The notes: generated from the letters alone by a model not told the origin. A stretch of DNA of 64,000 nt from Acidimicrobiales bacterium (GCA_029263215.1 JAJCXY010000093.1:2159-66158); one strand, 5' to 3'; shown: positions 1 to 64,000, counted from the first letter of the stretch. Made by a program: numbers and translations.

Positions 1-170
1 GGGTCGATCCCGAGCAGCCCCTCACTGGCGCGTGCCACGGCATTGACGATCTTGTTGACATCGACCGGTTCGAGATTGCCATTGCGCTTTCGCACGCGCA
101 TCGTGGTGGCTGTCTCGGTGGTGGCGGTGTCGTGCTCGACCGCTGAGAGTCGATCCTCCGTTATTGCCAT
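1..170 (-). CDS. ribonucleotide reductase large subunit, N-terminal ATP-cone (partial; gene continues past the left edge)
   Basis: My own minus-strand translation from the ATG at 168-170 gives MAITEDRLSAVEHDTATTETATTMRVRKRNGNLEPVDVNKIVNAVARASEGLLGIDP. The RKRNGxLEPxDxxKI block is the usual opening of an RNR ATP-cone. It is absent from the ORF track because it is truncated to under 60 aa. Confidence 0.5.
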   Translation of the reverse strand, partial: MAITEDRLSAVEHDTATTETATTMRVRKRNGNLEPVDVNKIVNAVARASEGLLGID

Positions 171-265
171 GTGGCTGCCCCTGCTCCCGCGCCGAGACCA
201 CCTGACGAGGATTGGTGGCTCTCGGCTCTACCACCGCCTCGCCCCCACGAGAGTGCGGAGTTGCA

Positions 266-295
266 ATTACAGCCGCGTAATTACACCAACGTCAA
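266..295 (-). promoter_or_regulatory. candidate promoter of the RNR gene (-35 TTGACG, 18-nt spacer, -10 TGTAAT, read on the minus strand)
   Basis: The minus-strand reading is ctcTTGACGttggtgtaattacgcggcTGTAATtgc. The spacer contains the perfect palindrome GTAATTAC. This is hexamer matching by eye only. Confidence 0.2.
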
Positions 296-441
296 GAGCT
301 ACTTCGAACAATCTTCCGATTGTGCTGAATTAAAGGGCTCCTAAACGACGATTCGCGCGGAGCGTGGTTGTGGCGTGATCACCACACGCAGCGCTCGGCT
401 GTCTTCGCGGCGATCCTTGTAGTTTGTTTAGGCTGGTGGGC

Positions 442-918
442 ATGGGCACCGAGAGCACGCGACCAGACCCCGACTGGCTCGACGACACCGAACAACGAGC
501 ATGGCGGGGATGGATCGACTCCTCGCGTCGCATCCAGACAGCCATCGATCGCCAGCTCAAGACCGACACCGGGTTCACACTCGACGACTACGAAGTGCTG
601 GTGCGCTTGAGCGAGGCCGTCGATCACCGGATGCGCATGTCCGACCTCGCCGCGGAGATCACCAATTCTCCGAGTCGACTCTCCCAGCGCATCGACCGCC
701 TCGTCGCCAAGGATGTCGTGCGTCGCACTCGTTGCGGCGACGACGGGAGGGTCTGGTGGGCCGAGCTCACCCCCGAAGGGTTTGCTCGGCTCGAGGTGGC
801 CGCGCCGGGTCACGTCGACGAGGTCAGGCGGGTGTTCACGGATCGGCTCACCGACGTCGAGATCGAGTTCCTCGCCGAGCTGATGCCACGGCTATCGGCC
901 CTCGACGACACGCCCTGA
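442..918 (+). CDS. MarR family transcriptional regulator
   Basis: The winged-helix segment DDYEVLVRLSEAVDHRMRMSDLAAEITNSPSRLSQRIDRLVAKDVVRR is typical of MarR. The ORF opens at TTG 424; the first ATG is at 442. Confidence 0.85.
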   Translation: MGTESTRPDPDWLDDTEQRAWRGWIDSSRRIQTAIDRQLKTDTGFTLDDYEVLVRLSEAVDHRMRMSDLAAEITNSPSRLSQRIDRLVAKDVVRRTRCGDDGRVWWAELTPEGFARLEVAAPGHVDEVRRVFTDRLTDVEIEFLAELMPRLSALDDTP

Positions 919-926
919 CTCGACCG

Positions 927-2150
927 CTACTCAGTGAGCGGTTGGAGGAGTTCGCGGTTGGGTTCGAGTCTCATCTCCAGCACTGAGATCACGCCGCCCG
1001 TAGCGGGGTCGTCGATGATGCTGATCTCGCCCGGATAGCGGTCGAGGACAACGATTTGCTGGGTCCAGGTTGTGTCGGTCACTGCGGGTTCGGTCTCCTC
1101 GATGAATCCATCATCGAAGAAGCTCTCCTCGCCAGGCTGGTAGGTGGTGCCGTCGAGGCCGGTGGAGTAGATGGCTCGAGCCGACTCACCGGAGCCCGGG
1201 GCGAGGCGGTAGGTGTATTCGAGGTCGATGTAGCGGAGCCCTTCGGCGGCGGCGAAGGAATCGGCCGGGCGATCGCGAGTGGAGAAGCGCAGCTCGATCA
1301 GCTGAGCGCCGGGGGCCACGGGAAGAGCGGCGGAGAGCCGATCGAGCATGGGAACGGGAATGAGGTCGGGCACAGAGTCGAGAGTGATCTCGATCTCGTA
1401 ACCGGGTTGGCGGTCGTGGCCGAAGATCATGTCCTCTTCGGCCCAGACTCGGGCCACCACAGGCGTGGCGCCAACGCCCCCCAGGGGAAAGGTGGCGGCG
1501 TTGAGCTGGTAGACGAAATTCACCGACTGGGGGCCACCGGCCCCGCTGCTCGGGTCGCTTATCACCTGACCGGTATTGCGCCAGCCGAGTGCTTCCATGA
1601 CGGGGTCGTAGGTGAGGCGGGTCTCGATCGTGCCCGGCCCTCCCTCGGGGAGTTCGGCATCGATGTCGCCGATCGGTTGGGACGAGATCACCTCATAGCT
1701 CCACTCCCATCGCCAAGTTGGCTCGGTGCTGTCGGCCCGCAGAATCACCGACAGGGTGTGAGGGGTCGAGCCGTCGGGCACGTCGATCTCGATCGGGAAG
1801 CCGATGAGGCGCCGGGCGAGATCGAGGGGATCGCCGGTGCCTTCACCCCACTGCACGATCAGGCCGGGGATGTCGTCGAGCTCGACCGGTGGAGGCGGAT
1901 TACTCACCGGTGCTGAGGTGGTGGTGGATGTGCTCGTGGTGGAACTCGTCGCCGCGTCCTCCGTGACTTCGGGGGTGTCGGCATCGGTAGGAGCATCGGA
2001 ATCGGGCGCACTGGTGGTGGAACTCGTGGACGACGACGTGGAGGTGGTGCTCGAGCTCTCGGCGTTGTCGCCGCCACCGCAGGCCGCGGTGAGCAGGGCC
2101 AGCGAGGCTGCGATCGCAGCGATGGCCGGACGTGATCTGGGGAGAGCCAT
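927..2150 (-). CDS. secreted lipoprotein, function unknown
   Basis: The N-terminus MALPRSRPAIAAIAASLALLTAACGGG is a signal peptide plus lipobox Cys. A long Ser/Thr-rich linker follows. No catalytic motif was recognised. Confidence 0.7.
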   Translation of the reverse strand: MALPRSRPAIAAIAASLALLTAACGGGDNAESSSTTSTSSSTSSTTSAPDSDAPTDADTPEVTEDAATSSTTSTSTTTSAPVSNPPPPVELDDIPGLIVQWGEGTGDPLDLARRLIGFPIEIDVPDGSTPHTLSVILRADSTEPTWRWEWSYEVISSQPIGDIDAELPEGGPGTIETRLTYDPVMEALGWRNTGQVISDPSSGAGGPQSVNFVYQLNAATFPLGGVGATPVVARVWAEEDMIFGHDRQPGYEIEITLDSVPDLIPVPMLDRLSAALPVAPGAQLIELRFSTRDRPADSFAAAEGLRYIDLEYTYRLAPGSGESARAIYSTGLDGTTYQPGEESFFDDGFIEETEPAVTDTTWTQQIVVLDRYPGEISIIDDPATGGVISVLEMRLEPNRELLQPLTE

Positions 2151-2199
2151 CAGGGGAACCTACGGCGGCGGCACAGTTTCGCCATGTCGGGTGAGGGGA

Positions 2200-2655
2200 T
2201 CAGCGAGACTGATCGCGGGGAAGGCGTGCGGTGAGCTCATCGATGTGTTGCAAGAGGCTCGCGATGTGCGCTTGTTGTTGCTCGATGAGTCGCTCGGCTG
2301 TGTGGCGATGGGCCGCCATCTCCATCTCGTATTTTACGGTGAGGGCCTCGAGCGCCGTGAGTGCGGGTGATCTCTCGTCGTCGTCGTCTTCTTCTTCTTC
2401 TTCTTCTTCTTCTTCGGGAGCCTCAGGTGTGTCGAGCTCGAGCTGGCCGGCCGTTTCGCTCGACTCGGTGGACTCGGCCGGGGCCGGAGGATCAGATGGG
2501 ATCGGTGGAGGCGGCCGGCCCGAGTCGCCGTGCTCGAACTCGGGTTCGGGCCGGGGGGCCGATTCGATACGGCGACGAGCGGCGCGTACATGGTCGAGCG
2601 CGAGTTGGCGACGCCGCTCGCTGGTGCTCAGCATTGGCTGGTCGTCATCGGCCAC
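2200..2655 (-). CDS. hypothetical protein with a poly-Glu/Asp tract and a C-terminal helical segment
   Basis: The 151-aa ORF has a GTG start at 2655. It contains EEEEEEEEEDDDD and a heptad-like tail, LIEQQQAHIASLLQHIDELTARL. It is divergent from the AIM24-like gene. Confidence 0.5.
   Translation of the reverse strand: MADDDQPMLSTSERRRQLALDHVRAARRRIESAPRPEPEFEHGDSGRPPPPIPSDPPAPAESTESSETAGQLELDTPEAPEEEEEEEEEDDDDERSPALTALEALTVKYEMEMAAHRHTAERLIEQQQAHIASLLQHIDELTARLPRDQSR
2375..2415. repeat. trinucleotide microsatellite (TCG)4 followed by about 10 x TTC
   Basis: The plus strand reads tcgtcgtcgtcg then tcttcttcttcttcttcttcttcttcttc. It encodes the acidic tract of the minus-strand ORF. Confidence 0.9.
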
Positions 2656-2715
2656 AACCAGAGATTACGGCTCCCGTACGGCCCCCGTCGAGCGACTCTG
2701 GCTACGGTGGGCGAC

Positions 2716-3399
2716 ATGGACATTCAGCTTCGTCACAATCCGTCGTTCTCAGTGGCCCGGGCCGTCCTCGGCCCCGGTGAGGCCATCCGGGCCGAGTCGG
2801 GAGCGATGATGGCCATGGCGGCCGATATCGCCCTCGACGCCAAGATCGAAGGGGGCCTGATGAAGGGCCTCAAGAGGAGTGTGCTCGGCGGCGAGTCCCT
2901 GTTCATCACCACCGCCACCGCCCCCGCTCATGGCGGTTGGATCGATTTCGCGCCGTCATTGCCCGGCGACGTCACCGTCGTCGAGATCACCCCCGACCGG
3001 CCCCTGATGATCCAGAAGGGATCGTTCCTCTGTGCCGAGAACGGCGTGGAGATCGACACCCAGTGGGGCGGGATGAAGAACCTCGTGGGCGGCGAGGGCG
3101 GCTTCCTTCTGAAGGCTTCGGGCCAGGGTCAGGTCGTGCTCTCCACCTATGGGGCGCTCGACCGTTTCGAGCTCGATGCCGGCCAGCGGGTCATCGTCGA
3201 CACCAACCACATGGTTGCCTTCGCGGAGAGCGTCACCATGGAACTCAAGAAGGCCTCGGAGTCCGCATGGAAGTCGATGAAGAGCGGCGAAGGGCTTGTG
3301 TTCGTCTTCACCGGGCCCGGCGAGTTGATGATGCAGTCGCGTAATCCCGACGACATCGTCCGGTATGTGGCGGCCAACATGCCGGGCCAGCGCAACTGA
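2716..3399 (+). CDS. AIM24 / TIGR00266 (DUF124) family protein
   Basis: MDIQLRHNPSFSVARAVLGPGEAIRAESGAMMAMAADI...GGEGGFLLKASGQGQVVLSTYGAL...GEGLVFVFTGPGELMMQSRNP matches my memory of the AIM24 family pattern. The ATG at 2716 lies inside the listed ORF 2530..3399. Confidence 0.75.
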   Translation: MDIQLRHNPSFSVARAVLGPGEAIRAESGAMMAMAADIALDAKIEGGLMKGLKRSVLGGESLFITTATAPAHGGWIDFAPSLPGDVTVVEITPDRPLMIQKGSFLCAENGVEIDTQWGGMKNLVGGEGGFLLKASGQGQVVLSTYGALDRFELDAGQRVIVDTNHMVAFAESVTMELKKASESAWKSMKSGEGLVFVFTGPGELMMQSRNPDDIVRYVAANMPGQRN

Positions 3400-3456
3400 C
3401 CTTGGGTCCGTCGCCTGCCGGCGGAAGCGGAGTCGAAGTCGAGGGGTTTCCAGCGG

Positions 3457-4122
3457 GTGCTGAGAGTCGCCTACCTTGTGGCGTTCGTGGGTCTGGTGGC
3501 GTCGGCGTGCTCGGCCGCGGCCACCGAGCCTGTAGCCGTTCCCGCAGCGACAGCCGCTCCCGAGTCGACGGTTTCGAGCCCGCTGGAGGCGATCGTTCTC
3601 CCCCTCTCGCTGTATGTAGTGCACGACGCCGCCGATGCTGACGGATCGTCATGGTCGTCGCAACGCGACACGGCGAGGCTCCTCGAGATAGCCGAGAGAA
3701 TGGGCGATATCTGGGCCGATGCCAATATCCGGTTCGAGCCGGTAACCGTGGCCACGATCGAGGCACCCACCGAGGCTCTGGTCGACCTCGCCCGCCTCGA
3801 GGCCCGCACCTTCCTCGCCGGCGCCGGAGTGGAGTTCGAGGTCCCAGATCCGGGTGTGCTCAACGGCTTCTATGTGGCTGATCTCGCCGGAGTCAACGGC
3901 TTTGCTCCCAACGGCACCAGGACCTTCTACGTCACCGATCAACCGAGCGTGCACGACGAGCGGGTGTCGAGTCACGAGATCGGCCATCTCCTCGGCCTTC
4001 ACCACGCGCTCGATGACAGCGGCCGGCTCATGTTCGGCGGCACCAACGGGATGGCGCTCACCGACGACGAGATCACGGTGGCTCGCTATTTTGCCAATGG
4101 GATTCTCGATGCGGTTCGCTAG
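3457..4122 (+). CDS. lipoprotein zinc metalloprotease (metzincin-type HExxHxxGxxH)
   Basis: The signal peptide and lipobox are MLRVAYLVAFVGLVASAC. The zinc motif is HEIGHLLGLHH. The start is GTG. Confidence 0.75.
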   Translation: MLRVAYLVAFVGLVASACSAAATEPVAVPAATAAPESTVSSPLEAIVLPLSLYVVHDAADADGSSWSSQRDTARLLEIAERMGDIWADANIRFEPVTVATIEAPTEALVDLARLEARTFLAGAGVEFEVPDPGVLNGFYVADLAGVNGFAPNGTRTFYVTDQPSVHDERVSSHEIGHLLGLHHALDDSGRLMFGGTNGMALTDDEITVARYFANGILDAVR

Positions 4123-4762
4123 AGCCGGATCGTTCACGATTGCCGTTGCTCTCTTTGGCGCGGCGTGCTCATCGGGCGACGGCGACGGATCGGGTTCGAT
4201 CGATGACGCCGTGCCGGTCGCCTCATCGGGTGATCCGGTGGTGGTCGAGAATCAGGGAGGCTCCCTCGAGGGTCACACGCCTCGTGGCTTCGCCGGGATG
4301 GGAACTGGACTGTTCGTCGGCGACAACCTCAACCCTGGATTCCCCGACGGCGACGGAGTGCAGCTCTTCGTCACGTTCGACCTTCCCGACACTTTGGGCT
4401 CCACCGACCGTGTGGTGCTGAGGTCTGACTCGCTCCAAGTGCGCGGAGACCCCTTTGCCGATCTCGGCGTCCTGAGCGCGGCACCCGTCACTTACACAGA
4501 ATTCGGCCCCCACCTCTTCGACATGGAGCTGGATGGTGAACCGATCGGGTGCACCCGCGTGGGCGACTTCTCGATCGAGTGCGATGTCAGCTCAGCCTTC
4601 GGAGCACTTGGCGCACAGGATGGGCAGAACGCGAAACGAGTCCAGTTTCGCCTCCGATTCGATCAGGCCGGCGACCGCGACGGCACCGCCGATCTCGCCA
4701 TGTTCAACCGGGGCGACTCCAACACCAACGAGGCAGGACTGTTCAGGCTCGAGTTCGGCTGA
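4109..4762 (+). CDS. lipoprotein, function unknown
   Basis: An internal ATG at 4109 gives MRFARAGSFTIAVALFGAACSSGDG (signal peptide plus lipobox). It overlaps the upstream stop by 14 nt. Confidence 0.6.
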   Translation: MRFARAGSFTIAVALFGAACSSGDGDGSGSIDDAVPVASSGDPVVVENQGGSLEGHTPRGFAGMGTGLFVGDNLNPGFPDGDGVQLFVTFDLPDTLGSTDRVVLRSDSLQVRGDPFADLGVLSAAPVTYTEFGPHLFDMELDGEPIGCTRVGDFSIECDVSSAFGALGAQDGQNAKRVQFRLRFDQAGDRDGTADLAMFNRGDSNTNEAGLFRLEFG

Positions 4763-6044
4763 GCTCGGGGCTGGCAGGGGGGTGGGTTTCGTACATTCTC
4801 AGGATCACCATCAGGCCGGACAGGGCGGTGAGCGCGGCAACGGCGTAGATGGCGGCCCTGATCGAGATCAGATCGGCCATGATTCCGGCGAAGACGGCGC
4901 CCACCGCGAACCCGAGATCGCGCCAGAGGCGGTAGACGCCGACCGCCCTCGCTCGCCAGCTGGGGTGGGCGACATCGCCGATGGCCGCGAGGAGGGTGGG
5001 ATAGACCATCGCGGTTCCTGCGCCGAGGGTCGCGGCTCCGAGGGCCCAAGGCCAGAACCCTGTGGTGGTGGCCATGATGGCGAGCGCGCCGGCCTGCACG
5101 ATCATCCCGCCGGCGATTAGCGGCTTTCGGCCGATCCGGTCTGAAAGTCCACCGGTGTAGAGCTGGCCGAGTCCCCAAACGGCGGGATAGAGAGCAGCCA
5201 GCACGCCGATTCGCGAGATGCTGAGTCCCTGGTCGGCGAAGTAGATCGGGAACAGGCCCCACGCGAGTCCGTCGTTGAGGTTGTTGACGAGGCCGGCTTG
5301 CGAGCACGAGGAGAGTGCCCGCTCGCGAAAGCTGGTGATGGCGAACACCTCACTGGTGGTGAGTTCTTCGGGCCTGTTGTCGTCGGAGGTCTCGGCGCGG
5401 AGCTGGTTGGCTTCCTGGTGGACGTGATGCTGGGTCTCGCGCACGAACACAACAGAGAGGCCGAGGCCGAGACCGGCGAAGGCGAGGCCGAGGAAGAAGG
5501 GCTCGGGTCTGAGTCCCCAGCGGTCGGCGATGAAGCCGGTGGCGAGAGCGGTGACGGCCACCGCTCCGTAGCCGGCCGCCTCGTTGAGTCCCATGGCGAG
5601 GCCGCGGCGGCGGGGGCCGGCGAGGTCGATCTTCATGATCACCGTGGTCGACCAGGTGAGTCCCTGGTTGACTCCGAGTAGGACGTTGGCGGCGATGACC
5701 CAGCCCCACGTGGGCGCCCATATCAACATCAGGGGCACCGGTATTCCGATCAGCCATCCGGCTATGAGCACCGGCCTACGGCCGTGCCTATCCGAGAGGG
5801 TTCCCGCCACGAAGTTGGTCGCTGCTTTCACCACGCCGAAGGCGGCGATGAATGTGAGGGTGGCGCTGAGAGCGCTCACGCCGAACTCTGCCTCCGCCAA
5901 CAGGGGGAGCACCGTGCGCTCCTGGCCGATCATTCCCCCCACGAGGGCGTTCACCCCGACCAGGAGGGAGAACTGGGCGAGGTTCTCCTTCAGGCCGAGG
6001 CGAGGCCCTTCAGCGGTGTCGGTCGGGCCAGGACTCTCAGCCAT
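4743..6044 (-). CDS. MFS transporter
   Basis: The 433-aa protein has about 12 hydrophobic helices. The loop DRHGRRPVL resembles the MFS signature. Confidence 0.85.
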   Translation of the reverse strand: MAESPGPTDTAEGPRLGLKENLAQFSLLVGVNALVGGMIGQERTVLPLLAEAEFGVSALSATLTFIAAFGVVKAATNFVAGTLSDRHGRRPVLIAGWLIGIPVPLMLIWAPTWGWVIAANVLLGVNQGLTWSTTVIMKIDLAGPRRRGLAMGLNEAAGYGAVAVTALATGFIADRWGLRPEPFFLGLAFAGLGLGLSVVFVRETQHHVHQEANQLRAETSDDNRPEELTTSEVFAITSFRERALSSCSQAGLVNNLNDGLAWGLFPIYFADQGLSISRIGVLAALYPAVWGLGQLYTGGLSDRIGRKPLIAGGMIVQAGALAIMATTTGFWPWALGAATLGAGTAMVYPTLLAAIGDVAHPSWRARAVGVYRLWRDLGFAVGAVFAGIMADLISIRAAIYAVAALTALSGLMVILRMYETHPPASPELSRTRA

Positions 6045-6603
6045 CGAGGTTGATCAGGCACCGACGGGTGCTGCGCTCGGCGCCGAAGAGGAGGACGAAC
6101 ATCATCGAGGGGACGCAGACGCCGGTGACGGCAACGAACGTGGCCAGCGAGCCGAGGGCGATGAGCAGAACAGTGCCGAGGATGCCGAGGCCGACGCTCC
6201 ACGCGATGACCGCGCCGCCGAGCAAGGCTGATCCCACCGCGCAGCCCCATCGCTTGGCGGCCCGATTGGCCGGCATCGCCTGGCGGCCGGTTCGACGGGC
6301 GATGGCGTTGTAGACCGATTCGAACGGGTGGTTGCGGGCCACGACGCCGATGAGTGCGGTGGCGAGGGTAGCGAGCACGAGGGCCATGGATCCGGTGACC
6401 GCGGCGATGAGGCTGAGGATGCCACACGCCGCCGGTGCGAGCTTGTGGGCGAAGGCCGCGGTGCGAGCCGACTCGTCGAGCTTGTCACCGCGCCACCCCT
6501 GGAGCTGAAGCAGATTGGTGCTGCGATCGCGGCCGGGGTCTGTGAGCACCTTCTTGAGCGAAGTGAAGTTGCTGCTGGTGGCGGGAAGGGTGGCGGTGTT
6601 CAT
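6037..6603 (-). CDS. DUF4395-like integral membrane protein
   Basis: The protein has four hydrophobic helices, plus the segments NHPFESVYNAI, RAAKRWGCAVG and VTGVCVPSMMF in an arrangement resembling DUF4395. A GAGGA RBS lies 8 nt upstream of the ATG at 6603. The gene overlaps the MFS start by 8 nt. Confidence 0.5.
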   Translation of the reverse strand: MNTATLPATSSNFTSLKKVLTDPGRDRSTNLLQLQGWRGDKLDESARTAAFAHKLAPAACGILSLIAAVTGSMALVLATLATALIGVVARNHPFESVYNAIARRTGRQAMPANRAAKRWGCAVGSALLGGAVIAWSVGLGILGTVLLIALGSLATFVAVTGVCVPSMMFVLLFGAERSTRRCLINLDG

Positions 6604-6625
6604 CGGGTGATCCTCAAACAAGTAT

Positions 6626-6673
6626 TTGACAAAGAGCGGCTTGATCTTGTCTCAAGACCTCATCCATTGTCAA
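6626..6673. promoter_or_regulatory. candidate operator: inverted repeat TTGACAA (6626-6632) / TTGTCAA (6667-6673) with inner CTTGA...TCAAG (6640-6656)
   Basis: It lies in the 84-nt divergent intergenic region between the DUF4395-like gene and the ArsR-rhodanese gene. This is a symmetry observation only. Confidence 0.2.
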
Positions 6674-6687
6674 GCAGTTCCTTGAAT

Positions 6688-7368
6688 ATGAGTGTTAGTG
6701 TGGCCTTCATGGGAGATCGAGCCGCCAAGAACGCCCTGTTCGATGGGTTTTCCGAGGTCGCCAAGGCCCTCGGTAATGGGCGGCGGGCCGAACTCGTTGA
6801 TGTGTTGGCCCAAGGCGAGCGAAGCGTCGATGATCTCGCCACCGAGATCTCCCAGAGTGTGGCCAACACGTCGTTTCATCTGCGAACCCTCGCCCAGTCG
6901 GGGTTGGTGGCCACTCGTCGCGAAGGCACCAGGGTGTACTACCGGCTCGCGTCAGACCGAGTGAGGGAGCTGTGGGCCGCGATGCGCGACGTCGCCGCCA
7001 CCCACACTGCCGAACTCGACGTGCTCGCGGCGGCATACCTCGGAGATCGTTCCCAGCTCGAGACCATCGACCAGGACGAGCTCACCCAACGCATCGACGA
7101 CGGAAGCGTGGTGGTGATAGATGTGCGCAACTCCACCGAATACGCCGCCGGCCACATCACGGGTGCCCTGTCGATCCCGATCGAAGAGCTGGCCCAAAGG
7201 GTGGACGAACTGGCCGATGATGTGGAGATCGTGGCCTACTGCCGGGGTCCCTACTGTGTCTTTGCCGACGACGCCGTGCGCGTGCTGGCCGACCACGATC
7301 GCAGCGCCCTGCGGTTGCTCGGAGGTTTCCCCGAGTGGCAGGCCGACGACCGGCCCACCAGCACCTGA
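6688..7368 (+). CDS. ArsR family transcriptional regulator fused to a rhodanese domain
   Basis: The ArsR HTH is ELVDVLAQGERSVDDLATEISQSVANTSFHLRTLAQSGLV. The rhodanese part is VVIDVRNSTEYAAGHITGALSIP...VAYCRGPYCV, which carries the active-site Cys loop. The ATG is at 6688. Confidence 0.85.
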   Translation: MSVSVAFMGDRAAKNALFDGFSEVAKALGNGRRAELVDVLAQGERSVDDLATEISQSVANTSFHLRTLAQSGLVATRREGTRVYYRLASDRVRELWAAMRDVAATHTAELDVLAAAYLGDRSQLETIDQDELTQRIDDGSVVVIDVRNSTEYAAGHITGALSIPIEELAQRVDELADDVEIVAYCRGPYCVFADDAVRVLADHDRSALRLLGGFPEWQADDRPTST

Positions 7369-7371
7369 GGG

Positions 7372-10300
7372 TCAGCGGGCAGCGAGCGAGAACTTCAGGA
7401 CCTGATTGTCGATCCTTGCTTCGTGCACGCGGTGTTGGCCGTTGCCGTCGCCGATCGTGATGCTGGTGGCCAGGACCTGTTCGGCGATGTAGGCCTCGTG
7501 GCGGGTAATCGCCGCCGCGACCTTGTCGGCCGGAGAGTCGATCCACACATCGATGCGGTCGGTCACCACGAGATCTTCGGCCTTGCGGGCGTTCTGGATT
7601 TCGCGCACGAGATCGCGAGCGAGTCCTTCCGCGGCCAGTTCGTCGGTGACATCGGTGTCGAGGGTCACCACGGCATCGTTGGAGCGCAGAGCCGCCGCAA
7701 CCACCCCTTCGGGCGACTCCAGAGCCAGTTCGTATTCGTCGGCCGCCAGTACGTGGCCCGCCACGGTGACGGTGCCATCGTCGTTGGCGGTCCAGTTGCC
7801 GCTGCGGGCTCCACCGAACACTGTCTGTACGTCTTTGCCCAGACGAGGGCCGAGCGCCTTGCCATCGGGTCGGAGGATGAAGGTGGCCAGGTCGCCGATC
7901 TCCTCGGTGACCTTCACCGTCTTCACGTTGAGTTCGTCGGCGAGAAGGTCGGCGAAGGGCTCGAGGGTCGACGCGTCGTGTCCGGCCACGGTGACCGACG
8001 CAAGGGGGAGCCGCACCCTCAGACCCTGGTCCTCGCGGAGGCGCAAGCCTGTGGAGGCGACATCTCGCAGGCGGTCCATTGCGGCAACAAGAGCCTCGTC
8101 GTTGGGGTAGGAGTCGAGTGAGGGCCAGTCGGTGAGGTGAACCGATTCGGGTTGGTCGGCATCGGGACCGGTGAGCCCGGCCCAGATCTCCTCGGTGATC
8201 ATGGGCATGAACGGTGCCGCCACCTGGAGAAGGGAAACCAGCACGGTGTAGAGGGTGTCGAGACCCGCATCGTCGGCGTGTCCGCTCTCGGTGCCCCAGA
8301 AACGCCCTCGGCTGCGGCGGATGTACCAGTTGTTGAGGGCATCGATGAAGCTCTGGATCTCCGCGGCCGCACCCGGCAGGTCGTAGGAGTCCATGCGGCC
8401 CTCGACCGATGCGATCAGTGAGCGAGTCTTGGCGAGGATGTAGCGGTCGAGGAGCTCGGTGGAGTCGGTGCGAAACGTGGCGGTGTGGCCCTCGACGTTG
8501 GCGTAGAGCGTGAAGAACGAATAGGCATTCCAGATGGGCAGGATCACCTGGCGCACGACATCGTCGATGCCCTGGTCGGAGATCCGCATGTCGCCACCGC
8601 GCACGATGTTGGCGCCCATGAAATACCAGCGCAGGGCGTCGGACCCCTGGCGGTCGAAGATCAGTTCGGGCTCGGTGTAGTTGCGGAGCTTCTTCGACAG
8701 CTTGGTGCCGTCCTCGGCATTGAGAACGCCATGAACGATCACGTTCTGGAACGCGGGTCGATCGAACAGGGCGCCTGCCAGCACATGAAGCGTGTAGAAC
8801 CAGCCCCGCGACTGGTTGATGTATTCGACGATGAAATCGGCCGGAAAATGCTCGTCGAACCAGTCCTTGTTCTCGAACGGGTAGTGGACCTGGGCGAACG
8901 GCATCGAACCCGACTCGAACCAGCAGTCGAGCACCTCCGGCACCCGCCTCATCATCGACTGGCCGGTGGGGTCGTCGGGGTTGGGCCGAACCAGCTCGTC
9001 GATATAGGGCCGATGGAGGTTGGTGGGCCGATGCCCGAAGGCCTCCTCGAGCTCATCGAGCGAGCCGTACACCTCCGTGCGCGGGTATTCGGGGTTGTCG
9101 CTGATCCAGATCGGGATCGGTGAACCCCAGAAACGGTTGCGGGAGATCGACCAGTCGCGTGCCCCTTCGAGCCACATGCCGAAGCGGCCGTCGCGGATGT
9201 GGTTGGGGACCCAGTTGATCTCCTGGTTGGTTTCCTGCAGGCGGTCGCGGAAGTCGGTGACCTTCACGTACCAGGAAGGCATCGCCTTGTAGATGATGGG
9301 CGTGTCGGTGCGCCAACAGTGGGGGTAGTTGTGGGTGATGCTGTCGTGGCGGACTAGTTGGCCGGTCTCGCGTAGGTGCTTGATGATGCCGGAGTTGGCC
9401 TCGAGCACGTTCTCGCCGGCCCACTCCACCACGTCGTCGGTGAAGCGGCCGGAGTCGTCGACGGGCACGACCATGCCGATGCCCGCTTCTTCTCCGAGGC
9501 GCTGATCGTCCTCACCGAAGCCGGGGGCCATATGGACGACGCCGGTGCCTTCGGTGGTGTCGACGAAGTCGGCGGCGAGCACGACGAACGAGCGGTTGGT
9601 GCCGTGGTGGGCCTGCTCGGGATCGACCTCGGCCATGTCGGCGAAGTAGGGGAACAGGGGCCGGTAGGTGCGGCCGACGAGATCGTGGCCGGTGATGGTG
9701 CCGACCCTCTCGGCATCCTCGAGCTGTTTGGCGTATTTCTCGAGTACTTCCTCGCCGAGGATGTAGCGCGACCCGTCGGCGTCGAGCATGACCGCGTAGT
9801 CGAGATCGGGGCCCACCGCGAGAGCGAGGTTGGAGGGAAGGGTCCACGGGGTGGTGGTCCAGGCAAGGATGGCGACCGCGCCGTCATCGCCCTCGCCTGT
9901 GGGGATGCCGGTGGTGCTATCGAGTTCGAACGCCACGGTGACCGCAGGGTCCTGGCGGGGGCGGGTGGCGTCGTCGAGACGGATTTCGTGGTTGGACAAG
10001 GGGGTTTCGGCGCCCCAGCTGTAGGGCAGCACTCGGTTGGCCTGATAGATGAGGCCCTTGTCCCATAGCTGCTTGAAGGCCCACATCACCGACTCCATGT
10101 AGTCGATGTCCATGGTCTTGTAGTCGTGTTCGAAATCGACCCAGCGAGCCTGGCGGGTAACCGTCTTCTCCCACTCCTTGGTGTATTTCAGCACCGACGT
10201 GCGGCAGTGGTCGTTGAAGCGCTCGATGCCGTATTCGATGATCGATGCCCGCCCCGCCACCGGTAGTTCCTTCTCGGCTTCCATCTCGGCCGGGAGCCCA

Positions 10301-10593
10301 TGGCAGTCCCAACCGAAGCGCCGCTCGACCCGCTTGCCCTTCATCGTCTGGTAGCGGGGGACGACGTCCTTCACGTAGCCGGTGAGGAGGTGGCCGTGGT
10401 GCGGGAGTCCGTTGGCGAACGGGGGGCCGTCGTAGAAGACGTACTCGTCGGAGACCGGACGCTGCTCGACCGATGCCTCGAATGTCTTTCGGGTCTTCCA
10501 GCGGTCGAGAATGCGCCGCTCGATGGCCGGAAGGTCCGGACTCTCTACGTGCGGATACGGCGCGGTGTTCCCGTCGGGGGAGGCGTCACTCAT
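7372..10593 (-). CDS. ileS: isoleucine--tRNA ligase (long actinobacterial type)
   Basis: Diagnostic segments are FYDGPPFANGLPHHGHLLTGYVKD (HIGH region), KLSKKLRNY (KMSKS) and WTTTPWTLPSNLALAV. The likely start is MSDASPDG at 10593, not the ORF start at 10899. Confidence 0.95.
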   Translation of the reverse strand: MSDASPDGNTAPYPHVESPDLPAIERRILDRWKTRKTFEASVEQRPVSDEYVFYDGPPFANGLPHHGHLLTGYVKDVVPRYQTMKGKRVERRFGWDCHGLPAEMEAEKELPVAGRASIIEYGIERFNDHCRTSVLKYTKEWEKTVTRQARWVDFEHDYKTMDIDYMESVMWAFKQLWDKGLIYQANRVLPYSWGAETPLSNHEIRLDDATRPRQDPAVTVAFELDSTTGIPTGEGDDGAVAILAWTTTPWTLPSNLALAVGPDLDYAVMLDADGSRYILGEEVLEKYAKQLEDAERVGTITGHDLVGRTYRPLFPYFADMAEVDPEQAHHGTNRSFVVLAADFVDTTEGTGVVHMAPGFGEDDQRLGEEAGIGMVVPVDDSGRFTDDVVEWAGENVLEANSGIIKHLRETGQLVRHDSITHNYPHCWRTDTPIIYKAMPSWYVKVTDFRDRLQETNQEINWVPNHIRDGRFGMWLEGARDWSISRNRFWGSPIPIWISDNPEYPRTEVYGSLDELEEAFGHRPTNLHRPYIDELVRPNPDDPTGQSMMRRVPEVLDCWFESGSMPFAQVHYPFENKDWFDEHFPADFIVEYINQSRGWFYTLHVLAGALFDRPAFQNVIVHGVLNAEDGTKLSKKLRNYTEPELIFDRQGSDALRWYFMGANIVRGGDMRISDQGIDDVVRQVILPIWNAYSFFTLYANVEGHTATFRTDSTELLDRYILAKTRSLIASVEGRMDSYDLPGAAAEIQSFIDALNNWYIRRSRGRFWGTESGHADDAGLDTLYTVLVSLLQVAAPFMPMITEEIWAGLTGPDADQPESVHLTDWPSLDSYPNDEALVAAMDRLRDVASTGLRLREDQGLRVRLPLASVTVAGHDASTLEPFADLLADELNVKTVKVTEEIGDLATFILRPDGKALGPRLGKDVQTVFGGARSGNWTANDDGTVTVAGHVLAADEYELALESPEGVVAAALRSNDAVVTLDTDVTDELAAEGLARDLVREIQNARKAEDLVVTDRIDVWIDSPADKVAAAITRHEAYIAEQVLATSITIGDGNGQHRVHEARIDNQVLKFSLAAR

Positions 10594-10807
10594 GGGCGCC
10601 AAGGCTAGCGGTGGGGGGAGAAGGGCCACTGCGGATTCCTGACGAGACTGAGTGGGCCGCCACCGTGCCGGATGGGTCGGACGACCCATGAATCGGTCAA
10701 CTCTGAGCATGGTCGGGCCGATGCAAGGATCTGTAGGACCGCAGACAGTGGTGAAGTCGGGCATTATGGTGACCGCGCGGGCTTTGGGCCGAATCGGGAA
10801 TTCTGGA

Positions 10808-11458
10808 ATGGGAACGGCAGACACGAGCGATAGCGACGCGCCGGGGTCGGCCGAGTCCGGCGCCCCCCGCTCGCCGGCCGCGGTGCCCGAGTCGGTCATC
10901 GATCAGGCCCGCGGCGGCGACCAGCGTGCCTTCGACGTGGTGTTCGCCACCTACCACCCCTCCTTGACGCGGTATCTGCGCACGGTCGCCCCCGCCACCG
11001 CCGACGATGTGGCCGCAGCCACCTGGGAGTCGGTGGCTCGATCGCTGCACAATTTCAGCGGTGACGGAGCCGACTTCCGGCGTTGGTTGTTCACGATCGC
11101 CCGTCGCCGACTCGTCGATGAGGTACGGCGGGCCACCCGCCGACCCCTCCGGGTTGCGGGGATCGAAGAGGTTGAAGCTCGCGATGTCGATGCCGTTCCC
11201 GGGGCCGACACCTTCCTGGACGGGCCCGATTGGGCTGCGGGTGTGCTCGCGCAGGTACCCACTCGCCAGGCCGAAGTCGTGGCTCTGCGTATCCTCGGTG
11301 GGCTTTCCGTTCAGGAGGTGGCCGAGCTTCTGGGGATCACCGAAGCCAACGTGAGGGTGCTCAGCCACCGTGGCCTCCAAGCCGTGCAGCAGATCCTGCA
11401 TGATTCGCCCGACCTACTCACCGAGCCACGAGATCCACAAATCTCGTCGGTCGTGTAA
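10808..11458 (+). CDS. ECF-type RNA polymerase sigma factor
   Basis: Region 2 is FDVVFATYHPSLTRYLR...DFRRWLFTIARRRLVDEVRR. Region 4 is QAEVVALRILGGLSVQEVAELLGITEANVRVLSHRGLQ. The start is uncertain, at 10766 or 10808. Confidence 0.85.
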   Translation: MGTADTSDSDAPGSAESGAPRSPAAVPESVIDQARGGDQRAFDVVFATYHPSLTRYLRTVAPATADDVAAATWESVARSLHNFSGDGADFRRWLFTIARRRLVDEVRRATRRPLRVAGIEEVEARDVDAVPGADTFLDGPDWAAGVLAQVPTRQAEVVALRILGGLSVQEVAELLGITEANVRVLSHRGLQAVQQILHDSPDLLTEPRDPQISSVV

Positions 11459-11489
11459 CGCCCATGACCCTGCCGGCGATCTGTAAGAC

Positions 11490-12254
11490 ATGAGCGAGAT
11501 CACCCCCGAGGAAGCTGAGGCGATCATCGACGCCGCAGCGCGTGGCGAGGTGGCCGACGTTCATACCCTGCTCGGCGAAACGCTCGCCGACCTCCATGCT
11601 CCGGCCATCGAGGTGGTCGATGGTGCGGCGCCGATACTGATCAGCGCCGGTGGTAATGGCCTCACCGCTCGAATCGCACGGCGCACGGCCATCGCCGCGT
11701 CGGCCGCGGTGCTGGGTCTGGCGGGAGTGGCCGCGGCCACCACGGTGGGGTTCGAGTTGCTCGACACCGGCGGCGACGATGGTCCTGAGTTGATCATCGA
11801 CGAGATCGCACCCGACATCGATACTGCTGCCATCACCGACTCCTCGGAGGGGTCCGATGATGACGCGGTCACACCCGAAAGCAATGATGCGCCATCGGTG
11901 CGGGTCGAGTCGGTCCCCGGTGTCGATCCCACCGACGGACTCGACGGAAAGGAACTCGAGATCCTCTGCGACGCCGCCACCAATCACGGCGACTTCGCAT
12001 CGGCGGTGGCGAAGGACAAGGTCACAGAATCCGACGATGGTCCCGGCCGGCGGGTGGGCGAGGCCGCCAAGTCCGACTGCGGTGAAGGCGACGGACCCGG
12101 TTCCGAGCGAGCCGATGCCGCGCCAGCAACCGACGCCGATCCCAGGTCGGATGGGGCTACCGACGAGCCTGGTACCCGTGGCCGCGGCCACGACAAGAAC
12201 GGTCCCCAGTCCAACGGCAACGGCCGTGAGACCGCCCCGGGGCAGAACAAGTAG
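11490..12254 (+). CDS. single-pass membrane protein downstream of the ECF sigma (candidate anti-sigma factor)
   Basis: It starts 32 nt after the sigma gene. It has one TM helix (IAASAAVLGLAGVAAATTV) and an acidic low-complexity ectodomain. No HxxxCxxC zinc motif is present, so the role is inferred from position only. Confidence 0.45.
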   Translation: MSEITPEEAEAIIDAAARGEVADVHTLLGETLADLHAPAIEVVDGAAPILISAGGNGLTARIARRTAIAASAAVLGLAGVAAATTVGFELLDTGGDDGPELIIDEIAPDIDTAAITDSSEGSDDDAVTPESNDAPSVRVESVPGVDPTDGLDGKELEILCDAATNHGDFASAVAKDKVTESDDGPGRRVGEAAKSDCGEGDGPGSERADAAPATDADPRSDGATDEPGTRGRGHDKNGPQSNGNGRETAPGQNK

Positions 12255-12275
12255 CGCCCGCCAGGACGCCTACGA

Positions 12276-13859
12276 CTAGTCGGTCCAGGCCTTAGCAGGG
12301 TCGTCGATCTCGATGACCTCGTTGTCTTCGCTGAATGCGATGAAGCGGTCGAAGGTGCGTAGGAACCAGCGGTCGTGGGTCACGCAGACGACGGTGCCCT
12401 CGAACATTTCGAGACCGGCTTCGAGAGCTTCGGCCGAAGCAACGTCGAGGTTGTCGGTGGGCTCGTCGAGCAGGAGCAGGTTGACCCCGTCGATTTCGAG
12501 CAGGAGGATCTGGAATCGGGCCTGCTGGCCTCCTGAGAGGGTTTCGAAGGTCTGCTCGGCGGCACCTTGAAGCTCGTAGCGGCTCAGGCGCGACATTGCG
12601 GGTCCCCGCATGATGTCGCGCTTGGCGAGGATGTCGATGAGCACCTTGCCTCTGAGCTCGGGATGGTCGTGGGTCTGGTTGAACAGGCCCGGCACCACCC
12701 GGGCACCATGGCGCCATTCGCCCACATGGGCCACATCGCTACCACCGAGCAGGCGCAAGAAGTGCGACTTACCGGTGCCGTTGCGGCCCACCACCGCCAC
12801 CCGCTCGCCGAACCAGATCTCGAGATCGAAGGGGTAGGTGAGGTCGGTGAGCTCCAGCTGTTCGACGATGACGACGCGTTTGCCGGTGCGACTGCCCTCC
12901 AGGCGCATGTCGATGTGCTGCTCCTTGGCCAGTTCAGGAGGTGGCCCGGCCTCGTCGTAGTGGCGCAGACGGGTCTCCGCGGCACGGGCCCGACTCGCAT
13001 TGGCGTCGCTCATCGCGGCCCTACGTTTCTGCTCGCGCATGTGGGCTACCAGACGCTTGCGCTCCTCCGCCCAGCGCCGTTGCTCATCGCTCATGAGCGC
13101 GATCCGATGCTCGCGGGCTTCGCGCCAGGTGGCGAACGACCCACCGTGGGTCCAGGCATTCTTGGCTTCGAGGGTGACGACCTTGTTGGATGTCTCGGCC
13201 AGGAGTTCGCGGTCGTGACTCACATACAGGATCGTCTTCGAGCTCGCCTGGAGGCGCTCCGCGAGCCACTCCTTGCCGGGAACGTCGAGGAAGTTGTCGG
13301 GCTCATCGAGCAGGAGCACATCATGTTCGGAACGCAGGAGAAGTTCCAAGGCCATACGTTTCTGCTCGCCGCCGGAGAAGGTCGACATGGGGCGGGCCTC
13401 GATCTCCCGCCAGGGCAGGTCGACCACCCGGTGAGCACACTCCTCCCACAGCACCTCGTGGTCGTAGCCGCCGGCACTTTCCCAGTGCTCGAGCGCAGCG
13501 GCGTACCTCATGCCGTCGTCGGAGCCGTCGGCCATGCGGGCCTCGGCTCGGGTGAGACGCTCGGCCGCCTCGCGGATCGTGGGGTTGGCCAGCGAGAGGT
13601 AGAGATCGCGGACCGTGGTGGTGACGTCGAGTGATCCGACCAGCTGGGTCATCACCCCGAGCGAGCCCTGGACAGAAATGGTGCCGGTCTCGGCGGTGGC
13701 GGTGCCTGCGAGGAGCCGCATCATCGTGGTCTTGCCCGCGCCGTTGGCACCGACGAGGGCTACGTGGTCGCCCTCGCCCACCCGGAACGACACATCATCG
13801 AGAAGGGTCTGGCCGCCGGGAATGGACCATCCGAGATGGCTGACTTGGATGGATCCCAC
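12276..13859 (-). CDS. ABC-F family ATPase (two ABC domains, no permease)
   Basis: There are two Walker A sites (GANGAGKTT, GRNGTGKSH) and two signature motifs (FSGGEQKR, LSGGQQAR). A charged linker lies between the domains. Confidence 0.9.
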   Translation of the reverse strand: MGSIQVSHLGWSIPGGQTLLDDVSFRVGEGDHVALVGANGAGKTTMMRLLAGTATAETGTISVQGSLGVMTQLVGSLDVTTTVRDLYLSLANPTIREAAERLTRAEARMADGSDDGMRYAAALEHWESAGGYDHEVLWEECAHRVVDLPWREIEARPMSTFSGGEQKRMALELLLRSEHDVLLLDEPDNFLDVPGKEWLAERLQASSKTILYVSHDRELLAETSNKVVTLEAKNAWTHGGSFATWREAREHRIALMSDEQRRWAEERKRLVAHMREQKRRAAMSDANASRARAAETRLRHYDEAGPPPELAKEQHIDMRLEGSRTGKRVVIVEQLELTDLTYPFDLEIWFGERVAVVGRNGTGKSHFLRLLGGSDVAHVGEWRHGARVVPGLFNQTHDHPELRGKVLIDILAKRDIMRGPAMSRLSRYELQGAAEQTFETLSGGQQARFQILLLEIDGVNLLLLDEPTDNLDVASAEALEAGLEMFEGTVVCVTHDRWFLRTFDRFIAFSEDNEVIEIDDPAKAWTD

Positions 13860-13885
13860 CCCGCCAAGCTAGTGCGCGACGAGTT

Positions 13886-16800
13886 TCAACCGTCGATGAT
13901 TATGGCCTCGGGAGCCTTGCTGTCGTGGAGGCAGCCGACCGCGATTTGCGTGGCGGGCGGAACCAGGCTCAGCCCGATGAGTCCCTCCTCGTCGGGTCCG
14001 AGGTTCCAGAAACCCACAGGCTGCCCGCTGTCGGCGAAGAATATGCCCGCGTCGACATCAGACCCTCGGACAGTGTCGACGATGATCTTCGAGCCGACCG
14101 GAACCGAGGTCGCGCCGTTGTAGGTGCACCCGTCGGCGTGGATGGTGAGCGTTCCCGTGATCGAATCGGCATCTGGCTGCTCGACATCCAGCACCGTGGC
14201 GACCACGGGGGCGGTTTCGAAGTCGGTACAGGCCAGCGTCCTCGGGCCTTCTCTGGTGACATTCATCGTGCCGGAGTTGCCGCTTTCTGGCTCAGCCGCC
14301 AGATTGAGGACCGCTTGCCCTTGGGTGGGGGCACCGCGGAAGCCCTGCACGAACCAAGGGCGATCGGAGCGATTCTCGAAGTCGACTCGCAGCACGTCGC
14401 CCACGCTCACTGCTGAAGCGCCGGAACCGACGGTGCAGCTGGTGCCGTCCCAGATCACTGTCACTTTGACGTCCGCAGGCGGACTGATGGTGGGTGGGGC
14501 ATCGGGGATGTCGGGCACGACTATCGCGCCGTCGACGACCTCGCGGGTGAGTTCGTCGAGTCTCCGGATGGTTGCAGCGGTGAGATTGTCGCCGGAGGTG
14601 GAGTAACCGACGGCACCGTCGCGGAGCCCGAGGGAGATCACCCCGGACTCCAGCTCGCCTGACATGAATCGCTCGATACTCACGCGAATAGCGAAGTCGT
14701 TGCGCTTGATCATCGATGTGAGCACGTGGTCGCGTATGCTCCCGTCCACCGCGAGCCATTGATCGGTGTCCACCCCGATCGCCCACCGCTTCGGGCCTCC
14801 GGGCTCGGTCATCTCTTCGGCCATGGAGGGGACGAGATCCCCGGAATTGCCTGCTGCTTGAAACACCACATCCGCGCCTGCGCTATAGAGCTCTCGGGCG
14901 GCTTCCGCCCCTTGGGCCGGCCTGCCGAAAACGGTGCTATCCCCGTCGGTGACCAGGAATCTCGACTCGATCTCGATGTCGGGGTTGATGTGGCGGGCAC
15001 CGGCTTCGTAGCCGGCGCGGAACTGGTCGATGATGTCCTGCCAGCCGCCGAGGAAACCGATGACACCGGTTTCGGTGGTGAGGGCGGCCGCAGCCCCGGC
15101 CAGAAACGATCCCTCGGCGGAGTCGATCGTGATGGTGGTGAGATTGTCGATGCCGAAGTCGACGGCGAAGTTGTGGAAGGCCACGAACTGGGTGTCGGGA
15201 TGGGCAATCGCGACCGGGGGAATGACGTCGACGATTTCCTGACTCGAGACGATGAGATCGGGACCGCTATCGGCCAAGGCATCGATCTCCTCCGCCGTAT
15301 CGCTGATCGGCTCCAGGAGAATGGCTTCGAAGTCGAGTTGCCTCTGAGCTTGCGCCCATCCAGCTCGCATTTGCACCTCGACGGAAGCGTCCTCACCGAA
15401 CGGGCCTGCCGCGTAAGCCACTTGGGGGAGGGGGTCTCCGCCGGCGAAGAGCCAGGCGGCAGCTCCGCCGGCGATCAGGGTGACAACGATGACCACCAAC
15501 CCGTAGGTGCGACGCCGCACCCGACCGGCCATGGTCTTCTCCCGTTCGGACCGATCGGCTTCGTCGCGGTCGGCGTCGTCACGGGCGGCCGTCGACTCCC
15601 GGATGAAGGTCTGCTCGGCCGCGGTGAGATCGAGCGTGGCGGTGTCGGCCCAGCTTTCATAGTCGACCAGGCGCTGACCGGCGAGCAGATAGTCGGGGTT
15701 GCGGTCGGCTGTATTCCACTCGTTCATGGCCGCCACGAGGGTGGAGTGGCGGACGATGTCGCTGCCGGCCTCATCGATCCAGCCCCGCAGACGAGGCCAC
15801 TCGGTGAGAAGGGCCTCGTGGGCCACCTCGACGGTGGGGGAGCCGGAGATCTGATCGCGATCGAAGGCGAGCAGGCGTTGGTTGCCGAAAACCTCGATCG
15901 CCCTTTGGGTGGCGACGAGGTCGCCCGGCATCGACGTGAGTTCCGATGCCAGAACCCGTCGTCTACTCCAGTCCCGTTCGCCGCTGATGGTGACGAGACG
16001 TAGTACGAGCTGGCGCGCTGCTATCTGCTCATCGTCACTCAGCTCGGACCACAGGTCCTCGGCCCGCTGGGCTAGGGCGCCACGAATACCGCCCATCGCG
16101 TTGTAGGCGTCGAGGGTGACGACATCGGCCTCTCGCCGGTCGAACAGCATCGTGAGCGTGTACTGGAAGAGAGGTAAGGCGCCGGGTTGCCCGATCACAT
16201 CGGTGAGGAGGCTGGCGAGAAGGGTCGGCTCCATCGCCACACCGGCTCGCCGCATCGGTTCGGCCACAGCCGTCTCGAGCTCGTCGGTGGACAGGGCGGA
16301 GACGTTGACGATCCCCTCTCCGAGCCGTGAGGCCAGATCGGGGTAGCGAAGGGGACGCTCGTAGAAGTCGGCCCTCAGCGTGAGCAACACCATCACCCTC
16401 CCGCGAGGGTCATCGAGGGCGGGGCCGAGCAGCTCGATGAACGCCTGTCGCTCGTCCTCGGCCTCCACGAGGGTGAACAGCTCCTCGAACTGGTCGATCA
16501 CCAATAGCAGGCGACCCTCATCGGGGAGTACGCGTAGCGCCGCCCGCAGCAGTCCGTCTTCCGGCTCCGCGAGCTGCTGCTTGAGTGAGTCGGGGGCGTC
16601 GAGGCTCGACCGCAGCAGAGCTGCCTCGAGTTCCACGAGTGGGTGCGAGCCCGGAGTCATCTGGGCGACGAGCCAGCCGTCGGAGTCGGCTATCGCGGCC
16701 TTGCGCACCGCCGGCACGACGCCGGCCCGTACCGCGCTCGACTTGCCTGATCCGCTGGCTCCGACGAGGGCGACGAGCGGGTCACCCTGATCGAGGCGGC

Positions 16801-17701
16801 GGATTACGTCCGCGACGAGATGGTCCCGACCGAAGAAGTCGTCGGCATCGTCCTCGCCGAAGGAGCGCAGGCCTTTGAACGGGTTCTGGCGAACGGTGTC
16901 CCCCAGGGTCGTTTCGCGGCGCCGGTCGCCGATCACCGGGTCGTGGAGAAGGATCTGTTCTTCGAGGCGACGGAGCTCCGGCGAGGGTTCGATCCCCAGG
17001 TCGTCGCCGATGGTTCGCCGATGACGGTCGAAGGCCCGGAGTGCGTCGGCGGCCCGGCCCGATTGATAGAGGGAGCGCATCAGTAGGGCCACGAACCGCT
17101 CCCGATACTGGTGTTGGGAGACCAGCGTCTCGAGGGTGCCGATCTGCTCACGGGCTCGGCCCTGGCGCAGTTCGGCCTCGGCGCGGATCTCGAATGCCTC
17201 GAGACGCATCTCTTCGATGCGGGGCACTTCCAGGTGGGCGAAACGTTCGTCGTGGAATTCACCACACGGGTCGCCACGCCAGAGCGAGAGCATCTCGTCG
17301 ATGTGAGCCGTGACCGAGCTGGGGTCGCTCTGGATCAACTGCCGGGCCTGCTGGAGTTCGGCCTCGAAGCGGTTGAGGTCGATCAAGGAAGGATCGAGCT
17401 GGAGGACATAGCCGTGGTCGCGGGTGAGTAGCACGCTGCTCTCGCCGTGGCCGTCGCGGTCCGGCTCGATTGCGGACCTCAACCGAGAGATCACCGTCCA
17501 GAGCGCCCGTTCCTTGTCGCCGGCGTCGTCACCCCAGAGATCCTCCAGGATCCGGTCGGTGGTCACCACCCGGTTGGCGTGAAGCAGGAGCAGGCACAGT
17601 AGGGCCCGCTGCTTTCTGGGGCCGAGATCGATAGGCGCGCCGTCATCGATCACTTCGACCGGTCCGAGAAGTCGAAAATCCATCCCCCGGGCTCCCCTCA
17701 T
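13886..17701 (-). CDS. SARP(wHTH)-BTAD-STAND NTPase-TM-BMP-type binding domain fusion regulator
   Basis: - MDFRLLGPVEV...RKQRALLCLLLLHANRVV..ILEDLWG is a SARP/OmpR-type winged helix.
- LNRFEAELQQARQL begins the BTAD helical domain.
- LVALVGASGSGKSSAVRAG is the Walker A.
- RRRTYGLVVIVVTLIAGGAAAWLFAGG is a single TM helix.
- About 330 aa then follow with GVIGFLGGW, FQAAGNSG and RWAIGVDTDQW, resembling BMP/PnrA periplasmic binding proteins.
- Two related beta-rich C-terminal modules close the protein. Confidence 0.85.
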   Translation of the reverse strand: MRGARGMDFRLLGPVEVIDDGAPIDLGPRKQRALLCLLLLHANRVVTTDRILEDLWGDDAGDKERALWTVISRLRSAIEPDRDGHGESSVLLTRDHGYVLQLDPSLIDLNRFEAELQQARQLIQSDPSSVTAHIDEMLSLWRGDPCGEFHDERFAHLEVPRIEEMRLEAFEIRAEAELRQGRAREQIGTLETLVSQHQYRERFVALLMRSLYQSGRAADALRAFDRHRRTIGDDLGIEPSPELRRLEEQILLHDPVIGDRRRETTLGDTVRQNPFKGLRSFGEDDADDFFGRDHLVADVIRRLDQGDPLVALVGASGSGKSSAVRAGVVPAVRKAAIADSDGWLVAQMTPGSHPLVELEAALLRSSLDAPDSLKQQLAEPEDGLLRAALRVLPDEGRLLLVIDQFEELFTLVEAEDERQAFIELLGPALDDPRGRVMVLLTLRADFYERPLRYPDLASRLGEGIVNVSALSTDELETAVAEPMRRAGVAMEPTLLASLLTDVIGQPGALPLFQYTLTMLFDRREADVVTLDAYNAMGGIRGALAQRAEDLWSELSDDEQIAARQLVLRLVTISGERDWSRRRVLASELTSMPGDLVATQRAIEVFGNQRLLAFDRDQISGSPTVEVAHEALLTEWPRLRGWIDEAGSDIVRHSTLVAAMNEWNTADRNPDYLLAGQRLVDYESWADTATLDLTAAEQTFIRESTAARDDADRDEADRSEREKTMAGRVRRRTYGLVVIVVTLIAGGAAAWLFAGGDPLPQVAYAAGPFGEDASVEVQMRAGWAQAQRQLDFEAILLEPISDTAEEIDALADSGPDLIVSSQEIVDVIPPVAIAHPDTQFVAFHNFAVDFGIDNLTTITIDSAEGSFLAGAAAALTTETGVIGFLGGWQDIIDQFRAGYEAGARHINPDIEIESRFLVTDGDSTVFGRPAQGAEAARELYSAGADVVFQAAGNSGDLVPSMAEEMTEPGGPKRWAIGVDTDQWLAVDGSIRDHVLTSMIKRNDFAIRVSIERFMSGELESGVISLGLRDGAVGYSTSGDNLTAATIRRLDELTREVVDGAIVVPDIPDAPPTISPPADVKVTVIWDGTSCTVGSGASAVSVGDVLRVDFENRSDRPWFVQGFRGAPTQGQAVLNLAAEPESGNSGTMNVTREGPRTLACTDFETAPVVATVLDVEQPDADSITGTLTIHADGCTYNGATSVPVGSKIIVDTVRGSDVDAGIFFADSGQPVGFWNLGPDEEGLIGLSLVPPATQIAVGCLHDSKAPEAIIIDG

Positions 17702-17850
17702 CGCCTGAGCGTAGTTGTCCGGCCCGAAGCCGGCTCTGGTGACCCTGATCGGGCGAACTTTCAGTCAACTTGCAGCACCTTTCTTATTGAGCGGCGGGAC
17801 CGCAAGTTCCCTATAGGCACTGAGAAAGGTGAATTTCAGACGGTGCCTCC

Positions 17851-18522
17851 ATGCACCGAATCCTCATCTCAGTCATCGCCGCGACATCGATCGTCATGGG
17901 CCTGTTTCCGGCGCCACTTCAGGCTTCATCCGAGCTCCGGCCACTTACCACGCTTGCCCCGGTGGTGACCCTCGAAGGGGGCTTGGCCGCCGAACAGCAG
18001 GTAGTGCTCGCCGCGGTCGAACGATTCGTTTCGGCTTCCATGGAGCTTCCCGACCTCGACATCCGGATCCACGACGACTTCAGCGGCTGCGACGGCCACC
18101 ACGGCCTGTATCACCGGGAAGGCGATATCGCGGTGATCGACCTCTGCTCGGACCGTGAGCTCCTCGTATTTCACGAGATCGGTCATGCGTGGGAGCAGTT
18201 CACACTCGACAACGACGACCGGGCCGCCTTTCTGGATCAGGTAGGGGCAGAGTCGTGGAGCGACCGGGCCATCGACCACGGCTCGAGGGGTGCTGAGATC
18301 GCAGCCGACAGCATCGCCTACGCCCTGATCCACCGTCCCGGTGTCTCCCTCCAGGCGCGGCCACTCGAACTGTTCGAGGGGCTCGTTGGCGAAGAGTCGC
18401 CGCGGATAGCGGAGTTCGCAGCAGAGGCCGTTGAGATCGCCGCCAATGCCGATGAGGCCATGGATGCCGACAAGGTCTCGGCCCACGCTGCCTACCTCGC
18501 CTGGCAGGCCGCGCAGGGCTAG
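17851..18522 (+). CDS. secreted HExxH protein (putative zinc metalloprotease)
   Basis: The signal peptide is MHRILISVIAATSIVMGLFPAPLQASS. The motif is FHEIGHAWE. Confidence 0.6.
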   Translation: MHRILISVIAATSIVMGLFPAPLQASSELRPLTTLAPVVTLEGGLAAEQQVVLAAVERFVSASMELPDLDIRIHDDFSGCDGHHGLYHREGDIAVIDLCSDRELLVFHEIGHAWEQFTLDNDDRAAFLDQVGAESWSDRAIDHGSRGAEIAADSIAYALIHRPGVSLQARPLELFEGLVGEESPRIAEFAAEAVEIAANADEAMDADKVSAHAAYLAWQAAQG

Positions 18523-18592
18523 TCGACGGGGCCTGGGTCAAATCATCCCGGCATCGGCCTGTGGTGGCTTCGAACTAGTAGCGTCGGCGGGG

Positions 18593-21500
18593 ATGGCTGA
18601 TCTCAATATGGGAGACCGGGCGACCGCGGAGGTCATCGACCGCGTTGTCGCCTATGGCAGCGTTGTCGCCGGGTCTGGCTCCAGTGTCGATGAGGCGTTC
18701 CTGCGGTGCTACTTCGCGCATGTCGGCGGGGCCGACCTGCTCGACCGGCGTATCGAGGATCTGTTCGGCCGGGCGGCTGAACATGCTCGAATAGGGGCGG
18801 AGTGGGAATCGGGGTCGCCGAGGGTTGTGCTTATCAATCCGAAGATCGATGTCGACGGTTGGGAGAGCGACCACTCCATCGTGATGCTCGTCACCGACGA
18901 CCTCCCCTTCCTCGTCGATTCCGTCACCATGGAGCTGAGTCGGCTCCAGCTCGGTATCCATCTGGCCATACATCCGATCCTCATCGATCTGCGTCCCGAC
19001 GGTGGGGGGTTCGCAGATCCTCGCGATCACCAGGGCAGTGGGGCCGGCCAGGCTTCTTTCATCTCGATCGAGATCGATCGCCAGACCGAACCAGACCAGA
19101 TCCAGTCCATCGAGGAAGATCTGTTTCGGGTGCTGGGCGACGTGAGGGCTGCGGTGGAGGACTGGCCGGCGATGCGCCAGAAGATGCGCGACATCGCCGA
19201 TGGCTTGCTGGACGAGGCCCCACCGATCCCGAATGCGGAAGTGGAGGAGGCCTACGAGTTGCTGAGCTGGCTCGCCGAGAACAACTTCGTGTTCCTCGGC
19301 TATCGCGAATACAGCCTCGGCGACGACCGGCTCACCGCCGACCCCGCTTCCGGGCTCGGCATTCTGAAGTCGAAGAACGGAGAGCAGCCGCGCGGTCGGC
19401 CCCTGAGCGAGATGGCGCCAGAGGTGCAGGCCCGGGCCACGGCGCCGGTGCTGCTCAATATCACCAAGGCCACCTCCAAGTCCACCATCCACAGAGCCGT
19501 GCATCTCGACTATGTGGGCGTGAAGACCTTCAACGAGGCCGGTGAGGTCAGCGGTGAACGCCGCTTCCTCGGGCTCTACACGATCGAGGCCTACTCCCAG
19601 TCGGTCACACGCGTCCCTCGCCTGCGGCGCTTGGCGCGTGAGGTCCTGGAGCGGGCCGGCTACCCGCCCGGTGGCCACGATGAGAAGGCCCTTCGAGCCA
19701 TCCTGGAGGCCTACCCCCGCGACGAGTTGTTCCAGATCGAGACCGACGAACTGTTCGAGATCGCGATGGGGATCGCTGCTCTGCAGGAGCGGCGCCGGGT
19801 GCGGGTCTTCGCCCGGTCCGAACTCTTCGGCCGTTTCGTGACAGTGATGGTCTACATGCCCCGCGATCGCTACAACACGGTGGCCCGCACCGGCATCCAG
19901 GATCTATTGCTCGAGGCCTATGGAGGGTCGAGCGCGGATTGGAGTACCGACATATCGCAGAGCGTGCTGTCGCGCACGCTTTTTCATCTTCGGGTCGACA
20001 GCGGCCATGTAGCTGTGGTCGACGTGCCTGCCCTGGAGGCGCGGATCGAGGAGTTGTTGCGAGATTGGCATGACGACTTCCTGGCGGAGTTGGTGCGAGA
20101 AGAGGGCGAGCACATCGGTGTCGGACTCGGCCGCGCCTACGGACGCGCTTTCTCCCAGGATTACCAGGCCGCGTTCTCGCCTCGCATCGCTATCGCCGAT
20201 GTCCAACAGATGGAGAATCTGGGCGACAACGGCCAACTGAGCCTCAATGTCTATCGAGAGCCGGGTCAACCCAGGAATGCGTTCAAGCTGAAGCTCTACC
20301 GGCGCGGCGAACGAGTTTCGCTCACTGCGGTCATGCCCACCCTCTCCAACCTGGGTGTGGAGGTCATCGACGAGCGGCCCTACGAGGTGCATCCCGAGGG
20401 GCAGGACGCGATCTGGATCTACGACTTCTGGCTCGAGTACCCCGATCTTCAGCTCGACTTCGGTGAAGTGGCCGAGCTGATGGAGCAGACATTCGACGCG
20501 GTCTGGTGCGGGGATGAGTCCAACGACGGTCTCAATCGGCTCGTGTTGAGCGCGGGGATGGGTCCCCGAGAAGTGGGGATACTGAGGGCCTACGCCCGCT
20601 ACCTGCATCAGGCCCGGCTGGGATACACGCGCCGTTTCGTGGAAAACACCTTCGTTGATCATGCCGACGCGGCGCGGTTGTTGGTGGAGCTCTTCGGCGC
20701 CCGTTTCGATCCCGACCGAGACGATCGTGAGGAAGCGTCGGCCGCGATCAACGAGAAGTTTTTTGCTCGGGTGGAAAACGTCACCAGCCTCGATCAGGAC
20801 CGGCTGCTTCGTCGATTCCACAATCTGATCACCAGCACTCTTCGCACCAACTGCTTCCAGCTTCTCGAACGCGACAACGGCGACGCGCCGCCGTACCTGG
20901 CGTTCAAGCTCGACCCGAAGACGATCGACGATCTGCCCGAACCCCGCCCTCAGTACGAGATCTACGTCTACTCACCGAGATTCGAAGGCGTGCACCTGCG
21001 CTCCGGAGCAGTTGCTCGAGGTGGGCTGCGCTGGTCCGATCGGCTGGAGGACTACCGGACCGAAGTGCTCGGCCTGGTCAAAGCCCAGATGGTGAAGAAC
21101 GCGGTGATCGTGCCTTCCGGAGCGAAGGGCGGATTTGTGCTGAAGCGCCCACCCACCGACGCCGACCCGGCCTCCCTTCGTGAAGAGGTCGTGATCTGCT
21201 ACCAGTTGTTCGTGTCGGCTCTGCTCGACATCACCGACAACCTGGTTGGCTCAGAAGTCGTCGCTCCCGATCGCACCGTGCGCTACGACGGCGACGACAC
21301 TTACCTGGTGGTGGCGGCCGACAAGGGCACCGCCACCTTCTCCGACATCGCCAACGAGCTGGCGATCAGCCGCAACATGTGGCTCGGTGACGCCTTCGCG
21401 TCCGGCGGCTCCAACGGCTACGACCACAAGGCGATGGGGATCACCGCCCGCGGCGGGTGGGAGTCGGTGAAGCGGCACTTCCGCGAGCTCGGCCGCAACG

Positions 21501-23416
21501 TCCAGTCCGAACCGTTCACCGCGGTGGGCATCGGCGACATGTCGGGCGACGTGTTCGGCAACGCGATGCTGTTGTCGGAACACACTCGCTTGATCGCGGC
21601 GTTCGATCACCGCAATGTATTCATCGATCCTGATCCCGACGCTGCGGCCACTCATGCCGAGCGGGCGCGATTGTTTGCTCTGCCGCGGTCGAGCTGGGAG
21701 GACTTCGACCTCGATCTCATCTCCGAGGGCGGTGGCGTCTATTCCCGCTCGGCGAAATCGATCGAGCTCAGTGTGCCGGCGCGCCACGCCCTGGGACTCG
21801 ACGCGGAGGTGGTTACCCCCGACGATCTGATCCGCGGCGTCCTGAAGGCGCCGGTCGAGCTCCTGTGGAACGGCGGCATCGGCACCTACGTCAAGGCATC
21901 CGACGAAACCCACGCCGAGGTGGGCGACAAGGCCAACGACACCATCCGGGTCGATGGCCGCGACCTGAGGGTCCAGGTTGTGGGCGAGGGCGGCAACCTC
22001 GGTGTCACCCAGCGGGGTCGGATCGAGTTCGCAACCGGGGGCGGACTCATCTACACCGATGCAATCGACAATGCCGGCGGCGTCGACTGCTCGGATCACG
22101 AGGTCAACATCAAGATCCTTCTCGATCAGGTCACTGCGGCCGGCGACCTCACCGAGAAGCAACGCAACGGGCTGCTCGCCGAGATGACCGACGAGGTCGG
22201 TGCCCTCGTGTTGGCCAACAACTACAACCAGACCCAAGCGCTCAGCACCGCGCTGGCTGAAGCCGCGAGCATGGTGGAGGTGCACGCCCGCTACATGTCG
22301 AGCTTGGAGGGACGAGGCCTGCTCGATCGCGCTCTCGAGCGTTTGCCAGACGTAGAGGAGATGGTCGACCGCCGTCAGGCCGGCACGGGACTCACGGCGC
22401 CGGAGCTGGCCGTGCTGCTCGCCTATACGAAGATCACGCTCGACAGTGAACTGCTCGCGTCGAAGGTCCCCGACGACGACATCTTCGTGTCGCTTCTGGT
22501 CAACTATTTCCCCACCGCGTTGCAGGAGCGTTATCCCGACCAGATCCGGAGCCACCGGCTGCGTCGGGAGATAATCGCCAACCGGATCTCCAACGTCGTG
22601 GTTGATCGGGGCGGCACCTCCCTGGTCTATCGACTCACCCAGGAGACGTCTGCGCCGAGTCCCGACGTGGCCGCGGCCCACATGGCGGCGTGGGAAATAT
22701 TCCAGCTCGACGAGCTGAGCCGGGAGGTCAACGACTGTGAGGCGATGCTATCCGCCGACCGCCAGATGGCGATCCACTTGTCCGGTCGCCAGCTCGCGGA
22801 ACGCGCCACCCGCCTGCTCATCCGTAGCCGTCCATTCCCCTTCAGCGCCGCCTCGGCAATCGAGGAGCTGGCCGGGCCGGTGCAGGAGACGGTGGAGCAT
22901 CTGCCCGAGTTCCTGGCCGGGTCCGATCGTCTCGCATTCGAGCTGGCGAAGCGAGAGATGGCAGACGAGGGTCTGCCCGACGAGCTCGGGGCGCAGGTCG
23001 CGGCATTGGGGCCGTCGCTCGCGGCTCTCGACATCGCCGACGTGGCCAGGGCCAGCGGGGTCGCGTTGCCCACTGTTGCCGCGGTCCACTTCACGATCGC
23101 CGATCAGCTCGAGCTCAACTGGCTACGCGATCGGATCCTCGATCTTCCCCGCGACAGCCAATGGTCGTCGCTGGCCCGGCTCACCTTGCGCGGCGATTTG
23201 TACACCGACCACCGGGCCCTGACCACCCAACTCATCGTCGACTGTGCCGACGACGACTCAGATGATCTGGTGGCCCGATGGATACGGCGCTACGAGGTGC
23301 AGGTCGGCTACTACCGCGAGACGATCGCCGCGATCAGAGCGGTCGGAGCTGCTGATCTCACCACCCTGCTGGTGGCGGCCCGAGAGGTCCGAAACCTGAT
23401 CGCCCACACTGCTTGA
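18593..23416 (+). CDS. NAD-specific glutamate dehydrogenase, large (about 1600 aa) bacterial type
   Basis: From the ATG at 18593 (MADLNMGD) the protein is 1607 aa. The segments GGLRWSDRLEDYRTEVLGLVKAQMVKNAVIVPSGAKGGF and DKGTATFSDIAN...GGSNGYDHKAMGITARG are characteristic of the large NAD-GDH family. Confidence 0.95.
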   Translation: MADLNMGDRATAEVIDRVVAYGSVVAGSGSSVDEAFLRCYFAHVGGADLLDRRIEDLFGRAAEHARIGAEWESGSPRVVLINPKIDVDGWESDHSIVMLVTDDLPFLVDSVTMELSRLQLGIHLAIHPILIDLRPDGGGFADPRDHQGSGAGQASFISIEIDRQTEPDQIQSIEEDLFRVLGDVRAAVEDWPAMRQKMRDIADGLLDEAPPIPNAEVEEAYELLSWLAENNFVFLGYREYSLGDDRLTADPASGLGILKSKNGEQPRGRPLSEMAPEVQARATAPVLLNITKATSKSTIHRAVHLDYVGVKTFNEAGEVSGERRFLGLYTIEAYSQSVTRVPRLRRLAREVLERAGYPPGGHDEKALRAILEAYPRDELFQIETDELFEIAMGIAALQERRRVRVFARSELFGRFVTVMVYMPRDRYNTVARTGIQDLLLEAYGGSSADWSTDISQSVLSRTLFHLRVDSGHVAVVDVPALEARIEELLRDWHDDFLAELVREEGEHIGVGLGRAYGRAFSQDYQAAFSPRIAIADVQQMENLGDNGQLSLNVYREPGQPRNAFKLKLYRRGERVSLTAVMPTLSNLGVEVIDERPYEVHPEGQDAIWIYDFWLEYPDLQLDFGEVAELMEQTFDAVWCGDESNDGLNRLVLSAGMGPREVGILRAYARYLHQARLGYTRRFVENTFVDHADAARLLVELFGARFDPDRDDREEASAAINEKFFARVENVTSLDQDRLLRRFHNLITSTLRTNCFQLLERDNGDAPPYLAFKLDPKTIDDLPEPRPQYEIYVYSPRFEGVHLRSGAVARGGLRWSDRLEDYRTEVLGLVKAQMVKNAVIVPSGAKGGFVLKRPPTDADPASLREEVVICYQLFVSALLDITDNLVGSEVVAPDRTVRYDGDDTYLVVAADKGTATFSDIANELAISRNMWLGDAFASGGSNGYDHKAMGITARGGWESVKRHFRELGRNVQSEPFTAVGIGDMSGDVFGNAMLLSEHTRLIAAFDHRNVFIDPDPDAAATHAERARLFALPRSSWEDFDLDLISEGGGVYSRSAKSIELSVPARHALGLDAEVVTPDDLIRGVLKAPVELLWNGGIGTYVKASDETHAEVGDKANDTIRVDGRDLRVQVVGEGGNLGVTQRGRIEFATGGGLIYTDAIDNAGGVDCSDHEVNIKILLDQVTAAGDLTEKQRNGLLAEMTDEVGALVLANNYNQTQALSTALAEAASMVEVHARYMSSLEGRGLLDRALERLPDVEEMVDRRQAGTGLTAPELAVLLAYTKITLDSELLASKVPDDDIFVSLLVNYFPTALQERYPDQIRSHRLRREIIANRISNVVVDRGGTSLVYRLTQETSAPSPDVAAAHMAAWEIFQLDELSREVNDCEAMLSADRQMAIHLSGRQLAERATRLLIRSRPFPFSAASAIEELAGPVQETVEHLPEFLAGSDRLAFELAKREMADEGLPDELGAQVAALGPSLAALDIADVARASGVALPTVAAVHFTIADQLELNWLRDRILDLPRDSQWSSLARLTLRGDLYTDHRALTTQLIVDCADDDSDDLVARWIRRYEVQVGYYRETIAAIRAVGAADLTTLLVAAREVRNLIAHTA

Positions 23417-23441
23417 GTGAATCGGCCGGATCCTTGTGGGA

Positions 23442-23624
23442 TCAGGCGCTGAGGGCGAGTTCGGAAACCGCAGGCATGATGGTGCGTGCGGTGGGGCTGA
23501 GCTGATCACATACCCGGCAACGCCACCAGGTGACGGTCTGGAAGCTTCCCTCGTCGACCGTCACGATCTGGCCGGTGTGGACATGCTGGTTCTTGTGGCA
23601 GCTGGTACAGGTCATGGTTTCCAT
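23442..23624 (-). CDS. 60-aa four-cysteine (CxxC...CxxC) zinc-ribbon-like protein
   Basis: The sequence is METMTCTSCHKN...WWRCRVCDQL. An AAGGA RBS lies about 7 nt upstream of the ATG. It sits between GDH and the Lrp gene. Confidence 0.5.
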   Translation of the reverse strand: METMTCTSCHKNQHVHTGQIVTVDEGSFQTVTWWRCRVCDQLSPTARTIMPAVSELALSA

Positions 23625-23726
23625 GTCAGATCCTTTCGGGTTTATCTTCTGTGATTATCGCCTACATTCTGCGGTAGAGGGCACTGTATAGTGAATCGAT
23701 AGGAAGCTACGACGGGACTAAATCCT

Positions 23727-24161
23727 GTGTTGGACGAGATCGACCGCACCATTCTCCGTGAGCTCCAACGAGATGGTCGCCAATCCAATCGTGACCTGGC
23801 CGCACGTGTCGGACTGAGCCCCAACGCCACCGGCGTGAGGCTCAAGCGTTTGTTCGAATCCGGCGTCATCACCGGCATATATGCCCAGCTCGATCAGCCC
23901 GCGATGGGGCGGCCGATCGAGACGATCGTGGAGATGAGAGTTCGCGACGGCGCCGATGGCGAAGCACTGCGCCAATTCTTTCGTGATGACCGACGGGTGG
24001 TGGAGGCGTGGCTCATCACCGGCCGTACCGACTACATCCTGCGGGTCGCCGCGGAGTCCACCACCGACCTCCACGATCTGATCCAAGAGCTCGGCCACGG
24101 GCGGGGTTTCGCCGACGAGATCATCACCAGCCTCATCCTCGAACGGATCTGGGCCCAGTAG
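23727..24161 (+). CDS. Lrp/AsnC family transcriptional regulator
   Basis: LDEIDRTILRELQRDGRQSNRDLAARVGLSPNATGVRLKRLFESGVI is followed by an ACT-like RAM domain. The start is GTG. Confidence 0.9.
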   Translation: MLDEIDRTILRELQRDGRQSNRDLAARVGLSPNATGVRLKRLFESGVITGIYAQLDQPAMGRPIETIVEMRVRDGADGEALRQFFRDDRRVVEAWLITGRTDYILRVAAESTTDLHDLIQELGHGRGFADEIITSLILERIWAQ

Positions 24162-25208
24162 TCAAGACGCCGCGAATTCGACGTCCCAACTCCGCAGGAA
24201 GCGGCTGAAGCGTTGGTGGGCGTAGGGGAGGAAGCGGATCTTCTGGATGGGTTCGAGCGCCAACGGAAGCGCGGCCATCGAGTACATGTAGTCCGAAAGC
24301 ATGATCGCCCGGCGGGTCTCGGCCACGAGAGTGGCTTGCTCGGCGTCCCTGCGTGCCGAATCGTGGAACTGGGCGTTGTCGAGATAGAAGCCAATGAGAG
24401 AGCCGAGATCTTCCTCAGTGAACCGTGGCTCGCCGATCCTGAAGTGGGGCGGGTCGACGAAGCCGTGCTCCATCACCGTCTCCGCGAAGAGGTTGGCAAA
24501 GTCGAAAGCGATGTGATTGCGACACGAGAACTCGAAGTCGAGCAGCTTGATGGTGCCATCGGTCAGCTGCATCACATTGCCGTGGTAGGTGTCGTTATGA
24601 CAGAAGACCGGATCCCGGTCGGGGAGGCAACGGCGAACCTTCTCGATGGTCGACGCGGTGTGGATGGCCGAGAGTTCTTCACACAGGTGCCGTTCCTCAG
24701 GGGGAAACTCGTGGCGGTGATCGGTGAGCACGCTTCGAGCCATGGCTCCCCACTTCGCGTAGAGCAGATCGAAGAAGGTGTCGGGGGGGAGGCCCTCGGG
24801 CTCGAGGTGGTGGAGGCGCCAGAGCTCATCGGCGATGCCCTTTTGGATCGCAGGATCGAAGATGTCGTCGGCAGTGAGGGTGCGGCCCACGAAGAACTCC
24901 TCCACCCGGCAGGTGTCGTCCATCAGGTGGGCGCGGGCCGCGATTCCGTGCTGGCCGAGTAGGCCGAACACGGCCTGCTCGGTGGAGAAGTCGAGGATCG
25001 CGTTCTCCTTGCCGTCGAGGTGGCGGTAGAGAACCGCCGGCGGATCGATGCCGTCTTCGCTGGGCCGATGAGCCCGGATCCCCATGGTGAACGACGAGAA
25101 ACCCTTGGGCGGGTCGAACTCGAAATCGTCGACCGTGCGATCCCGCCAGCCCGCCAAGACCGACTGGCACTTTTCGAGTGCCATCTGCTCCACCGAGATC
25201 TCTTCCAT
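24162..25208 (-). CDS. choline/ethanolamine kinase-like phosphotransferase (APH fold)
   Basis: The Brenner motif is CHNDTYHGNV, followed by LLDFEFS. The likely start is MEEISVEQ at 25208, inside the listed ORF. Confidence 0.7.
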   Translation of the reverse strand: MEEISVEQMALEKCQSVLAGWRDRTVDDFEFDPPKGFSSFTMGIRAHRPSEDGIDPPAVLYRHLDGKENAILDFSTEQAVFGLLGQHGIAARAHLMDDTCRVEEFFVGRTLTADDIFDPAIQKGIADELWRLHHLEPEGLPPDTFFDLLYAKWGAMARSVLTDHRHEFPPEERHLCEELSAIHTASTIEKVRRCLPDRDPVFCHNDTYHGNVMQLTDGTIKLLDFEFSCRNHIAFDFANLFAETVMEHGFVDPPHFRIGEPRFTEEDLGSLIGFYLDNAQFHDSARRDAEQATLVAETRRAIMLSDYMYSMAALPLALEPIQKIRFLPYAHQRFSRFLRSWDVEFAAS

Positions 25209-25341
25209 TGGTCCTCCGCGCGCCGTCCGGGAACCAATGGCAGGCCCGCGGCGTTTCGACATATGGCGATGATGAAGCCGGGCACGGCCGTCCTTGGAAA
25301 GCCAGCCGTGCCCGACACGCCACCTCAACCACTAGGAGAAG

Positions 25342-26700
25342 ATGACGATGAAACGATTCTACCTACGGCCGGTCTGGGCTGTCATCACGATCAGCCTCAT
25401 GGCGGCTTTGGCCCTGACCCCGGCGGCTTCCGCTTCGGGTGGGGGAAGCGGGTCCCACCAGCGGAGCTACCTCGTGACGATAGAAAACCTCACGATTGGC
25501 CAGCCGTTCACCCCTCCGGTGGCGGCTACCCACCACCGCCGCACCGAAATATTCTCTCCGGGCGATGAGGCCAGCGAGGCGGTGCAGGGCCTGGCCGAGA
25601 ACGGCGACGTCCCGGGCCTCATGGCGGCCCTTCAGGCCGACCCGCGGGTCGATGAGATCGTCGTGGCCGATGCCGACGGGCCGGTTCTGCCCGGCGCCTC
25701 GGTGAGCTTCGAGATCACTTCGGAACGCTCACGGAATCGCCTCTCGATCGCAGCGATGCTTATCTGCACCAACGACGGATTCGCGGGTATCGACTCGCTA
25801 CGGTTGCCCCGCAAACACGGCGAACCCACGGTGGTCTACGCCGACGGCTACGACGCCGGCACTGAGCTGAACACCGAGGACTTCGACGATCTGGTGCCGC
25901 CGTGTGGCCCCCTCACCGGTGTCGATTCGATGGGTGCCGGGACCGGCATGTCGAACCCGGCGCTCGCCGAGGATGAAGACATCGACGGCCACGACGGCAT
26001 CGAGGGTGTCGCCGATCTCGATCCTGCGATCCACGACTGGGACGGCCCGGTCGCCAAGATCACGATCACCCGCACAGACGGTCTGAGGGTCTACGAGGTA
26101 GAGGTCAGTAACCTCACCGGCGGTCAGCCCTTCACCCCGCCCGTCATCATCACCCATGGCCACGACTTCGATCTGTTCGACGTCGGCGATGAGGCCAGCA
26201 GCGCGGTTCAGGGCTTGGCTGAGAACGGAGACGTTCCCGGTGTCGTGGCGGCTGCCGAAGGCCAGGAGGACGTGAGTCATGTCTTGGCCGCCCCTGCTCC
26301 GGTCTTCCCCGCCGGTGATGGCGTCTACACGGTGAATGCCTACCCGGGTGCAAATCGCATCACCGTTGCGTCGATGCTGATCTGCACCAACGATGGGTTC
26401 ACCGGTCTCGACAGCAAGCGCCTGCCGCGGCGGGTCGGCCAGTCGGTGACCTACGAGGGCCGCGGCTACGACGCCGGTACCGAACTCGACACCGAGGACT
26501 TCGACGATCTGGTGCCGCCGTGTGGACCTCTCACCGGTGTCGATTCGATGGGCGCCGGAACGGGCATGACCAACCCGGCGCTCGCTGAAGATGGTGAGAT
26601 CACGCGCCATGCCGGGGTGGCCGGTATCGGCGATCTTGTGCCCTCGATCCACGACTGGAGTGGAGCGACCATCGAGGTCACCATCACCCGGGCCGGCTGA
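25342..26700 (+). CDS. secreted protein with two tandem spondin-N-like modules
   Basis: The signal peptide is MTMKRFYLRPVWAVITISLMAALALTPAASA. The unit (NLTxGQPFTPPV...H...GLAENGDVPG...MLICTNDGF(A/T)G(I/L)DS.RLP...GYDAGTEL.TEDFDDLVPPCGPLTGVDSMGAGTGM) occurs twice, 206 aa apart. Confidence 0.6.
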   Translation: MTMKRFYLRPVWAVITISLMAALALTPAASASGGGSGSHQRSYLVTIENLTIGQPFTPPVAATHHRRTEIFSPGDEASEAVQGLAENGDVPGLMAALQADPRVDEIVVADADGPVLPGASVSFEITSERSRNRLSIAAMLICTNDGFAGIDSLRLPRKHGEPTVVYADGYDAGTELNTEDFDDLVPPCGPLTGVDSMGAGTGMSNPALAEDEDIDGHDGIEGVADLDPAIHDWDGPVAKITITRTDGLRVYEVEVSNLTGGQPFTPPVIITHGHDFDLFDVGDEASSAVQGLAENGDVPGVVAAAEGQEDVSHVLAAPAPVFPAGDGVYTVNAYPGANRITVASMLICTNDGFTGLDSKRLPRRVGQSVTYEGRGYDAGTELDTEDFDDLVPPCGPLTGVDSMGAGTGMTNPALAEDGEITRHAGVAGIGDLVPSIHDWSGATIEVTITRAG

Positions 26701-26711
26701 TCCTGCGGGCA

Positions 26712-26742
26712 ACGGGCGGGCCTCCTCGTGAGGCCCGCCCGT
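26712..26742 (+). terminator. perfect 13-bp GC-rich hairpin just after the spondin-like gene
   Basis: The arms are acgggcgggcctc / gaggcccgcccgt with a 5-nt loop. There is no U-tract, which is common in high-GC actinobacterial terminators. Confidence 0.5.
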
Positions 26743-26793
26743 CAGCTCGGCACGATCAGTTCGAATAGATGTGTGTCCGGCTGGCTTCGTAAC

Positions 26794-27876
26794 ATGGGTC
26801 AGACCCCGAGATGCCGCATTGGAGACTCCGTGAGTGTGATCACTGGCCCCGATATCGAAAATGATCGCCGCCTCGACCCGCGGGTGCGTGCGCTGCTGGC
26901 GTTCGTCCCCGCTCCCGCCATGCCCGATGCGAGTAGTCGTGAGGAGCTGGTGGCCCGGTCGAACACGCCCGAGGCCGCCGAGTCGCGGGCCGCGCTCACC
27001 CCGGTGCTGGAGATGTGCGACACCGAGGAATTCGCCCCGTCGGCCGGTCTCACCTGGCGCACCCTCGAGTTCGCATCGTCGCCCGATGCCAACAAGGTGA
27101 AGATCAACTTCATCCGGCCCGAGGGCGACGAACCGGTGCCGTGCGTCTACTACATCCACGGCGGTGGCATGGCCACTTTGTCGGCGTTCGACGGCAACTA
27201 TCGGGCGTGGGGCAAGATCATCGCGGCCAACAAGGTGGCGGTGGCGATGGTCGACTTCCGCAACTGCCTAGTCGCTTCATCGGCCCCCGAGGTGGAGCCG
27301 TATCCGGCCGGTTTGAACGACTGTGTCTCCGGCCTGCGGTGGTTGGCAGCCAACCATGCCGAACTCGGAATCGACGCCGAGCGGATCGTGGTGGCCGGCG
27401 AAAGCGGGGGCGGCAATCTCACACTGGCGACGGGACTCCGGCTCAAGCAGGACGACGACCTCGGCTTGATCAAGGGCCTCTACGCATGCTGTCCGTACAT
27501 AGCGGGGGAGTGGCCCCAGGATCGCTACCCGTCGTCGGTCGAGAACAACGGGATCTTCATCAATGTGTCGGGTAATCGGGGCCGCCTCGGTTACGGGATC
27601 GAGGCCTGGGAGGCGCGTGATCCGATGGCGTGGCCGGGATTGGCCACGGTTGACGACGTGGCCGGGATGGTACCGACGGTGGTAAGTGTCAACGAGTGCG
27701 ATCCGCTGCGCGACGAGGGCATCGAGTTCTACCGCCTGCTGCTCGAGGGTGGAGTGGAGGCACGGTGCCGTGAAGTGATGGGCACCATGCACGCCACCGA
27801 GATGTTCCCCATGGTCTGCCCCGAGATCTCGCGCGACACGGCTCGCGACATCGCAGCATTCTGCCGGGGGGTCTGA
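26794..27876 (+). CDS. alpha/beta hydrolase, hormone-sensitive-lipase (HSL) type esterase
   Basis: The oxyanion motif is YYIHGGGMA and the nucleophile elbow is GESGGGNL. The start is ambiguous: ATG 26794, or GTG 26830 preceded by GGAGA. The listed start at 26728 lies inside the terminator hairpin. Confidence 0.85.
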   Translation: MGQTPRCRIGDSVSVITGPDIENDRRLDPRVRALLAFVPAPAMPDASSREELVARSNTPEAAESRAALTPVLEMCDTEEFAPSAGLTWRTLEFASSPDANKVKINFIRPEGDEPVPCVYYIHGGGMATLSAFDGNYRAWGKIIAANKVAVAMVDFRNCLVASSAPEVEPYPAGLNDCVSGLRWLAANHAELGIDAERIVVAGESGGGNLTLATGLRLKQDDDLGLIKGLYACCPYIAGEWPQDRYPSSVENNGIFINVSGNRGRLGYGIEAWEARDPMAWPGLATVDDVAGMVPTVVSVNECDPLRDEGIEFYRLLLEGGVEARCREVMGTMHATEMFPMVCPEISRDTARDIAAFCRGV

Positions 27877-27892
27877 GCCGGACGGAGTCGTC

Positions 27893-29176
27893 TCAGCCGC
27901 TGGTGACGTAGACGACCTCGCCGCTGAGGGGAGCGTTGCCCGTCACCTCGAAGTAGGAGATGTGCGGCGCGCCGTCGTCACCGATCGCGAGGCTCACGAG
28001 CTGGCCGAGGGGCAAGCTGCCACCGGCGACGACCTGCTCGGACTGCCAGGCACCGTCACTCCCTCGACGGGCGAGCCACACGCCGCTCGTATCGGAGTAG
28101 GCCACCACGACGCCACCATCGGGATCGAGAGCGAGGGATGTGATGCGGCGTGCTCCTTCGAAGCCGGGCTGCACCGAGTCGAGGTTGGAGATCACCGCGG
28201 TCTCCCACGATCCGCTCGTGTTGGTGGCGTAGCTGACCTCGGCGCTGTCGGCATTCCAGTAGGTGATGTGGGCGGCGCCGTCGCCATCGAAAGCGAACGA
28301 TGAGAAACGCCCCACGTCGCCGTCGGCAGCCACCGTGTCCAGCGTCCAGGTGCCGCCCGGTGTCTTGCTGGCGAAGATCAGGTCGGCGCTGTCGGTCGCG
28401 AAGTAGGTCATGGCGACGGTGCCGTCGGCGGCAACCTGGAGGTCGACGTTCCACTCGTAGTCGGTGGGTCCGCTGCCGATCTCTTCCACCACCCACTCGC
28501 CGTTGACCAACTCGTAGTACTCAACTCCGGGATCGCGGTTGAACTGGGCCGGATCGATTCCTGCGGCGCGCACTATCCCATCGGCGCCGATCGCGATGGT
28601 GCTGTCCCACCCGTCGTGGCCTTCGCTTGCGGCTGCCTGGAGCTGCCAGCCTGCGCCGTTGCGTACAGCGTGGGTGAGGTCGCCGAGATCCTGACTGAAG
28701 CTCGATGCCTGATGGTCGTGGAAGGCAATGTTGGGCTGGTTGTCGAGATCGAAGGCAAGACCGATCGGACCATAGAAGTAGCCCTCGGTCAGCGGGTCGA
28801 CCGTCCAGCCGTCGGTAGCGCTGGCGTAGGCCACGAACCCCTCGGGGATGTCCTCGAACAGGAAGGCGATGGCAGGGTCGCCGTTGGTGTCGAGGGCCAG
28901 CGAGGGCTTCGTGCCTGCGCCGATAGGGGTAGCTGTCCACCCGTCGGCCACCGTCGACGTGAGTGTGGAGTCGCCGGGGTCAGGTGTCGGTTCGGTCTGT
29001 GCCGGCTCCGACTCGTCGGGCTCGGACTCGACCCCCTCGTCGGACGTGTCGTCGGCATCGCCGGAGTCCGACGGTTCGGCGACCGCAGCTGCCGACCCGG
29101 TGGTGCCGTCGTCATCGCTTCCGCACGCGGCTGCCAGCAGCACCACCGCGATTGCCAGGATCAAGAGTTTGCGCAT
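27893..29176 (-). CDS. lipoprotein with beta-propeller-like repeats
   Basis: MRKLLILAIAVVLLAAACGSDDDG carries the lipobox. The motif G-x-W-x(4)-hydrophobic recurs at least 6 times (DGWTVDPL, GAGWQLQA, NGEWVVEE, GGTWTLDT, SGSWETAV, DGAWQSEQ). Confidence 0.65.
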   Translation of the reverse strand: MRKLLILAIAVVLLAAACGSDDDGTTGSAAAVAEPSDSGDADDTSDEGVESEPDESEPAQTEPTPDPGDSTLTSTVADGWTATPIGAGTKPSLALDTNGDPAIAFLFEDIPEGFVAYASATDGWTVDPLTEGYFYGPIGLAFDLDNQPNIAFHDHQASSFSQDLGDLTHAVRNGAGWQLQAAASEGHDGWDSTIAIGADGIVRAAGIDPAQFNRDPGVEYYELVNGEWVVEEIGSGPTDYEWNVDLQVAADGTVAMTYFATDSADLIFASKTPGGTWTLDTVAADGDVGRFSSFAFDGDGAAHITYWNADSAEVSYATNTSGSWETAVISNLDSVQPGFEGARRITSLALDPDGGVVVAYSDTSGVWLARRGSDGAWQSEQVVAGGSLPLGQLVSLAIGDDGAPHISYFEVTGNAPLSGEVVYVTSG

Positions 29177-29234
29177 CCCGTGGGCAACCCGCAACGGCGA
29201 AACCGGATTCCGTACCACCGACCGAAGGTCTCTT

Positions 29235-29285
29235 TCCTGGCTTTTCTGAGCGCATACGCGCGCATACCGCGCGCCAGCGCTCAGA
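29235..29285. repeat. 51-nt palindromic intergenic element, copy 1
   Basis: The sequence is tcctggcttttctgagcgcatacgcgcgcataccgcgcgccagcgctcaga. It contains the inverted repeat tctgagcgc/gcgctcaga and inner GCGCGC arms. Confidence 0.9.
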
Positions 29286-29316
29286 AAACCCTAGAGGGCC
29301 GATTTGTCCTGCCTCC

Positions 29317-29367
29317 TCCTGGCTTTTCTGAGCGCATACGCGCGCACACCGCGCGCCAGCGCTCAGA
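29317..29367. repeat. 51-nt palindromic intergenic element, copy 2
   Basis: It is identical to copy 1 except for one position (50/51). It lies 82 nt to the right, about 100 nt upstream of the PFOR-type gene. Confidence 0.9.
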
Positions 29368-29467
29368 GATCCTGGTGGTTCGGGTTCGGACCGCCGTTGT
29401 CTGCGGACGGGGAGTATGTTGGCTGGGTCGAGGTGTTTGAAGAGGAGAACGTGCGACTGAAGGAGCT

Positions 29468-32400
29468 GTGTTGACCGTCAAGCCCCCATTTCCGGGTACC
29501 CGTATCACCACCAACGGGAACCAGTTGGTGTCGTACCACACCGAGGCGAGGATCACTCAGGGCGGCGTCTTCTATCCGATCACGCCATCCACCGAGATGG
29601 GGGAGAACTACCAGTTGGCCTTCGCCGAGGGCGCGCTGGATGTCTACGGCAACAAAAAGGTGGCGATCGAGACCGAGGGTGAGCACTCGGCGCAGGGCGG
29701 CGCGATAGCGCTGTCGATGACGGGCCGACGGGTGGTCAACTTCACGTCGGGGCAGGGCCTGGTTTATGGCCTCGAGCAGTATTACCATGCTCCCGGCAAG
29801 CTCTCGACGCTGGTGGTGGAGGTGGCCGCTCGGGCTCTGACCAAGCATGCGCTCAACGTGCATTGTGGTCACGACGACATCTATGCGGCTCTCGACACGG
29901 GTTGGATGATGCTGTTCGCGAAGGACGCCCAGCAGGCGGCTGATCAGTCCTTGATCGCGCGTCGGGTCGCGGAGCTCTCACTCAACCCGGCCATGAACAT
30001 CCAGGACGGGTTTCTCACCTCTCATTTGGAGCGCACCTTCTACCGTCACGAATCCGAACTGATGCGTCAGTTCCTCGGTGCGCACGACGACACCATTGAC
30101 TGTCCCACGCCCGCCCAGTGCGAGCTGTTCGGCCCAACTCGTCGTCGGGTGCCTCGGATGATCGATCTGAAGAACCCGATGTTGTTGGGTCCGGTGCAGA
30201 ACCAAGAGCACTACATGAACGGCGTCATCGCTCGCCGTAGCAACTTCGCCGATCATGTCGCCGGGTTCCTCGATGAGGCCTACGAGGAGTTCGCCCGGCT
30301 CACCGGCCGGCGTTACGGCATGATCAGCGAGTATTCGTGCGACGATGCCGACACCGTCTTCGTGTCGCTCGGATCGGCCGCGGAGAATGTGGAAGCCGCA
30401 GTCGACTATCTCCGTGGGAACGACGATGCGAAGGTCGGCTCGATCCACGTCAACGTGTTGCGCCCCTTCCCCGAGGCTGCGCTGGTGGAGGCGTTGCGGG
30501 GCAAGAAGCGGGTCATTGTGTTGGAGCGCACCGACGATCCGTTGTCGGGCGACAATCCGCTAGGGCGCGAGATCAGGGCGTCGATCAACAAGGGAGTCGA
30601 AGTAGGGCGCGAGCACCCCGACGGCGATGTTCCCGTTCTCGACCCCAGCGAAGTGCCGGTGCAGTTTGCGGGTACCTATGGCCTGGGCTCGCGCGACTTC
30701 CGACCTGAGCACGCAATCGGTGCCTACGAGTTCGCGGTCGGCCAGACAAAGCGTCTTGACGGACGTGGCCCCCACGACGGCGTACGCAACTTCGTGCTGG
30801 GCATCGATCATCCCCATGCCGTGATCTCCGAGCGCACGCCATCGCTACTTCCCGAAGGGGCGATCGCGGTTCGGTTCCACTCGATCGGTGGCTGGGGAAT
30901 GATCACCACGGGCAAGAACCTGAGCGAGATCATCGGCGAGATCGGTGAGGAGGTCGCCCACCGCCATGAGGAATACGACGAGTTCGGCCGACCCGCTGAA
31001 GTTGTGCACGTGTCTGCCAATCCGAAGTACGGCTCGGAGAAGAAGGGTGCGCCCACCCAGTACTTCCTGGTGGCGGCTCCCGAACGGATCCGGGTCAATT
31101 GCGACCTGCGCCATGTCGACGTGGTGTTGTGCTGCGACCCCAAGGCGTTCACCCACACCAATCCGCTTGAAGGCATCAGTCATGGCGGCACCTTCATCAT
31201 CGAGTCCGATGAGGATCCCGAGACGGTGTGGCAGCGCATCCCCGTGTATGCCCGCCATCAGATAATCGACAACGAGATCCACGTCTACTCACTGGCGGGA
31301 TTCGATATCGCCAAAGCGGCCACCTCGCGAGAAGATCTCCAGTTGAGAATGCAGGGCAACGCCTTCCTCGGCGCCTTCTTCGCAGTGTCGGGGATACTTG
31401 AGGAGTACGGGGTCAGTAACGAACAGTTCCACGAGTTGGTGCGAGCCCAGTACGTCAAGAAGTTCGGCCGGTTCGGCGACGCGGTCGTCGAGTCCAACAT
31501 GGTGGTGATGACCGAGGGCCTCGACCGTGTCACGGCAATCCCCCACGGCCCGATCGATGCCGCCGATCGGTCCACCATGCGCAAGCCTTCGCTCGAGGCC
31601 TGCGATGTGTGCGGACCCCTGCCGTCAGACGTGGTCGCGGTGGAGCAGCCGGTGCGCATGCCGCTCGCCCGCACCGCCACCTTCGACGCCGAATTCCGGG
31701 CCGGCCTCGGATACGACCAGCCGTCCTCGGCCTTGTCGTCGGTGGGCATGATGCCGGCCGCCACCGGCGCGACCGCGAGCAAGTACGGGTCGCGTCGTCA
31801 AACGCCGGTGTGGATCGAGGAGAACTGCACCCAGTGCCTCGACTGCATCACGGCGTGCCCCGACACGGCGTTGCCCAACACAGCCCAAGACATCGACACC
31901 ATCCTCAAGACTGCCGCTAACGCCTACATCACCGATCTCGACGACCGGCGGGCGGTGATCGCGGCCGTCCCCGCGCTCGAGACCACAGTGCGGGCCCAGA
32001 TGAACACCGCTATCGCCGACAAGGAACTCAAGCCCTTCGTCGATCTGCTCACCCAGGCGGTGGCTGATACCCCCGAGATCGGCGAACGGGCGCGGGATCA
32101 GTTCCTGGCCTTGTTCAAGCGTGTGCCATTCGCCTACTTCAAGACGGCGCCGATCTTCCGTTCGATGGAGCGAAAGGAGGCGGGCAGCGGTGGCCTGTTC
32201 TCGATCATGGTGTCCGACCTCTGCAAGGGATGTGGAGAGTGCGTGGTCGAGTGCGGCGAGCACCAGGCGCTCTACATGGCCGACGAGACCTCTGATCTCA
32301 ACGCCGACCACGTGAGCGGCACCAACTTCTTGCAGATGCTGGCCGACACCCCCACCAAGTACCTCGGGCGATTCGATCCGAAGCACCCCGAGGAGTCACA

Positions 32401-34132
32401 CGTCGCTCAGCTGAAGAACCACCTGATGCTGAGGAGCCAATACGAGGCGCTGGTCAGTGGCGACGGTGCCTGCGCGGGCTGTGGCGAGAAGACTGTGCTT
32501 CACGCCCTCGCGACCCTCACCGAGTCGTACATGCGGCCCCTCTTCCACTCCAAGGCTGAACGACTCGCCGCCAAGGCCGAGATCTTGATGGCCGAGGGGG
32601 AAGCCCGACTGGCCGACCTGGCCGACAAAAGGCCGGAGGAGCATGCCCTGTTCTGCCGGTCCGTGGCTCACATGCTGATGGGTCTCGGTGGCGACACCCC
32701 CGAAGACACCGAAGCCCGCTTCGTGGCCCACGGAAAGATCACCGACGCCGAGATCGTCGATGCCATCGGTCAGGTGATGAGGCGTGATGCGTTCAACCAC
32801 CGCGATCTTCAGGCTGTCGACGGCATGACCGCAAACGGCATGTCGGTGATGGCGATGGGGGCCCACACGGGTTGCAACACCGTCTACGGGTCGACGCCGG
32901 TCAACAACCCTCACCCGTATCCATGGATGAACTCGTTGTTCCAGGACGGGGCCACTGTCTCTTGGCTGCTCGGAGAGGGTTTCATCCTCACCCACGCCCG
33001 TCGTTCGGTGATCCCGGAGCGTCTGTGCGATCACCTCCTCGACGATGAGGCGGCGATGACCACCGATGAGTACGACAACCTGGTGCATCTCACCGACTCA
33101 GAGATGACCGCGCTGGAGATCCGCGAGTTGCCCAAGGTGTGGGCCATCGGTGGCGACGGCGGGATGGGCGACATCGGATTCCAGAACGTGTCGAAGGTGG
33201 TGCTTCAGAACCGGCCCAACGTCAACATGTTGATGCTCGACACCCAGGTGTATTCCAACACCGGTGGGCAGAACTCCGACTCCACGCCGATGCCCGGCGG
33301 CGGCGACATGAACCAGTTCGGTCATTCTTCGCAGGGGAAGCTCACCGAGAAGAAGGGTGTGGCAGAGACCTTCCTCGGTGGACACGGATCGCCGTTCGTG
33401 GCCCAGGTGTCGGCAGCCAACACCGCCCAGTTCTACAAGGCGATCCTCAACGGGCTCGAGTATCGGGGCACGTCGTTTTTCCAGTGCTTCACCACATGTC
33501 AGCCCGAACACGGGGTGGCCGACGACATGTCGACCCAGCAGGCGATCCGCATCCGCGACTCCCGCGGGATGCCCCAATTTGTGTTCGCTCCTTCGAAGGG
33601 TGAGTCCTATGAGGACTCTCTCGATTTGGCCGGCAACCCGAGCGTCACCCGCGACTGGTATCAGAAGACGTCCAAGACCAGCGGCCGGCATTATCAATAC
33701 ATGGCGCCGCACTGGGCAGTCACCGAGGTCCGCTTCCGGCGCCATTGGAAGCCGACCGACTCCACCGACGGATTGATCGACCTCCACGACATGCTCACCA
33801 TGGTCACCCAGAACGACGTGGTCGAGCGCTGTGTATTCGACACCAGCCATCGCTCGTTCATTCCCGACTGGGGGGTGTACGCCGAGATCGAAAACGATTC
33901 CGGAGAGGTGAGCACGATCGCGTTGTCGCGCCAGATGGTGCTGTTCTGTGTGGAACGGCGCCGTAGCTGGCGCATGCTCCAGAGCCGGGCCGGTGTCACC
34001 AATCTCGACTATGTCGCCCAGAAGACCGTGCTGGCGGCCTTCGCTGCGGGCGAGCAGGGCGACGAGGATCGAGCCGTATTCGCGGCTGCGATTCGCGATC
34101 GCGAACTCGAGACACTGCTGGCCGACGCCTAG
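29468..34132 (+). CDS. pyruvate:ferredoxin (flavodoxin) oxidoreductase-type 2-oxoacid oxidoreductase, unusually long (1554 aa)
   Basis: - The N-terminal domain is GNQLVSYHTEARITQGGVFYPITPSTEMGE...EGEHSAQGGAIA.
- The two 4Fe-4S motifs are CTQCLDCITACP and CKGCGECVVECG.
- GDGACAGCGEKT follows.
- The TPP motif is GGDGGMGDIGFQN...DTQVYSNTGGQ.
- The start is GTG with a GAAGGAG RBS. Confidence 0.9.
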   Translation: MLTVKPPFPGTRITTNGNQLVSYHTEARITQGGVFYPITPSTEMGENYQLAFAEGALDVYGNKKVAIETEGEHSAQGGAIALSMTGRRVVNFTSGQGLVYGLEQYYHAPGKLSTLVVEVAARALTKHALNVHCGHDDIYAALDTGWMMLFAKDAQQAADQSLIARRVAELSLNPAMNIQDGFLTSHLERTFYRHESELMRQFLGAHDDTIDCPTPAQCELFGPTRRRVPRMIDLKNPMLLGPVQNQEHYMNGVIARRSNFADHVAGFLDEAYEEFARLTGRRYGMISEYSCDDADTVFVSLGSAAENVEAAVDYLRGNDDAKVGSIHVNVLRPFPEAALVEALRGKKRVIVLERTDDPLSGDNPLGREIRASINKGVEVGREHPDGDVPVLDPSEVPVQFAGTYGLGSRDFRPEHAIGAYEFAVGQTKRLDGRGPHDGVRNFVLGIDHPHAVISERTPSLLPEGAIAVRFHSIGGWGMITTGKNLSEIIGEIGEEVAHRHEEYDEFGRPAEVVHVSANPKYGSEKKGAPTQYFLVAAPERIRVNCDLRHVDVVLCCDPKAFTHTNPLEGISHGGTFIIESDEDPETVWQRIPVYARHQIIDNEIHVYSLAGFDIAKAATSREDLQLRMQGNAFLGAFFAVSGILEEYGVSNEQFHELVRAQYVKKFGRFGDAVVESNMVVMTEGLDRVTAIPHGPIDAADRSTMRKPSLEACDVCGPLPSDVVAVEQPVRMPLARTATFDAEFRAGLGYDQPSSALSSVGMMPAATGATASKYGSRRQTPVWIEENCTQCLDCITACPDTALPNTAQDIDTILKTAANAYITDLDDRRAVIAAVPALETTVRAQMNTAIADKELKPFVDLLTQAVADTPEIGERARDQFLALFKRVPFAYFKTAPIFRSMERKEAGSGGLFSIMVSDLCKGCGECVVECGEHQALYMADETSDLNADHVSGTNFLQMLADTPTKYLGRFDPKHPEESHVAQLKNHLMLRSQYEALVSGDGACAGCGEKTVLHALATLTESYMRPLFHSKAERLAAKAEILMAEGEARLADLADKRPEEHALFCRSVAHMLMGLGGDTPEDTEARFVAHGKITDAEIVDAIGQVMRRDAFNHRDLQAVDGMTANGMSVMAMGAHTGCNTVYGSTPVNNPHPYPWMNSLFQDGATVSWLLGEGFILTHARRSVIPERLCDHLLDDEAAMTTDEYDNLVHLTDSEMTALEIRELPKVWAIGGDGGMGDIGFQNVSKVVLQNRPNVNMLMLDTQVYSNTGGQNSDSTPMPGGGDMNQFGHSSQGKLTEKKGVAETFLGGHGSPFVAQVSAANTAQFYKAILNGLEYRGTSFFQCFTTCQPEHGVADDMSTQQAIRIRDSRGMPQFVFAPSKGESYEDSLDLAGNPSVTRDWYQKTSKTSGRHYQYMAPHWAVTEVRFRRHWKPTDSTDGLIDLHDMLTMVTQNDVVERCVFDTSHRSFIPDWGVYAEIENDSGEVSTIALSRQMVLFCVERRRSWRMLQSRAGVTNLDYVAQKTVLAAFAAGEQGDEDRAVFAAAIRDRELETLLADA

Positions 34133-34133
34133 T

Positions 34134-34400
34134 TCAGAGCCTCCGACGCAGCCTCGGGACCGGCGGTTTGGTGGGGTCGTTGGCGGCGGCGCGTTCGTAT
34201 TGCTCGTAGACGGCGCCGACCACGATGGCGGTGATGCCGGGCGACAGGGCCTGGGCGGCACCCATCATTTCGTGGGCACGGGCTTGGCGATTCTCAGGGG
34301 CCGGCCACGTTGGCCAGAGCGCCGATCACGATCAGGCTTCGGGCTCAGCTCCGGCCGCGAGTGCAGCTGACAGCGTGCCGAACACCCATGTGGGGGAGAT
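34134..34400 (-). pseudogene. eroded 3' remnant of an MFS transporter gene
   Basis: The minus strand reads ..PENRQARAHEMMGAAQALSPGITAIVVGAVYEQ..*. This parallels PEERQAGAQGLMGAAQALTAGITAIVVGGLYD of the intact MFS at 40829..42022. Upstream the homology continues only by switching frames across stop codons (LIVIGALANVAGP*, GTLSAALAAGAEPEA*). Confidence 0.45.
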
Positions 34401-34467
34401 GCGCGGCGTATGGGGAGCGTACGGAGCGAGGGGGACTCTTCAAGGATAAGTCGGCTCGGACCCAGAG

Positions 34468-34878
34468 TCAGGCGAGAACGGTGACCACGACGCCGGTAAC
34501 CCCGACGAACAGCAGCATCGCGGTGAACACGATCACCCTGATCGCCTCGGTGAGACGGATAGCCAGGCGCCCCTCGAGGCCGACCATCTCGTGATGCAGT
34601 CCTTCACTGAGTACCCGGAACTGATCATTGGAGACAGCGAACTGGCTGTCGACCTTCTCGAACTGGTGAGTAATCCCGTCGAAGCGTTGGTCCATCTTGT
34701 CGAGGCGCTCATCGACGTTGTCGAAGCGGCCGTCGAGTCGGGCGATGTCGTCCTTGGTGGCGAGATCGGTCCACGGCACGGGAGGCATGGACTCCATGAT
34801 GGCATCCGCGAGGTCTTCATCCATCAGTTCGGTGAATCGTTGGCGGAGTCGGTGGCGGGTGGTTTCGTCGGCGGGCAT
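34468..34878 (-). CDS. tail-anchored coiled-coil protein, paralog P1 (DUF1640/CCDC90-like)
   Basis: The N-terminal box is LMDEDLADAIMESMPPVPWTDLATKDDIARLDGR. A heptad-rich middle follows, then a C-terminal TM helix (VIVFTAMLLFVGVTGVVVTVLA). Four further copies lie in the window. Confidence 0.7.
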   Translation of the reverse strand: MPADETTRHRLRQRFTELMDEDLADAIMESMPPVPWTDLATKDDIARLDGRFDNVDERLDKMDQRFDGITHQFEKVDSQFAVSNDQFRVLSEGLHHEMVGLEGRLAIRLTEAIRVIVFTAMLLFVGVTGVVVTVLA

Positions 34879-34964
34879 AGTTCCCTTCCAGGTTGGATTG
34901 CTGCAAGGGGAAGTAAGCGCCGACTCTACGAAGGGGTTGTGACGCTCTGCGATACGTTCCTGGC

Positions 34965-35462
34965 ATGGCTCTCGATGACGAACTCACCAACCGTGTCTGT
35001 TGGAAGATCCCGAATGCTTTGGCCCTCGTAGGGTCCAAAGCCGGCGACGAACGCAACGCGATGACCACCAGTTGGATCAGCCAACTCTCGATGGAGCCCG
35101 TGCTGATCGGGGTGGGGGTCGACAAGACAGCGGTGACTCATCGCCTCATTGCCGATGGCGGCTGCTTCACGATCAACCTCTGGGACAGTGACGACACGAG
35201 GGTGTTCGTGAAGTTCTCGAAACCGGCCACCGATGACGACGGCATGCTCAACGGCCGGGCGGTTCGTCCCGCCACAACCGGTGCTCCCGTGTTCGAAGAG
35301 GCGATAGCGTGGCTGGACTGTGAGCTTCGCCAGGCGGTGGATCTGGGAGCTCACACACTCTTCGTAGGCGAACTCGTCGACGCCGCGATAAACGACGATG
35401 AGAAGCGGTCGGCGGCGATGAGCGACACCCGAATGAAGTACGGAGGAGTGAAGCGGCACTGA
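34965..35462 (+). CDS. flavin reductase family protein (FMN-binding split barrel)
   Basis: ALALVGSKAGDERNAMTTSWISQLSMEPVLIGVGVDKTAVTHRLI...GAHTLFVGELV matches the flavin reductase-like domain pattern. Confidence 0.8.
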   Translation: MALDDELTNRVCWKIPNALALVGSKAGDERNAMTTSWISQLSMEPVLIGVGVDKTAVTHRLIADGGCFTINLWDSDDTRVFVKFSKPATDDDGMLNGRAVRPATTGAPVFEEAIAWLDCELRQAVDLGAHTLFVGELVDAAINDDEKRSAAMSDTRMKYGGVKRH

Positions 35463-35467
35463 CCGGC

Positions 35468-36682
35468 TTACTTCTCGATGCCGTCACCCCCGCGTTCGGG
35501 AGGGGCGAGCGCGGGCGTGAAGATCACCTCATCCCAGACTCCGAAGGTTGTGGCGTCGTGGTAGCTGCGGAGGGCGCGGCCGGTGGGCGGAACGGACATC
35601 GCAGAAGCGAGCGCCCCGTCGTAGTCACCACGTCGGGAGTCGACCAGAAAGTCGCCAAGCATGGGCGTCGGCACCGAGACGTGCGCTGGGCGATCACCGT
35701 TCATCGCGCTGAACACCGTGAAATCCCACGTCGTCACCGAGGCACTGAGTTTGAACCGAGGTGTTTCGATATCGACCATGGCGCGGCCGAGTGGGGTCGA
35801 CTCGGGCGACTGGGCGCCGAGTGGGGGGTGAGTATCGAGGCCTGATTCCAAGGGTAGATCGGCCCGCCCCGCGGTGATGGCATCGGCGGCGGCCAGGTCG
35901 GCCGGCGCCACGGAGTCGGCAATAGCGGCCCGGGCCGACGCCCACGCTGCCTCGAGGCATTCCTGGGCGGTGAACCGACCGAAGATCTCCCGGCGGAAGA
36001 TCGATGCGCGGCCAGTCTCGTAGAGGTCGAAACCGAAGGCATCGCGGGCCACGAACCAGCCGTACCGGTCGACGGCGCGCACGACCTCCACCCGGATCGG
36101 TGGAGGGAGTTTGGCCTTGGCCCAGAACGAGGCGGCCGCTCGTTCGCACACGATCGCTCCGCCGGCAGCGAGGGCCATTGCGGCCGAGAGTTGTGTTCCG
36201 GTCACGAACTCTCCACCGAATTCGAGGCGGCGGTGGCGGGGCCGGACGAGGAGGCCGGGCGATGTGTCGGCATCGATGAGAAGCATGAGAGCTGGGGCAA
36301 ACGTCCGACTGAACATGCCGGCGGCTCTGGGCGCGAGTTCGTTATCGAGCGACACTGAGATGTGAGTTGACCCACCCTCGAGCGTCAGCTCGTCGGCTAG
36401 GAGTTTCGCGAGTTCCTGCCCTCCATGACCGGTCCACTTCGCTGTCTGCTGCGCGATTCCGGGCGAGAGTTCAATCGGTGGTGTGGCAATTTCGGCCTCA
36501 GCTCCGTCGCAGGTGATCTTCAATCCTGAACGGGTGCGGTATGCCTCTGTATCACCGGGATCGAGGCGCTTGCCCATGATCGGCAGCTCATGGATCAGGG
36601 TGCGGAAATCGATCTGGGAGTGGTCGTGGCGCAGCACGCGGTATTCGTGCTCGACACCTATGAACCTCTGGAGCGGTGGCAC
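35468..36682 (-). CDS. GCS2 / glutamine-synthetase-fold carboxylate-amine ligase-like protein (amidoligase-like)
   Basis: A GTG at 36682 gives (M)PPLQRFIGVEHEYRVL...EAEIATPPIE...LEGGSTHISVS. The order GVExE / E-x-E-I-x-T-P / G-x-H-x-x-V is as in GCS2-type ligases. The listed ORF start at 36964 would overlap the upstream gene. Confidence 0.5.
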   Translation of the reverse strand: MPPLQRFIGVEHEYRVLRHDHSQIDFRTLIHELPIMGKRLDPGDTEAYRTRSGLKITCDGAEAEIATPPIELSPGIAQQTAKWTGHGGQELAKLLADELTLEGGSTHISVSLDNELAPRAAGMFSRTFAPALMLLIDADTSPGLLVRPRHRRLEFGGEFVTGTQLSAAMALAAGGAIVCERAAASFWAKAKLPPPIRVEVVRAVDRYGWFVARDAFGFDLYETGRASIFRREIFGRFTAQECLEAAWASARAAIADSVAPADLAAADAITAGRADLPLESGLDTHPPLGAQSPESTPLGRAMVDIETPRFKLSASVTTWDFTVFSAMNGDRPAHVSVPTPMLGDFLVDSRRGDYDGALASAMSVPPTGRALRSYHDATTFGVWDEVIFTPALAPPERGGDGIEK

Positions 36683-36699
36683 CGGGCCGCGTGCTTGGT

Positions 36700-37497
36700 C
36701 TAGGAGTCGCTGGCGCCTTTCCACTTGTATGTGGTGTTGCCGGCTGAATCCCAGGTCTCGTAGCCCTCGTAGTCCGGTTCGGAACGCCGGTGGCTCGATT
36801 TTCCGCCCCCTCCGTCGGCGTTGGTCCACTCTTCGGTGTACACGCCGTCGGTAGTCGATCCTTCGACGGAGGCCCCGGTTTCCGGGTTCGAATAGCTCTT
36901 GGATGTCGGCCTGCCGTCGGAGCCCCACTCGTAGGTTCCCTCCGATCCGTCGTTGCCTGTCCATGTGCCAGAGGCAGTTCCGTCACTGTTGCGGGTGTCC
37001 GTCCCGCTGCCGGTGCGGCCGGTGTAGTCGGTGGATTGCCACTCGCCGTCCTTGTCCCAGCTGCGCGTCGCTGAGCTCTGGCCGTCGCTCCAGCGGGTCT
37101 TGCTGCTGCCGTCGGCCTCGGTTGACTCCGCCCAGTCGCCACCATCTCTGCCCTGGTCGAGAAGGTTGCCGTCGGCATCGGTCGTTTCCCATGCCGTGTC
37201 GCCGCTCCAGGTCGGGCTTTCGGTGGTCGTCTGGGTGACCTTTCCGTTGGCATCGAGTGTCTCGGTGATCGTTTCGCCACCCGGCTTGATTGTCTTGCGC
37301 GTGCGGGTTCCGTCGCCGTTGTCCCACTCGGCCATCGATGGCTTGCCGAGATTGGCGATCTCAGACGGTCCTCCGCCCGCACCGCTCGCGGCGTCGTCCA
37401 CCATTGCGGTCATCCCGCCGTCGTCGGTGACTTCGCCCCCGTTGGCGGAATCTGTCGCGGTGTCGGTATCTACAGCTGGCGTGTTGCCCTTTTCCAT
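36700..37497 (-). CDS. Thr/Asp/Gly/Trp-rich repeat protein (about 12 aromatic-x(2-4)-[DN]G beta-hairpin-like repeats), no signal peptide
   Basis: Repeats include EWDNGDG, TLDANGK, WETTDADGN, WAESTEADG, RWSDGQ, SWDKDGEW, TRNSDGT, TWTGNDGSEGTYEW, EWGSDGRPTSKSY, STTDGVYTEEW, EWTNADG and TWDSAGNTTYKW. Confidence 0.65.
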   Translation of the reverse strand: MEKGNTPAVDTDTATDSANGGEVTDDGGMTAMVDDAASGAGGGPSEIANLGKPSMAEWDNGDGTRTRKTIKPGGETITETLDANGKVTQTTTESPTWSGDTAWETTDADGNLLDQGRDGGDWAESTEADGSSKTRWSDGQSSATRSWDKDGEWQSTDYTGRTGSGTDTRNSDGTASGTWTGNDGSEGTYEWGSDGRPTSKSYSNPETGASVEGSTTDGVYTEEWTNADGGGGKSSHRRSEPDYEGYETWDSAGNTTYKWKGASDS

Positions 37498-37542
37498 GAC
37501 TTCCCTGCACTCTCTCTTGGTCAGATCCTGACTTGTTCGACT

Positions 37543-38829
37543 TCATCGTCCGCGGAGTTTTGGACGAACGCCGATCAGCGGAGGTGAGTCCTCTTTTCCG
37601 CCTACGCCCTTGTCGGGCCTGGTGTCGCTGATTGTGGCGGGTAGGGAGACGCCGTCTTCGGTTCCATCGCGGCGTGACCACCACCACCAGAAGCCACCGC
37701 CGAGGACACCGAGTCCGATGATGATCGGAACAGTCGGAGGCCCGCCGGAGTCGTTGTCGTCGGTGCCGGCATCGACTGGATCTTCGCCGGCCGTGTCGAC
37801 ACCGTCAGCAGCGGTGCTGGTCTCGCTGCCCGAATCGTCGTCGTCGGTCTCGGTGAGCGGGTCCTGGGCCACCAGGGTGCCGGTCAGCTCATCGAAGAAC
37901 CCGGAGGATTCTGCATCGCGTGACGTGGCCGCGAAGACGGAGACCGAGGAGCCCGGCGGCAGATCCACTCCAGCCGCGCTCAGGCAGGCCGTGTGCCCGT
38001 CGTCGGACCACTCCAGCCTGATGTCTGCGCTGGAGCTGATGTCGTCGACACCGTTGCCGGCGAATGCCATGAACTCGCCGTCGTTGTTGCTGACGAAGAG
38101 GTTGTACTCGGTGCCATCGGGGGTGGTGACTCTGAGCGACATGTCCCAGCGGGGCGGGCCGCTTTCGAAGAGACGTTGGCCATTGTCGACTGTGCTGATC
38201 TTGAACGTCGCTCTGCCGTCGACGAGTCCGGCGTAGGAGAGAGAACTGATGTCGGCGCCACCGTGCCTCGATGATTCTTCGGGTCCGGCTTCGCCGCCAC
38301 TGAAGGGGTCGATCATGTCGAGGGGGGCGTCGGTCAATGCCGCCGACGGACCGAGGTCGTTCCCGGTGGGCGCATAGGGCGTGACCGGAGGGGGCGGGTC
38401 GGTGTCGGATTCCAGTTCCACCGATCCGCCATGACAGCCCGCGACGTCGCAGGCCGCCACCGTGGTGGAACCCGCCGAAGTGGGTGTGATGGTGGATCGG
38501 ACTACTCCGTTGGTGTCGGTGACACCGTCGATGCGTTCGGTCGCGCCGTCGCCGTGGTTGATCTCGAAGTACATGTCGTGCGCGGCCAGAGGCGATCCGC
38601 CTTGCGAAAAGCAGGCTTCGACGTCGAAGGGGAAGGCGGCGGAGATGAGCTTGTCGCTGCCGTCGGCGCACGTTTGCTCGTCGCTGAAAACGATACCGAG
38701 TTCGACTTCGACGTCTTGGGCCGATGCCTGCGGTATCGCGCCGATCAAGGCGAGCGTGAGTGCGGCCAAAACGGTTGTGGCCTGCCATGGTCGCGAGAGC
38801 CGCGAGATGCGGCGTTGGCTGGATCTCAC
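37543..38829 (-). CDS. secreted, C-terminally membrane-anchored surface protein
   Basis: The GTG start is preceded by a GGGAGGG RBS. The signal peptide is SQRRISRLSRPWQATTVLAALTLALIGAIPQASAQD, which contains a twin Arg. The C-terminal anchor is PIIIGLGVLGGGFWWWW followed by a basic tail. Confidence 0.65.
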   Translation of the reverse strand: MRSSQRRISRLSRPWQATTVLAALTLALIGAIPQASAQDVEVELGIVFSDEQTCADGSDKLISAAFPFDVEACFSQGGSPLAAHDMYFEINHGDGATERIDGVTDTNGVVRSTITPTSAGSTTVAACDVAGCHGGSVELESDTDPPPPVTPYAPTGNDLGPSAALTDAPLDMIDPFSGGEAGPEESSRHGGADISSLSYAGLVDGRATFKISTVDNGQRLFESGPPRWDMSLRVTTPDGTEYNLFVSNNDGEFMAFAGNGVDDISSSADIRLEWSDDGHTACLSAAGVDLPPGSSVSVFAATSRDAESSGFFDELTGTLVAQDPLTETDDDDSGSETSTAADGVDTAGEDPVDAGTDDNDSGGPPTVPIIIGLGVLGGGFWWWWSRRDGTEDGVSLPATISDTRPDKGVGGKEDSPPLIGVRPKLRGR

Positions 38830-39060
38830 GAACCCTCCCCCCCGAGGTGATGGGCGACATTATCACTCGGAGGGCTTCACGCTCTGTGGTCGATGGTGGT
38901 CCGGCTGCTGTCGGTGACTGGGGTGCTCGATACTTCGCCGGTACTCTTGGTTCTGGGGTGGTCGCAGCAGCGCGGCCAGAGGCGATGGAGGCACCGGTAT
39001 TCACTCGATTCGATTGGCTTCGTGGCGCAGGTCCGAGCGATCTGGGTCTGGGGTATCGAT

Positions 39061-39990
39061 ATGACCATGCGCGCGGGCTGGTATCCGTCCCCTGATGACC
39101 CCACCGAGTTGAAGTACTGGGATGGCGAGGACTGGACCGCGCACACTCAGTCCAGCCCCGACGCGCCGGGCCCTCCCGATGCGGAGCCGGAGCAGGAGCC
39201 GGAAGCCGAGGGCGTCAGCGAGTCGGCACCGGTTGCCGATGACGATGGTTGGGAACACGGTCCGGAGTCTCGATCGGTTCTCGGTTGGATAATCGGGGCG
39301 CTGGTCACCTCCGCCATTGTGATCGGGGGCTTTGTCGCCTTGACTGCCCTCTGGGGTTCCGACGATGGCCCGACACTCGGTCAGGGTGCGATCGCGGGCG
39401 ACGGCTCCGATTCCATTGGTTCAGATGTGGCTGAGACGACCTCATCGACCTTGCCGGCCTTCACGGTGCCGACGACCACCCGGTTCGCCATCGCGACCAC
39501 CACCACAGCGGCCCCGGGTGCGGAAGCGACCACCACAACCACCGTCGCGACGACGACCACCGGAGACGCGACTACCACAACGGAGCCCTCGGCCGAGCGT
39601 CAGGTAACCCTTCTCGTGGATGTGGCGAAGCTGAGGTCGGGACCGCGGCTCAATGCCACCGAGGTCGACACGATCACCGATCTCGGGGGCTCGACGATAG
39701 TCGTCCTGGGCGAACCCGTCGACGGTTGGTATGAGGTGAAGATCGGCACCAAGCAGGGATGGATGTTCGGTGCGTTCATCCTCCCGCCAGCGAGTGGACT
39801 CACCGTGCTCCAGACCGTGTCGGGAGCGCCGGTGGCCCTGCTCAATTCAAGTGGCCAGGCCCTCGGCGTTACCAGCGCGTCGGGTAGTTACGCATTGGCC
39901 ACGGGTACGTCGGGAGAGCTGTGGCCGGTGATTCTCCCAGAAGGCGGCACTGGCTATGTCAGCGCCTCTGCGATGAAGGTCCGGTCGTGA
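39061..39990 (+). CDS. DUF2510-TM-SH3b domain protein
   Basis: MTMRAGWYPSPDDPTELKYWDGEDWT is the DUF2510 motif. The TM helix is VLGWIIGALVTSAIVIGGFVALTAL. A Thr-rich linker follows. The SH3b-like segment is AKLRSGPRLNATEVDTITDLGGSTIVVLGEPVDGWYEVKIGTKQGWMF. Confidence 0.75.
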   Translation: MTMRAGWYPSPDDPTELKYWDGEDWTAHTQSSPDAPGPPDAEPEQEPEAEGVSESAPVADDDGWEHGPESRSVLGWIIGALVTSAIVIGGFVALTALWGSDDGPTLGQGAIAGDGSDSIGSDVAETTSSTLPAFTVPTTTRFAIATTTTAAPGAEATTTTTVATTTTGDATTTTEPSAERQVTLLVDVAKLRSGPRLNATEVDTITDLGGSTIVVLGEPVDGWYEVKIGTKQGWMFGAFILPPASGLTVLQTVSGAPVALLNSSGQALGVTSASGSYALATGTSGELWPVILPEGGTGYVSASAMKVRS

Positions 39991-40859
39991 CTCCGCTTCA
40001 GCGCAACATGATTCTGGGTGGGGTGCTGATCGTCGCGTTCGCGGGTGGTGGCCTGTTGGCGTGGTCTGGTCAAGACGACGGGGATCCGGCCGCGGCGATC
40101 GAGGAGGTCGAACCCGACGAGAACATGGGAGGCGCGCAGGAGGAGCCACTCGCGCTGTCGGTCACCTCCTCGGCTGCGCCGACGAGTACCAGCTCCACCA
40201 CCACGACCGTGCCTCCCGATCTGGTGGTGCAGGTGTTCGCGGTCGCCCCGCCGACCGGCGACGAAGCTCTGACCATGGCCGCTGTGCTGGCCGTCGACAT
40301 CAGCCTGCCGAGCGATTGCGGATTGCCGCTCGATGTGCCGGAGTCTTTGCCCAACTCGCCTCGTGACTATCGCAACGGAACCCATCAGGGGATCGATTTC
40401 ATCTGTATGGCTCGAGGCCGAGAGGCTCACGCGGCGATGCCGGGGAGGGTGCTGGTGGCCGTTGGCGACTATGTCGACCCCACGCCGGCGGAGCGCAGCG
40501 CGGTCCTGAGCATCGCGGGGGAAACGGGGAGCACCCCACCGTGGACGCTCGCCATGATGTACGGCAACTTCGTGGTGATCGACCACGGTGTGATCGACGG
40601 TGTCGGACATCTGGTGTCGGTGAATGCCCATTTCGATTCGCTTGACGAGGCGATCACTCCGGGCGCCCTGTTGGAGGCGGGGCAGAGGCTCGGCGAGATC
40701 GGCAACAAGGGAACCAACGCGGCGTCGCAGGGAACCGAGCGGCCCCAGTCGTTTCATCTCCACTGGGAGTTGTACGTCGACGACGTCTATCTCGGTGCGG
40801 GGCTCGGCTACTCTGACACTCGCGAGATCTACCGAACGCTCTTCGCTGAATCTCTCTGA
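39987..40859 (+). CDS. M23 family metallopeptidase
   Basis: The motifs are HQGIDF (HxxxD) and HLHWEL (HxH). There is an N-terminal TM helix. A candidate GTG start at 39987 overlaps the upstream stop (GTGA); the alternative ATG is at 40008. Confidence 0.85.
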   Translation: MTPLQRNMILGGVLIVAFAGGGLLAWSGQDDGDPAAAIEEVEPDENMGGAQEEPLALSVTSSAAPTSTSSTTTTVPPDLVVQVFAVAPPTGDEALTMAAVLAVDISLPSDCGLPLDVPESLPNSPRDYRNGTHQGIDFICMARGREAHAAMPGRVLVAVGDYVDPTPAERSAVLSIAGETGSTPPWTLAMMYGNFVVIDHGVIDGVGHLVSVNAHFDSLDEAITPGALLEAGQRLGEIGNKGTNAASQGTERPQSFHLHWELYVDDVYLGAGLGYSDTREIYRTLFAESL

Positions 40860-42022
40860 GTGCTGAAGTCGGTGGAACGCTTGCCGCGGATGAACGGGGC
40901 GGCGAGCACCATGGCGATCGCGATCAAGAGCACCATCGCGGCGGCCGCGGTGCCGTACGCAACGGCGCGCCCTGATGTGTCGTAGAGGCCGCCGACGACG
41001 ATTGCGGTGATGCCGGCAGTGAGCGCCTGGGCCGCGCCCATCAGGCCCTGGGCTCCGGCTTGGCGCTCCTCGGGCACGGCCATCGCTATGGCGACTCCCG
41101 GGGCGGTGAGGGTGAGTCCGTCGCTGACGGCATGGACCAGGCCGAGGGTGAAGATCCATTCACCGGACGGGAGTTGGCCATAGGTGAAGATGAAGGCCGC
41201 GCCGATGGTCAGGCCGAGCGCCCCGATTCGGAAGGGTCCGACATTTTGGGCGAGGCGGCCGCCGAACGGTCCGAAGATGACGAGCGGAGCGGCGAACAGG
41301 GTTATGCCGAGGTTGGCCATCCAGTCGTTGGTACCGAGGTCTTCGTGCACGACATCCCAAAGGGCGTCGAAAGTGCCGATCATCAAGAAGACGGTCGCCC
41401 CGAGCAGTACTGCACCGGCGATTACCCTCGAGCGGAGGAGGTCGAGGGCCAGGCGATGGCCGGCCCCGTCGATCTTCTCGGTGATCGTGACCGCGGCGGT
41501 GAACGGGAAGATGGCTACGTTGGCGACGGCGACCACGAGGAACGGTGCGGCCAGGCCGAACGGGCCGACCAGCAGGGCGGAGACCGCAGGGCCGAACGCG
41601 AACCCGAAAACGCTGGCGGAGAGAAGTCGGCCGAGGTTCCGGCCGAGGTTCTCGGGGTCGGCAAGGATCACGAGGCGGCGGATGGCGGGATGAGCGGCGC
41701 CGATCCCGACGCCGGAGACGATCCGGCCGAGGAGCAGGGGGGTGAGCGAGGTGCCGAAGGCCATCAGCAACAGGCCGAAGAAGTTGGCCACGACGCCGAG
41801 CATGATCAGGCGTCGGGCGTGGCCGCGGTCGGCTACCGGTGCGATGAAGATCTGGGCGACGAAGGCGGAGAGGAACCCGGCCCCTATGAGCATGCCGATC
41901 TCGGTCTCGTTGATGCCGTACTCGTCTCGGTAGTCGCCCACCACCGTGAAGAGCACGCCGTAGCCCATGGTGAGCGAGGCGGAGAGTGCGCCGAAGACGA
42001 TCGATGGGGGGAACCGGCGCAT
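40829..42022 (-). CDS. MFS transporter
   Basis: The 397-aa protein has about 12 helices and contains PVADRGHARRLIMLG. Confidence 0.85.
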   Translation of the reverse strand: MRRFPPSIVFGALSASLTMGYGVLFTVVGDYRDEYGINETEIGMLIGAGFLSAFVAQIFIAPVADRGHARRLIMLGVVANFFGLLLMAFGTSLTPLLLGRIVSGVGIGAAHPAIRRLVILADPENLGRNLGRLLSASVFGFAFGPAVSALLVGPFGLAAPFLVVAVANVAIFPFTAAVTITEKIDGAGHRLALDLLRSRVIAGAVLLGATVFLMIGTFDALWDVVHEDLGTNDWMANLGITLFAAPLVIFGPFGGRLAQNVGPFRIGALGLTIGAAFIFTYGQLPSGEWIFTLGLVHAVSDGLTLTAPGVAIAMAVPEERQAGAQGLMGAAQALTAGITAIVVGGLYDTSGRAVAYGTAAAAMVLLIAIAMVLAAPFIRGKRSTDFSTQRDSAKSVR

Positions 42023-42076
42023 CGGCTGAGCCTACGCGTGCTCGGGGGTGTCACACCCTCCAACGACAATCGCCAT

Positions 42077-42499
42077 ATGTGTATGAAATGTAACGGGTAT
42101 GGCTGGAACAACATTGAACGTCATATGGATCTAGTGATACAGATCCACGGCTTCTTCGCCCAACAGATGAGGGGTGCAGAGCGGGTGTGGACCTACACGG
42201 TTGGGATAAGAGAGAGCTGGGGCCACCCGGAACTTTTGTGTGTCGACCTTGCCGGCGATGCTCAAGCCGCCTTGATCGGGACACTCGCCGACGACATCGA
42301 GGAGCACGGCATGGTACAGCCGACCACGCTCGAGTCGCTCGACATTGTGCTGGTGCCGGTTGATGAGGTTCAGCTCCGTGATGGGTTGGTCGCCTCCTGG
42401 GAGGGCCGCTACCAACGATCGGCAGTCATCGGCGACTTTCTCCGGATCGTGCCTGGGCCATCATGGCGACGAGTTGGGACGCGTTGTCGCTCTGGGTGA
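42077..42499 (+). CDS. DUF4262-like protein
   Basis: WTYTVGIRESWGHPELLCVDL resembles the DUF4262 core (YTVGL..G.PEL). This is the only credible part of the listed ORF 41060..42499. Confidence 0.55.
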   Translation: MCMKCNGYGWNNIERHMDLVIQIHGFFAQQMRGAERVWTYTVGIRESWGHPELLCVDLAGDAQAALIGTLADDIEEHGMVQPTTLESLDIVLVPVDEVQLRDGLVASWEGRYQRSAVIGDFLRIVPGPSWRRVGTRCRSG

Positions 42500-42523
42500 G
42501 GCCCGGCCGACTAGCTTGCGGCG

Positions 42524-43237
42524 ATGAGAGTGATCGGATCCGGGTTCGGGCGCACGGGCACCTTGTCGCTCAAGCTTGCGCTCGAGGAGCTTGGCTATGG
42601 GCCCTGCTATCACATGCAGGAGGTGATGGGCTCCGCCGCCGACGTGAAGGTCTGGCACGACTACGCCCGCGGAGGGCCGACCGATTGGCGTGAACTCTTT
42701 GCCGAGTATGACGCGGCTGTCGATTTCCCGGCGAGCATCGTCTACCGCGACCTGCTGGAGGAGTTTCCCGACGCGATGGTTGTGCACACGATGCGCGACT
42801 CCGACAGCTGGTACGAGTCGACCCTCGAGACGATCTACCAGGGCACAACCCTGATGCCGCGCTGGATGCGCCGCTCAGTGCCGGTCGCGGGTCGGTGGGC
42901 GGAGATGGTCGACCTAATGGTCTGGGAGGGCCTTTTCGAGGGACGTTTCGAGGATCGTGCATTTGCCATCGAGCGCTATGAGGCATGGATCGCGGAGGTC
43001 ATTGCCACCGTGCCGCCCCACCGCCTGCTGATGTTCAAGGTGGCCGATGGTTGGGGTCCGCTGTGCGAGTTCCTCGGTGCGATTCAGCCCGACGGTCTGT
43101 TTCCCCAGGTCAACGATCGGGAGTCTATGCTGCGTCGCTTCCGGCGTATCAAGGTGGTGACCCGGTCCGCGCCATTCGTGGGGGTCGGATTGTTCGCGGC
43201 CTTCTGCGGTGCGCTTCGCCGCCTCCGTCGTCGCTGA
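42524..43237 (+). CDS. sulfotransferase family protein (Sulfotransfer_4-like)
   Basis: MRVIGSGFGRTGTLSLKLALEELGYGPCYHMQEV...AVDFPASIVYRDLLEEFPDAMVVHTMRDSDSWYES closely follows the family pattern as I recall it. Confidence 0.75.
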   Translation: MRVIGSGFGRTGTLSLKLALEELGYGPCYHMQEVMGSAADVKVWHDYARGGPTDWRELFAEYDAAVDFPASIVYRDLLEEFPDAMVVHTMRDSDSWYESTLETIYQGTTLMPRWMRRSVPVAGRWAEMVDLMVWEGLFEGRFEDRAFAIERYEAWIAEVIATVPPHRLLMFKVADGWGPLCEFLGAIQPDGLFPQVNDRESMLRRFRRIKVVTRSAPFVGVGLFAAFCGALRRLRRR

Positions 43238-43240
43238 ACG

Positions 43241-43504
43241 TCAGCTCAGACTGACGAACGCCGCGATTGCGGCGATCACGCCGAGGATCAAGAACATCAT
43301 TGAGAGGACGACCTGACGGGTCGAGTCGGCGATCTGCTTCGAGAGGCGGCCTTCGAAGCCCTCGAGCTTGTGATCGGTGCCGGCATCAAGGGCGTTCATC
43401 TCCCGGCGGAGGCCTGTTTCGAGGCGTGTCAGGTCGCCGCGGAGATCGGCGATGTCATCCTTGGTGGTCGCTTGTGACGGTGGAGATCGACTAGGAAGCT
43501 GTGA
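43241..43504 (-). pseudogene. N-terminally truncated copy (P5) of the tail-anchored coiled-coil family
   Basis: The minus-strand frame reads SQLPSRSPPSQATTKDDIADLRGDLTRLETGLRREMNALDAGTDHKLEGFEGRLSKQIADSTRQVVLSMMFLILGVIAAIAAFVSLS*. The family motifs ATKDDIA.L and EGRL...TM are present. There is no start codon before the ATG at 43399, which would give only 52 aa. Confidence 0.45.
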
Positions 43505-43831
43505 TCACGCCTTTGTCGTGGTTGGGGCCTGGTCGGCTTCGATCGGCTGCGCGGTGAGGTCGATGTCGACGGTGTCATAGACATTGTCGTCTGCCTCGTC
43601 GAGCACGACTTCATCGACGATCACGCCTCGGTCGCGCATCTGTCCGACGATCCTGTCGGTCATGGCCACACGACGGTCGTCGGGTATTCGGCTCGGGAGT
43701 CGCTGATCGAGTTTCTCGCGTACGTCAGTCTCGCTGAGACCATGCCACTGTTCGCGCTGCTGGGAGCACTTCTTCTTCATGGCGAGTGCCACCAGCCCGA
43801 GGACCACAGCTGCGAGCAAAAGTCGTTTCAT
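43505..43831 (-). CDS. small protein with an N-terminal hydrophobic helix, function unknown
   Basis: It begins MKRLLLAAVVLGLVALAMKKK and is 108 aa. Its TGA stop is in frame with the P5 remnant immediately downstream. Confidence 0.5.
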   Translation of the reverse strand: MKRLLLAAVVLGLVALAMKKKCSQQREQWHGLSETDVREKLDQRLPSRIPDDRRVAMTDRIVGQMRDRGVIVDEVVLDEADDNVYDTVDIDLTAQPIEADQAPTTTKA

Positions 43832-43919
43832 GGGGAACCTCCTGTCGATGGCTTCAACGCTAAGTCGGTGAGAGTGCGAAGGGAAGAGATTTGTTCGGCC
43901 GCCGGGCCGTAGCGATATC

Positions 43920-46900
43920 TCAGCGGCTCTCCGATGCCGGACTTGGTCTGCCGGTCGATAGTTGGCGGGCCGTCAGGCGGGCGTAGAGGCCACCTTCGCG
44001 CAGCAGCGATTCATGGTCACCGATCTGCACGACCCGACCCGCGTCCATGACGACGATCCTGTCGGCGTTGCGAACCGTGGACAGTCGGTGGGCGATGATG
44101 AGGGTGGTGCGGCCCCGCATCAACTCCTCGAGCGAGCGATGCACGGCTGCTTCGTTGAGGGCGTCGAGATGCGAGGTTGCTTCGTCGAGCACGAGGACGG
44201 GTGCGTCCTTCAGAAAGGCACGGGCGATGGCGACCCGCTGACGCTGACCGCCGGAGAGTCGCACCCCGCGCTCGCCGACGGTGGTCTCCAGCCCGTCGGG
44301 AATTGCCGAGACGAAGCCGCCCAGTGATGCCCGGTCGACAGCTTCGCTGAGCTCGTGTTCGGAGGCATCGGGCCGGGCCATCATCACGTTGTTGCGCAAG
44401 CTGTCGTTGAACAGGTATGTCTCTTGGCTGACCATGGCAACGTGTGCTCTGAGGTCGACCAGGTCGAGGTCACGGAGGTCCTCGCCGAACAGGGTGACCC
44501 GACCCGATGTCGGATCCCAGAAGCGCACTAGCAGGTGCGCCGCCGTGGTCTTGCCCGCGCCGGATGGCCCCACGATCGCAATGGTGGTGCCTGGGTGGGC
44601 GTTGAAGCTCACATCGGTGAGAACGGAGCGATCGGTGCCGGGGTAGGTGAACGAAACGTTCTCGAATGTGACCGCGGCGCGCCCCGAGATGGTGTCGACG
44701 GGCACGGGGGCATCGGGCGAGAGCACCGGCACCGGTTCGCGGTGAACGCTGTCGAGTCGGCGGGTTGCGCCGAGCGTGTCGGCGAGTTGCCGTCCGACAT
44801 GGGCGATTTCCGACATCGGCAGGAAGCAGGCGAGGGCAAGGAGGGTGAGCAGGGGCAGCGTCGTTGCCGCGAGGTCGCCGGAGGTGACCAGCGCGGAACC
44901 GGTGAAGACGACGGCCAGGCCGCCCAGCCCGGTTGCAACCTCGAGGAGAGCGGTCTGGCGCGACAGGTCGCGATAGAAGGGCATGCGGGCATCGAGGTGG
45001 GTTCTCACCCTTTGGATGAACGCGTCGGATCTTGACTGGGCCTGCTGGAAGGCGAGTACCTCGGGTAGCCCTTGAAGGGTGTCGACCACGTAGGCGTTGA
45101 GGTCGCCGAGGGCTTCGCGGTCTCTTGATCCGAGGGCGTCGAGGCGCTTTCGGACCAGGACAGGGCTTGCTGCCACGAGGGCGAGGAAGGGCAGCAAGGC
45201 CACTGCCATGGGCCAACCCAGGAGTCCGAGCACGATCAAGACGGTGGTGGGCACCACCACCGCAACGAACGCCGGCGCCACGGTATGGGCGAAGAAGTAT
45301 TCGACCATCTCCACGTCGTGGGTCGCCATGGCAACCAAATCCCCCGTGCGTCGACGTACGAGGTAGGCGGGAGCCAGTGCGTCGAGCTTTTCGTACAAGG
45401 CGATTCGCATCTCGGCGAGCATGCGGAAGGCCATGTCGTGCGCGATCCACGACTCCAGCCAATGCAGGATTCCGGCCAGAGGTGCCGTGACCGCGAGCGC
45501 CACGAGGAGACCGCCGAATGGCTCGCCGCGCCGAACCGCGGCCACAACCAGAGCGCTCAGCACTCCTACGCCGATCAGGGCGGCCACACGGGTCACGCCG
45601 AAAAGGAAGGTCGCGAACAGTTTGACACGCCACGGGCGCACTTCGGCAAAGAGCGATCGGATCGCCCCGCCCCATCCCAGAGACGTGGTTCGCACGATCT
45701 CGGCGTCGCCGGCCTGGCCGTCGCCCGACATCTCGTTGACCAGATCGGACCCGTCGTCGATGCCGTCGAGGTCGTCGAGGAAGGCGTCGGGGATCGACAC
45801 CTCGTCGCGCGCCAACTGCTCGGCCATCAGGCCGTGGTAGCGGCCGCCCAACTTCACCAGCGACTGGTGGTTGCCGGATTCGACAACTTCGCCGGTGTCG
45901 AGGACGAGGATGCGGTCGGCGCCGATCACACTCGATAGTCGGTGGGCGAAGATGAGTGTGGTGCGACCGGCCATGAGACGATCGAGCGCCTCTTGGATCA
46001 CGGCCTCGTTTTCGGCATCGACGCTGGAGAGCGCTTCGTCGAGTACCAGCACGGGTGCGTCTCGCAACAGGGCGCGGGCGATTGCGATTCGCTGTCGTTG
46101 GCCTCCGGACAATCGGATGCCGCGCTCGCCGATGACGGTGTCGTAGCCGTTGGGGAGATTCATCACGAAGGCATGCGCGTTGGCATCCACGGCTGCTTGG
46201 CGCACCGCGTCCAGGTCCGCGTCGGGCGCACCGAAACGGATGTTCTCGAGAACGGTGCCATGGAACAGGAACGTGTCTTGTGAGACGACCGCGATGGAGC
46301 CGTAGTGATCGTCGGCGGAGAGATCCCGCACGTCGTGGCCGCCCAGTGTGATCCGCCCCGCGCCGGGGTCGTGGAATCTGAGGAGCAGTTTCACCATCGT
46401 GCTCTTGCCTGCACCGCTCGGTCCGACGACGCCGACCCGTTCCCCGGGCGCAACACGCACGTCGAGACCGGCGAGGGTTGCTCTCGTTGCCCCCGGGTAG
46501 TGGAAGGTGACGTCCTCGAAGACGACAGTCGGTTCGAGCGGACCCGTCAGACGCGCAGGGCTGGAGGAGCGTTCGACGGCAGGCTCGCCGTCGAGGACGG
46601 CGAAAATGCCGTGGGCTGCGGACTGCCCCATCATCCCGTTGTGCAACAGGGCCCGGAGATCGCGTTGGGGGCGGAACACCTCGATGCCGGCCATCAAGAC
46701 GATGAGCAGGATCTCGATCTCCATGTCGCCAGAGCGGACGCGATACGCGCCTAGAGCGAGTGCGCCGGCCGCTCCGAGGGCAAGACCGGTGTCGGTGATG
46801 CCTCTCGTGAATGAGTTGGTGGCCAAGACCCACATGGTGCTTTTGAACACGTCGTGGGCCCTCTCCGCCAGAGTTGCTCTGCGGGCATCGCTTTGACCGA

Positions 46901-47603
46901 AGGCCTTGAGAGTTCCGAGGCCCTGGAGTGAGTCGAGGAATTCAGCCGCGAAGCTCGAGTAGGCCTGCTGGCGAAGGAGGCTGTTCGCGGCGTCCCAGCG
47001 GTGAAAGGCGGCCGGAGCCACCAGGGTGACGAGAGCGAACACGAGCAGCACGGCTGCGACCGGGAGGTCGAGCGGGGCGAGCAGGCCGAAGATCACGAAC
47101 GGGGTGATTGCCGCTACGAAGAGTTGGGGCAGGTACTCGCCGAACCACACTTCCAACTGTTCGACGCCTTCGACGAGCGAGATCAGCACCTCGCCGGTTC
47201 GGGCGTCGCCGAAGTGGGACGGCCCGAGGCGCATGACGTGGTCGTGCAATTGGGTGCGCAGGGATAGTTGCAAACGTGCCGCGGTGCGGTGCGCCAGCAT
47301 CTTTCGCCAGTGTTCCAAGCCGCCGCGGGCGACCATGGCTGCAGCCACCGCCAGTGTCGGCAGCAACAGGTCGCGTGCAGTCTCACCGCGAAAGACCTTG
47401 GCCAGCAGCCATCCCAGGAGTGCCAATCGGACAATCCCCATGACCGATGCGACAACCCCGATGGCGACCGCTTGGACCAGAGCGCGCCGCTCGGCCTTGG
47501 CCATGGCCCAGAGTCTCGTGTCGATGAACAAGAGACGTTTACTACCAGACGATTCGGGATCATGGTTCATACGGCCCAGTACGACGGTTACTTCTGCCAT
47601 CAC
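43920..47603 (-). CDS. fused ABC exporter (two permease plus ATPase halves in one polypeptide; CydD/CydC-like)
   Basis: There are two Walker A sites (GPSGAGKST, GPSGAGKTT) and two signature motifs (LSGGQRQR, twice). Each ATPase is preceded by a six-helix membrane domain. The CydDC-like assignment is only a resemblance. Confidence 0.85.
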   Translation of the reverse strand: MMAEVTVVLGRMNHDPESSGSKRLLFIDTRLWAMAKAERRALVQAVAIGVVASVMGIVRLALLGWLLAKVFRGETARDLLLPTLAVAAAMVARGGLEHWRKMLAHRTAARLQLSLRTQLHDHVMRLGPSHFGDARTGEVLISLVEGVEQLEVWFGEYLPQLFVAAITPFVIFGLLAPLDLPVAAVLLVFALVTLVAPAAFHRWDAANSLLRQQAYSSFAAEFLDSLQGLGTLKAFGQSDARRATLAERAHDVFKSTMWVLATNSFTRGITDTGLALGAAGALALGAYRVRSGDMEIEILLIVLMAGIEVFRPQRDLRALLHNGMMGQSAAHGIFAVLDGEPAVERSSSPARLTGPLEPTVVFEDVTFHYPGATRATLAGLDVRVAPGERVGVVGPSGAGKSTMVKLLLRFHDPGAGRITLGGHDVRDLSADDHYGSIAVVSQDTFLFHGTVLENIRFGAPDADLDAVRQAAVDANAHAFVMNLPNGYDTVIGERGIRLSGGQRQRIAIARALLRDAPVLVLDEALSSVDAENEAVIQEALDRLMAGRTTLIFAHRLSSVIGADRILVLDTGEVVESGNHQSLVKLGGRYHGLMAEQLARDEVSIPDAFLDDLDGIDDGSDLVNEMSGDGQAGDAEIVRTTSLGWGGAIRSLFAEVRPWRVKLFATFLFGVTRVAALIGVGVLSALVVAAVRRGEPFGGLLVALAVTAPLAGILHWLESWIAHDMAFRMLAEMRIALYEKLDALAPAYLVRRRTGDLVAMATHDVEMVEYFFAHTVAPAFVAVVVPTTVLIVLGLLGWPMAVALLPFLALVAASPVLVRKRLDALGSRDREALGDLNAYVVDTLQGLPEVLAFQQAQSRSDAFIQRVRTHLDARMPFYRDLSRQTALLEVATGLGGLAVVFTGSALVTSGDLAATTLPLLTLLALACFLPMSEIAHVGRQLADTLGATRRLDSVHREPVPVLSPDAPVPVDTISGRAAVTFENVSFTYPGTDRSVLTDVSFNAHPGTTIAIVGPSGAGKTTAAHLLVRFWDPTSGRVTLFGEDLRDLDLVDLRAHVAMVSQETYLFNDSLRNNVMMARPDASEHELSEAVDRASLGGFVSAIPDGLETTVGERGVRLSGGQRQRVAIARAFLKDAPVLVLDEATSHLDALNEAAVHRSLEELMRGRTTLIIAHRLSTVRNADRIVVMDAGRVVQIGDHESLLREGGLYARLTARQLSTGRPSPASESR

Positions 47604-47662
47604 CGCACCGACATCCGGCCCGATCTGTTCAATCGAGAGACAGCGAGCCCCGACACTGCATC

Positions 47663-49039
47663 ATGGCTACTGGCGTTGGGACGCGAACCGGTGAGGATCT
47701 CCTCGCCGCGCGGACCAGTCTCTCGCATGTCCTCAGGCATCTGTTCCGTGCCACCGCGGGGTTGGCGCTAGCCCTCGTGGCCGCCCGCCTGGTCGTCGAC
47801 CTCATCGGCCCTGACGCCACAGCGGGGCGATCACGCTTGTTGTGGGAGGTGCCGATCCAGGTGATCGCCGCCGGCATCGCTCTAACGATCACCTCAGCCA
47901 TTCCTATCGCCACCGATCTGCGGCGGGTTCAGGCAAAGGTGGCGCGAAACGAAAAGGAACTGGCCCGGCGGTCGGTGAGCCAACGGTTCCTGCACGACGT
48001 ACAGCACGCCTTTGAGATGGCGGAGGACGAAGACGAACTCTTCGAGATCGCCGCAGTGGCTCTCGGTCGGGTCGCCCACGATGAGGTCGGCGGCACCGAG
48101 ATCCTCGTCGCAGATTCCAGTGCGGCCCACGTATCGTCTCTGGTGGTGGCCGATGTCGGGTCCGCCCCGGGGTGCGGGGTGGCGACGCCCGGTTCGTGTC
48201 CAGCGGTGCGTCGAGGCCAGACCTTGCGTTTCGAGGATCCCTCCGGTTTGACGGCGTGCCCCCGTCTGCGAGAACGGGACCTACCTGGCGGCATGGGGGC
48301 TACTTGCGTACCCGTGACCGTGCTGGGGACACCGAGTGCTGTGATGCACGCCACCTACTCGTTCATCGAGAATGAGGTGGAGTACGAAAAGAAGGTCGAT
48401 TCGCTGGAAGGGGTCGCGGTGCAACTCGGCACCCGCCTAGGCATGCTGCGGGCGATGTCGCAGTCACAGTTGCAGGCCGACACCGATCCCCTCACCGGGT
48501 TGCTCAACCGCCGGGCCATGGAGAACCAGGTGCGCGAGCTGCGTGCCGGTGGGCAGGACTTCGCGGTGGCGATGCTCGATCTGGATCATTTCAAGCGACT
48601 CAACGACACCTACGGCCACGACACCGGTGACCGTGCCCTTCGCCTGTTCACCAGGGTGCTCACCCAAACCATGCGAGACAACGACATCGTGTGTCGCCAC
48701 GGCGGTGAGGAGTTTGTGGTGGTGCTTCCGGGGGCGACGGTTGCTTCGGCGGCTCCGGTGCTTCACCGGTTGCGGGCCAGCCTTGCCGATGCGGTCGCCG
48801 GGTCCCAAGTGCCATCCTTCACGGTGAGTATCGGCTTGTGTGACTCGTCATGGTCCGACGATCTGCAGCAGGTGTTGAGCTCGGCCGATCAGGCGTTGAT
48901 GGAAGCGAAGTCGCAAGGCCGAGACCGGATTGTCATCGACGACCCCATGTCGCTGCCGAGCACCGACTCGGACATGGACGTACTCGGTGAACTGGACGAC
49001 GTGTTCTTCGCCGCGAGCCGGTTGAGCCAGGAATCCTGA
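47663..49039 (+). CDS. membrane-associated diguanylate cyclase (GGDEF)
   Basis: DPLTGLLNRRAM...LDLDHFKRLNDTYGHDTGD...RHGGEEFVVVLPG is a GGDEF domain. N-terminal TM helices and a sensor-like middle domain precede it. Confidence 0.85.
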   Translation: MATGVGTRTGEDLLAARTSLSHVLRHLFRATAGLALALVAARLVVDLIGPDATAGRSRLLWEVPIQVIAAGIALTITSAIPIATDLRRVQAKVARNEKELARRSVSQRFLHDVQHAFEMAEDEDELFEIAAVALGRVAHDEVGGTEILVADSSAAHVSSLVVADVGSAPGCGVATPGSCPAVRRGQTLRFEDPSGLTACPRLRERDLPGGMGATCVPVTVLGTPSAVMHATYSFIENEVEYEKKVDSLEGVAVQLGTRLGMLRAMSQSQLQADTDPLTGLLNRRAMENQVRELRAGGQDFAVAMLDLDHFKRLNDTYGHDTGDRALRLFTRVLTQTMRDNDIVCRHGGEEFVVVLPGATVASAAPVLHRLRASLADAVAGSQVPSFTVSIGLCDSSWSDDLQQVLSSADQALMEAKSQGRDRIVIDDPMSLPSTDSDMDVLGELDDVFFAASRLSQES

Positions 49040-49054
49040 CTGCTCTTCGCTGCC

Positions 49055-50761
49055 CTATTTCGCTTCGGCCCAGCTCTTGACGACGCTGACATCGGCGATG
49101 AAGCGAACGGTGGGTTCTGGCGACCAGTAGTGGGCGGCTTCGGTGACGGCGTCGGCGACAAGAGCGGCAACGTCGTTTGAGTGCTCGGCTGGTACATGCA
49201 CCAGCAATTCGTCGTGGAGACAGAGCACGATCTGTGCTTTGAAGGGTCGGGATCGGCGCCTGACGGTGATCGCCCAGATCTTGAAGAACTCTGCGGCTGC
49301 GCCTTGGATCAGGGCGTTCCTCGCGTACCGGCCTCGCGAGGCGGCGATCGTGATGGCCCGATCGAGATCACCTTCCACGGATGGATCGGTCCACATGCGG
49401 ATGCGTCTTCCTCCGCTGGTGATCACATTGCGACCGAGCCGTCCTTGCTCGGCGGCGTCGTCGAGAAGTCCCATGGCGATCGGGTAGTTCTTGGTGAGGC
49501 CGGCGAGGGCGTGGGCGGATTCGCCGGTCGTGGCGCCGTACATCGCACCGAGGACCGCGACCTTGGCAATGTCGCGCTCCACCCCGAGCCGCTCGGCGAT
49601 CGGCTGGTAGAGGTCGTCGCCCTGGGTGGCGGCGATCAAGGCCGGATCACCAGACACGGCGGCGAGGACCCGTGGTTCGATCTGACCCAGATCGGCCCGG
49701 ACGAAGACGTGGCCGGCTTCGGCCTGCACGACCGGCCGCATAGCGGTCGGGAGGTTGTGGAGTCCGGCGGAGGCGGTCATTCGTCCGGCAGCACCGTCGG
49801 AGCTCGACCAGTCGCCGCGGAGCCGTCCGTTGTGGACGTGTTCGTCGAGCCAGGGGTAGCCGTAGGTGGTGGCGATTCGCTCTGCCTTGCGCCAGGTGAG
49901 GAGGGCATCGATCAGGGGTTCGGTGGCACGGAGTTGTTCGAGTCGCCATGCTCTGGTGTCGGGGAGGTCGAGGCCTTGGCGGCGCAACATCGACTTCACT
50001 TCGGCCGGGTTGCGGAGCTTGACGTCTTGGCGGGGCGTGAGGTGGGTGAGGACGGCTTCGTCGCGCCGGGCTCTGATTTCGTCCTCGTGCGCTGTCGACT
50101 TTGGTCGAGGCCCGGCTGCTTCTTCGATCAGTCGAAGGGCCTCGTGCTCGCTTATTGGCAGACCGTGGTGGGCCATCTCGGCGCAGAGAAGTTCGGCGGC
50201 GGATTCTGATCGGGCGGTTGCGATGGCGCGGTCCGGATCGGGCAGGAGGGCGAGCTGTTGCTCCTGGAGGTCGGCGGCTCGGTGGGCGAGGCCGGCCCAG
50301 GTTGCGAGTCGTTCAGGGGAGTCGCGGTAGGACCCGTTGATCCATTCGGGGCGGAGGTGGCCGTCGGGCTGGACTGGCTCGGCTCGGTTGCCTTCGTCGG
50401 CCGGCTGGTCGAGCAGGCCGAGTTGTCCCATCTTCGGCATGGTGTCGACGGGGAGGTCGTGGAGCTTGGCCCAAGCCTCGCCGATACTTGCTCGCCAGCC
50501 TCCGTACAGGAATCGGTGGACGGCCAGAACGTCCCAGCCGCGGTCGATCGGCAGGTGTGCTTCGGCGAGCTGGGCCGTGGTTTCTCGGCCCCACCAGACC
50601 CAGCGTGGTGACGACTCGGCGTTGAGTTCGGCCAACACGGCGAGGGGATCGGGTGTGGTGATCGACCAATGGTGGTCGCTGCTTGCGAAGCCGATGCCGG
50701 TGCCTGGATGGATGGCGATTGCGACTGTGTCACCTCGGTCGATGTGATGGTGAGGGGCCAC
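49055..50761 (-). CDS. family A DNA polymerase-like protein (3'-5' exonuclease-like N-domain plus PolA palm/fingers), about 570 aa
   Basis: RADLGQIEPRVLAAVSGDPALI...DLYQPIA...DIAKVAVLGAMYGATTG...QGAAAEFFK...CLHDELLV correspond to PolA motifs A, B and C. Confidence 0.8.
   Translation of the reverse strand: MAPHHHIDRGDTVAIAIHPGTGIGFASSDHHWSITTPDPLAVLAELNAESSPRWVWWGRETTAQLAEAHLPIDRGWDVLAVHRFLYGGWRASIGEAWAKLHDLPVDTMPKMGQLGLLDQPADEGNRAEPVQPDGHLRPEWINGSYRDSPERLATWAGLAHRAADLQEQQLALLPDPDRAIATARSESAAELLCAEMAHHGLPISEHEALRLIEEAAGPRPKSTAHEDEIRARRDEAVLTHLTPRQDVKLRNPAEVKSMLRRQGLDLPDTRAWRLEQLRATEPLIDALLTWRKAERIATTYGYPWLDEHVHNGRLRGDWSSSDGAAGRMTASAGLHNLPTAMRPVVQAEAGHVFVRADLGQIEPRVLAAVSGDPALIAATQGDDLYQPIAERLGVERDIAKVAVLGAMYGATTGESAHALAGLTKNYPIAMGLLDDAAEQGRLGRNVITSGGRRIRMWTDPSVEGDLDRAITIAASRGRYARNALIQGAAAEFFKIWAITVRRRSRPFKAQIVLCLHDELLVHVPAEHSNDVAALVADAVTEAAHYWSPEPTVRFIADVSVVKSWAEAK
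50601..50720. repeat. left copy of an approximately 120-nt diverged direct repeat (5' coding end of the polA-like gene)
   Basis: It aligns without gaps to 53101-53220, an offset of exactly 2500 nt, with 95/120 identical by my hand count. Confidence 0.8.
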
Positions 50762-51167
50762 GGCGTGACCGTAGCAAGCCTCGTCGGTTGGCCCACAGGG
50801 CGGATCACCCGGAGCGGCCTACTGTTCCTTGCGAGAGTTGCTCCTGTTCTGCACTCGACGGCTCCAAAGTGAAACTTGGCGCACGCGGCGTCGATGTCGT
50901 ACTCGATCTCGTGGCCGGACCGAAGTGGCCATCTCTTCGAGCTGCTGCGATCCGGCGGCTGCACCGTCCCGGACCCCGACGCCTTCGGGAATCTTGTGAA
51001 GCGCATCTAGGACGGGGAAGTCGAGCCAGTTGGCGTTTCAGACCAACGGTCATGCTGTCGGCTGCCTTGAGAGGTGGCTCCGTGCCGTGAACGGAGCGCA
51101 AAGCCCCCGCAGGAAGGGTGTGAGTGAGACCGCCTGCCAGTTCTTGGTTCAGCGACGATGGGTTTCG

Positions 51168-52463
51168 TCAGCTCGCGGGCGCACCGGCGGCTCGCCATTG
51201 GAAGGCGGCCATTTGGGCTCGGGTGACGGTGTTGTTGGGGGAGTAGGTGGTGCTTGATGTGCCTGTGGTGATTCCGGATTCGAGCATCCATGCGACGGCG
51301 TCGGAGTAGTACGAGTCGGCCGGTACGTCTACGAACGGGGTCCCCGAACCAGCCGGGCTCGTCGGCGCCGGGATGACCTGCTCACCCCGATACTGATCGC
51401 AGTTGGCCCCGCCGGCGAGGATGCACTGGATCTCGGAGTCGTAGTGGGGATCATCGACCAGAGGTGGGATGGCGCCGCTGTCGGGCATGGCCACCGGCTC
51501 ACCCCGCACGAACTCGGGGTCGCCGCCGGAGGGTCCCGCGGGCGCCAGGGTGAACCAACCGGCCGGAAGCTGTGGGGCTGTTGCGGTTCGGTGGGCTTCG
51601 ACCACGACGGCATCGATCCACTGCCGGTTGGTGCCGGTCACCCTGGCCGCGATCAATTGCCTGGGGTTGTCTGCGTCGATGTCATCGACGCTGCAGCTCG
51701 TCACACTATTCATCACACCGACGAGGCGGTACCCGCCTGCTTCGGCATCGAACCAGGCGACCGGTCCTCCCGAGTCGCCGTAGCAGGCCATGGCGGTCCA
51801 TTCGTCGAAGCAGAACTGGGTGGTCTGTGAGGTGCTGCTGGGGCACGAATCGGCGCGGACCATCCGGCCGTCGCGAAGCTGATCATCTGATGGCGCCTCG
51901 GCGTTCTCGAGGCCCCAACCGGCAATCCACACGATGTCGGAGACGTCTGGATTTCGTTCGGCTAGCGGATCGGCTGGCGCGATGACGCCCCGATCGAGCA
52001 TGACGACTGCTAGGTCTACGCCCCGCTGCGAGATCGGGTTCGTCGGCCTCCAGGTCGGGTGGAGAGCGACCCCTCGACCCGACCGGACCTGACCGTCCGG
52101 TTGCGGTGTGCCGAAGTTGCCGATGTTCTGAGTGACGGGACTGGTTTGGATCGTGACGGAGTCGAGCTCGATATTCTCGAGGACCTTGTCGTTGTCGGTG
52201 TCGATCCAGTCATCGACACAGTGCGCCGCAGTCAACACGACGTGCGCGTCGATGATCGACCCGGTGCACCTGGAGCTGACGTTCCCATAGGTCATCGACA
52301 GTTCGACGATCGACGGCCACGCGGTCTCCTGGGTGTTGCGGGTTACCACGGTGCCGCTGTTGGCGGCAGCAGTCGCCGGCAGCAAGCCAACGACCGAGGC
52401 GACGGAGAGGACGACTGCCAGGAGCCGGGAACCGAAGGAGCTGGGTACGAGGTTGATGTTCAT
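51168..52463 (-). CDS. secreted trypsin-like (S1) serine protease with a C-terminal SLH domain
   Basis: The likely start is MNINLVPSSFGSRLLAVVLSVASVVGLLPATAAA at 52463. The catalytic segments are LTAAHCV and GDSGGPV. The SLH-like C-terminus is FVDVPADSYYSDAVAWMLESGITTG...VTRAQMAAF. Confidence 0.8.
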   Translation of the reverse strand: MNINLVPSSFGSRLLAVVLSVASVVGLLPATAAANSGTVVTRNTQETAWPSIVELSMTYGNVSSRCTGSIIDAHVVLTAAHCVDDWIDTDNDKVLENIELDSVTIQTSPVTQNIGNFGTPQPDGQVRSGRGVALHPTWRPTNPISQRGVDLAVVMLDRGVIAPADPLAERNPDVSDIVWIAGWGLENAEAPSDDQLRDGRMVRADSCPSSTSQTTQFCFDEWTAMACYGDSGGPVAWFDAEAGGYRLVGVMNSVTSCSVDDIDADNPRQLIAARVTGTNRQWIDAVVVEAHRTATAPQLPAGWFTLAPAGPSGGDPEFVRGEPVAMPDSGAIPPLVDDPHYDSEIQCILAGGANCDQYRGEQVIPAPTSPAGSGTPFVDVPADSYYSDAVAWMLESGITTGTSSTTYSPNNTVTRAQMAAFQWRAAGAPAS

Positions 52464-53042
52464 GTTGCAACCGAACCACCTCGGCAACGCTGGTCCCATC
52501 GGGTGAACGTCGACGTTGCGTCGACCAACGTCGAATTCGGCAGTCCGCGGTGTCGAGCGGGCTCTGACCGAGACGATGAGGTCCGCTTGAGCGAGCCCAT
52601 GATCGAACGTCGCTGATTGGGCCTGATGAGACGGCCGCTGAGAGCGGGTCCTTCGCTGAAACACGCCGAGGGTGGTACTTGGAGTGCTCCCCGACCTGCA
52701 GGTGTGGAAGTGGTCCGTGAGGGTCCCGGGTCCCGGCCGAACGGTGGCCTTTCCCTGCGCAGAACCGCGACGGTTCAGGAGGTTGTTTGGACCCAGGTCT
52801 CTCTCTGTCGGCCCCGAGAGGGACAGGCGTCAGGTGGAGGCGACTGCATCGGCAGGGAGTCTGTGCCAATGCGTCAAGCGGGAAGTTGTCCGTGCTGTCC
52901 GTGCTCACGGTCTCGGCCAGCGAGCCCGGGCCTGCGGCCGCACCTCTCGCCGAAGACAGCTAGCCACCACAACCGGATGTGTCGACCGGGCCATCCGAAA
53001 CGGTGGCGCTGGGAACCGGCGACGTAGAGATCCAGTTCACTC

Positions 53043-53270
53043 TCACCCGCGACCCGAGCAGGTACACCGAACTGGTGATGACCCGCGAGCCCACGGGGCC
53101 CATCGTGGTGAGGACTCGGTGTTGAGCTCAGCCAGCACGGCGAGGGGGTCGGTGGTCGTGATGGACCAGTGGTGCTTGCTGGTTGCGAGCCCGATGCCCG
53201 TGTCGGGGTGGACGGCGTGGCCTTGTAGTGGTGACTGGAGCTGGGCAATGAGATCGTGGGTGTCGGGCAT
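53043..53270 (-). pseudogene. fragment homologous to codons about 14-55 of the polA-like gene
   Basis: The minus strand reads MPDTHDLIAQLQSPLQGHAVHPDTGIGLATSKHHWSITTTDPLAVLAELNTESSPRW, then unrelated sequence and a stop. Compare IAIHPGTGIGFASSDHHWSITTPDPLAVLAELNAESSPRW in 49055..50761. Confidence 0.55.
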
Positions 53271-53362
53271 GGCCCGACCGACCTCGTTGAGGCCTTTGAT
53301 AACTCGGGAGAATGGAGGTGTTGGACACGCCGTTCGGCACCTTCGAGTCCGACTAGTCGGTC

Positions 53363-54769
53363 TCACAGGGTCGGGCGGCCGATCGGACCGACGGCGGCTT
53401 CTAGCGCGCCACCAATCTGCAAGAGGCCACTCTCGTTCCACCTTTGCCCTACGAGCTGAGCACCGACCGGCATGCCGTTCTCGTCGAGACCGCACGGAAC
53501 GGTCAGCACCGGACACGGCGAGATCAGGTTCCACACCGCGGTCATGTCCGGGTCGTAGTTCTGGCCATCGTTCGAGGAGGGTGGATCCCAGTCTGAGATC
53601 GATGCGGGGATGGGTCCCGTCGCCATTGTGGGGCACAGCAAGGCGTCGCTTGCTTCGAGGATGGGGCGCATCCGGCGCCAGAGGTCGGAGCGGGTGTAGT
53701 CGACCTTCTTGTATTCCACTGCCGACATGACGGATCCGCGCTCGATGATGCCGAGAAGGTTGGGGTCCATGCGATCGCCGAACTCGGGAACCAGATGTCC
53801 GTAGTAGGTCGCCATGAAGACCTCCCACAGCTTGTTCCACTCCTTCTCCTCGACACCAGTGAACCGGGGGTGCACCTCCACGATTTCTGCCCCGGCGTTG
53901 GAGAGAGCGTCTGCTGCGTTTTGGACGGCAGCAGCGACGCCGGGTGCGACGTACCAGTTGTCGAGGTCGATGCTGAGCCCGATGCGCTTGCCGCGAACGT
54001 CGGGGACGACCGGGTCGGCGAGGTCTAGTGGTGTGGTGACCGAGAGAGGGTCGGATCCGTCGGGGCCTTGGGTGGCGCGCAGGAACAGGCGGGCGTCGTC
54101 GACGCAGCGGGCGATTGGCCCGTGATGGGAGATGGTGTCGAACAGGGCGGGGAGCACGTCCATCGGGATTCGGCCGAGCCCGGGCTTCAAGCCGACGACT
54201 CCGCACCACGCCGCTGGGATCCGAACCGAACCGCCCATGTCGGAACCCTCGGCGAGAGCCACACAACCGGAGGCGACTGCCGCTCCCGATCCGCCCGAGG
54301 AGCCACCGGTGGACAGGCTGCTATTCCAGGGGTTGCGGGTGATTCCCCAAAGTGGACTCTCCGTGACGAGGCTGTGCGCGAACTCGGGGCTGGTGGTCTT
54401 GCCGATCACGATTGCCCCGGCTCGTTGGAGAGCCGAGGCGATGGCGCCGTCGTGTTCCGGCACCCAGTGCTGGTGGCTGTACGACCCGAGCGTCGTGGTG
54501 TGGCCCGCGGTTGGCGTGGTGTCCTTCAGCGCGATTGGAACCCCGTGCAACACGCCTAGATCGTCGCCGTTGACCACCGTGTCGGCAGCTCGTTGCGCCG
54601 CAGCGCGTGCTTCGTCGTCCCAAACGAAGCAGAAGCAGTTGAGCGACTCGTTGATCTCGGCGATGCGGTCGAGAGCGTTGCCGACGAGATCCACGGGCGA
54701 GACGTCGCCACTCGCGACCCGCTGAGCCTGCTCACCCGCGGACAGGTACGCAAGATCGAGGTCGGCCAT
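53363..54769 (-). CDS. amidase (amidase-signature family)
   Basis: The AS motif is GGSSGGSGAAVASG, with the context KDTTPTAGHTTT. The protein is 468 aa. Confidence 0.9.
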   Translation of the reverse strand: MADLDLAYLSAGEQAQRVASGDVSPVDLVGNALDRIAEINESLNCFCFVWDDEARAAAQRAADTVVNGDDLGVLHGVPIALKDTTPTAGHTTTLGSYSHQHWVPEHDGAIASALQRAGAIVIGKTTSPEFAHSLVTESPLWGITRNPWNSSLSTGGSSGGSGAAVASGCVALAEGSDMGGSVRIPAAWCGVVGLKPGLGRIPMDVLPALFDTISHHGPIARCVDDARLFLRATQGPDGSDPLSVTTPLDLADPVVPDVRGKRIGLSIDLDNWYVAPGVAAAVQNAADALSNAGAEIVEVHPRFTGVEEKEWNKLWEVFMATYYGHLVPEFGDRMDPNLLGIIERGSVMSAVEYKKVDYTRSDLWRRMRPILEASDALLCPTMATGPIPASISDWDPPSSNDGQNYDPDMTAVWNLISPCPVLTVPCGLDENGMPVGAQLVGQRWNESGLLQIGGALEAAVGPIGRPTL

Positions 54770-54814
54770 TCGCAGACCCTAATCGCGCAACATTCTCGGC
54801 TATCGACTTGAATC

Positions 54815-55774
54815 TCACTGGCCCCGGCGGGCGTAGCTCGTGAGCCGGTCCATGACTGCGGTGCTCTCGTCGTCGAATACCCCGCCGTAGACGTTGAGCA
54901 CCAGCGTGGGGTTGGAGTGCCCGGCCCACTTGGCCGCAGCGCGCGGAGACGCCAGTGATCGGCTCCACATGGCGATACAGGTGTGGCGTAGGTCGTGGAT
55001 CCGGAGCCCTTCGAGGCCGGCAGCGATGGTTGCAGCTCGCCAGGTCCGCGATCGGAAGTTGCCCTCGGACAACGGCGATCCCCACGCCGACGTCCAGACG
55101 AGATCACGTGGCTCAAGGCCGCGCCCAGAGATATCGTCGCCGAGTTCCTGCATCACGAAGGGAGGGACCGGGACAGTTCGGCGGCCTGCCCTGGACTTGG
55201 GCGGCCCGAACGTCGGCGCGCCGTCAGCGCCGAGTGTTCGGGTTTCGACCACGTCGATGGTGCGTGCGGCGATGTCGACCCGTTCGACACGCAACGCCGC
55301 CAGCTCGCCGTGGCGGAGTCCGGCGTATGCACCGACGAGGACGAACGTGCGGTAGGGCTCGGCGATCGCTGAAGCGAGGCGGTCGACCTCCTCAGGGTCG
55401 AGGAAGCTCGGTTCCTTGTGTGGGATCTGCGGTAGCGCCAGACCCCGGGTGGGGTTCTGGGCGAGCAGTCCGGATCGCACGGCGATGTCCAACGACTGGG
55501 CGAGCAGTCCGGCCGCCTTCCTGACGGTTCGCGGCGCCAGGCCGGATCCGGCGAGTTCGGCCACGAACCGCTGGGCTGAGCGGAACCCGATCTGGTCGAT
55601 CGTTGTGTGGCCGAACACCGGATCGAGATGGCAGTTGTAGATCGAGTTGTCGCGTCGAAGGGTCGACGGCCGCACACCGACCCGCATCAGGGTGAACTCG
55701 GTCCACCATTCGCGAAAGGTTGGCACCGGTTCGCTCGGGGTGGTGAGCGGGTCCGGGCGCGCGTGGCCGTCCAT
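54815..55774 (-). CDS. tyrosine-type site-specific recombinase / integrase
   Basis: The N-terminal SAM-like core-binding domain contains FREWW...FVAEL. The catalytic segments are GLRHGEL, HDLRHTCIAMW and GHSNPTLVLNVYGGV. Confidence 0.9.
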   Translation of the reverse strand: MDGHARPDPLTTPSEPVPTFREWWTEFTLMRVGVRPSTLRRDNSIYNCHLDPVFGHTTIDQIGFRSAQRFVAELAGSGLAPRTVRKAAGLLAQSLDIAVRSGLLAQNPTRGLALPQIPHKEPSFLDPEEVDRLASAIAEPYRTFVLVGAYAGLRHGELAALRVERVDIAARTIDVVETRTLGADGAPTFGPPKSRAGRRTVPVPPFVMQELGDDISGRGLEPRDLVWTSAWGSPLSEGNFRSRTWRAATIAAGLEGLRIHDLRHTCIAMWSRSLASPRAAAKWAGHSNPTLVLNVYGGVFDDESTAVMDRLTSYARRGQ

Positions 55775-55801
55775 CGAGGATCCTTCGAACCTGGCCGCCG
55801 A

Positions 55802-56260
55802 TCAGCCGATTGCGCCGGACGCGATCAACGACGCGATCAACGACGCGATCGTGCCGATGATGAATACGGTGAGCGTGACTGTCACCGTGGCTGCGCCGAG
55901 CGTGACGGCGCGACCCAACTGGCCCATCTGAACACCGAGGTCGTCCATCTGCGTGCCGATGCTGTCCATCCGAGCGCTGACGTTGTCCATCCGAGCGCCA
56001 AGCGATGCTCCTTGCGCGGCCACGGTGCGTGTGAGCTCCTGGAGATCGCTCGAGGTCTGGTCGAGCCGAAGCGTCAACGTGTCGATCCGACCGTCGACCC
56101 TGTTGAGCTGGCGGTCGAGCTGCGTGAAATCTTCCTTTGTGGCGAGTTCGGTCCACGGGATGGGCGGCATGGACTCCATAATGGCATCTGCTGCCTGTTC
56201 ATCCATCAGTTCGATGAGGTACTGACGGATACGGAGGCGAGCACTTTCGTCTGCGGGCAT
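55802..56260 (-). CDS. tail-anchored coiled-coil protein, paralog P2
   Basis: It begins MPADESARLRIRQYLIELMDEQAADAIMESMPPIPWTELATKEDF. The heptad array is ARMDNVS ARMDSIG TQMDDLG VQMGQLG. The C-terminal TM helix is TVFIIGTIASLIASLIASGAIG. The ATG at 56260 lies inside the listed ORF. Confidence 0.7.
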   Translation of the reverse strand: MPADESARLRIRQYLIELMDEQAADAIMESMPPIPWTELATKEDFTQLDRQLNRVDGRIDTLTLRLDQTSSDLQELTRTVAAQGASLGARMDNVSARMDSIGTQMDDLGVQMGQLGRAVTLGAATVTVTLTVFIIGTIASLIASLIASGAIG

Positions 56261-56411
56261 TGGATCCCTCTTTGTTGCGTGAACATGAGGGGGAAGTGAG
56301 CGGTAGAGCCGACGATACGGCGCGGGTGTGACAGCTGGCCGAGTCGCCTGACAGGTTCTCTTCACTCGCCTCGATCAATCCGAGAAACGCGAACATTTGT
56401 GTGGGATTTGT

Positions 56412-59400
56412 CTACGCGCAGCCGAGCACCTGGAAGAGGCGGCCGCCGGGGCCGGGGACAAGGAGCGGGCCCCATTCGACCGCGCCGGTCGGATAGGTGA
56501 TCTGGGCGTGGGCGGTGTAGAGCGGGATGCCGTTTGTGACGTCGGGGCCGGGGGCATCGGCGACCATCGTGACCGATTCGGCCTGGAGCAGGCTCGCTTC
56601 AAGTTGGGCAATGCACGCTTCGGCGTTGGGCCCGGCGACGAGTGTGGGGATCACGGTGGCGATGACGCCGTCGCGGTCGCCGGCTGTGAGCGCGGCGTCG
56701 AGGCGAGAGAAGAAGTCGTTGAGCAGGATCTTCGTGAGGTGTTCGCCGGGGTCGCCGTCGATCGGGGTCCGCGGTTGGGTGCCCGACACGTCGGGCGGGA
56801 TGCCGGCATCGGCGTCGAAATCGACGGCCTCGCTGGAGATCGGGAGCAGAGGATCGTCGATTGAGGATCCGCTGATGTCGCCGCCGGAGGTCGCCGGGTT
56901 CGGGATCTCGCCGGGGTCGCCATCGTTGTGGAAGGCGGTGGCGCGGTAGCTGAGCGGACCGTCGGGCAGTTCTGACCGGGGGATGAACCAGACGAGCGTG
57001 TCGGCGAATTCGATCACTGCTGCCGCTGAGTGGCGAGGGTGATCAGGGGCGCCGTCGATGAACCCATCGGCTCGCATCTGTCGGTTGCCGTCGGCGTCGA
57101 TCTCGAGGCGGTACCAGAACTCGGTGCCGGTGAAGAAGTCGGCATCGAATTCGGGCGGTGCGGCGTAGTCGGTGTCGTCCTCTGCGTCGTCGAGGGCGAG
57201 GCCGTAGGTGAAGCCGCGAGCGCCTTCGCCGATCGGCCCGGCGAGTTCGACGCCGATGATGACGAATTCGCCGTCCGGGGCGGGCCCCGCACCGATCGGG
57301 CAGGTGACTCGGTATTCGCCCGTGTCGGCGCCACATGGGAACGCCGATGCGTTCAGCAGGCGGTTGACTCGGGTGCTCGCCAGACGGATGATCGCCGACC
57401 ACACCTCGTCAATCTGCGAAGCGGGCAACGGCTTGCCGTCGACGCCGACGATGGAGAACGTGGTGTCGTCGTCTTCGTCGTGCTCGACAACGAGGAAGGC
57501 GGCGGCGCCGTCGGGTCCCCCGAAGCGAGCAACGATGGCCTGTTGCTCGGTTAGGTCTGGTGCGGCATCGACCTCGCCCTCGTCCGACTCGGTGTCGTCC
57601 GCGCCCTCGTTGGCGGTGCCGTCAACGACGGGGTCGGTCTCGGGATCGCCGCCCGAGAGTGTGACTACGCCGATCACGATTGCGATCACCGCCACGACCA
57701 CGCCGGCAACGATGATCGGGAGCGAGTGCTTCGTCTCTCCGGGCCTGTCATCTGCGTCAGCGTCGTCGGCCGGGTAGTCGTCGCCGAGCCCGCCCATGTC
57801 AACCTCGGGCGGTTCGTACTCGCCATCGAGTTGGTCGAACTTCTTGTCGTCTTGGGCCTGGGCGTACGCGGCTTTCTGCTCGGGGGTCCAGTCTTCGCCG
57901 TCGTCGTCGGACGAGAAGCCGGTGCTGTCGTCCCAGACCGGATCAGGGTCGGTGGTGCGCCCGAGTCGGTGGGCAGCGCGGAGTTCACGGTCGCCTTTCG
58001 TGACCGAGAGGAGGGCCTGGTAGACCGCGTCGAGGACACTTGTGCGGTAGGTCGAGCGATCGTCGGTGTCGTGGTTGCCGGCGCTGATGATTCTTGGCAG
58101 GTGGCGTCGGCTGTCCCACACGCGAAGGGAGGCGCTCCACCCGCTGTAGTCGCGCACCGGACTCTCGGGGTCGAGTTCGTCGTCTCGTTGCTCCCACTCG
58201 TAGTAGCTGAGGTCGAGGATGAACCAGCCGGCGATGATCTGGTCGCGGCGCATCCACAGTGGCTGAGTGAGGTCGATCGGGCGGGCATGCTGGTCGACCG
58301 GGAAACGGAGGACGGTGCGGTGCTTCTCGAGGCTCTTCGGGTCGGGGTCTCGCCGACAGCTTTCGGGAAGGAACATGAGAAAGCCATCGACGTCGAAGCC
58401 GTACGCCCGCAGCGCGTCATGCGCCGCGAAACGGGCCCGCATGTGGTCGCGGTGCATGGCCTGATTCATGACGGCGTCTCTTGGCCAGCCGCGGGTGGGT
58501 CCGAGCCATCCGACCTGACGAGCCGCCTCTCGCCGATCGACGGGCACCTCGAGGCCGGAGCGCCAGGCCTTGATCTCGTCCTCGGTTGCCGGCTCGACTT
58601 CCTCATCGGGTGATGCGTCTTGTGCGGCAGGGCCGCCGGGCTGGACGATCTTGACGCTGCCGGGTCCGCTGGGCATGGCCACGATGGCCGGGTCGTCAGG
58701 CTCGTGTTGCGGCTCGGTTGCGGCGCCGGTCTCGACGTCGGGGCAGTAGTGCGTTTCGCAGTGAGCGAGCAGTTCGAGCAGATCAGCGATCTCTTGCTCG
58801 AACCGTTCGCTGTTTTGGAGATGACGATCGACGTCGGCGGACAGGGAAGCGATGTCGTACGCGGGGGTGTGACGATCGTCGACAAGTCGCTGGAGACGGG
58901 CGGCGTAGCCGACCTCGCTGCGGAGCTTCGTTCGCACGAAGTAGATCTCGTCGCACAACCCCTGGCAGGCCGGGCAGTTGCTCTTCGGGCGGAGCGAATC
59001 TGCGAGTGCGTAGTCCGTGGCTCCGGTGGCGTTGTACGGCTGGTCGCCCTGACGGTGGTCGTCGGTTGGCGGATCACAGAGGAACGTCGAGCACGCTTCG
59101 AGCATTCGCCGGGCCCTGGCCACGGCAGCTTCGGCGGCCTCGAGCTCTTCGGGGTCACGGAACTTGCCGGCCAGGAACGCGTCGTCGAGTGCAGCGAAGC
59201 GGCGCTGGGCTACTCGCAGGGCGTCGTGGTACGGCAGGCACGGCTCGCAAACATCGTCGCTCGTGCTGAAGGCAGGGACGCCGATCGGTTCCACCTCGGT
59301 CTCGACCCCGGATTCGGGCAAGAGCGCTTCGCCCTCAGCATCGTCCAGGTCGGCGTCGGGGTAGACCCCGTCGGGGTTCGGAACCCCATCGGTGAAGTCG

Positions 59401-59801
59401 CCGAGACCTTGAATCGCCTCGCTGACGTCCATGCCGCACTCTTCGATTCGGCACTCGATGAGCCTCTTGACGTACTGCGAGACAGAGACGCGAGTCGAGA
59501 TGATGAGCTTTGCGATCTTGGCCCGCGCCGCGCTGATCTCGGCGCTTCGATGACCGGGATACTCCCCTTCGAGAAACGCCAGGCGGAGGTCGTCCTGAAC
59601 GAATACGTCGATGTGGGCCCGGAGGAGGGTGATGGCTCGAGCCCACATCGCACACGGCTCGCAGTCGGCCTCGACCAGGTTGGCTTCCCAGTGCGAGCGG
59701 TAGATACCGCCCTCGGCGTAGGAGGTCCCCATCTGCCATGTGCGCGGGCTCTTGTCGCTCAGCCACTCCTCATCAGCAAATGGGTCGTAGTCGTTGCTCA
59801 C
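56412..59801 (-). CDS. 1129-aa orphan single-pass membrane protein; N-terminal about 690 aa with three CxxC...Cx4C modules; C-terminal about 410-aa ectodomain
   Basis: The long ORF has coding-like composition. One TM helix lies at about residues 693-716 (LPIIVAGVVVAVIAIVIGVVTL). The Cys pairs are C47/C50-C117/C122, C185/C188-C237/C242 and C276/C279-C348/C353. I recognise no known domain. Confidence 0.75.
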   Translation of the reverse strand: MSNDYDPFADEEWLSDKSPRTWQMGTSYAEGGIYRSHWEANLVEADCEPCAMWARAITLLRAHIDVFVQDDLRLAFLEGEYPGHRSAEISAARAKIAKLIISTRVSVSQYVKRLIECRIEECGMDVSEAIQGLGDFTDGVPNPDGVYPDADLDDAEGEALLPESGVETEVEPIGVPAFSTSDDVCEPCLPYHDALRVAQRRFAALDDAFLAGKFRDPEELEAAEAAVARARRMLEACSTFLCDPPTDDHRQGDQPYNATGATDYALADSLRPKSNCPACQGLCDEIYFVRTKLRSEVGYAARLQRLVDDRHTPAYDIASLSADVDRHLQNSERFEQEIADLLELLAHCETHYCPDVETGAATEPQHEPDDPAIVAMPSGPGSVKIVQPGGPAAQDASPDEEVEPATEDEIKAWRSGLEVPVDRREAARQVGWLGPTRGWPRDAVMNQAMHRDHMRARFAAHDALRAYGFDVDGFLMFLPESCRRDPDPKSLEKHRTVLRFPVDQHARPIDLTQPLWMRRDQIIAGWFILDLSYYEWEQRDDELDPESPVRDYSGWSASLRVWDSRRHLPRIISAGNHDTDDRSTYRTSVLDAVYQALLSVTKGDRELRAAHRLGRTTDPDPVWDDSTGFSSDDDGEDWTPEQKAAYAQAQDDKKFDQLDGEYEPPEVDMGGLGDDYPADDADADDRPGETKHSLPIIVAGVVVAVIAIVIGVVTLSGGDPETDPVVDGTANEGADDTESDEGEVDAAPDLTEQQAIVARFGGPDGAAAFLVVEHDEDDDTTFSIVGVDGKPLPASQIDEVWSAIIRLASTRVNRLLNASAFPCGADTGEYRVTCPIGAGPAPDGEFVIIGVELAGPIGEGARGFTYGLALDDAEDDTDYAAPPEFDADFFTGTEFWYRLEIDADGNRQMRADGFIDGAPDHPRHSAAAVIEFADTLVWFIPRSELPDGPLSYRATAFHNDGDPGEIPNPATSGGDISGSSIDDPLLPISSEAVDFDADAGIPPDVSGTQPRTPIDGDPGEHLTKILLNDFFSRLDAALTAGDRDGVIATVIPTLVAGPNAEACIAQLEASLLQAESVTMVADAPGPDVTNGIPLYTAHAQITYPTGAVEWGPLLVPGPGGRLFQVLGCA

Positions 59802-60253
59802 GGTTCACCTCGGCCGTCGATTCCAGAAAGGACTACCACCTGCTTCGTCGACGCGACAGCACGACGGTGAAGTGCTGTCGGTGGCGATCCGAGAGGTCCC
59901 GTCGTGCCAGAACGTCCATCCGACATCACCGAGTGGTCGGATGCAGATTGGGAGCAGTGGTTCGACGCTGAGGTGGTCGACTCGAACGATTGGTTGTGGG
60001 GTGTTGCGACCGACCCCGACCTGACCGGGTGTCCAGGGTTCCGGCGTTGGCCGACATGAGGGCGGCGCTGTCTCGCAACTACTCCGAGACTCCGGGGATG
60101 GGCCAGTTCTTCCCGGAGCATTCGTCCGATGGTGCGGGCGCGTTCTGGCTGCGTAGCTCGTGCCGCAGATCGTGGACTCGGAAACCTTCGAGGCCGGGTT
60201 TGGTCGGGGCGCAAGTGTGCGTCCATCTCGGCTCTTCAGACGTGACCTGCCGA

Positions 60254-60718
60254 TCAGCCGAAGGCGCCGGCGACGATCAGCGATGCGATCGTGCCGATCA
60301 TGAACACGACGACCGTGATCGCCATAGTGGCCGCACCGATCGTGACGGCACGACCCAGCTGGCCCATCTGGACACCGAGATCGTCCATACGGACCCCGAT
60401 GCCGTCCATGCGAACGCTCACACCATCTAGGCGGTCACTCACGCCGTCGATACGAGCGTCGAGCCGTTCGCCAAGTCGGTCGATGCGGGAGCCGAGCGAG
60501 GCGCCCTGCTCGGCAACGGTGCGGGTCAGCTGTTGGATGTCGCTCAAGTTTTGATCCGCTCTGAGCGTCAACGTGTCGAGCCGGCCGTCGAGACGTTCGA
60601 CATCAGCCTTGGTGGCGAGGTCGGCCCAAACGATCGGCGGCATGGACTCCATCATGACGTCTGCTGCTTATTCGTCCATCAGCCCGGTCAGGTACTGACA
60701 GATTCGGAGGCGGGTGGC
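60254..60718 (-). pseudogene. tail-anchored coiled-coil paralog P3 with an in-frame TAA and a degenerate 5' end
   Basis: The frame reads ..RLRICQYLTGLMDE*AADVMMESMPPIVWADLATKADVERLDGR... The TAA is at 60668-60670, where P2 has Gln (CAG). No start codon is present at the position of MPADES. A shorter product from MMESMPP (60655) remains possible. Confidence 0.55.
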
Positions 60719-60757
60719 CGGCCGCGCGTGGGCGCGTCCATGTGTCGGGATCGTGTG

Positions 60758-61216
60758 TCAGCCGACGGTGGTGACCATCACCGCAACGACGCCGACGAAC
60801 AGCGTCATCATGGCGAACACGATCATGCGCGTCGTTTCGATGTAGCGAACCGACAGGCGGCCCTCGAGCAGGGCCAGCTCACCGGCGTGGCGATGACCCT
60901 GTGCATCGATCAGGCCTTCGAGTCCTTCGCCCTGTGCTCGGATCGCCGAATCGAGCCGTTCGCCCTGTGCTCGGATCGCCGAGCCGACCCGCTCTTCGGT
61001 ATCGGCCAGAGCTCCTTCGAACCGATCGCCAAGATCGACGAGAGCCGATTCGAGGCGCTCGCTCCTTGCATCGAGGCGCGCCACGTCGTCCTTGGTGGCG
61101 AGTTGATCCCAACGCATGGGTGGCATGGACTCCATCATGGCATCAGCCAAGTCGGAATCAAGTAGTTCAGTCAGACGGCGGTGCAGACGAAGACGAATGG
61201 ATTCGTCGGAAGACAT
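60758..61216 (-). CDS. tail-anchored coiled-coil protein, paralog P4
   Basis: It begins MSSDESIRLRLHRRLTELLDSDLADAMMESMPPMRWDQLATKDDVARLD. The C-terminal TM helix is MIVFAMMTLFVGVVAVMVTTVG. It contains a 33-nt perfect tandem duplication. Confidence 0.7.
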   Translation of the reverse strand: MSSDESIRLRLHRRLTELLDSDLADAMMESMPPMRWDQLATKDDVARLDARSERLESALVDLGDRFEGALADTEERVGSAIRAQGERLDSAIRAQGEGLEGLIDAQGHRHAGELALLEGRLSVRYIETTRMIVFAMMTLFVGVVAVMVTTVG

Positions 61217-61367
61217 GGGGTTCCCTCGGTGTGTGGAGTACGACGAGGGGAAGTAGTCGCGAACATACCCAAGAGGTGTGACAGCCAAGCGGTGAACGGT
61301 GGAGTGCGGCGCTTCTCTTCATGAGATCGGTTCTTCGGCGGAAAGCCAGTCGACGGATCATCAAGAA

Positions 61368-61420
61368 TTGACAGAGCTTATGAATCGCTGACATAAGAGT
61401 CATAAGATTAGATAAGATCT
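61368..61420 (+). promoter_or_regulatory. AT-rich promoter region with TTGACA and three phased ATAAGA repeats upstream of the ATPase gene
   Basis: TTGACA is at 61368-61373. ATAAGA occurs at 61393, 61402 and 61412, a spacing of 9-10 nt. TAAGAT at 61413-61418 fits the actinobacterial TANNNT -10 box. It ends 10 nt before the ATG at 61429, which would give a near-leaderless mRNA. No SD was seen. Confidence 0.35.
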
Positions 61421-61428
61421 ATCAAACC

Positions 61429-62589
61429 ATGGATCGCCTCACTAACCCTTACCGTCCGGGCGCAGGCACGCCTCCGCCCGCGCTGATCGGTCGTGATGAA
61501 CTCATCGACGACTTCGGAGTTGCGCTTCGTCGCGCGCTCGCGGGGCGCCCTGGGAAGAGCTACATGGCGATCGGGCTTCGCGGCGTAGGCAAGACCGTCC
61601 TCTTGAATCGCTTTGTCGATATTGCCAGCGATGAAGGAGTCAAGGTCGCCTTCATCGAGGCACCCCAGACCGGCAACTTCACACAGCAGCTCGCCGTGCG
61701 ACTGCGAAGGACGCTGCTTGAGATGAGCCGCGGGCCGGTTCGGGCAGTCGTCAACAAGGCGCTCGGAGTGCTTCGCTCGTTCACGCTCCAACTACCCGAT
61801 GGAACCAACATTCAGCTCGGGGTCGAGGCGCTCGCCGGACAGGCAGACTCGGGCATCCTTTCCGAGGACCTCACAGATGTCCTCGTCGCAGTCGGTGAGG
61901 CCGCGGCGGAGCTTGGCACCGGACTGCTCTTCGCCATCGATGAGGTCCAGTACCTCAGCGGCGACGAGTTCGGCGCAGTAATCACCGCAATTCATCGCAC
62001 CACCCAGCTTGATCTCCCCGTTGTGCTCGTGGGAGCCGGCCTTCCTCAACTACCCGGCATCGCTGGCGAGGCCAAGTCGTATGCGGAACGACTGTTTGAG
62101 TTCCCGCGCATCGACTCGCTGACCGCCGAACAAGCCGCAGACGCTGTTCGGCTGCCGGCTGAGGAGCTGGGCGTGACATTCGATGACGATGCACTCGAAG
62201 AAATCGTCCAAGCCTCAAAGGGATACCCCTACTTCCTCCAGGAATGGGGCTACCACGTCTGGAACGCGTCACCCGACAGTCCGATCACTCGCGACGATGT
62301 GCTGTCCGTTGCGGGAGAGGTCATCGCAACACTCGACGAGAACTTCTTCCTCGTCAGAGTCGACCGCCTCACGCCGAAGGAGAAGGACTACCTCCGCGCC
62401 ATGGCAGAACTAGGCCCGGGACCGCATCGATCAGGCGACATTGCGACCGAGCTCGGCGTCAAGGTCGAGTCCGTCGGACCTCGACGATCGGGCCTAATCG
62501 CCAAGGGAATGATCTACAGCCCCGCCCACGGCGATACCGCATTCACGGTGCCTCTGTTCGACGAGTTTCTCCGACGCACTCTGGCCTGA
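61429..62589 (+). CDS. P-loop ATPase of the archaeal-ATPase/ORC-like (STAND-like) type with a C-terminal winged helix
   Basis: NPYRPGAGTPPPALIGRDELIDDF...MAIGLRGVGKTVLLNRF carries the Walker A. LLFAIDEVQYL is the Walker B. The C-terminal wHTH-like segment is KDYLRAMAELGPGPHRSGDIATELGVKVESVGPRRSGLIAKGMIY. Confidence 0.75.
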   Translation: MDRLTNPYRPGAGTPPPALIGRDELIDDFGVALRRALAGRPGKSYMAIGLRGVGKTVLLNRFVDIASDEGVKVAFIEAPQTGNFTQQLAVRLRRTLLEMSRGPVRAVVNKALGVLRSFTLQLPDGTNIQLGVEALAGQADSGILSEDLTDVLVAVGEAAAELGTGLLFAIDEVQYLSGDEFGAVITAIHRTTQLDLPVVLVGAGLPQLPGIAGEAKSYAERLFEFPRIDSLTAEQAADAVRLPAEELGVTFDDDALEEIVQASKGYPYFLQEWGYHVWNASPDSPITRDDVLSVAGEVIATLDENFFLVRVDRLTPKEKDYLRAMAELGPGPHRSGDIATELGVKVESVGPRRSGLIAKGMIYSPAHGDTAFTVPLFDEFLRRTLA

Positions 62590-62660
62590 GAGCCCTACTG
62601 CCGCCCCGGTGTGCTCGCCCCGCGCCTCGCAACTCTTGCAGGACAGCGAGCCGACACCAG

Positions 62661-62685
62661 ACTCGTTCTTCTCCTCAGAACGAGT
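62661..62685 (+). terminator. 9-bp perfect hairpin about 70 nt downstream of the ATPase gene
   Basis: The arms are actcgttct and agaacgagt with the loop tctcctc. No U-tract is present. Confidence 0.3.
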
Positions 62686-62905
62686 CACGCGGAGGCTGAC
62701 CGCAGCCATGCCATATGGCGGAGCACTGGCACGCGAGGATCGCCATGGACAGGTGGTCTCGCTCCTCGAGTCGTCCGTCAAGGAGTCCCATTAGCTCCCA
62801 ACCCCACAGGGGCCGCTCCGACTGTCGGCACAGATACCGATCTCGCCACGTACGGCCAGCCAATACTGGGGTTCTTTGCGACCTTGCTGGGGCGATTGGG
62901 GTTTC

Positions 62906-63487
62906 CTAGCCGACGACGCGCAGCCAGTCCTCGATTCGCAATTCCATTCTCGCTACGTCGACATCGCTCACGCTTCCAGTGTGGGCGAGCGCACGGCGTG
63001 TCACGTTTAGCTCGTTGAAGTAATAAGTGACCCAATCAGCATCGCCTAGCAGGACTTCAAACAGCTCCCACTGGTCCGCAATGATCTCTGCGTACTGCGG
63101 GAAGTCGACGTAGTTGATTGGGCTCTCCCCCCGCGGGCTGTGCCATCGCGCCTTGAGGTCGGCTGCTTTGCGCTTCGCGACCTGCTTCTGGATGGCTGGA
63201 GGGATGCCGTCCTGCCACCACTTCTCAGGACCGAAGTGGTCGCGGAGGGTTCCCTCCACGAGTTCCCGTACCGAGTTCTCGAAGAAGTACAAGAGTTCAT
63301 ACGCCTGGCCCATTCGTCGGGCCCTGACCTGATCGTCGGGACTGAAGCTAGAAGCGAAGTGCGAATCGCGACGTGAGGTCGTGGCTGGCGAGGCCGGCAA
63401 CAACCCCTCTTCATGCAGCTCCTCCAGCCGAGAATTCGCGAGCACCGATCTGAACATGAAAGCTTGGAGTTCGCGATTCACGGCCAT
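62906..63487 (-). CDS. Swt1-like HEPN domain protein
   Basis: The pattern YFFENSVRELVEGTLRDHFGPEKWWQDGIPPAIQ...INYVDFPQYAEII...FNELNVTRRALAHTG includes the Rx4H motif RRALAH, as in Swt1-type HEPN domains. The start ATG overlaps the upstream stop (ATGA at 63485-63489). Confidence 0.7.
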   Translation of the reverse strand: MAVNRELQAFMFRSVLANSRLEELHEEGLLPASPATTSRRDSHFASSFSPDDQVRARRMGQAYELLYFFENSVRELVEGTLRDHFGPEKWWQDGIPPAIQKQVAKRKAADLKARWHSPRGESPINYVDFPQYAEIIADQWELFEVLLGDADWVTYYFNELNVTRRALAHTGSVSDVDVARMELRIEDWLRVVG

Positions 63488-64000
63488 CAGAGAAGGGTGT
63501 CCTTGAGGCTCTGGAAGATGGCGTTGTAGACGCCGATGTCAGTTGTCGCTGGTAGGTGGACGTGGACGTCGTGCTTGAGACTCAAAACCGCGCCATCCAG
63601 CTGAGCAATCGGCGGCGCGATGCGAGCGCCTTGTGGCTGCGGGTCGGCCTCCTCTCGAGGAGGAACCTCAGGCTCCTCTTCTGTTGGCTGCGCCATCACA
63701 ATTGCGCTGAAGTCAGCAACCTCGCTCAGGACCTTGAAGGTGGCCGCCATCTTTTGTGTAACGGCGTCCCCTTTGCCGGTGATCCGAGCGAACGCGCCCT
63801 TCAACTCCGTGCTCGACTGCTCGTACGCCTGCTGATCGATTGCGAATAGATCCTCGTACGCGTCCCGCATCGCCTCGGCCATCACCGCTGGCGAGGCCGC
63901 TGGGTCGCGAAACCGCCGATAGCGATCTGTTGGCTCGCCTGAGTCGCTCAGGAAGCCAAGTGCCTTCAGAACGCCGAGTGTCGGCCGGTCACCCGAACTG
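63487..64000 (-). CDS. DUF5343-like protein (5' end beyond the right edge)
   Basis: The frame stays open to the window edge: ..GDRPTLGVLKALGFLSDSGEPTDRYRRFRDPAASPAVMAEAMRDAYEDLF... The LKxLGF..dsG.PT.rY..fR block matches my recollection of DUF5343. The listed ORF 63487..63885 merely starts at an internal GTG. Confidence 0.5.
   Translation of the reverse strand, partial: SSGDRPTLGVLKALGFLSDSGEPTDRYRRFRDPAASPAVMAEAMRDAYEDLFAIDQQAYEQSSTELKGAFARITGKGDAVTQKMAATFKVLSEVADFSAIVMAQPTEEEPEVPPREEADPQPQGARIAPPIAQLDGAVLSLKHDVHVHLPATTDIGVYNAIFQSLKDTLL

Follow-up and report, generated by a model that had tools for sequence, protein, structure and literature searches.

A single-pass membrane protein from an unannotated Acidimicrobiia family, with a conserved ectodomain and three predicted cysteine-closed helical hairpins

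Small Tim (Cx3C) and CHCH/Cox17 (Cx9C) proteins form a helix-loop-helix hairpin that is locked by one Cys pair per helix. They are small eukaryotic proteins of the intermembrane space, their Cys pairs lie within the helices and are oxidised to disulfides, and the reduced proteins can bind Zn. In the Rad50 zinc hook and the DksA/TraR C4 finger, CxxC motifs occur together with long antiparallel coiled-coil helices, whose ends are fixed by the metal. The hook of Rad50 is located at the coiled-coil apex and is intermolecular (2 + 2 Cys); DksA carries CxxC-x17-CxxC in a globular lobe. At the level of gene clusters, MtrB-LpqB-MtrA and CseC-CseA-CseB place a membrane protein with an ectodomain beside a lipoprotein and a transcription regulator.

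Here, a gene in a 64,000-nucleotide stretch of Acidimicrobiales DNA (the window, meaning the whole stretch analysed) was compared with these systems. The hairpins of its product, which are predicted, differ from those of the small Tim and CHCH proteins: the CxxC and Cx3-4C motifs lie at the extreme open end of helices of 25–65 residues, in a bacterial cytoplasmic region with one to three tandem copies, and there is no sequence similarity. CxxC motifs and long antiparallel helices are shared with Rad50 and DksA/TraR; however, both motifs belong to one chain and lie at the open end, which also differs from the globular lobe of DksA. For the C-terminal ~110 aa, a probable alpha+beta cone was modelled that resembles NTF2-like, SnoaL and ketosteroid-isomerase proteins. 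Unlike that superfamily, this part is extracytoplasmic, has an invariant Cys pair and is fused to a beta-sandwich, and it had no Pfam NTF2/SnoaL match. The canonical loci of the family resemble the MtrB and CseC clusters, but no histidine kinase, Ser/Thr kinase or anti-sigma domain was found with Pfam or NCBIfam, and a STAND ATPase of ~1000 aa, with BTAD and TPR, takes the place of a response regulator. The copy in the window, unlike either cluster, stands without both partners. The gene and the parts of its protein were as follows:

56412..59801, minus strand: complete CDS (1129 aa plus stop codon), GTG start preceded by GAGGTG; bitopic membrane protein, N-in/C-out
59436..59663, minus strand: Cys module A, aa 47-122; CEPC, helix 48-80, loop, helix 86-122, CRIEEC (predicted, pLDDT 84-89)
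59076..59249, minus strand: Cys module B, aa 185-242; CEPC, helix 186-210, loop, helix 217-241, CSTFLC (predicted, pLDDT 74-91)
58743..58976, minus strand: Cys module C, aa 276-353; CPACQGLC, helix 277-308, loop, helix 314-351, CETHYC (predicted, pLDDT 82-90)
57999..58451, minus strand: cytoplasmic middle alpha/beta domain, Trp/Arg-rich, aa 451-601; helix, five beta-strands, helix (predicted, pLDDT 56-82)
57771..57923, minus strand: acidic juxtamembrane motif, aa 627-677, DWTPEQKAAYAQAQDDKKFDQLDGEYEPPEVD; recurs in relatives
57654..57722, minus strand: single transmembrane helix, aa 694-716
56820..57413, minus strand: extracytoplasmic beta-sandwich subdomain, aa 797-994; invariant C823/C834 and acidic DDxxDD loop; common to all 278 relatives
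56415..56750, minus strand: C-terminal extracytoplasmic NTF2-like subdomain (probable alpha+beta cone), aa 1018-1129; invariant C1063/C1128

The ORF at 56412-59801 (minus strand) is a genuine gene, and its product crosses the membrane once. Its GC contents at the three codon positions (0.71/0.47/0.82) were typical of real genes in a window with 65% GC, which indicated that it is coding, and the identical 1129-aa protein was encoded on three metagenome contigs. The positive-inside rule was satisfied in 15 of 17 homologs, and short homologs consisted of a signal anchor and the ectodomain alone; this established the N-in/C-out topology. The single transmembrane helix proposed by the first-pass annotation was confirmed, as was its order of parts (cytoplasmic Cys array, middle domain, acidic linker, one transmembrane helix and a ~410-aa ectodomain).

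The same annotation had called the protein an orphan that could not be placed in any family. In the library searches, Pfam, NCBIfam, PADLOC and PHROGs gave no significant match to the 1129-aa protein, and nothing consistent emerged when 70 homologs were run against Pfam and NCBIfam. PDB sequences gave only chance-level matches to the protein and to the ectodomain and module profiles; a weak profile match to the SnoaL-like region of M. tuberculosis SigJ was among the results. Foldseek searches of both structural models against the PDB, and of the ectodomain against viral structures, returned nothing at E<=1e-3. The word "orphan" did not survive. In a word-indexed homolog search, the full sequence recovered nothing but itself, the ectodomain profile gave five proteins and the module profile none; exhaustive HMMER identified 278 representative proteins sharing the extracytoplasmic domain (E<=1e-3), and a narrower genome scan with the family alignment added three further loci. 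The best matches among the 150 listed all fell within aa ~645-1128, and only one of these family matches, P0003, later matched the cytoplasmic region along its length. The family was defined from P0002-P0022 and the proteins of loci L003 and L004. Against its profile the protein scored 496 bits, with 34-50% identity to 18 members and all four invariant Cys present. It also carried the other ectodomain features of the family, which follow a single transmembrane helix (FPCG...C, DDDGD, PPF.DFF..TE.WY and the C-terminal Cys pair). The protein thus belongs to an unannotated family whose close members all come from Acidimicrobiia. The ectodomain, which is recurrent and present in no family library, is the defining conserved part.

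The ectodomain was modelled with a pLDDT of 90.2 and a pTM of 0.88. Its four Cys were invariant across 19 sequences and probably pair as two disulfides. The C-terminal lobe had a secondary-structure order compatible with an alpha+beta cone, and its best Foldseek matches were to ketosteroid isomerase and NTF2 designs (prob 0.97-1.0, TMt 0.41-0.53, E 9e-3 to 1e-1). For the beta-sandwich, Foldseek gave no confident structural relative; in distant relatives it co-occurred with extracellular adhesion-type domains (FG-GAP, CHRD).

Portable modules make up a cytoplasmic mosaic, which in this protein consists of three hairpins followed by the alpha/beta domain and the acidic juxtamembrane motif. The Cys of the hairpins were located at positions 47/50 + 117/122, 185/188 + 237/242 and 276/279(+283) + 348/353, exactly where three CxxC...Cx4C units had been noted before (nt 58743-59663). 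This arrangement is far beyond chance: when aa 1-690 were shuffled 200,000 times, at least three CxxC plus at least three Cx4C occurred in 3 shuffles and two ordered CxxC...Cx4C units in none, while the protein has three. All 12 motif Cys, which the first-pass annotation had proposed to check by aligning homologs, were kept together with the middle domain in P0003 and P0155 (one ortholog lineage) at an overall identity of 29%. The L003 protein had Cys at 12 of 13 aligned N-terminal Cys positions; the sole unmatched one reflected its module A, which is Cx3C there and not Cx4C.

Each module had its own orthologs: module A in P0003 and the L003 protein; module B (signature vCExC...LCxxxLCxP) in P0003, P0006, P0009, P0020 and the L003 protein; module C (CxxCQxI...LLxxCExxxC) in P0003, P0006, P0012, P0020 and the L003 protein. 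Relatives carried zero to three copies at differing positions. The Cys units are thus three distinct, old and portable module types and not a recent triplication, and the earlier term "triplicated" is misleading. Stretches homologous to the middle domain were found in P0003, P0016 and P0005, and at L029 it was encoded as a separate upstream gene; a Foldseek search of the cytoplasmic model against the PDB gave no fold match for it. P0009 and P0005 carried the acidic motif at their N-termini, and the L003 protein carried it internally. This motif was rejected as a universal cytoplasmic element because it was present in only five sequences.

AlphaFold2 predicted each Cys module as an antiparallel alpha-hairpin (pLDDT 74-91, in a cytoplasmic model whose mean pLDDT was only 63), with helix ends coinciding with the Cys motifs: CxxC caps helix 1 at its N-terminus, and helix 2 ends in Cx3-4C. 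Measured along the Cys-to-Cys span (54-140 aa), the helix-breaking segment fell at 0.44-0.55 in 13 of 15 modules. The break thus lies near mid-span whatever the length, and the two motifs are predicted always to meet. The four Cys at the open end of each hairpin would most simply form a putative Zn(Cys)4 staple. Four-Cys metal sites are the simplest reading, which rests on Cys conservation and the predicted hairpin ends; since the modules are cytoplasmic, metal binding is favoured over stable disulfides. Pro was found at position 2 or 3 of CxxC (CEPC, CPAC, CRPC, CPEC), which is zinc-knuckle-like. No zinc-finger or zinc-ribbon profile of Pfam or NCBIfam matched the protein at E<=1 or any of the 70 homologs, and no Pfam or PDB sequence match to the Zn(Cys)4 sites of the Rad50 or DksA type was obtained. 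Pfam also gave no match to CHCH or small Tim, and the spacings of 2 and 3-4 at helix termini are not of equal n (3 or 9), so that the likeness to those hairpins is no more than an analogy. A literature search for a precedent of the CxxC/Cx4C helical hairpin found nothing relevant.

Instead of stapling the hairpins passively through Zn, the same Cys might act as a thiol redox switch or as an Fe-S site, a reading that we consider unlikely. Oxidation, or loss of the metal or cluster, would open or cross-link the hairpins, and the cytoplasmic redox or metal status would be reported across the membrane, which can be likened to the responses of ZAS anti-sigma factors, Hsp33 and WhiB-like proteins. 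Actinobacteria use several Cys-based redox sensors, and small Tim/CHCH proteins, with twin CxnC hairpins of similar geometry, switch between Zn-bound and disulfide states; both points count for a switch. In P0009 (aa ~456-585) and P0002 (aa ~416-492), degenerate modules have just one Cys per end, which makes a Cys4 site impossible there and suits a disulfide staple better. The extra C283 of module C (CxxCxxxC), kept in some relatives, allows stoichiometries other than Cys4, and P0006 and the L003 protein have additional Cys inside this module. However, Pfam gave no match to zf-HC2 (PF13490) or Whib, and no sequence match to any Fe-S family was obtained. The CxxC and Cx4C motifs are 44-70 aa apart and without the His of the ZAS motif (Hx3Cx2C), and their spacing is equally unlike the Wbl pattern Cx(n)CxxCx5C. 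Three serial sites would be unusual for a sensor, and homologs without Cys modules retain the same ectodomain and neighbours.

These neighbours were a ~1000-aa STAND ATPase with BTAD and TPR and a lipoprotein of ~235 aa. Both adjoined the family member at L003, L004, L028 and L030 and on the P0156 contig, and they were found in part at L005 (L005/L006), L033 and L034. P0153, with a cytoplasmic tail of ~20 aa, had the same regulator as neighbour, and so did the L004 homolog, in which the Cys modules are absent. This indicated that the link to the regulator does not require the cytoplasmic modules and that the neighbour may merely regulate the gene. Signal transduction by the protein is possible, but that reading is weakened by the short tail of P0153.

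As a whole, we propose, with about an even chance of being right, that the protein is a trans-envelope adaptor or sensor with Zn-stapled cytoplasmic hairpins and a ligand-binding ectodomain. The hairpin Cys would come together at the open ends, where each hairpin would bind a single structural Zn(II) and so become a rigid rod. Together with the alpha/beta domain, these hairpins would provide a docking platform in the cytoplasm. On the other side of the membrane, the ectodomain would bind an envelope or external ligand, in canonical loci together with the partner lipoprotein. The gene in such loci may be regulated by, or its product may communicate with, the adjacent STAND-BTAD-TPR regulator, and the window copy may have departed from the regulator/lipoprotein cluster.

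Another explanation is that the protein is a structural or regulated envelope component of which only the ectodomain is functional, its NTF2 pocket binding, for example, a lipid or wall polymer; the cytoplasmic region would be an inert spacer or anchor and the STAND-BTAD neighbour would only control transcription. Across the family the cytoplasmic region ranged from ~20 aa to more than 1100 aa with unrelated content, and the ectodomain and the neighbours were conserved, which fits this explanation, as does the co-occurrence of the beta-sandwich with FG-GAP and CHRD. On the other hand, the retention of 12 Cys and the middle domain at 29% identity and the re-use of the modules argue for selection on the cytoplasmic part, and precise Cys motifs would not be expected to persist in an inert spacer. 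This explanation seems improbable to us.

The window copy is alone in a variable region flanked by an integrase, outside the regulator/lipoprotein cluster, and neither the STAND-BTAD-TPR regulator nor the lipoprotein was found nearby. The surrounding features were as follows:

54815..55774, minus strand: intact tyrosine recombinase (integrase); synteny with the closest genomes stops just outside it
55802..56260, minus strand: tail-anchored coiled-coil gene ccB, directly downstream; paralog of ccA
60160..60226, minus strand: relic of a second integrase gene; the start MDAHLRPD is kept and joined to the box II region GLEGFRVHDLRH
60254..60655, minus strand: tail-anchored coiled-coil gene ccA, upstream; 58% aa identity to ccB

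A 142-aa ORF at 59798-60226 was rejected as a real gene and belongs to the integrase relic. The AAA_16 gene of the window (61429-62589) was considered as a truncated family regulator and was rejected, having no similarity. Scans for tRNA genes and Rfam families found no feature marking an island boundary.

A PDC-M34 (HEPN) candidate defence pair, the only PADLOC match, lies ~3 kb from the gene, and the first-pass annotation had considered a defence role conceivable. An island-borne defence or abortive-infection effector, whose external domain would sense phage and whose cytoplasmic array would trigger the response, would suit this pair, the integrase and its relic, the end of synteny at the variable region and the decayed relic of a close relative beside HipBA (L036), but it is very improbable, because the protein had no PADLOC or PHROGs match, its ectodomain no viral structural match with Foldseek and no recognisable effector domain was found, and because homologs, including the full-architecture ortholog P0003, occur outside defence islands in ordinary chromosomal contexts, with the STAND-BTAD regulator, the lipoprotein and metabolic genes as neighbours.

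The adaptor or sensor reading could be extended further. The Cys4-closed alpha-hairpin would then be an undescribed portable module dependent on metal or redox state, and STAND-BTAD regulator, lipoprotein and membrane protein would be the three components of a new envelope signalling system of Acidimicrobiia that works without a kinase and in which the stapled hairpins gate contact with the regulator. We regard this extension as quite unlikely.

Acidimicrobiia are actinobacteria that are abundant in marine, freshwater and soil communities; they are mostly uncultured, and their envelope biology is poorly understood. The correction of the "orphan/defence" label is relevant to the mining of islands for new defence genes. 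The portable Cys-closed helical-hairpin module is a directly testable candidate for Zn binding, and the hairpin staple, if true, would be a simple and designable addition to the known structural metal sites. For these bacteria, the conserved trio of regulator, lipoprotein and membrane protein provides a handle on a possibly new signalling or envelope pathway.

The gene under study encodes the window protein, and its GTG start is preceded by GAGGTG. The codon-position GC contents (0.71/0.47/0.82) were as in other real genes of the 65% GC window, and three metagenome contigs encoded an identical copy of the protein. The anatomy claimed in the first-pass annotation, three CxxC...Cx4C units and one hydrophobic helix, was right, and the claimed Cys positions matched exactly:

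56412-59801, minus strand: ORF of the window protein, 1129 aa, GTG start
aa 47/50 + 117/122; 185/188 + 237/242; 276/279 (plus 283) + 348/353: Cys pairs
aa 451-601: middle domain, modelled as helix, five strands, helix (AlphaFold2, pLDDT 56-82)
aa 694-716: single hydrophobic helix

Three ordered units were observed in the cytoplasmic 690 aa, vs. none with even two among 200,000 composition-preserving shuffles. The Cys pattern is real and non-random.

The window protein had no match in the family libraries Pfam, NCBIfam, PADLOC and PHROGs or in a PDB sequence search, and a word-indexed homolog search returned only the protein itself. When 1.84 billion representatives were searched exhaustively with HMMER, 278 proteins were detected at E<=1e-3 (24 at E<=1e-30), so the earlier label "orphan" does not hold. 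In the best 150 of these 278 matches, the best-scoring stretch always lay in aa ~645-1128, nearly always in the ectodomain. Among the matches listed, aa ~800-990 were common to all relatives, and aa ~990-1128 were found only in closer ones. A genome scan found two loci with family members, both from Acidimicrobiia MAGs, and a second scan added two Acidimicrobiia loci and one weak Acidobacteriota match. The neighbouring housekeeping genes of the window pointed to marine-type Acidimicrobiales.

The flank of the membrane helix on the N-side was the more positive one in 15 of 17 homologs, and short homologs consisted of a signal anchor and the ectodomain, nothing else. The topology is thus N-in/C-out. 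The ectodomain model, built from a 19-member alignment (AlphaFold2, pLDDT 90.2, pTM 0.88), showed a beta-sandwich and, C-terminal to it, a helical/sheet cone. Four cysteines (C823, C834, C1063, and C1128) were invariant in this alignment, and as two pairs they would suit an exported domain. Foldseek against the PDB gave no match to the ectodomain at E<=1e-3, and none was found among viral structures. The C-terminal lobe repeatedly resembled ketosteroid isomerase and designed NTF2 folds (Foldseek prob 0.97-1.0, TMt 0.41-0.53), the beta-sandwich had merely vague CBM/cohesin/Ig-like resemblances in the PDB, and an ectodomain profile search made weak contact with the SnoaL-like part of SigJ.

Two homologs (P0003 and P0155) were related to the window protein across the entire cytoplasmic region; at 29% identity they retained 12/12 motif cysteines, which bears out the Cys pattern, and lacked only the extra C283. 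In the 1586-aa protein of locus L003, all three Cys modules were located directly before the TM helix, behind an unrelated 790-aa region. Two modules were present in P0006 and P0020, one in P0009 and P0012, and none in many relatives. By their signatures, the modules could be divided into type A, type B (vCExC...LCxxxLCxP), and type C (CxxCQxI...LLxxCExxxC), and between types only faint A-to-C similarity was found. These distinct types and their varying number and place show that the array is an assembly of old, portable modules and not a recent triplication; the first-pass annotation had called the module triplicated.

The AlphaFold2 model of aa 1-690, from an alignment of eight sequences, was poor overall (pLDDT 63) and confident per Cys module (pLDDT 74-91). 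Each module was modelled as two long helices with a short loop, in which CxxC starts helix 1 and Cx4C ends helix 2. Independently of the model, 13 of 15 modules (Cys-to-Cys spans of 54-140 aa) had the helix-breaking segment at a relative position of 0.44-0.55 between the two Cys motifs, and a hairpin whose antiparallel helices are closed at the open end requires such a near-midpoint break. Each module is thus predicted to form one tetra-thiolate site, most likely for structural Zn; Zn is preferred because of the cytoplasmic location and because the first motif is often zinc-knuckle-like (CEPC, CPAC, CRPC, CPEC), and we give the Zn staple slightly better than even chances. A redox or Fe-S site in its place is less likely; in its favor are degenerate modules with a single Cys per end, additional cysteines within type C modules, and a predicted hairpin geometry analogous to that of twin CxnC hairpins, which switch between Zn and disulfide.

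The middle domain had relatives in P0003, P0016, and P0005, and Foldseek of the cytoplasmic model against the PDB gave no fold match for it. An acidic motif, DWTPEQ..Y..QDDKKF, was found in five sequences. At locus L029, the middle domain was encoded separately, by a gene whose stop overlaps the start of a family member:

L029 6277-8004: separate 544-aa gene for the middle alpha/beta domain
L029 8001-10541: family member P0020

This arrangement is a domain fission/fusion, and it argues that the middle domain and the remaining family protein work together.

Elsewhere, family members adjoined a ~960-1006-aa AAA_22/BTAD/TPR regulator (STAND-SARP type) and, usually, a Cys-containing lipoprotein of ~235-250 aa without Pfam match. 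One or both were present at L003, L004, L028, L030, the P0156 contig, L005/L006, L033, and L034, and a conserved Acidimicrobiia trio of regulator, lipoprotein, and ectodomain membrane protein was located at four loci:

L003 3631-7629: gene trio
L004 4776-8610: gene trio
L028 2909-5800 and 9380-10084: gene trio
L030 4420-7311 and 10890-11594: gene trio

The regulator was kept next to P0153, which has a ~20-aa tail, and next to the L004 homolog, which has no Cys module. The linkage is independent of the Cys modules, and the regulator may therefore control the family gene rather than receive its signal. The window itself encoded an unusual SARP/STAND regulator whose sensor is of the periplasmic-binding-protein type: a 1271-aa protein (13886-17701, minus strand) in which an OmpR-type wHTH, BTAD, and an nSTAND1 NTPase are fused to a PnrA-like (Bmp) substrate-binding domain. 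Its similarity to the family's neighbour regulators was only distant.

Neither regulator nor lipoprotein adjoined the big gene in the window. Its surroundings comprised the paralogous tail-anchored coiled-coil genes ccA and ccB, an intact integrase, a deleted integrase relic and, further on, a PDC-M34 HEPN pair, and the gene lay between the two copies of a direct repeat:

55750-56239 and 60202-60712 (also 61057-61195): diverged direct repeat, ~490 nt, 66-80% nt identity
60758-61288: third, weaker ccA/ccB paralog
60160-60226, minus strand: integrase relic, 8-codon start MDAHLRPD fused to box II (GLEGFRVHDLRH), then unrelated sequence

The repeat copies carried ccB and ccA (58% aa identity), each followed by an integrase start codon region; family libraries gave no name for these proteins, just generic coiled-coil and tape-measure-like matches. 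A 142-aa ORF (59798-60226) overlapping the big-gene start was rejected as a gene, being the relic of a second integrase with MDAHLRPD joined directly to box II. The plus strand at 59830-60250 held an apparent frameshifted remnant of another small gene without Pfam match. At 62906-63885 (minus strand), an adjacent gene pair matched PDC-M34, listed by PADLOC as a candidate defence system (E 6e-36 for A and 1e-71 for B), with a Swt1-like HEPN domain in component B and an AAA_16 ATPase gene (61429-62589, plus strand) adjoining.

In the closest genomes, with 86-91% identity in the adjacent amidase gene, synteny stopped exactly at the big-gene region. Another metagenome (ENA ERZ23497871 scaffold_179; L036 2175-2446) contained a ~270-nt relic derived from a close relative of the big gene, with aa 633-675 fused to aa 875-922 at 78-84% nt identity, then out of frame, next to a HipA/HipB toxin-antitoxin pair. 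This relic shows that in relatives this gene lineage undergoes decay. Together with the synteny loss and the missing adjacent partners, it indicates that the window copy is accessory and displaced, lying in a variable region. Flanking genes were 88-91% identical (nt) to those of L011, the closest genome, in comparison with which the window had extra segments at 43868-49054 and 50812-53359. These encode a fused ABC transporter (43920-47603) as well as a trypsin-like protease (51168-52664) that has an SLH domain; the entire 44-64 kb stretch is thus mosaic. L011 (CAXMSE010000027.1), 80-91% identical to the window across 13 kb, carries the deposited label 'uncultured Gammaproteobacteria' MAG; a mistake in binning or labelling is probable, since all other relatives were Acidimicrobiia.

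The defence function once envisaged was disfavoured by the absence of PADLOC or PHROGs matches and by the regulator and lipoprotein beside homologs, and a role as adaptor or sensor is tentative. The structural description, a bitopic protein with a beta-sandwich and NTF2-like lobe outside and three Cys4-closed alpha-hairpins inside, can be held with good confidence. The protein varies known themes, namely structural Cys4 sites on helical hairpins and sensor-lipoprotein-regulator clusters, and does not demonstrably represent a system of a new kind; it is best supported as a bitopic envelope protein of an unannotated Acidimicrobiia family.
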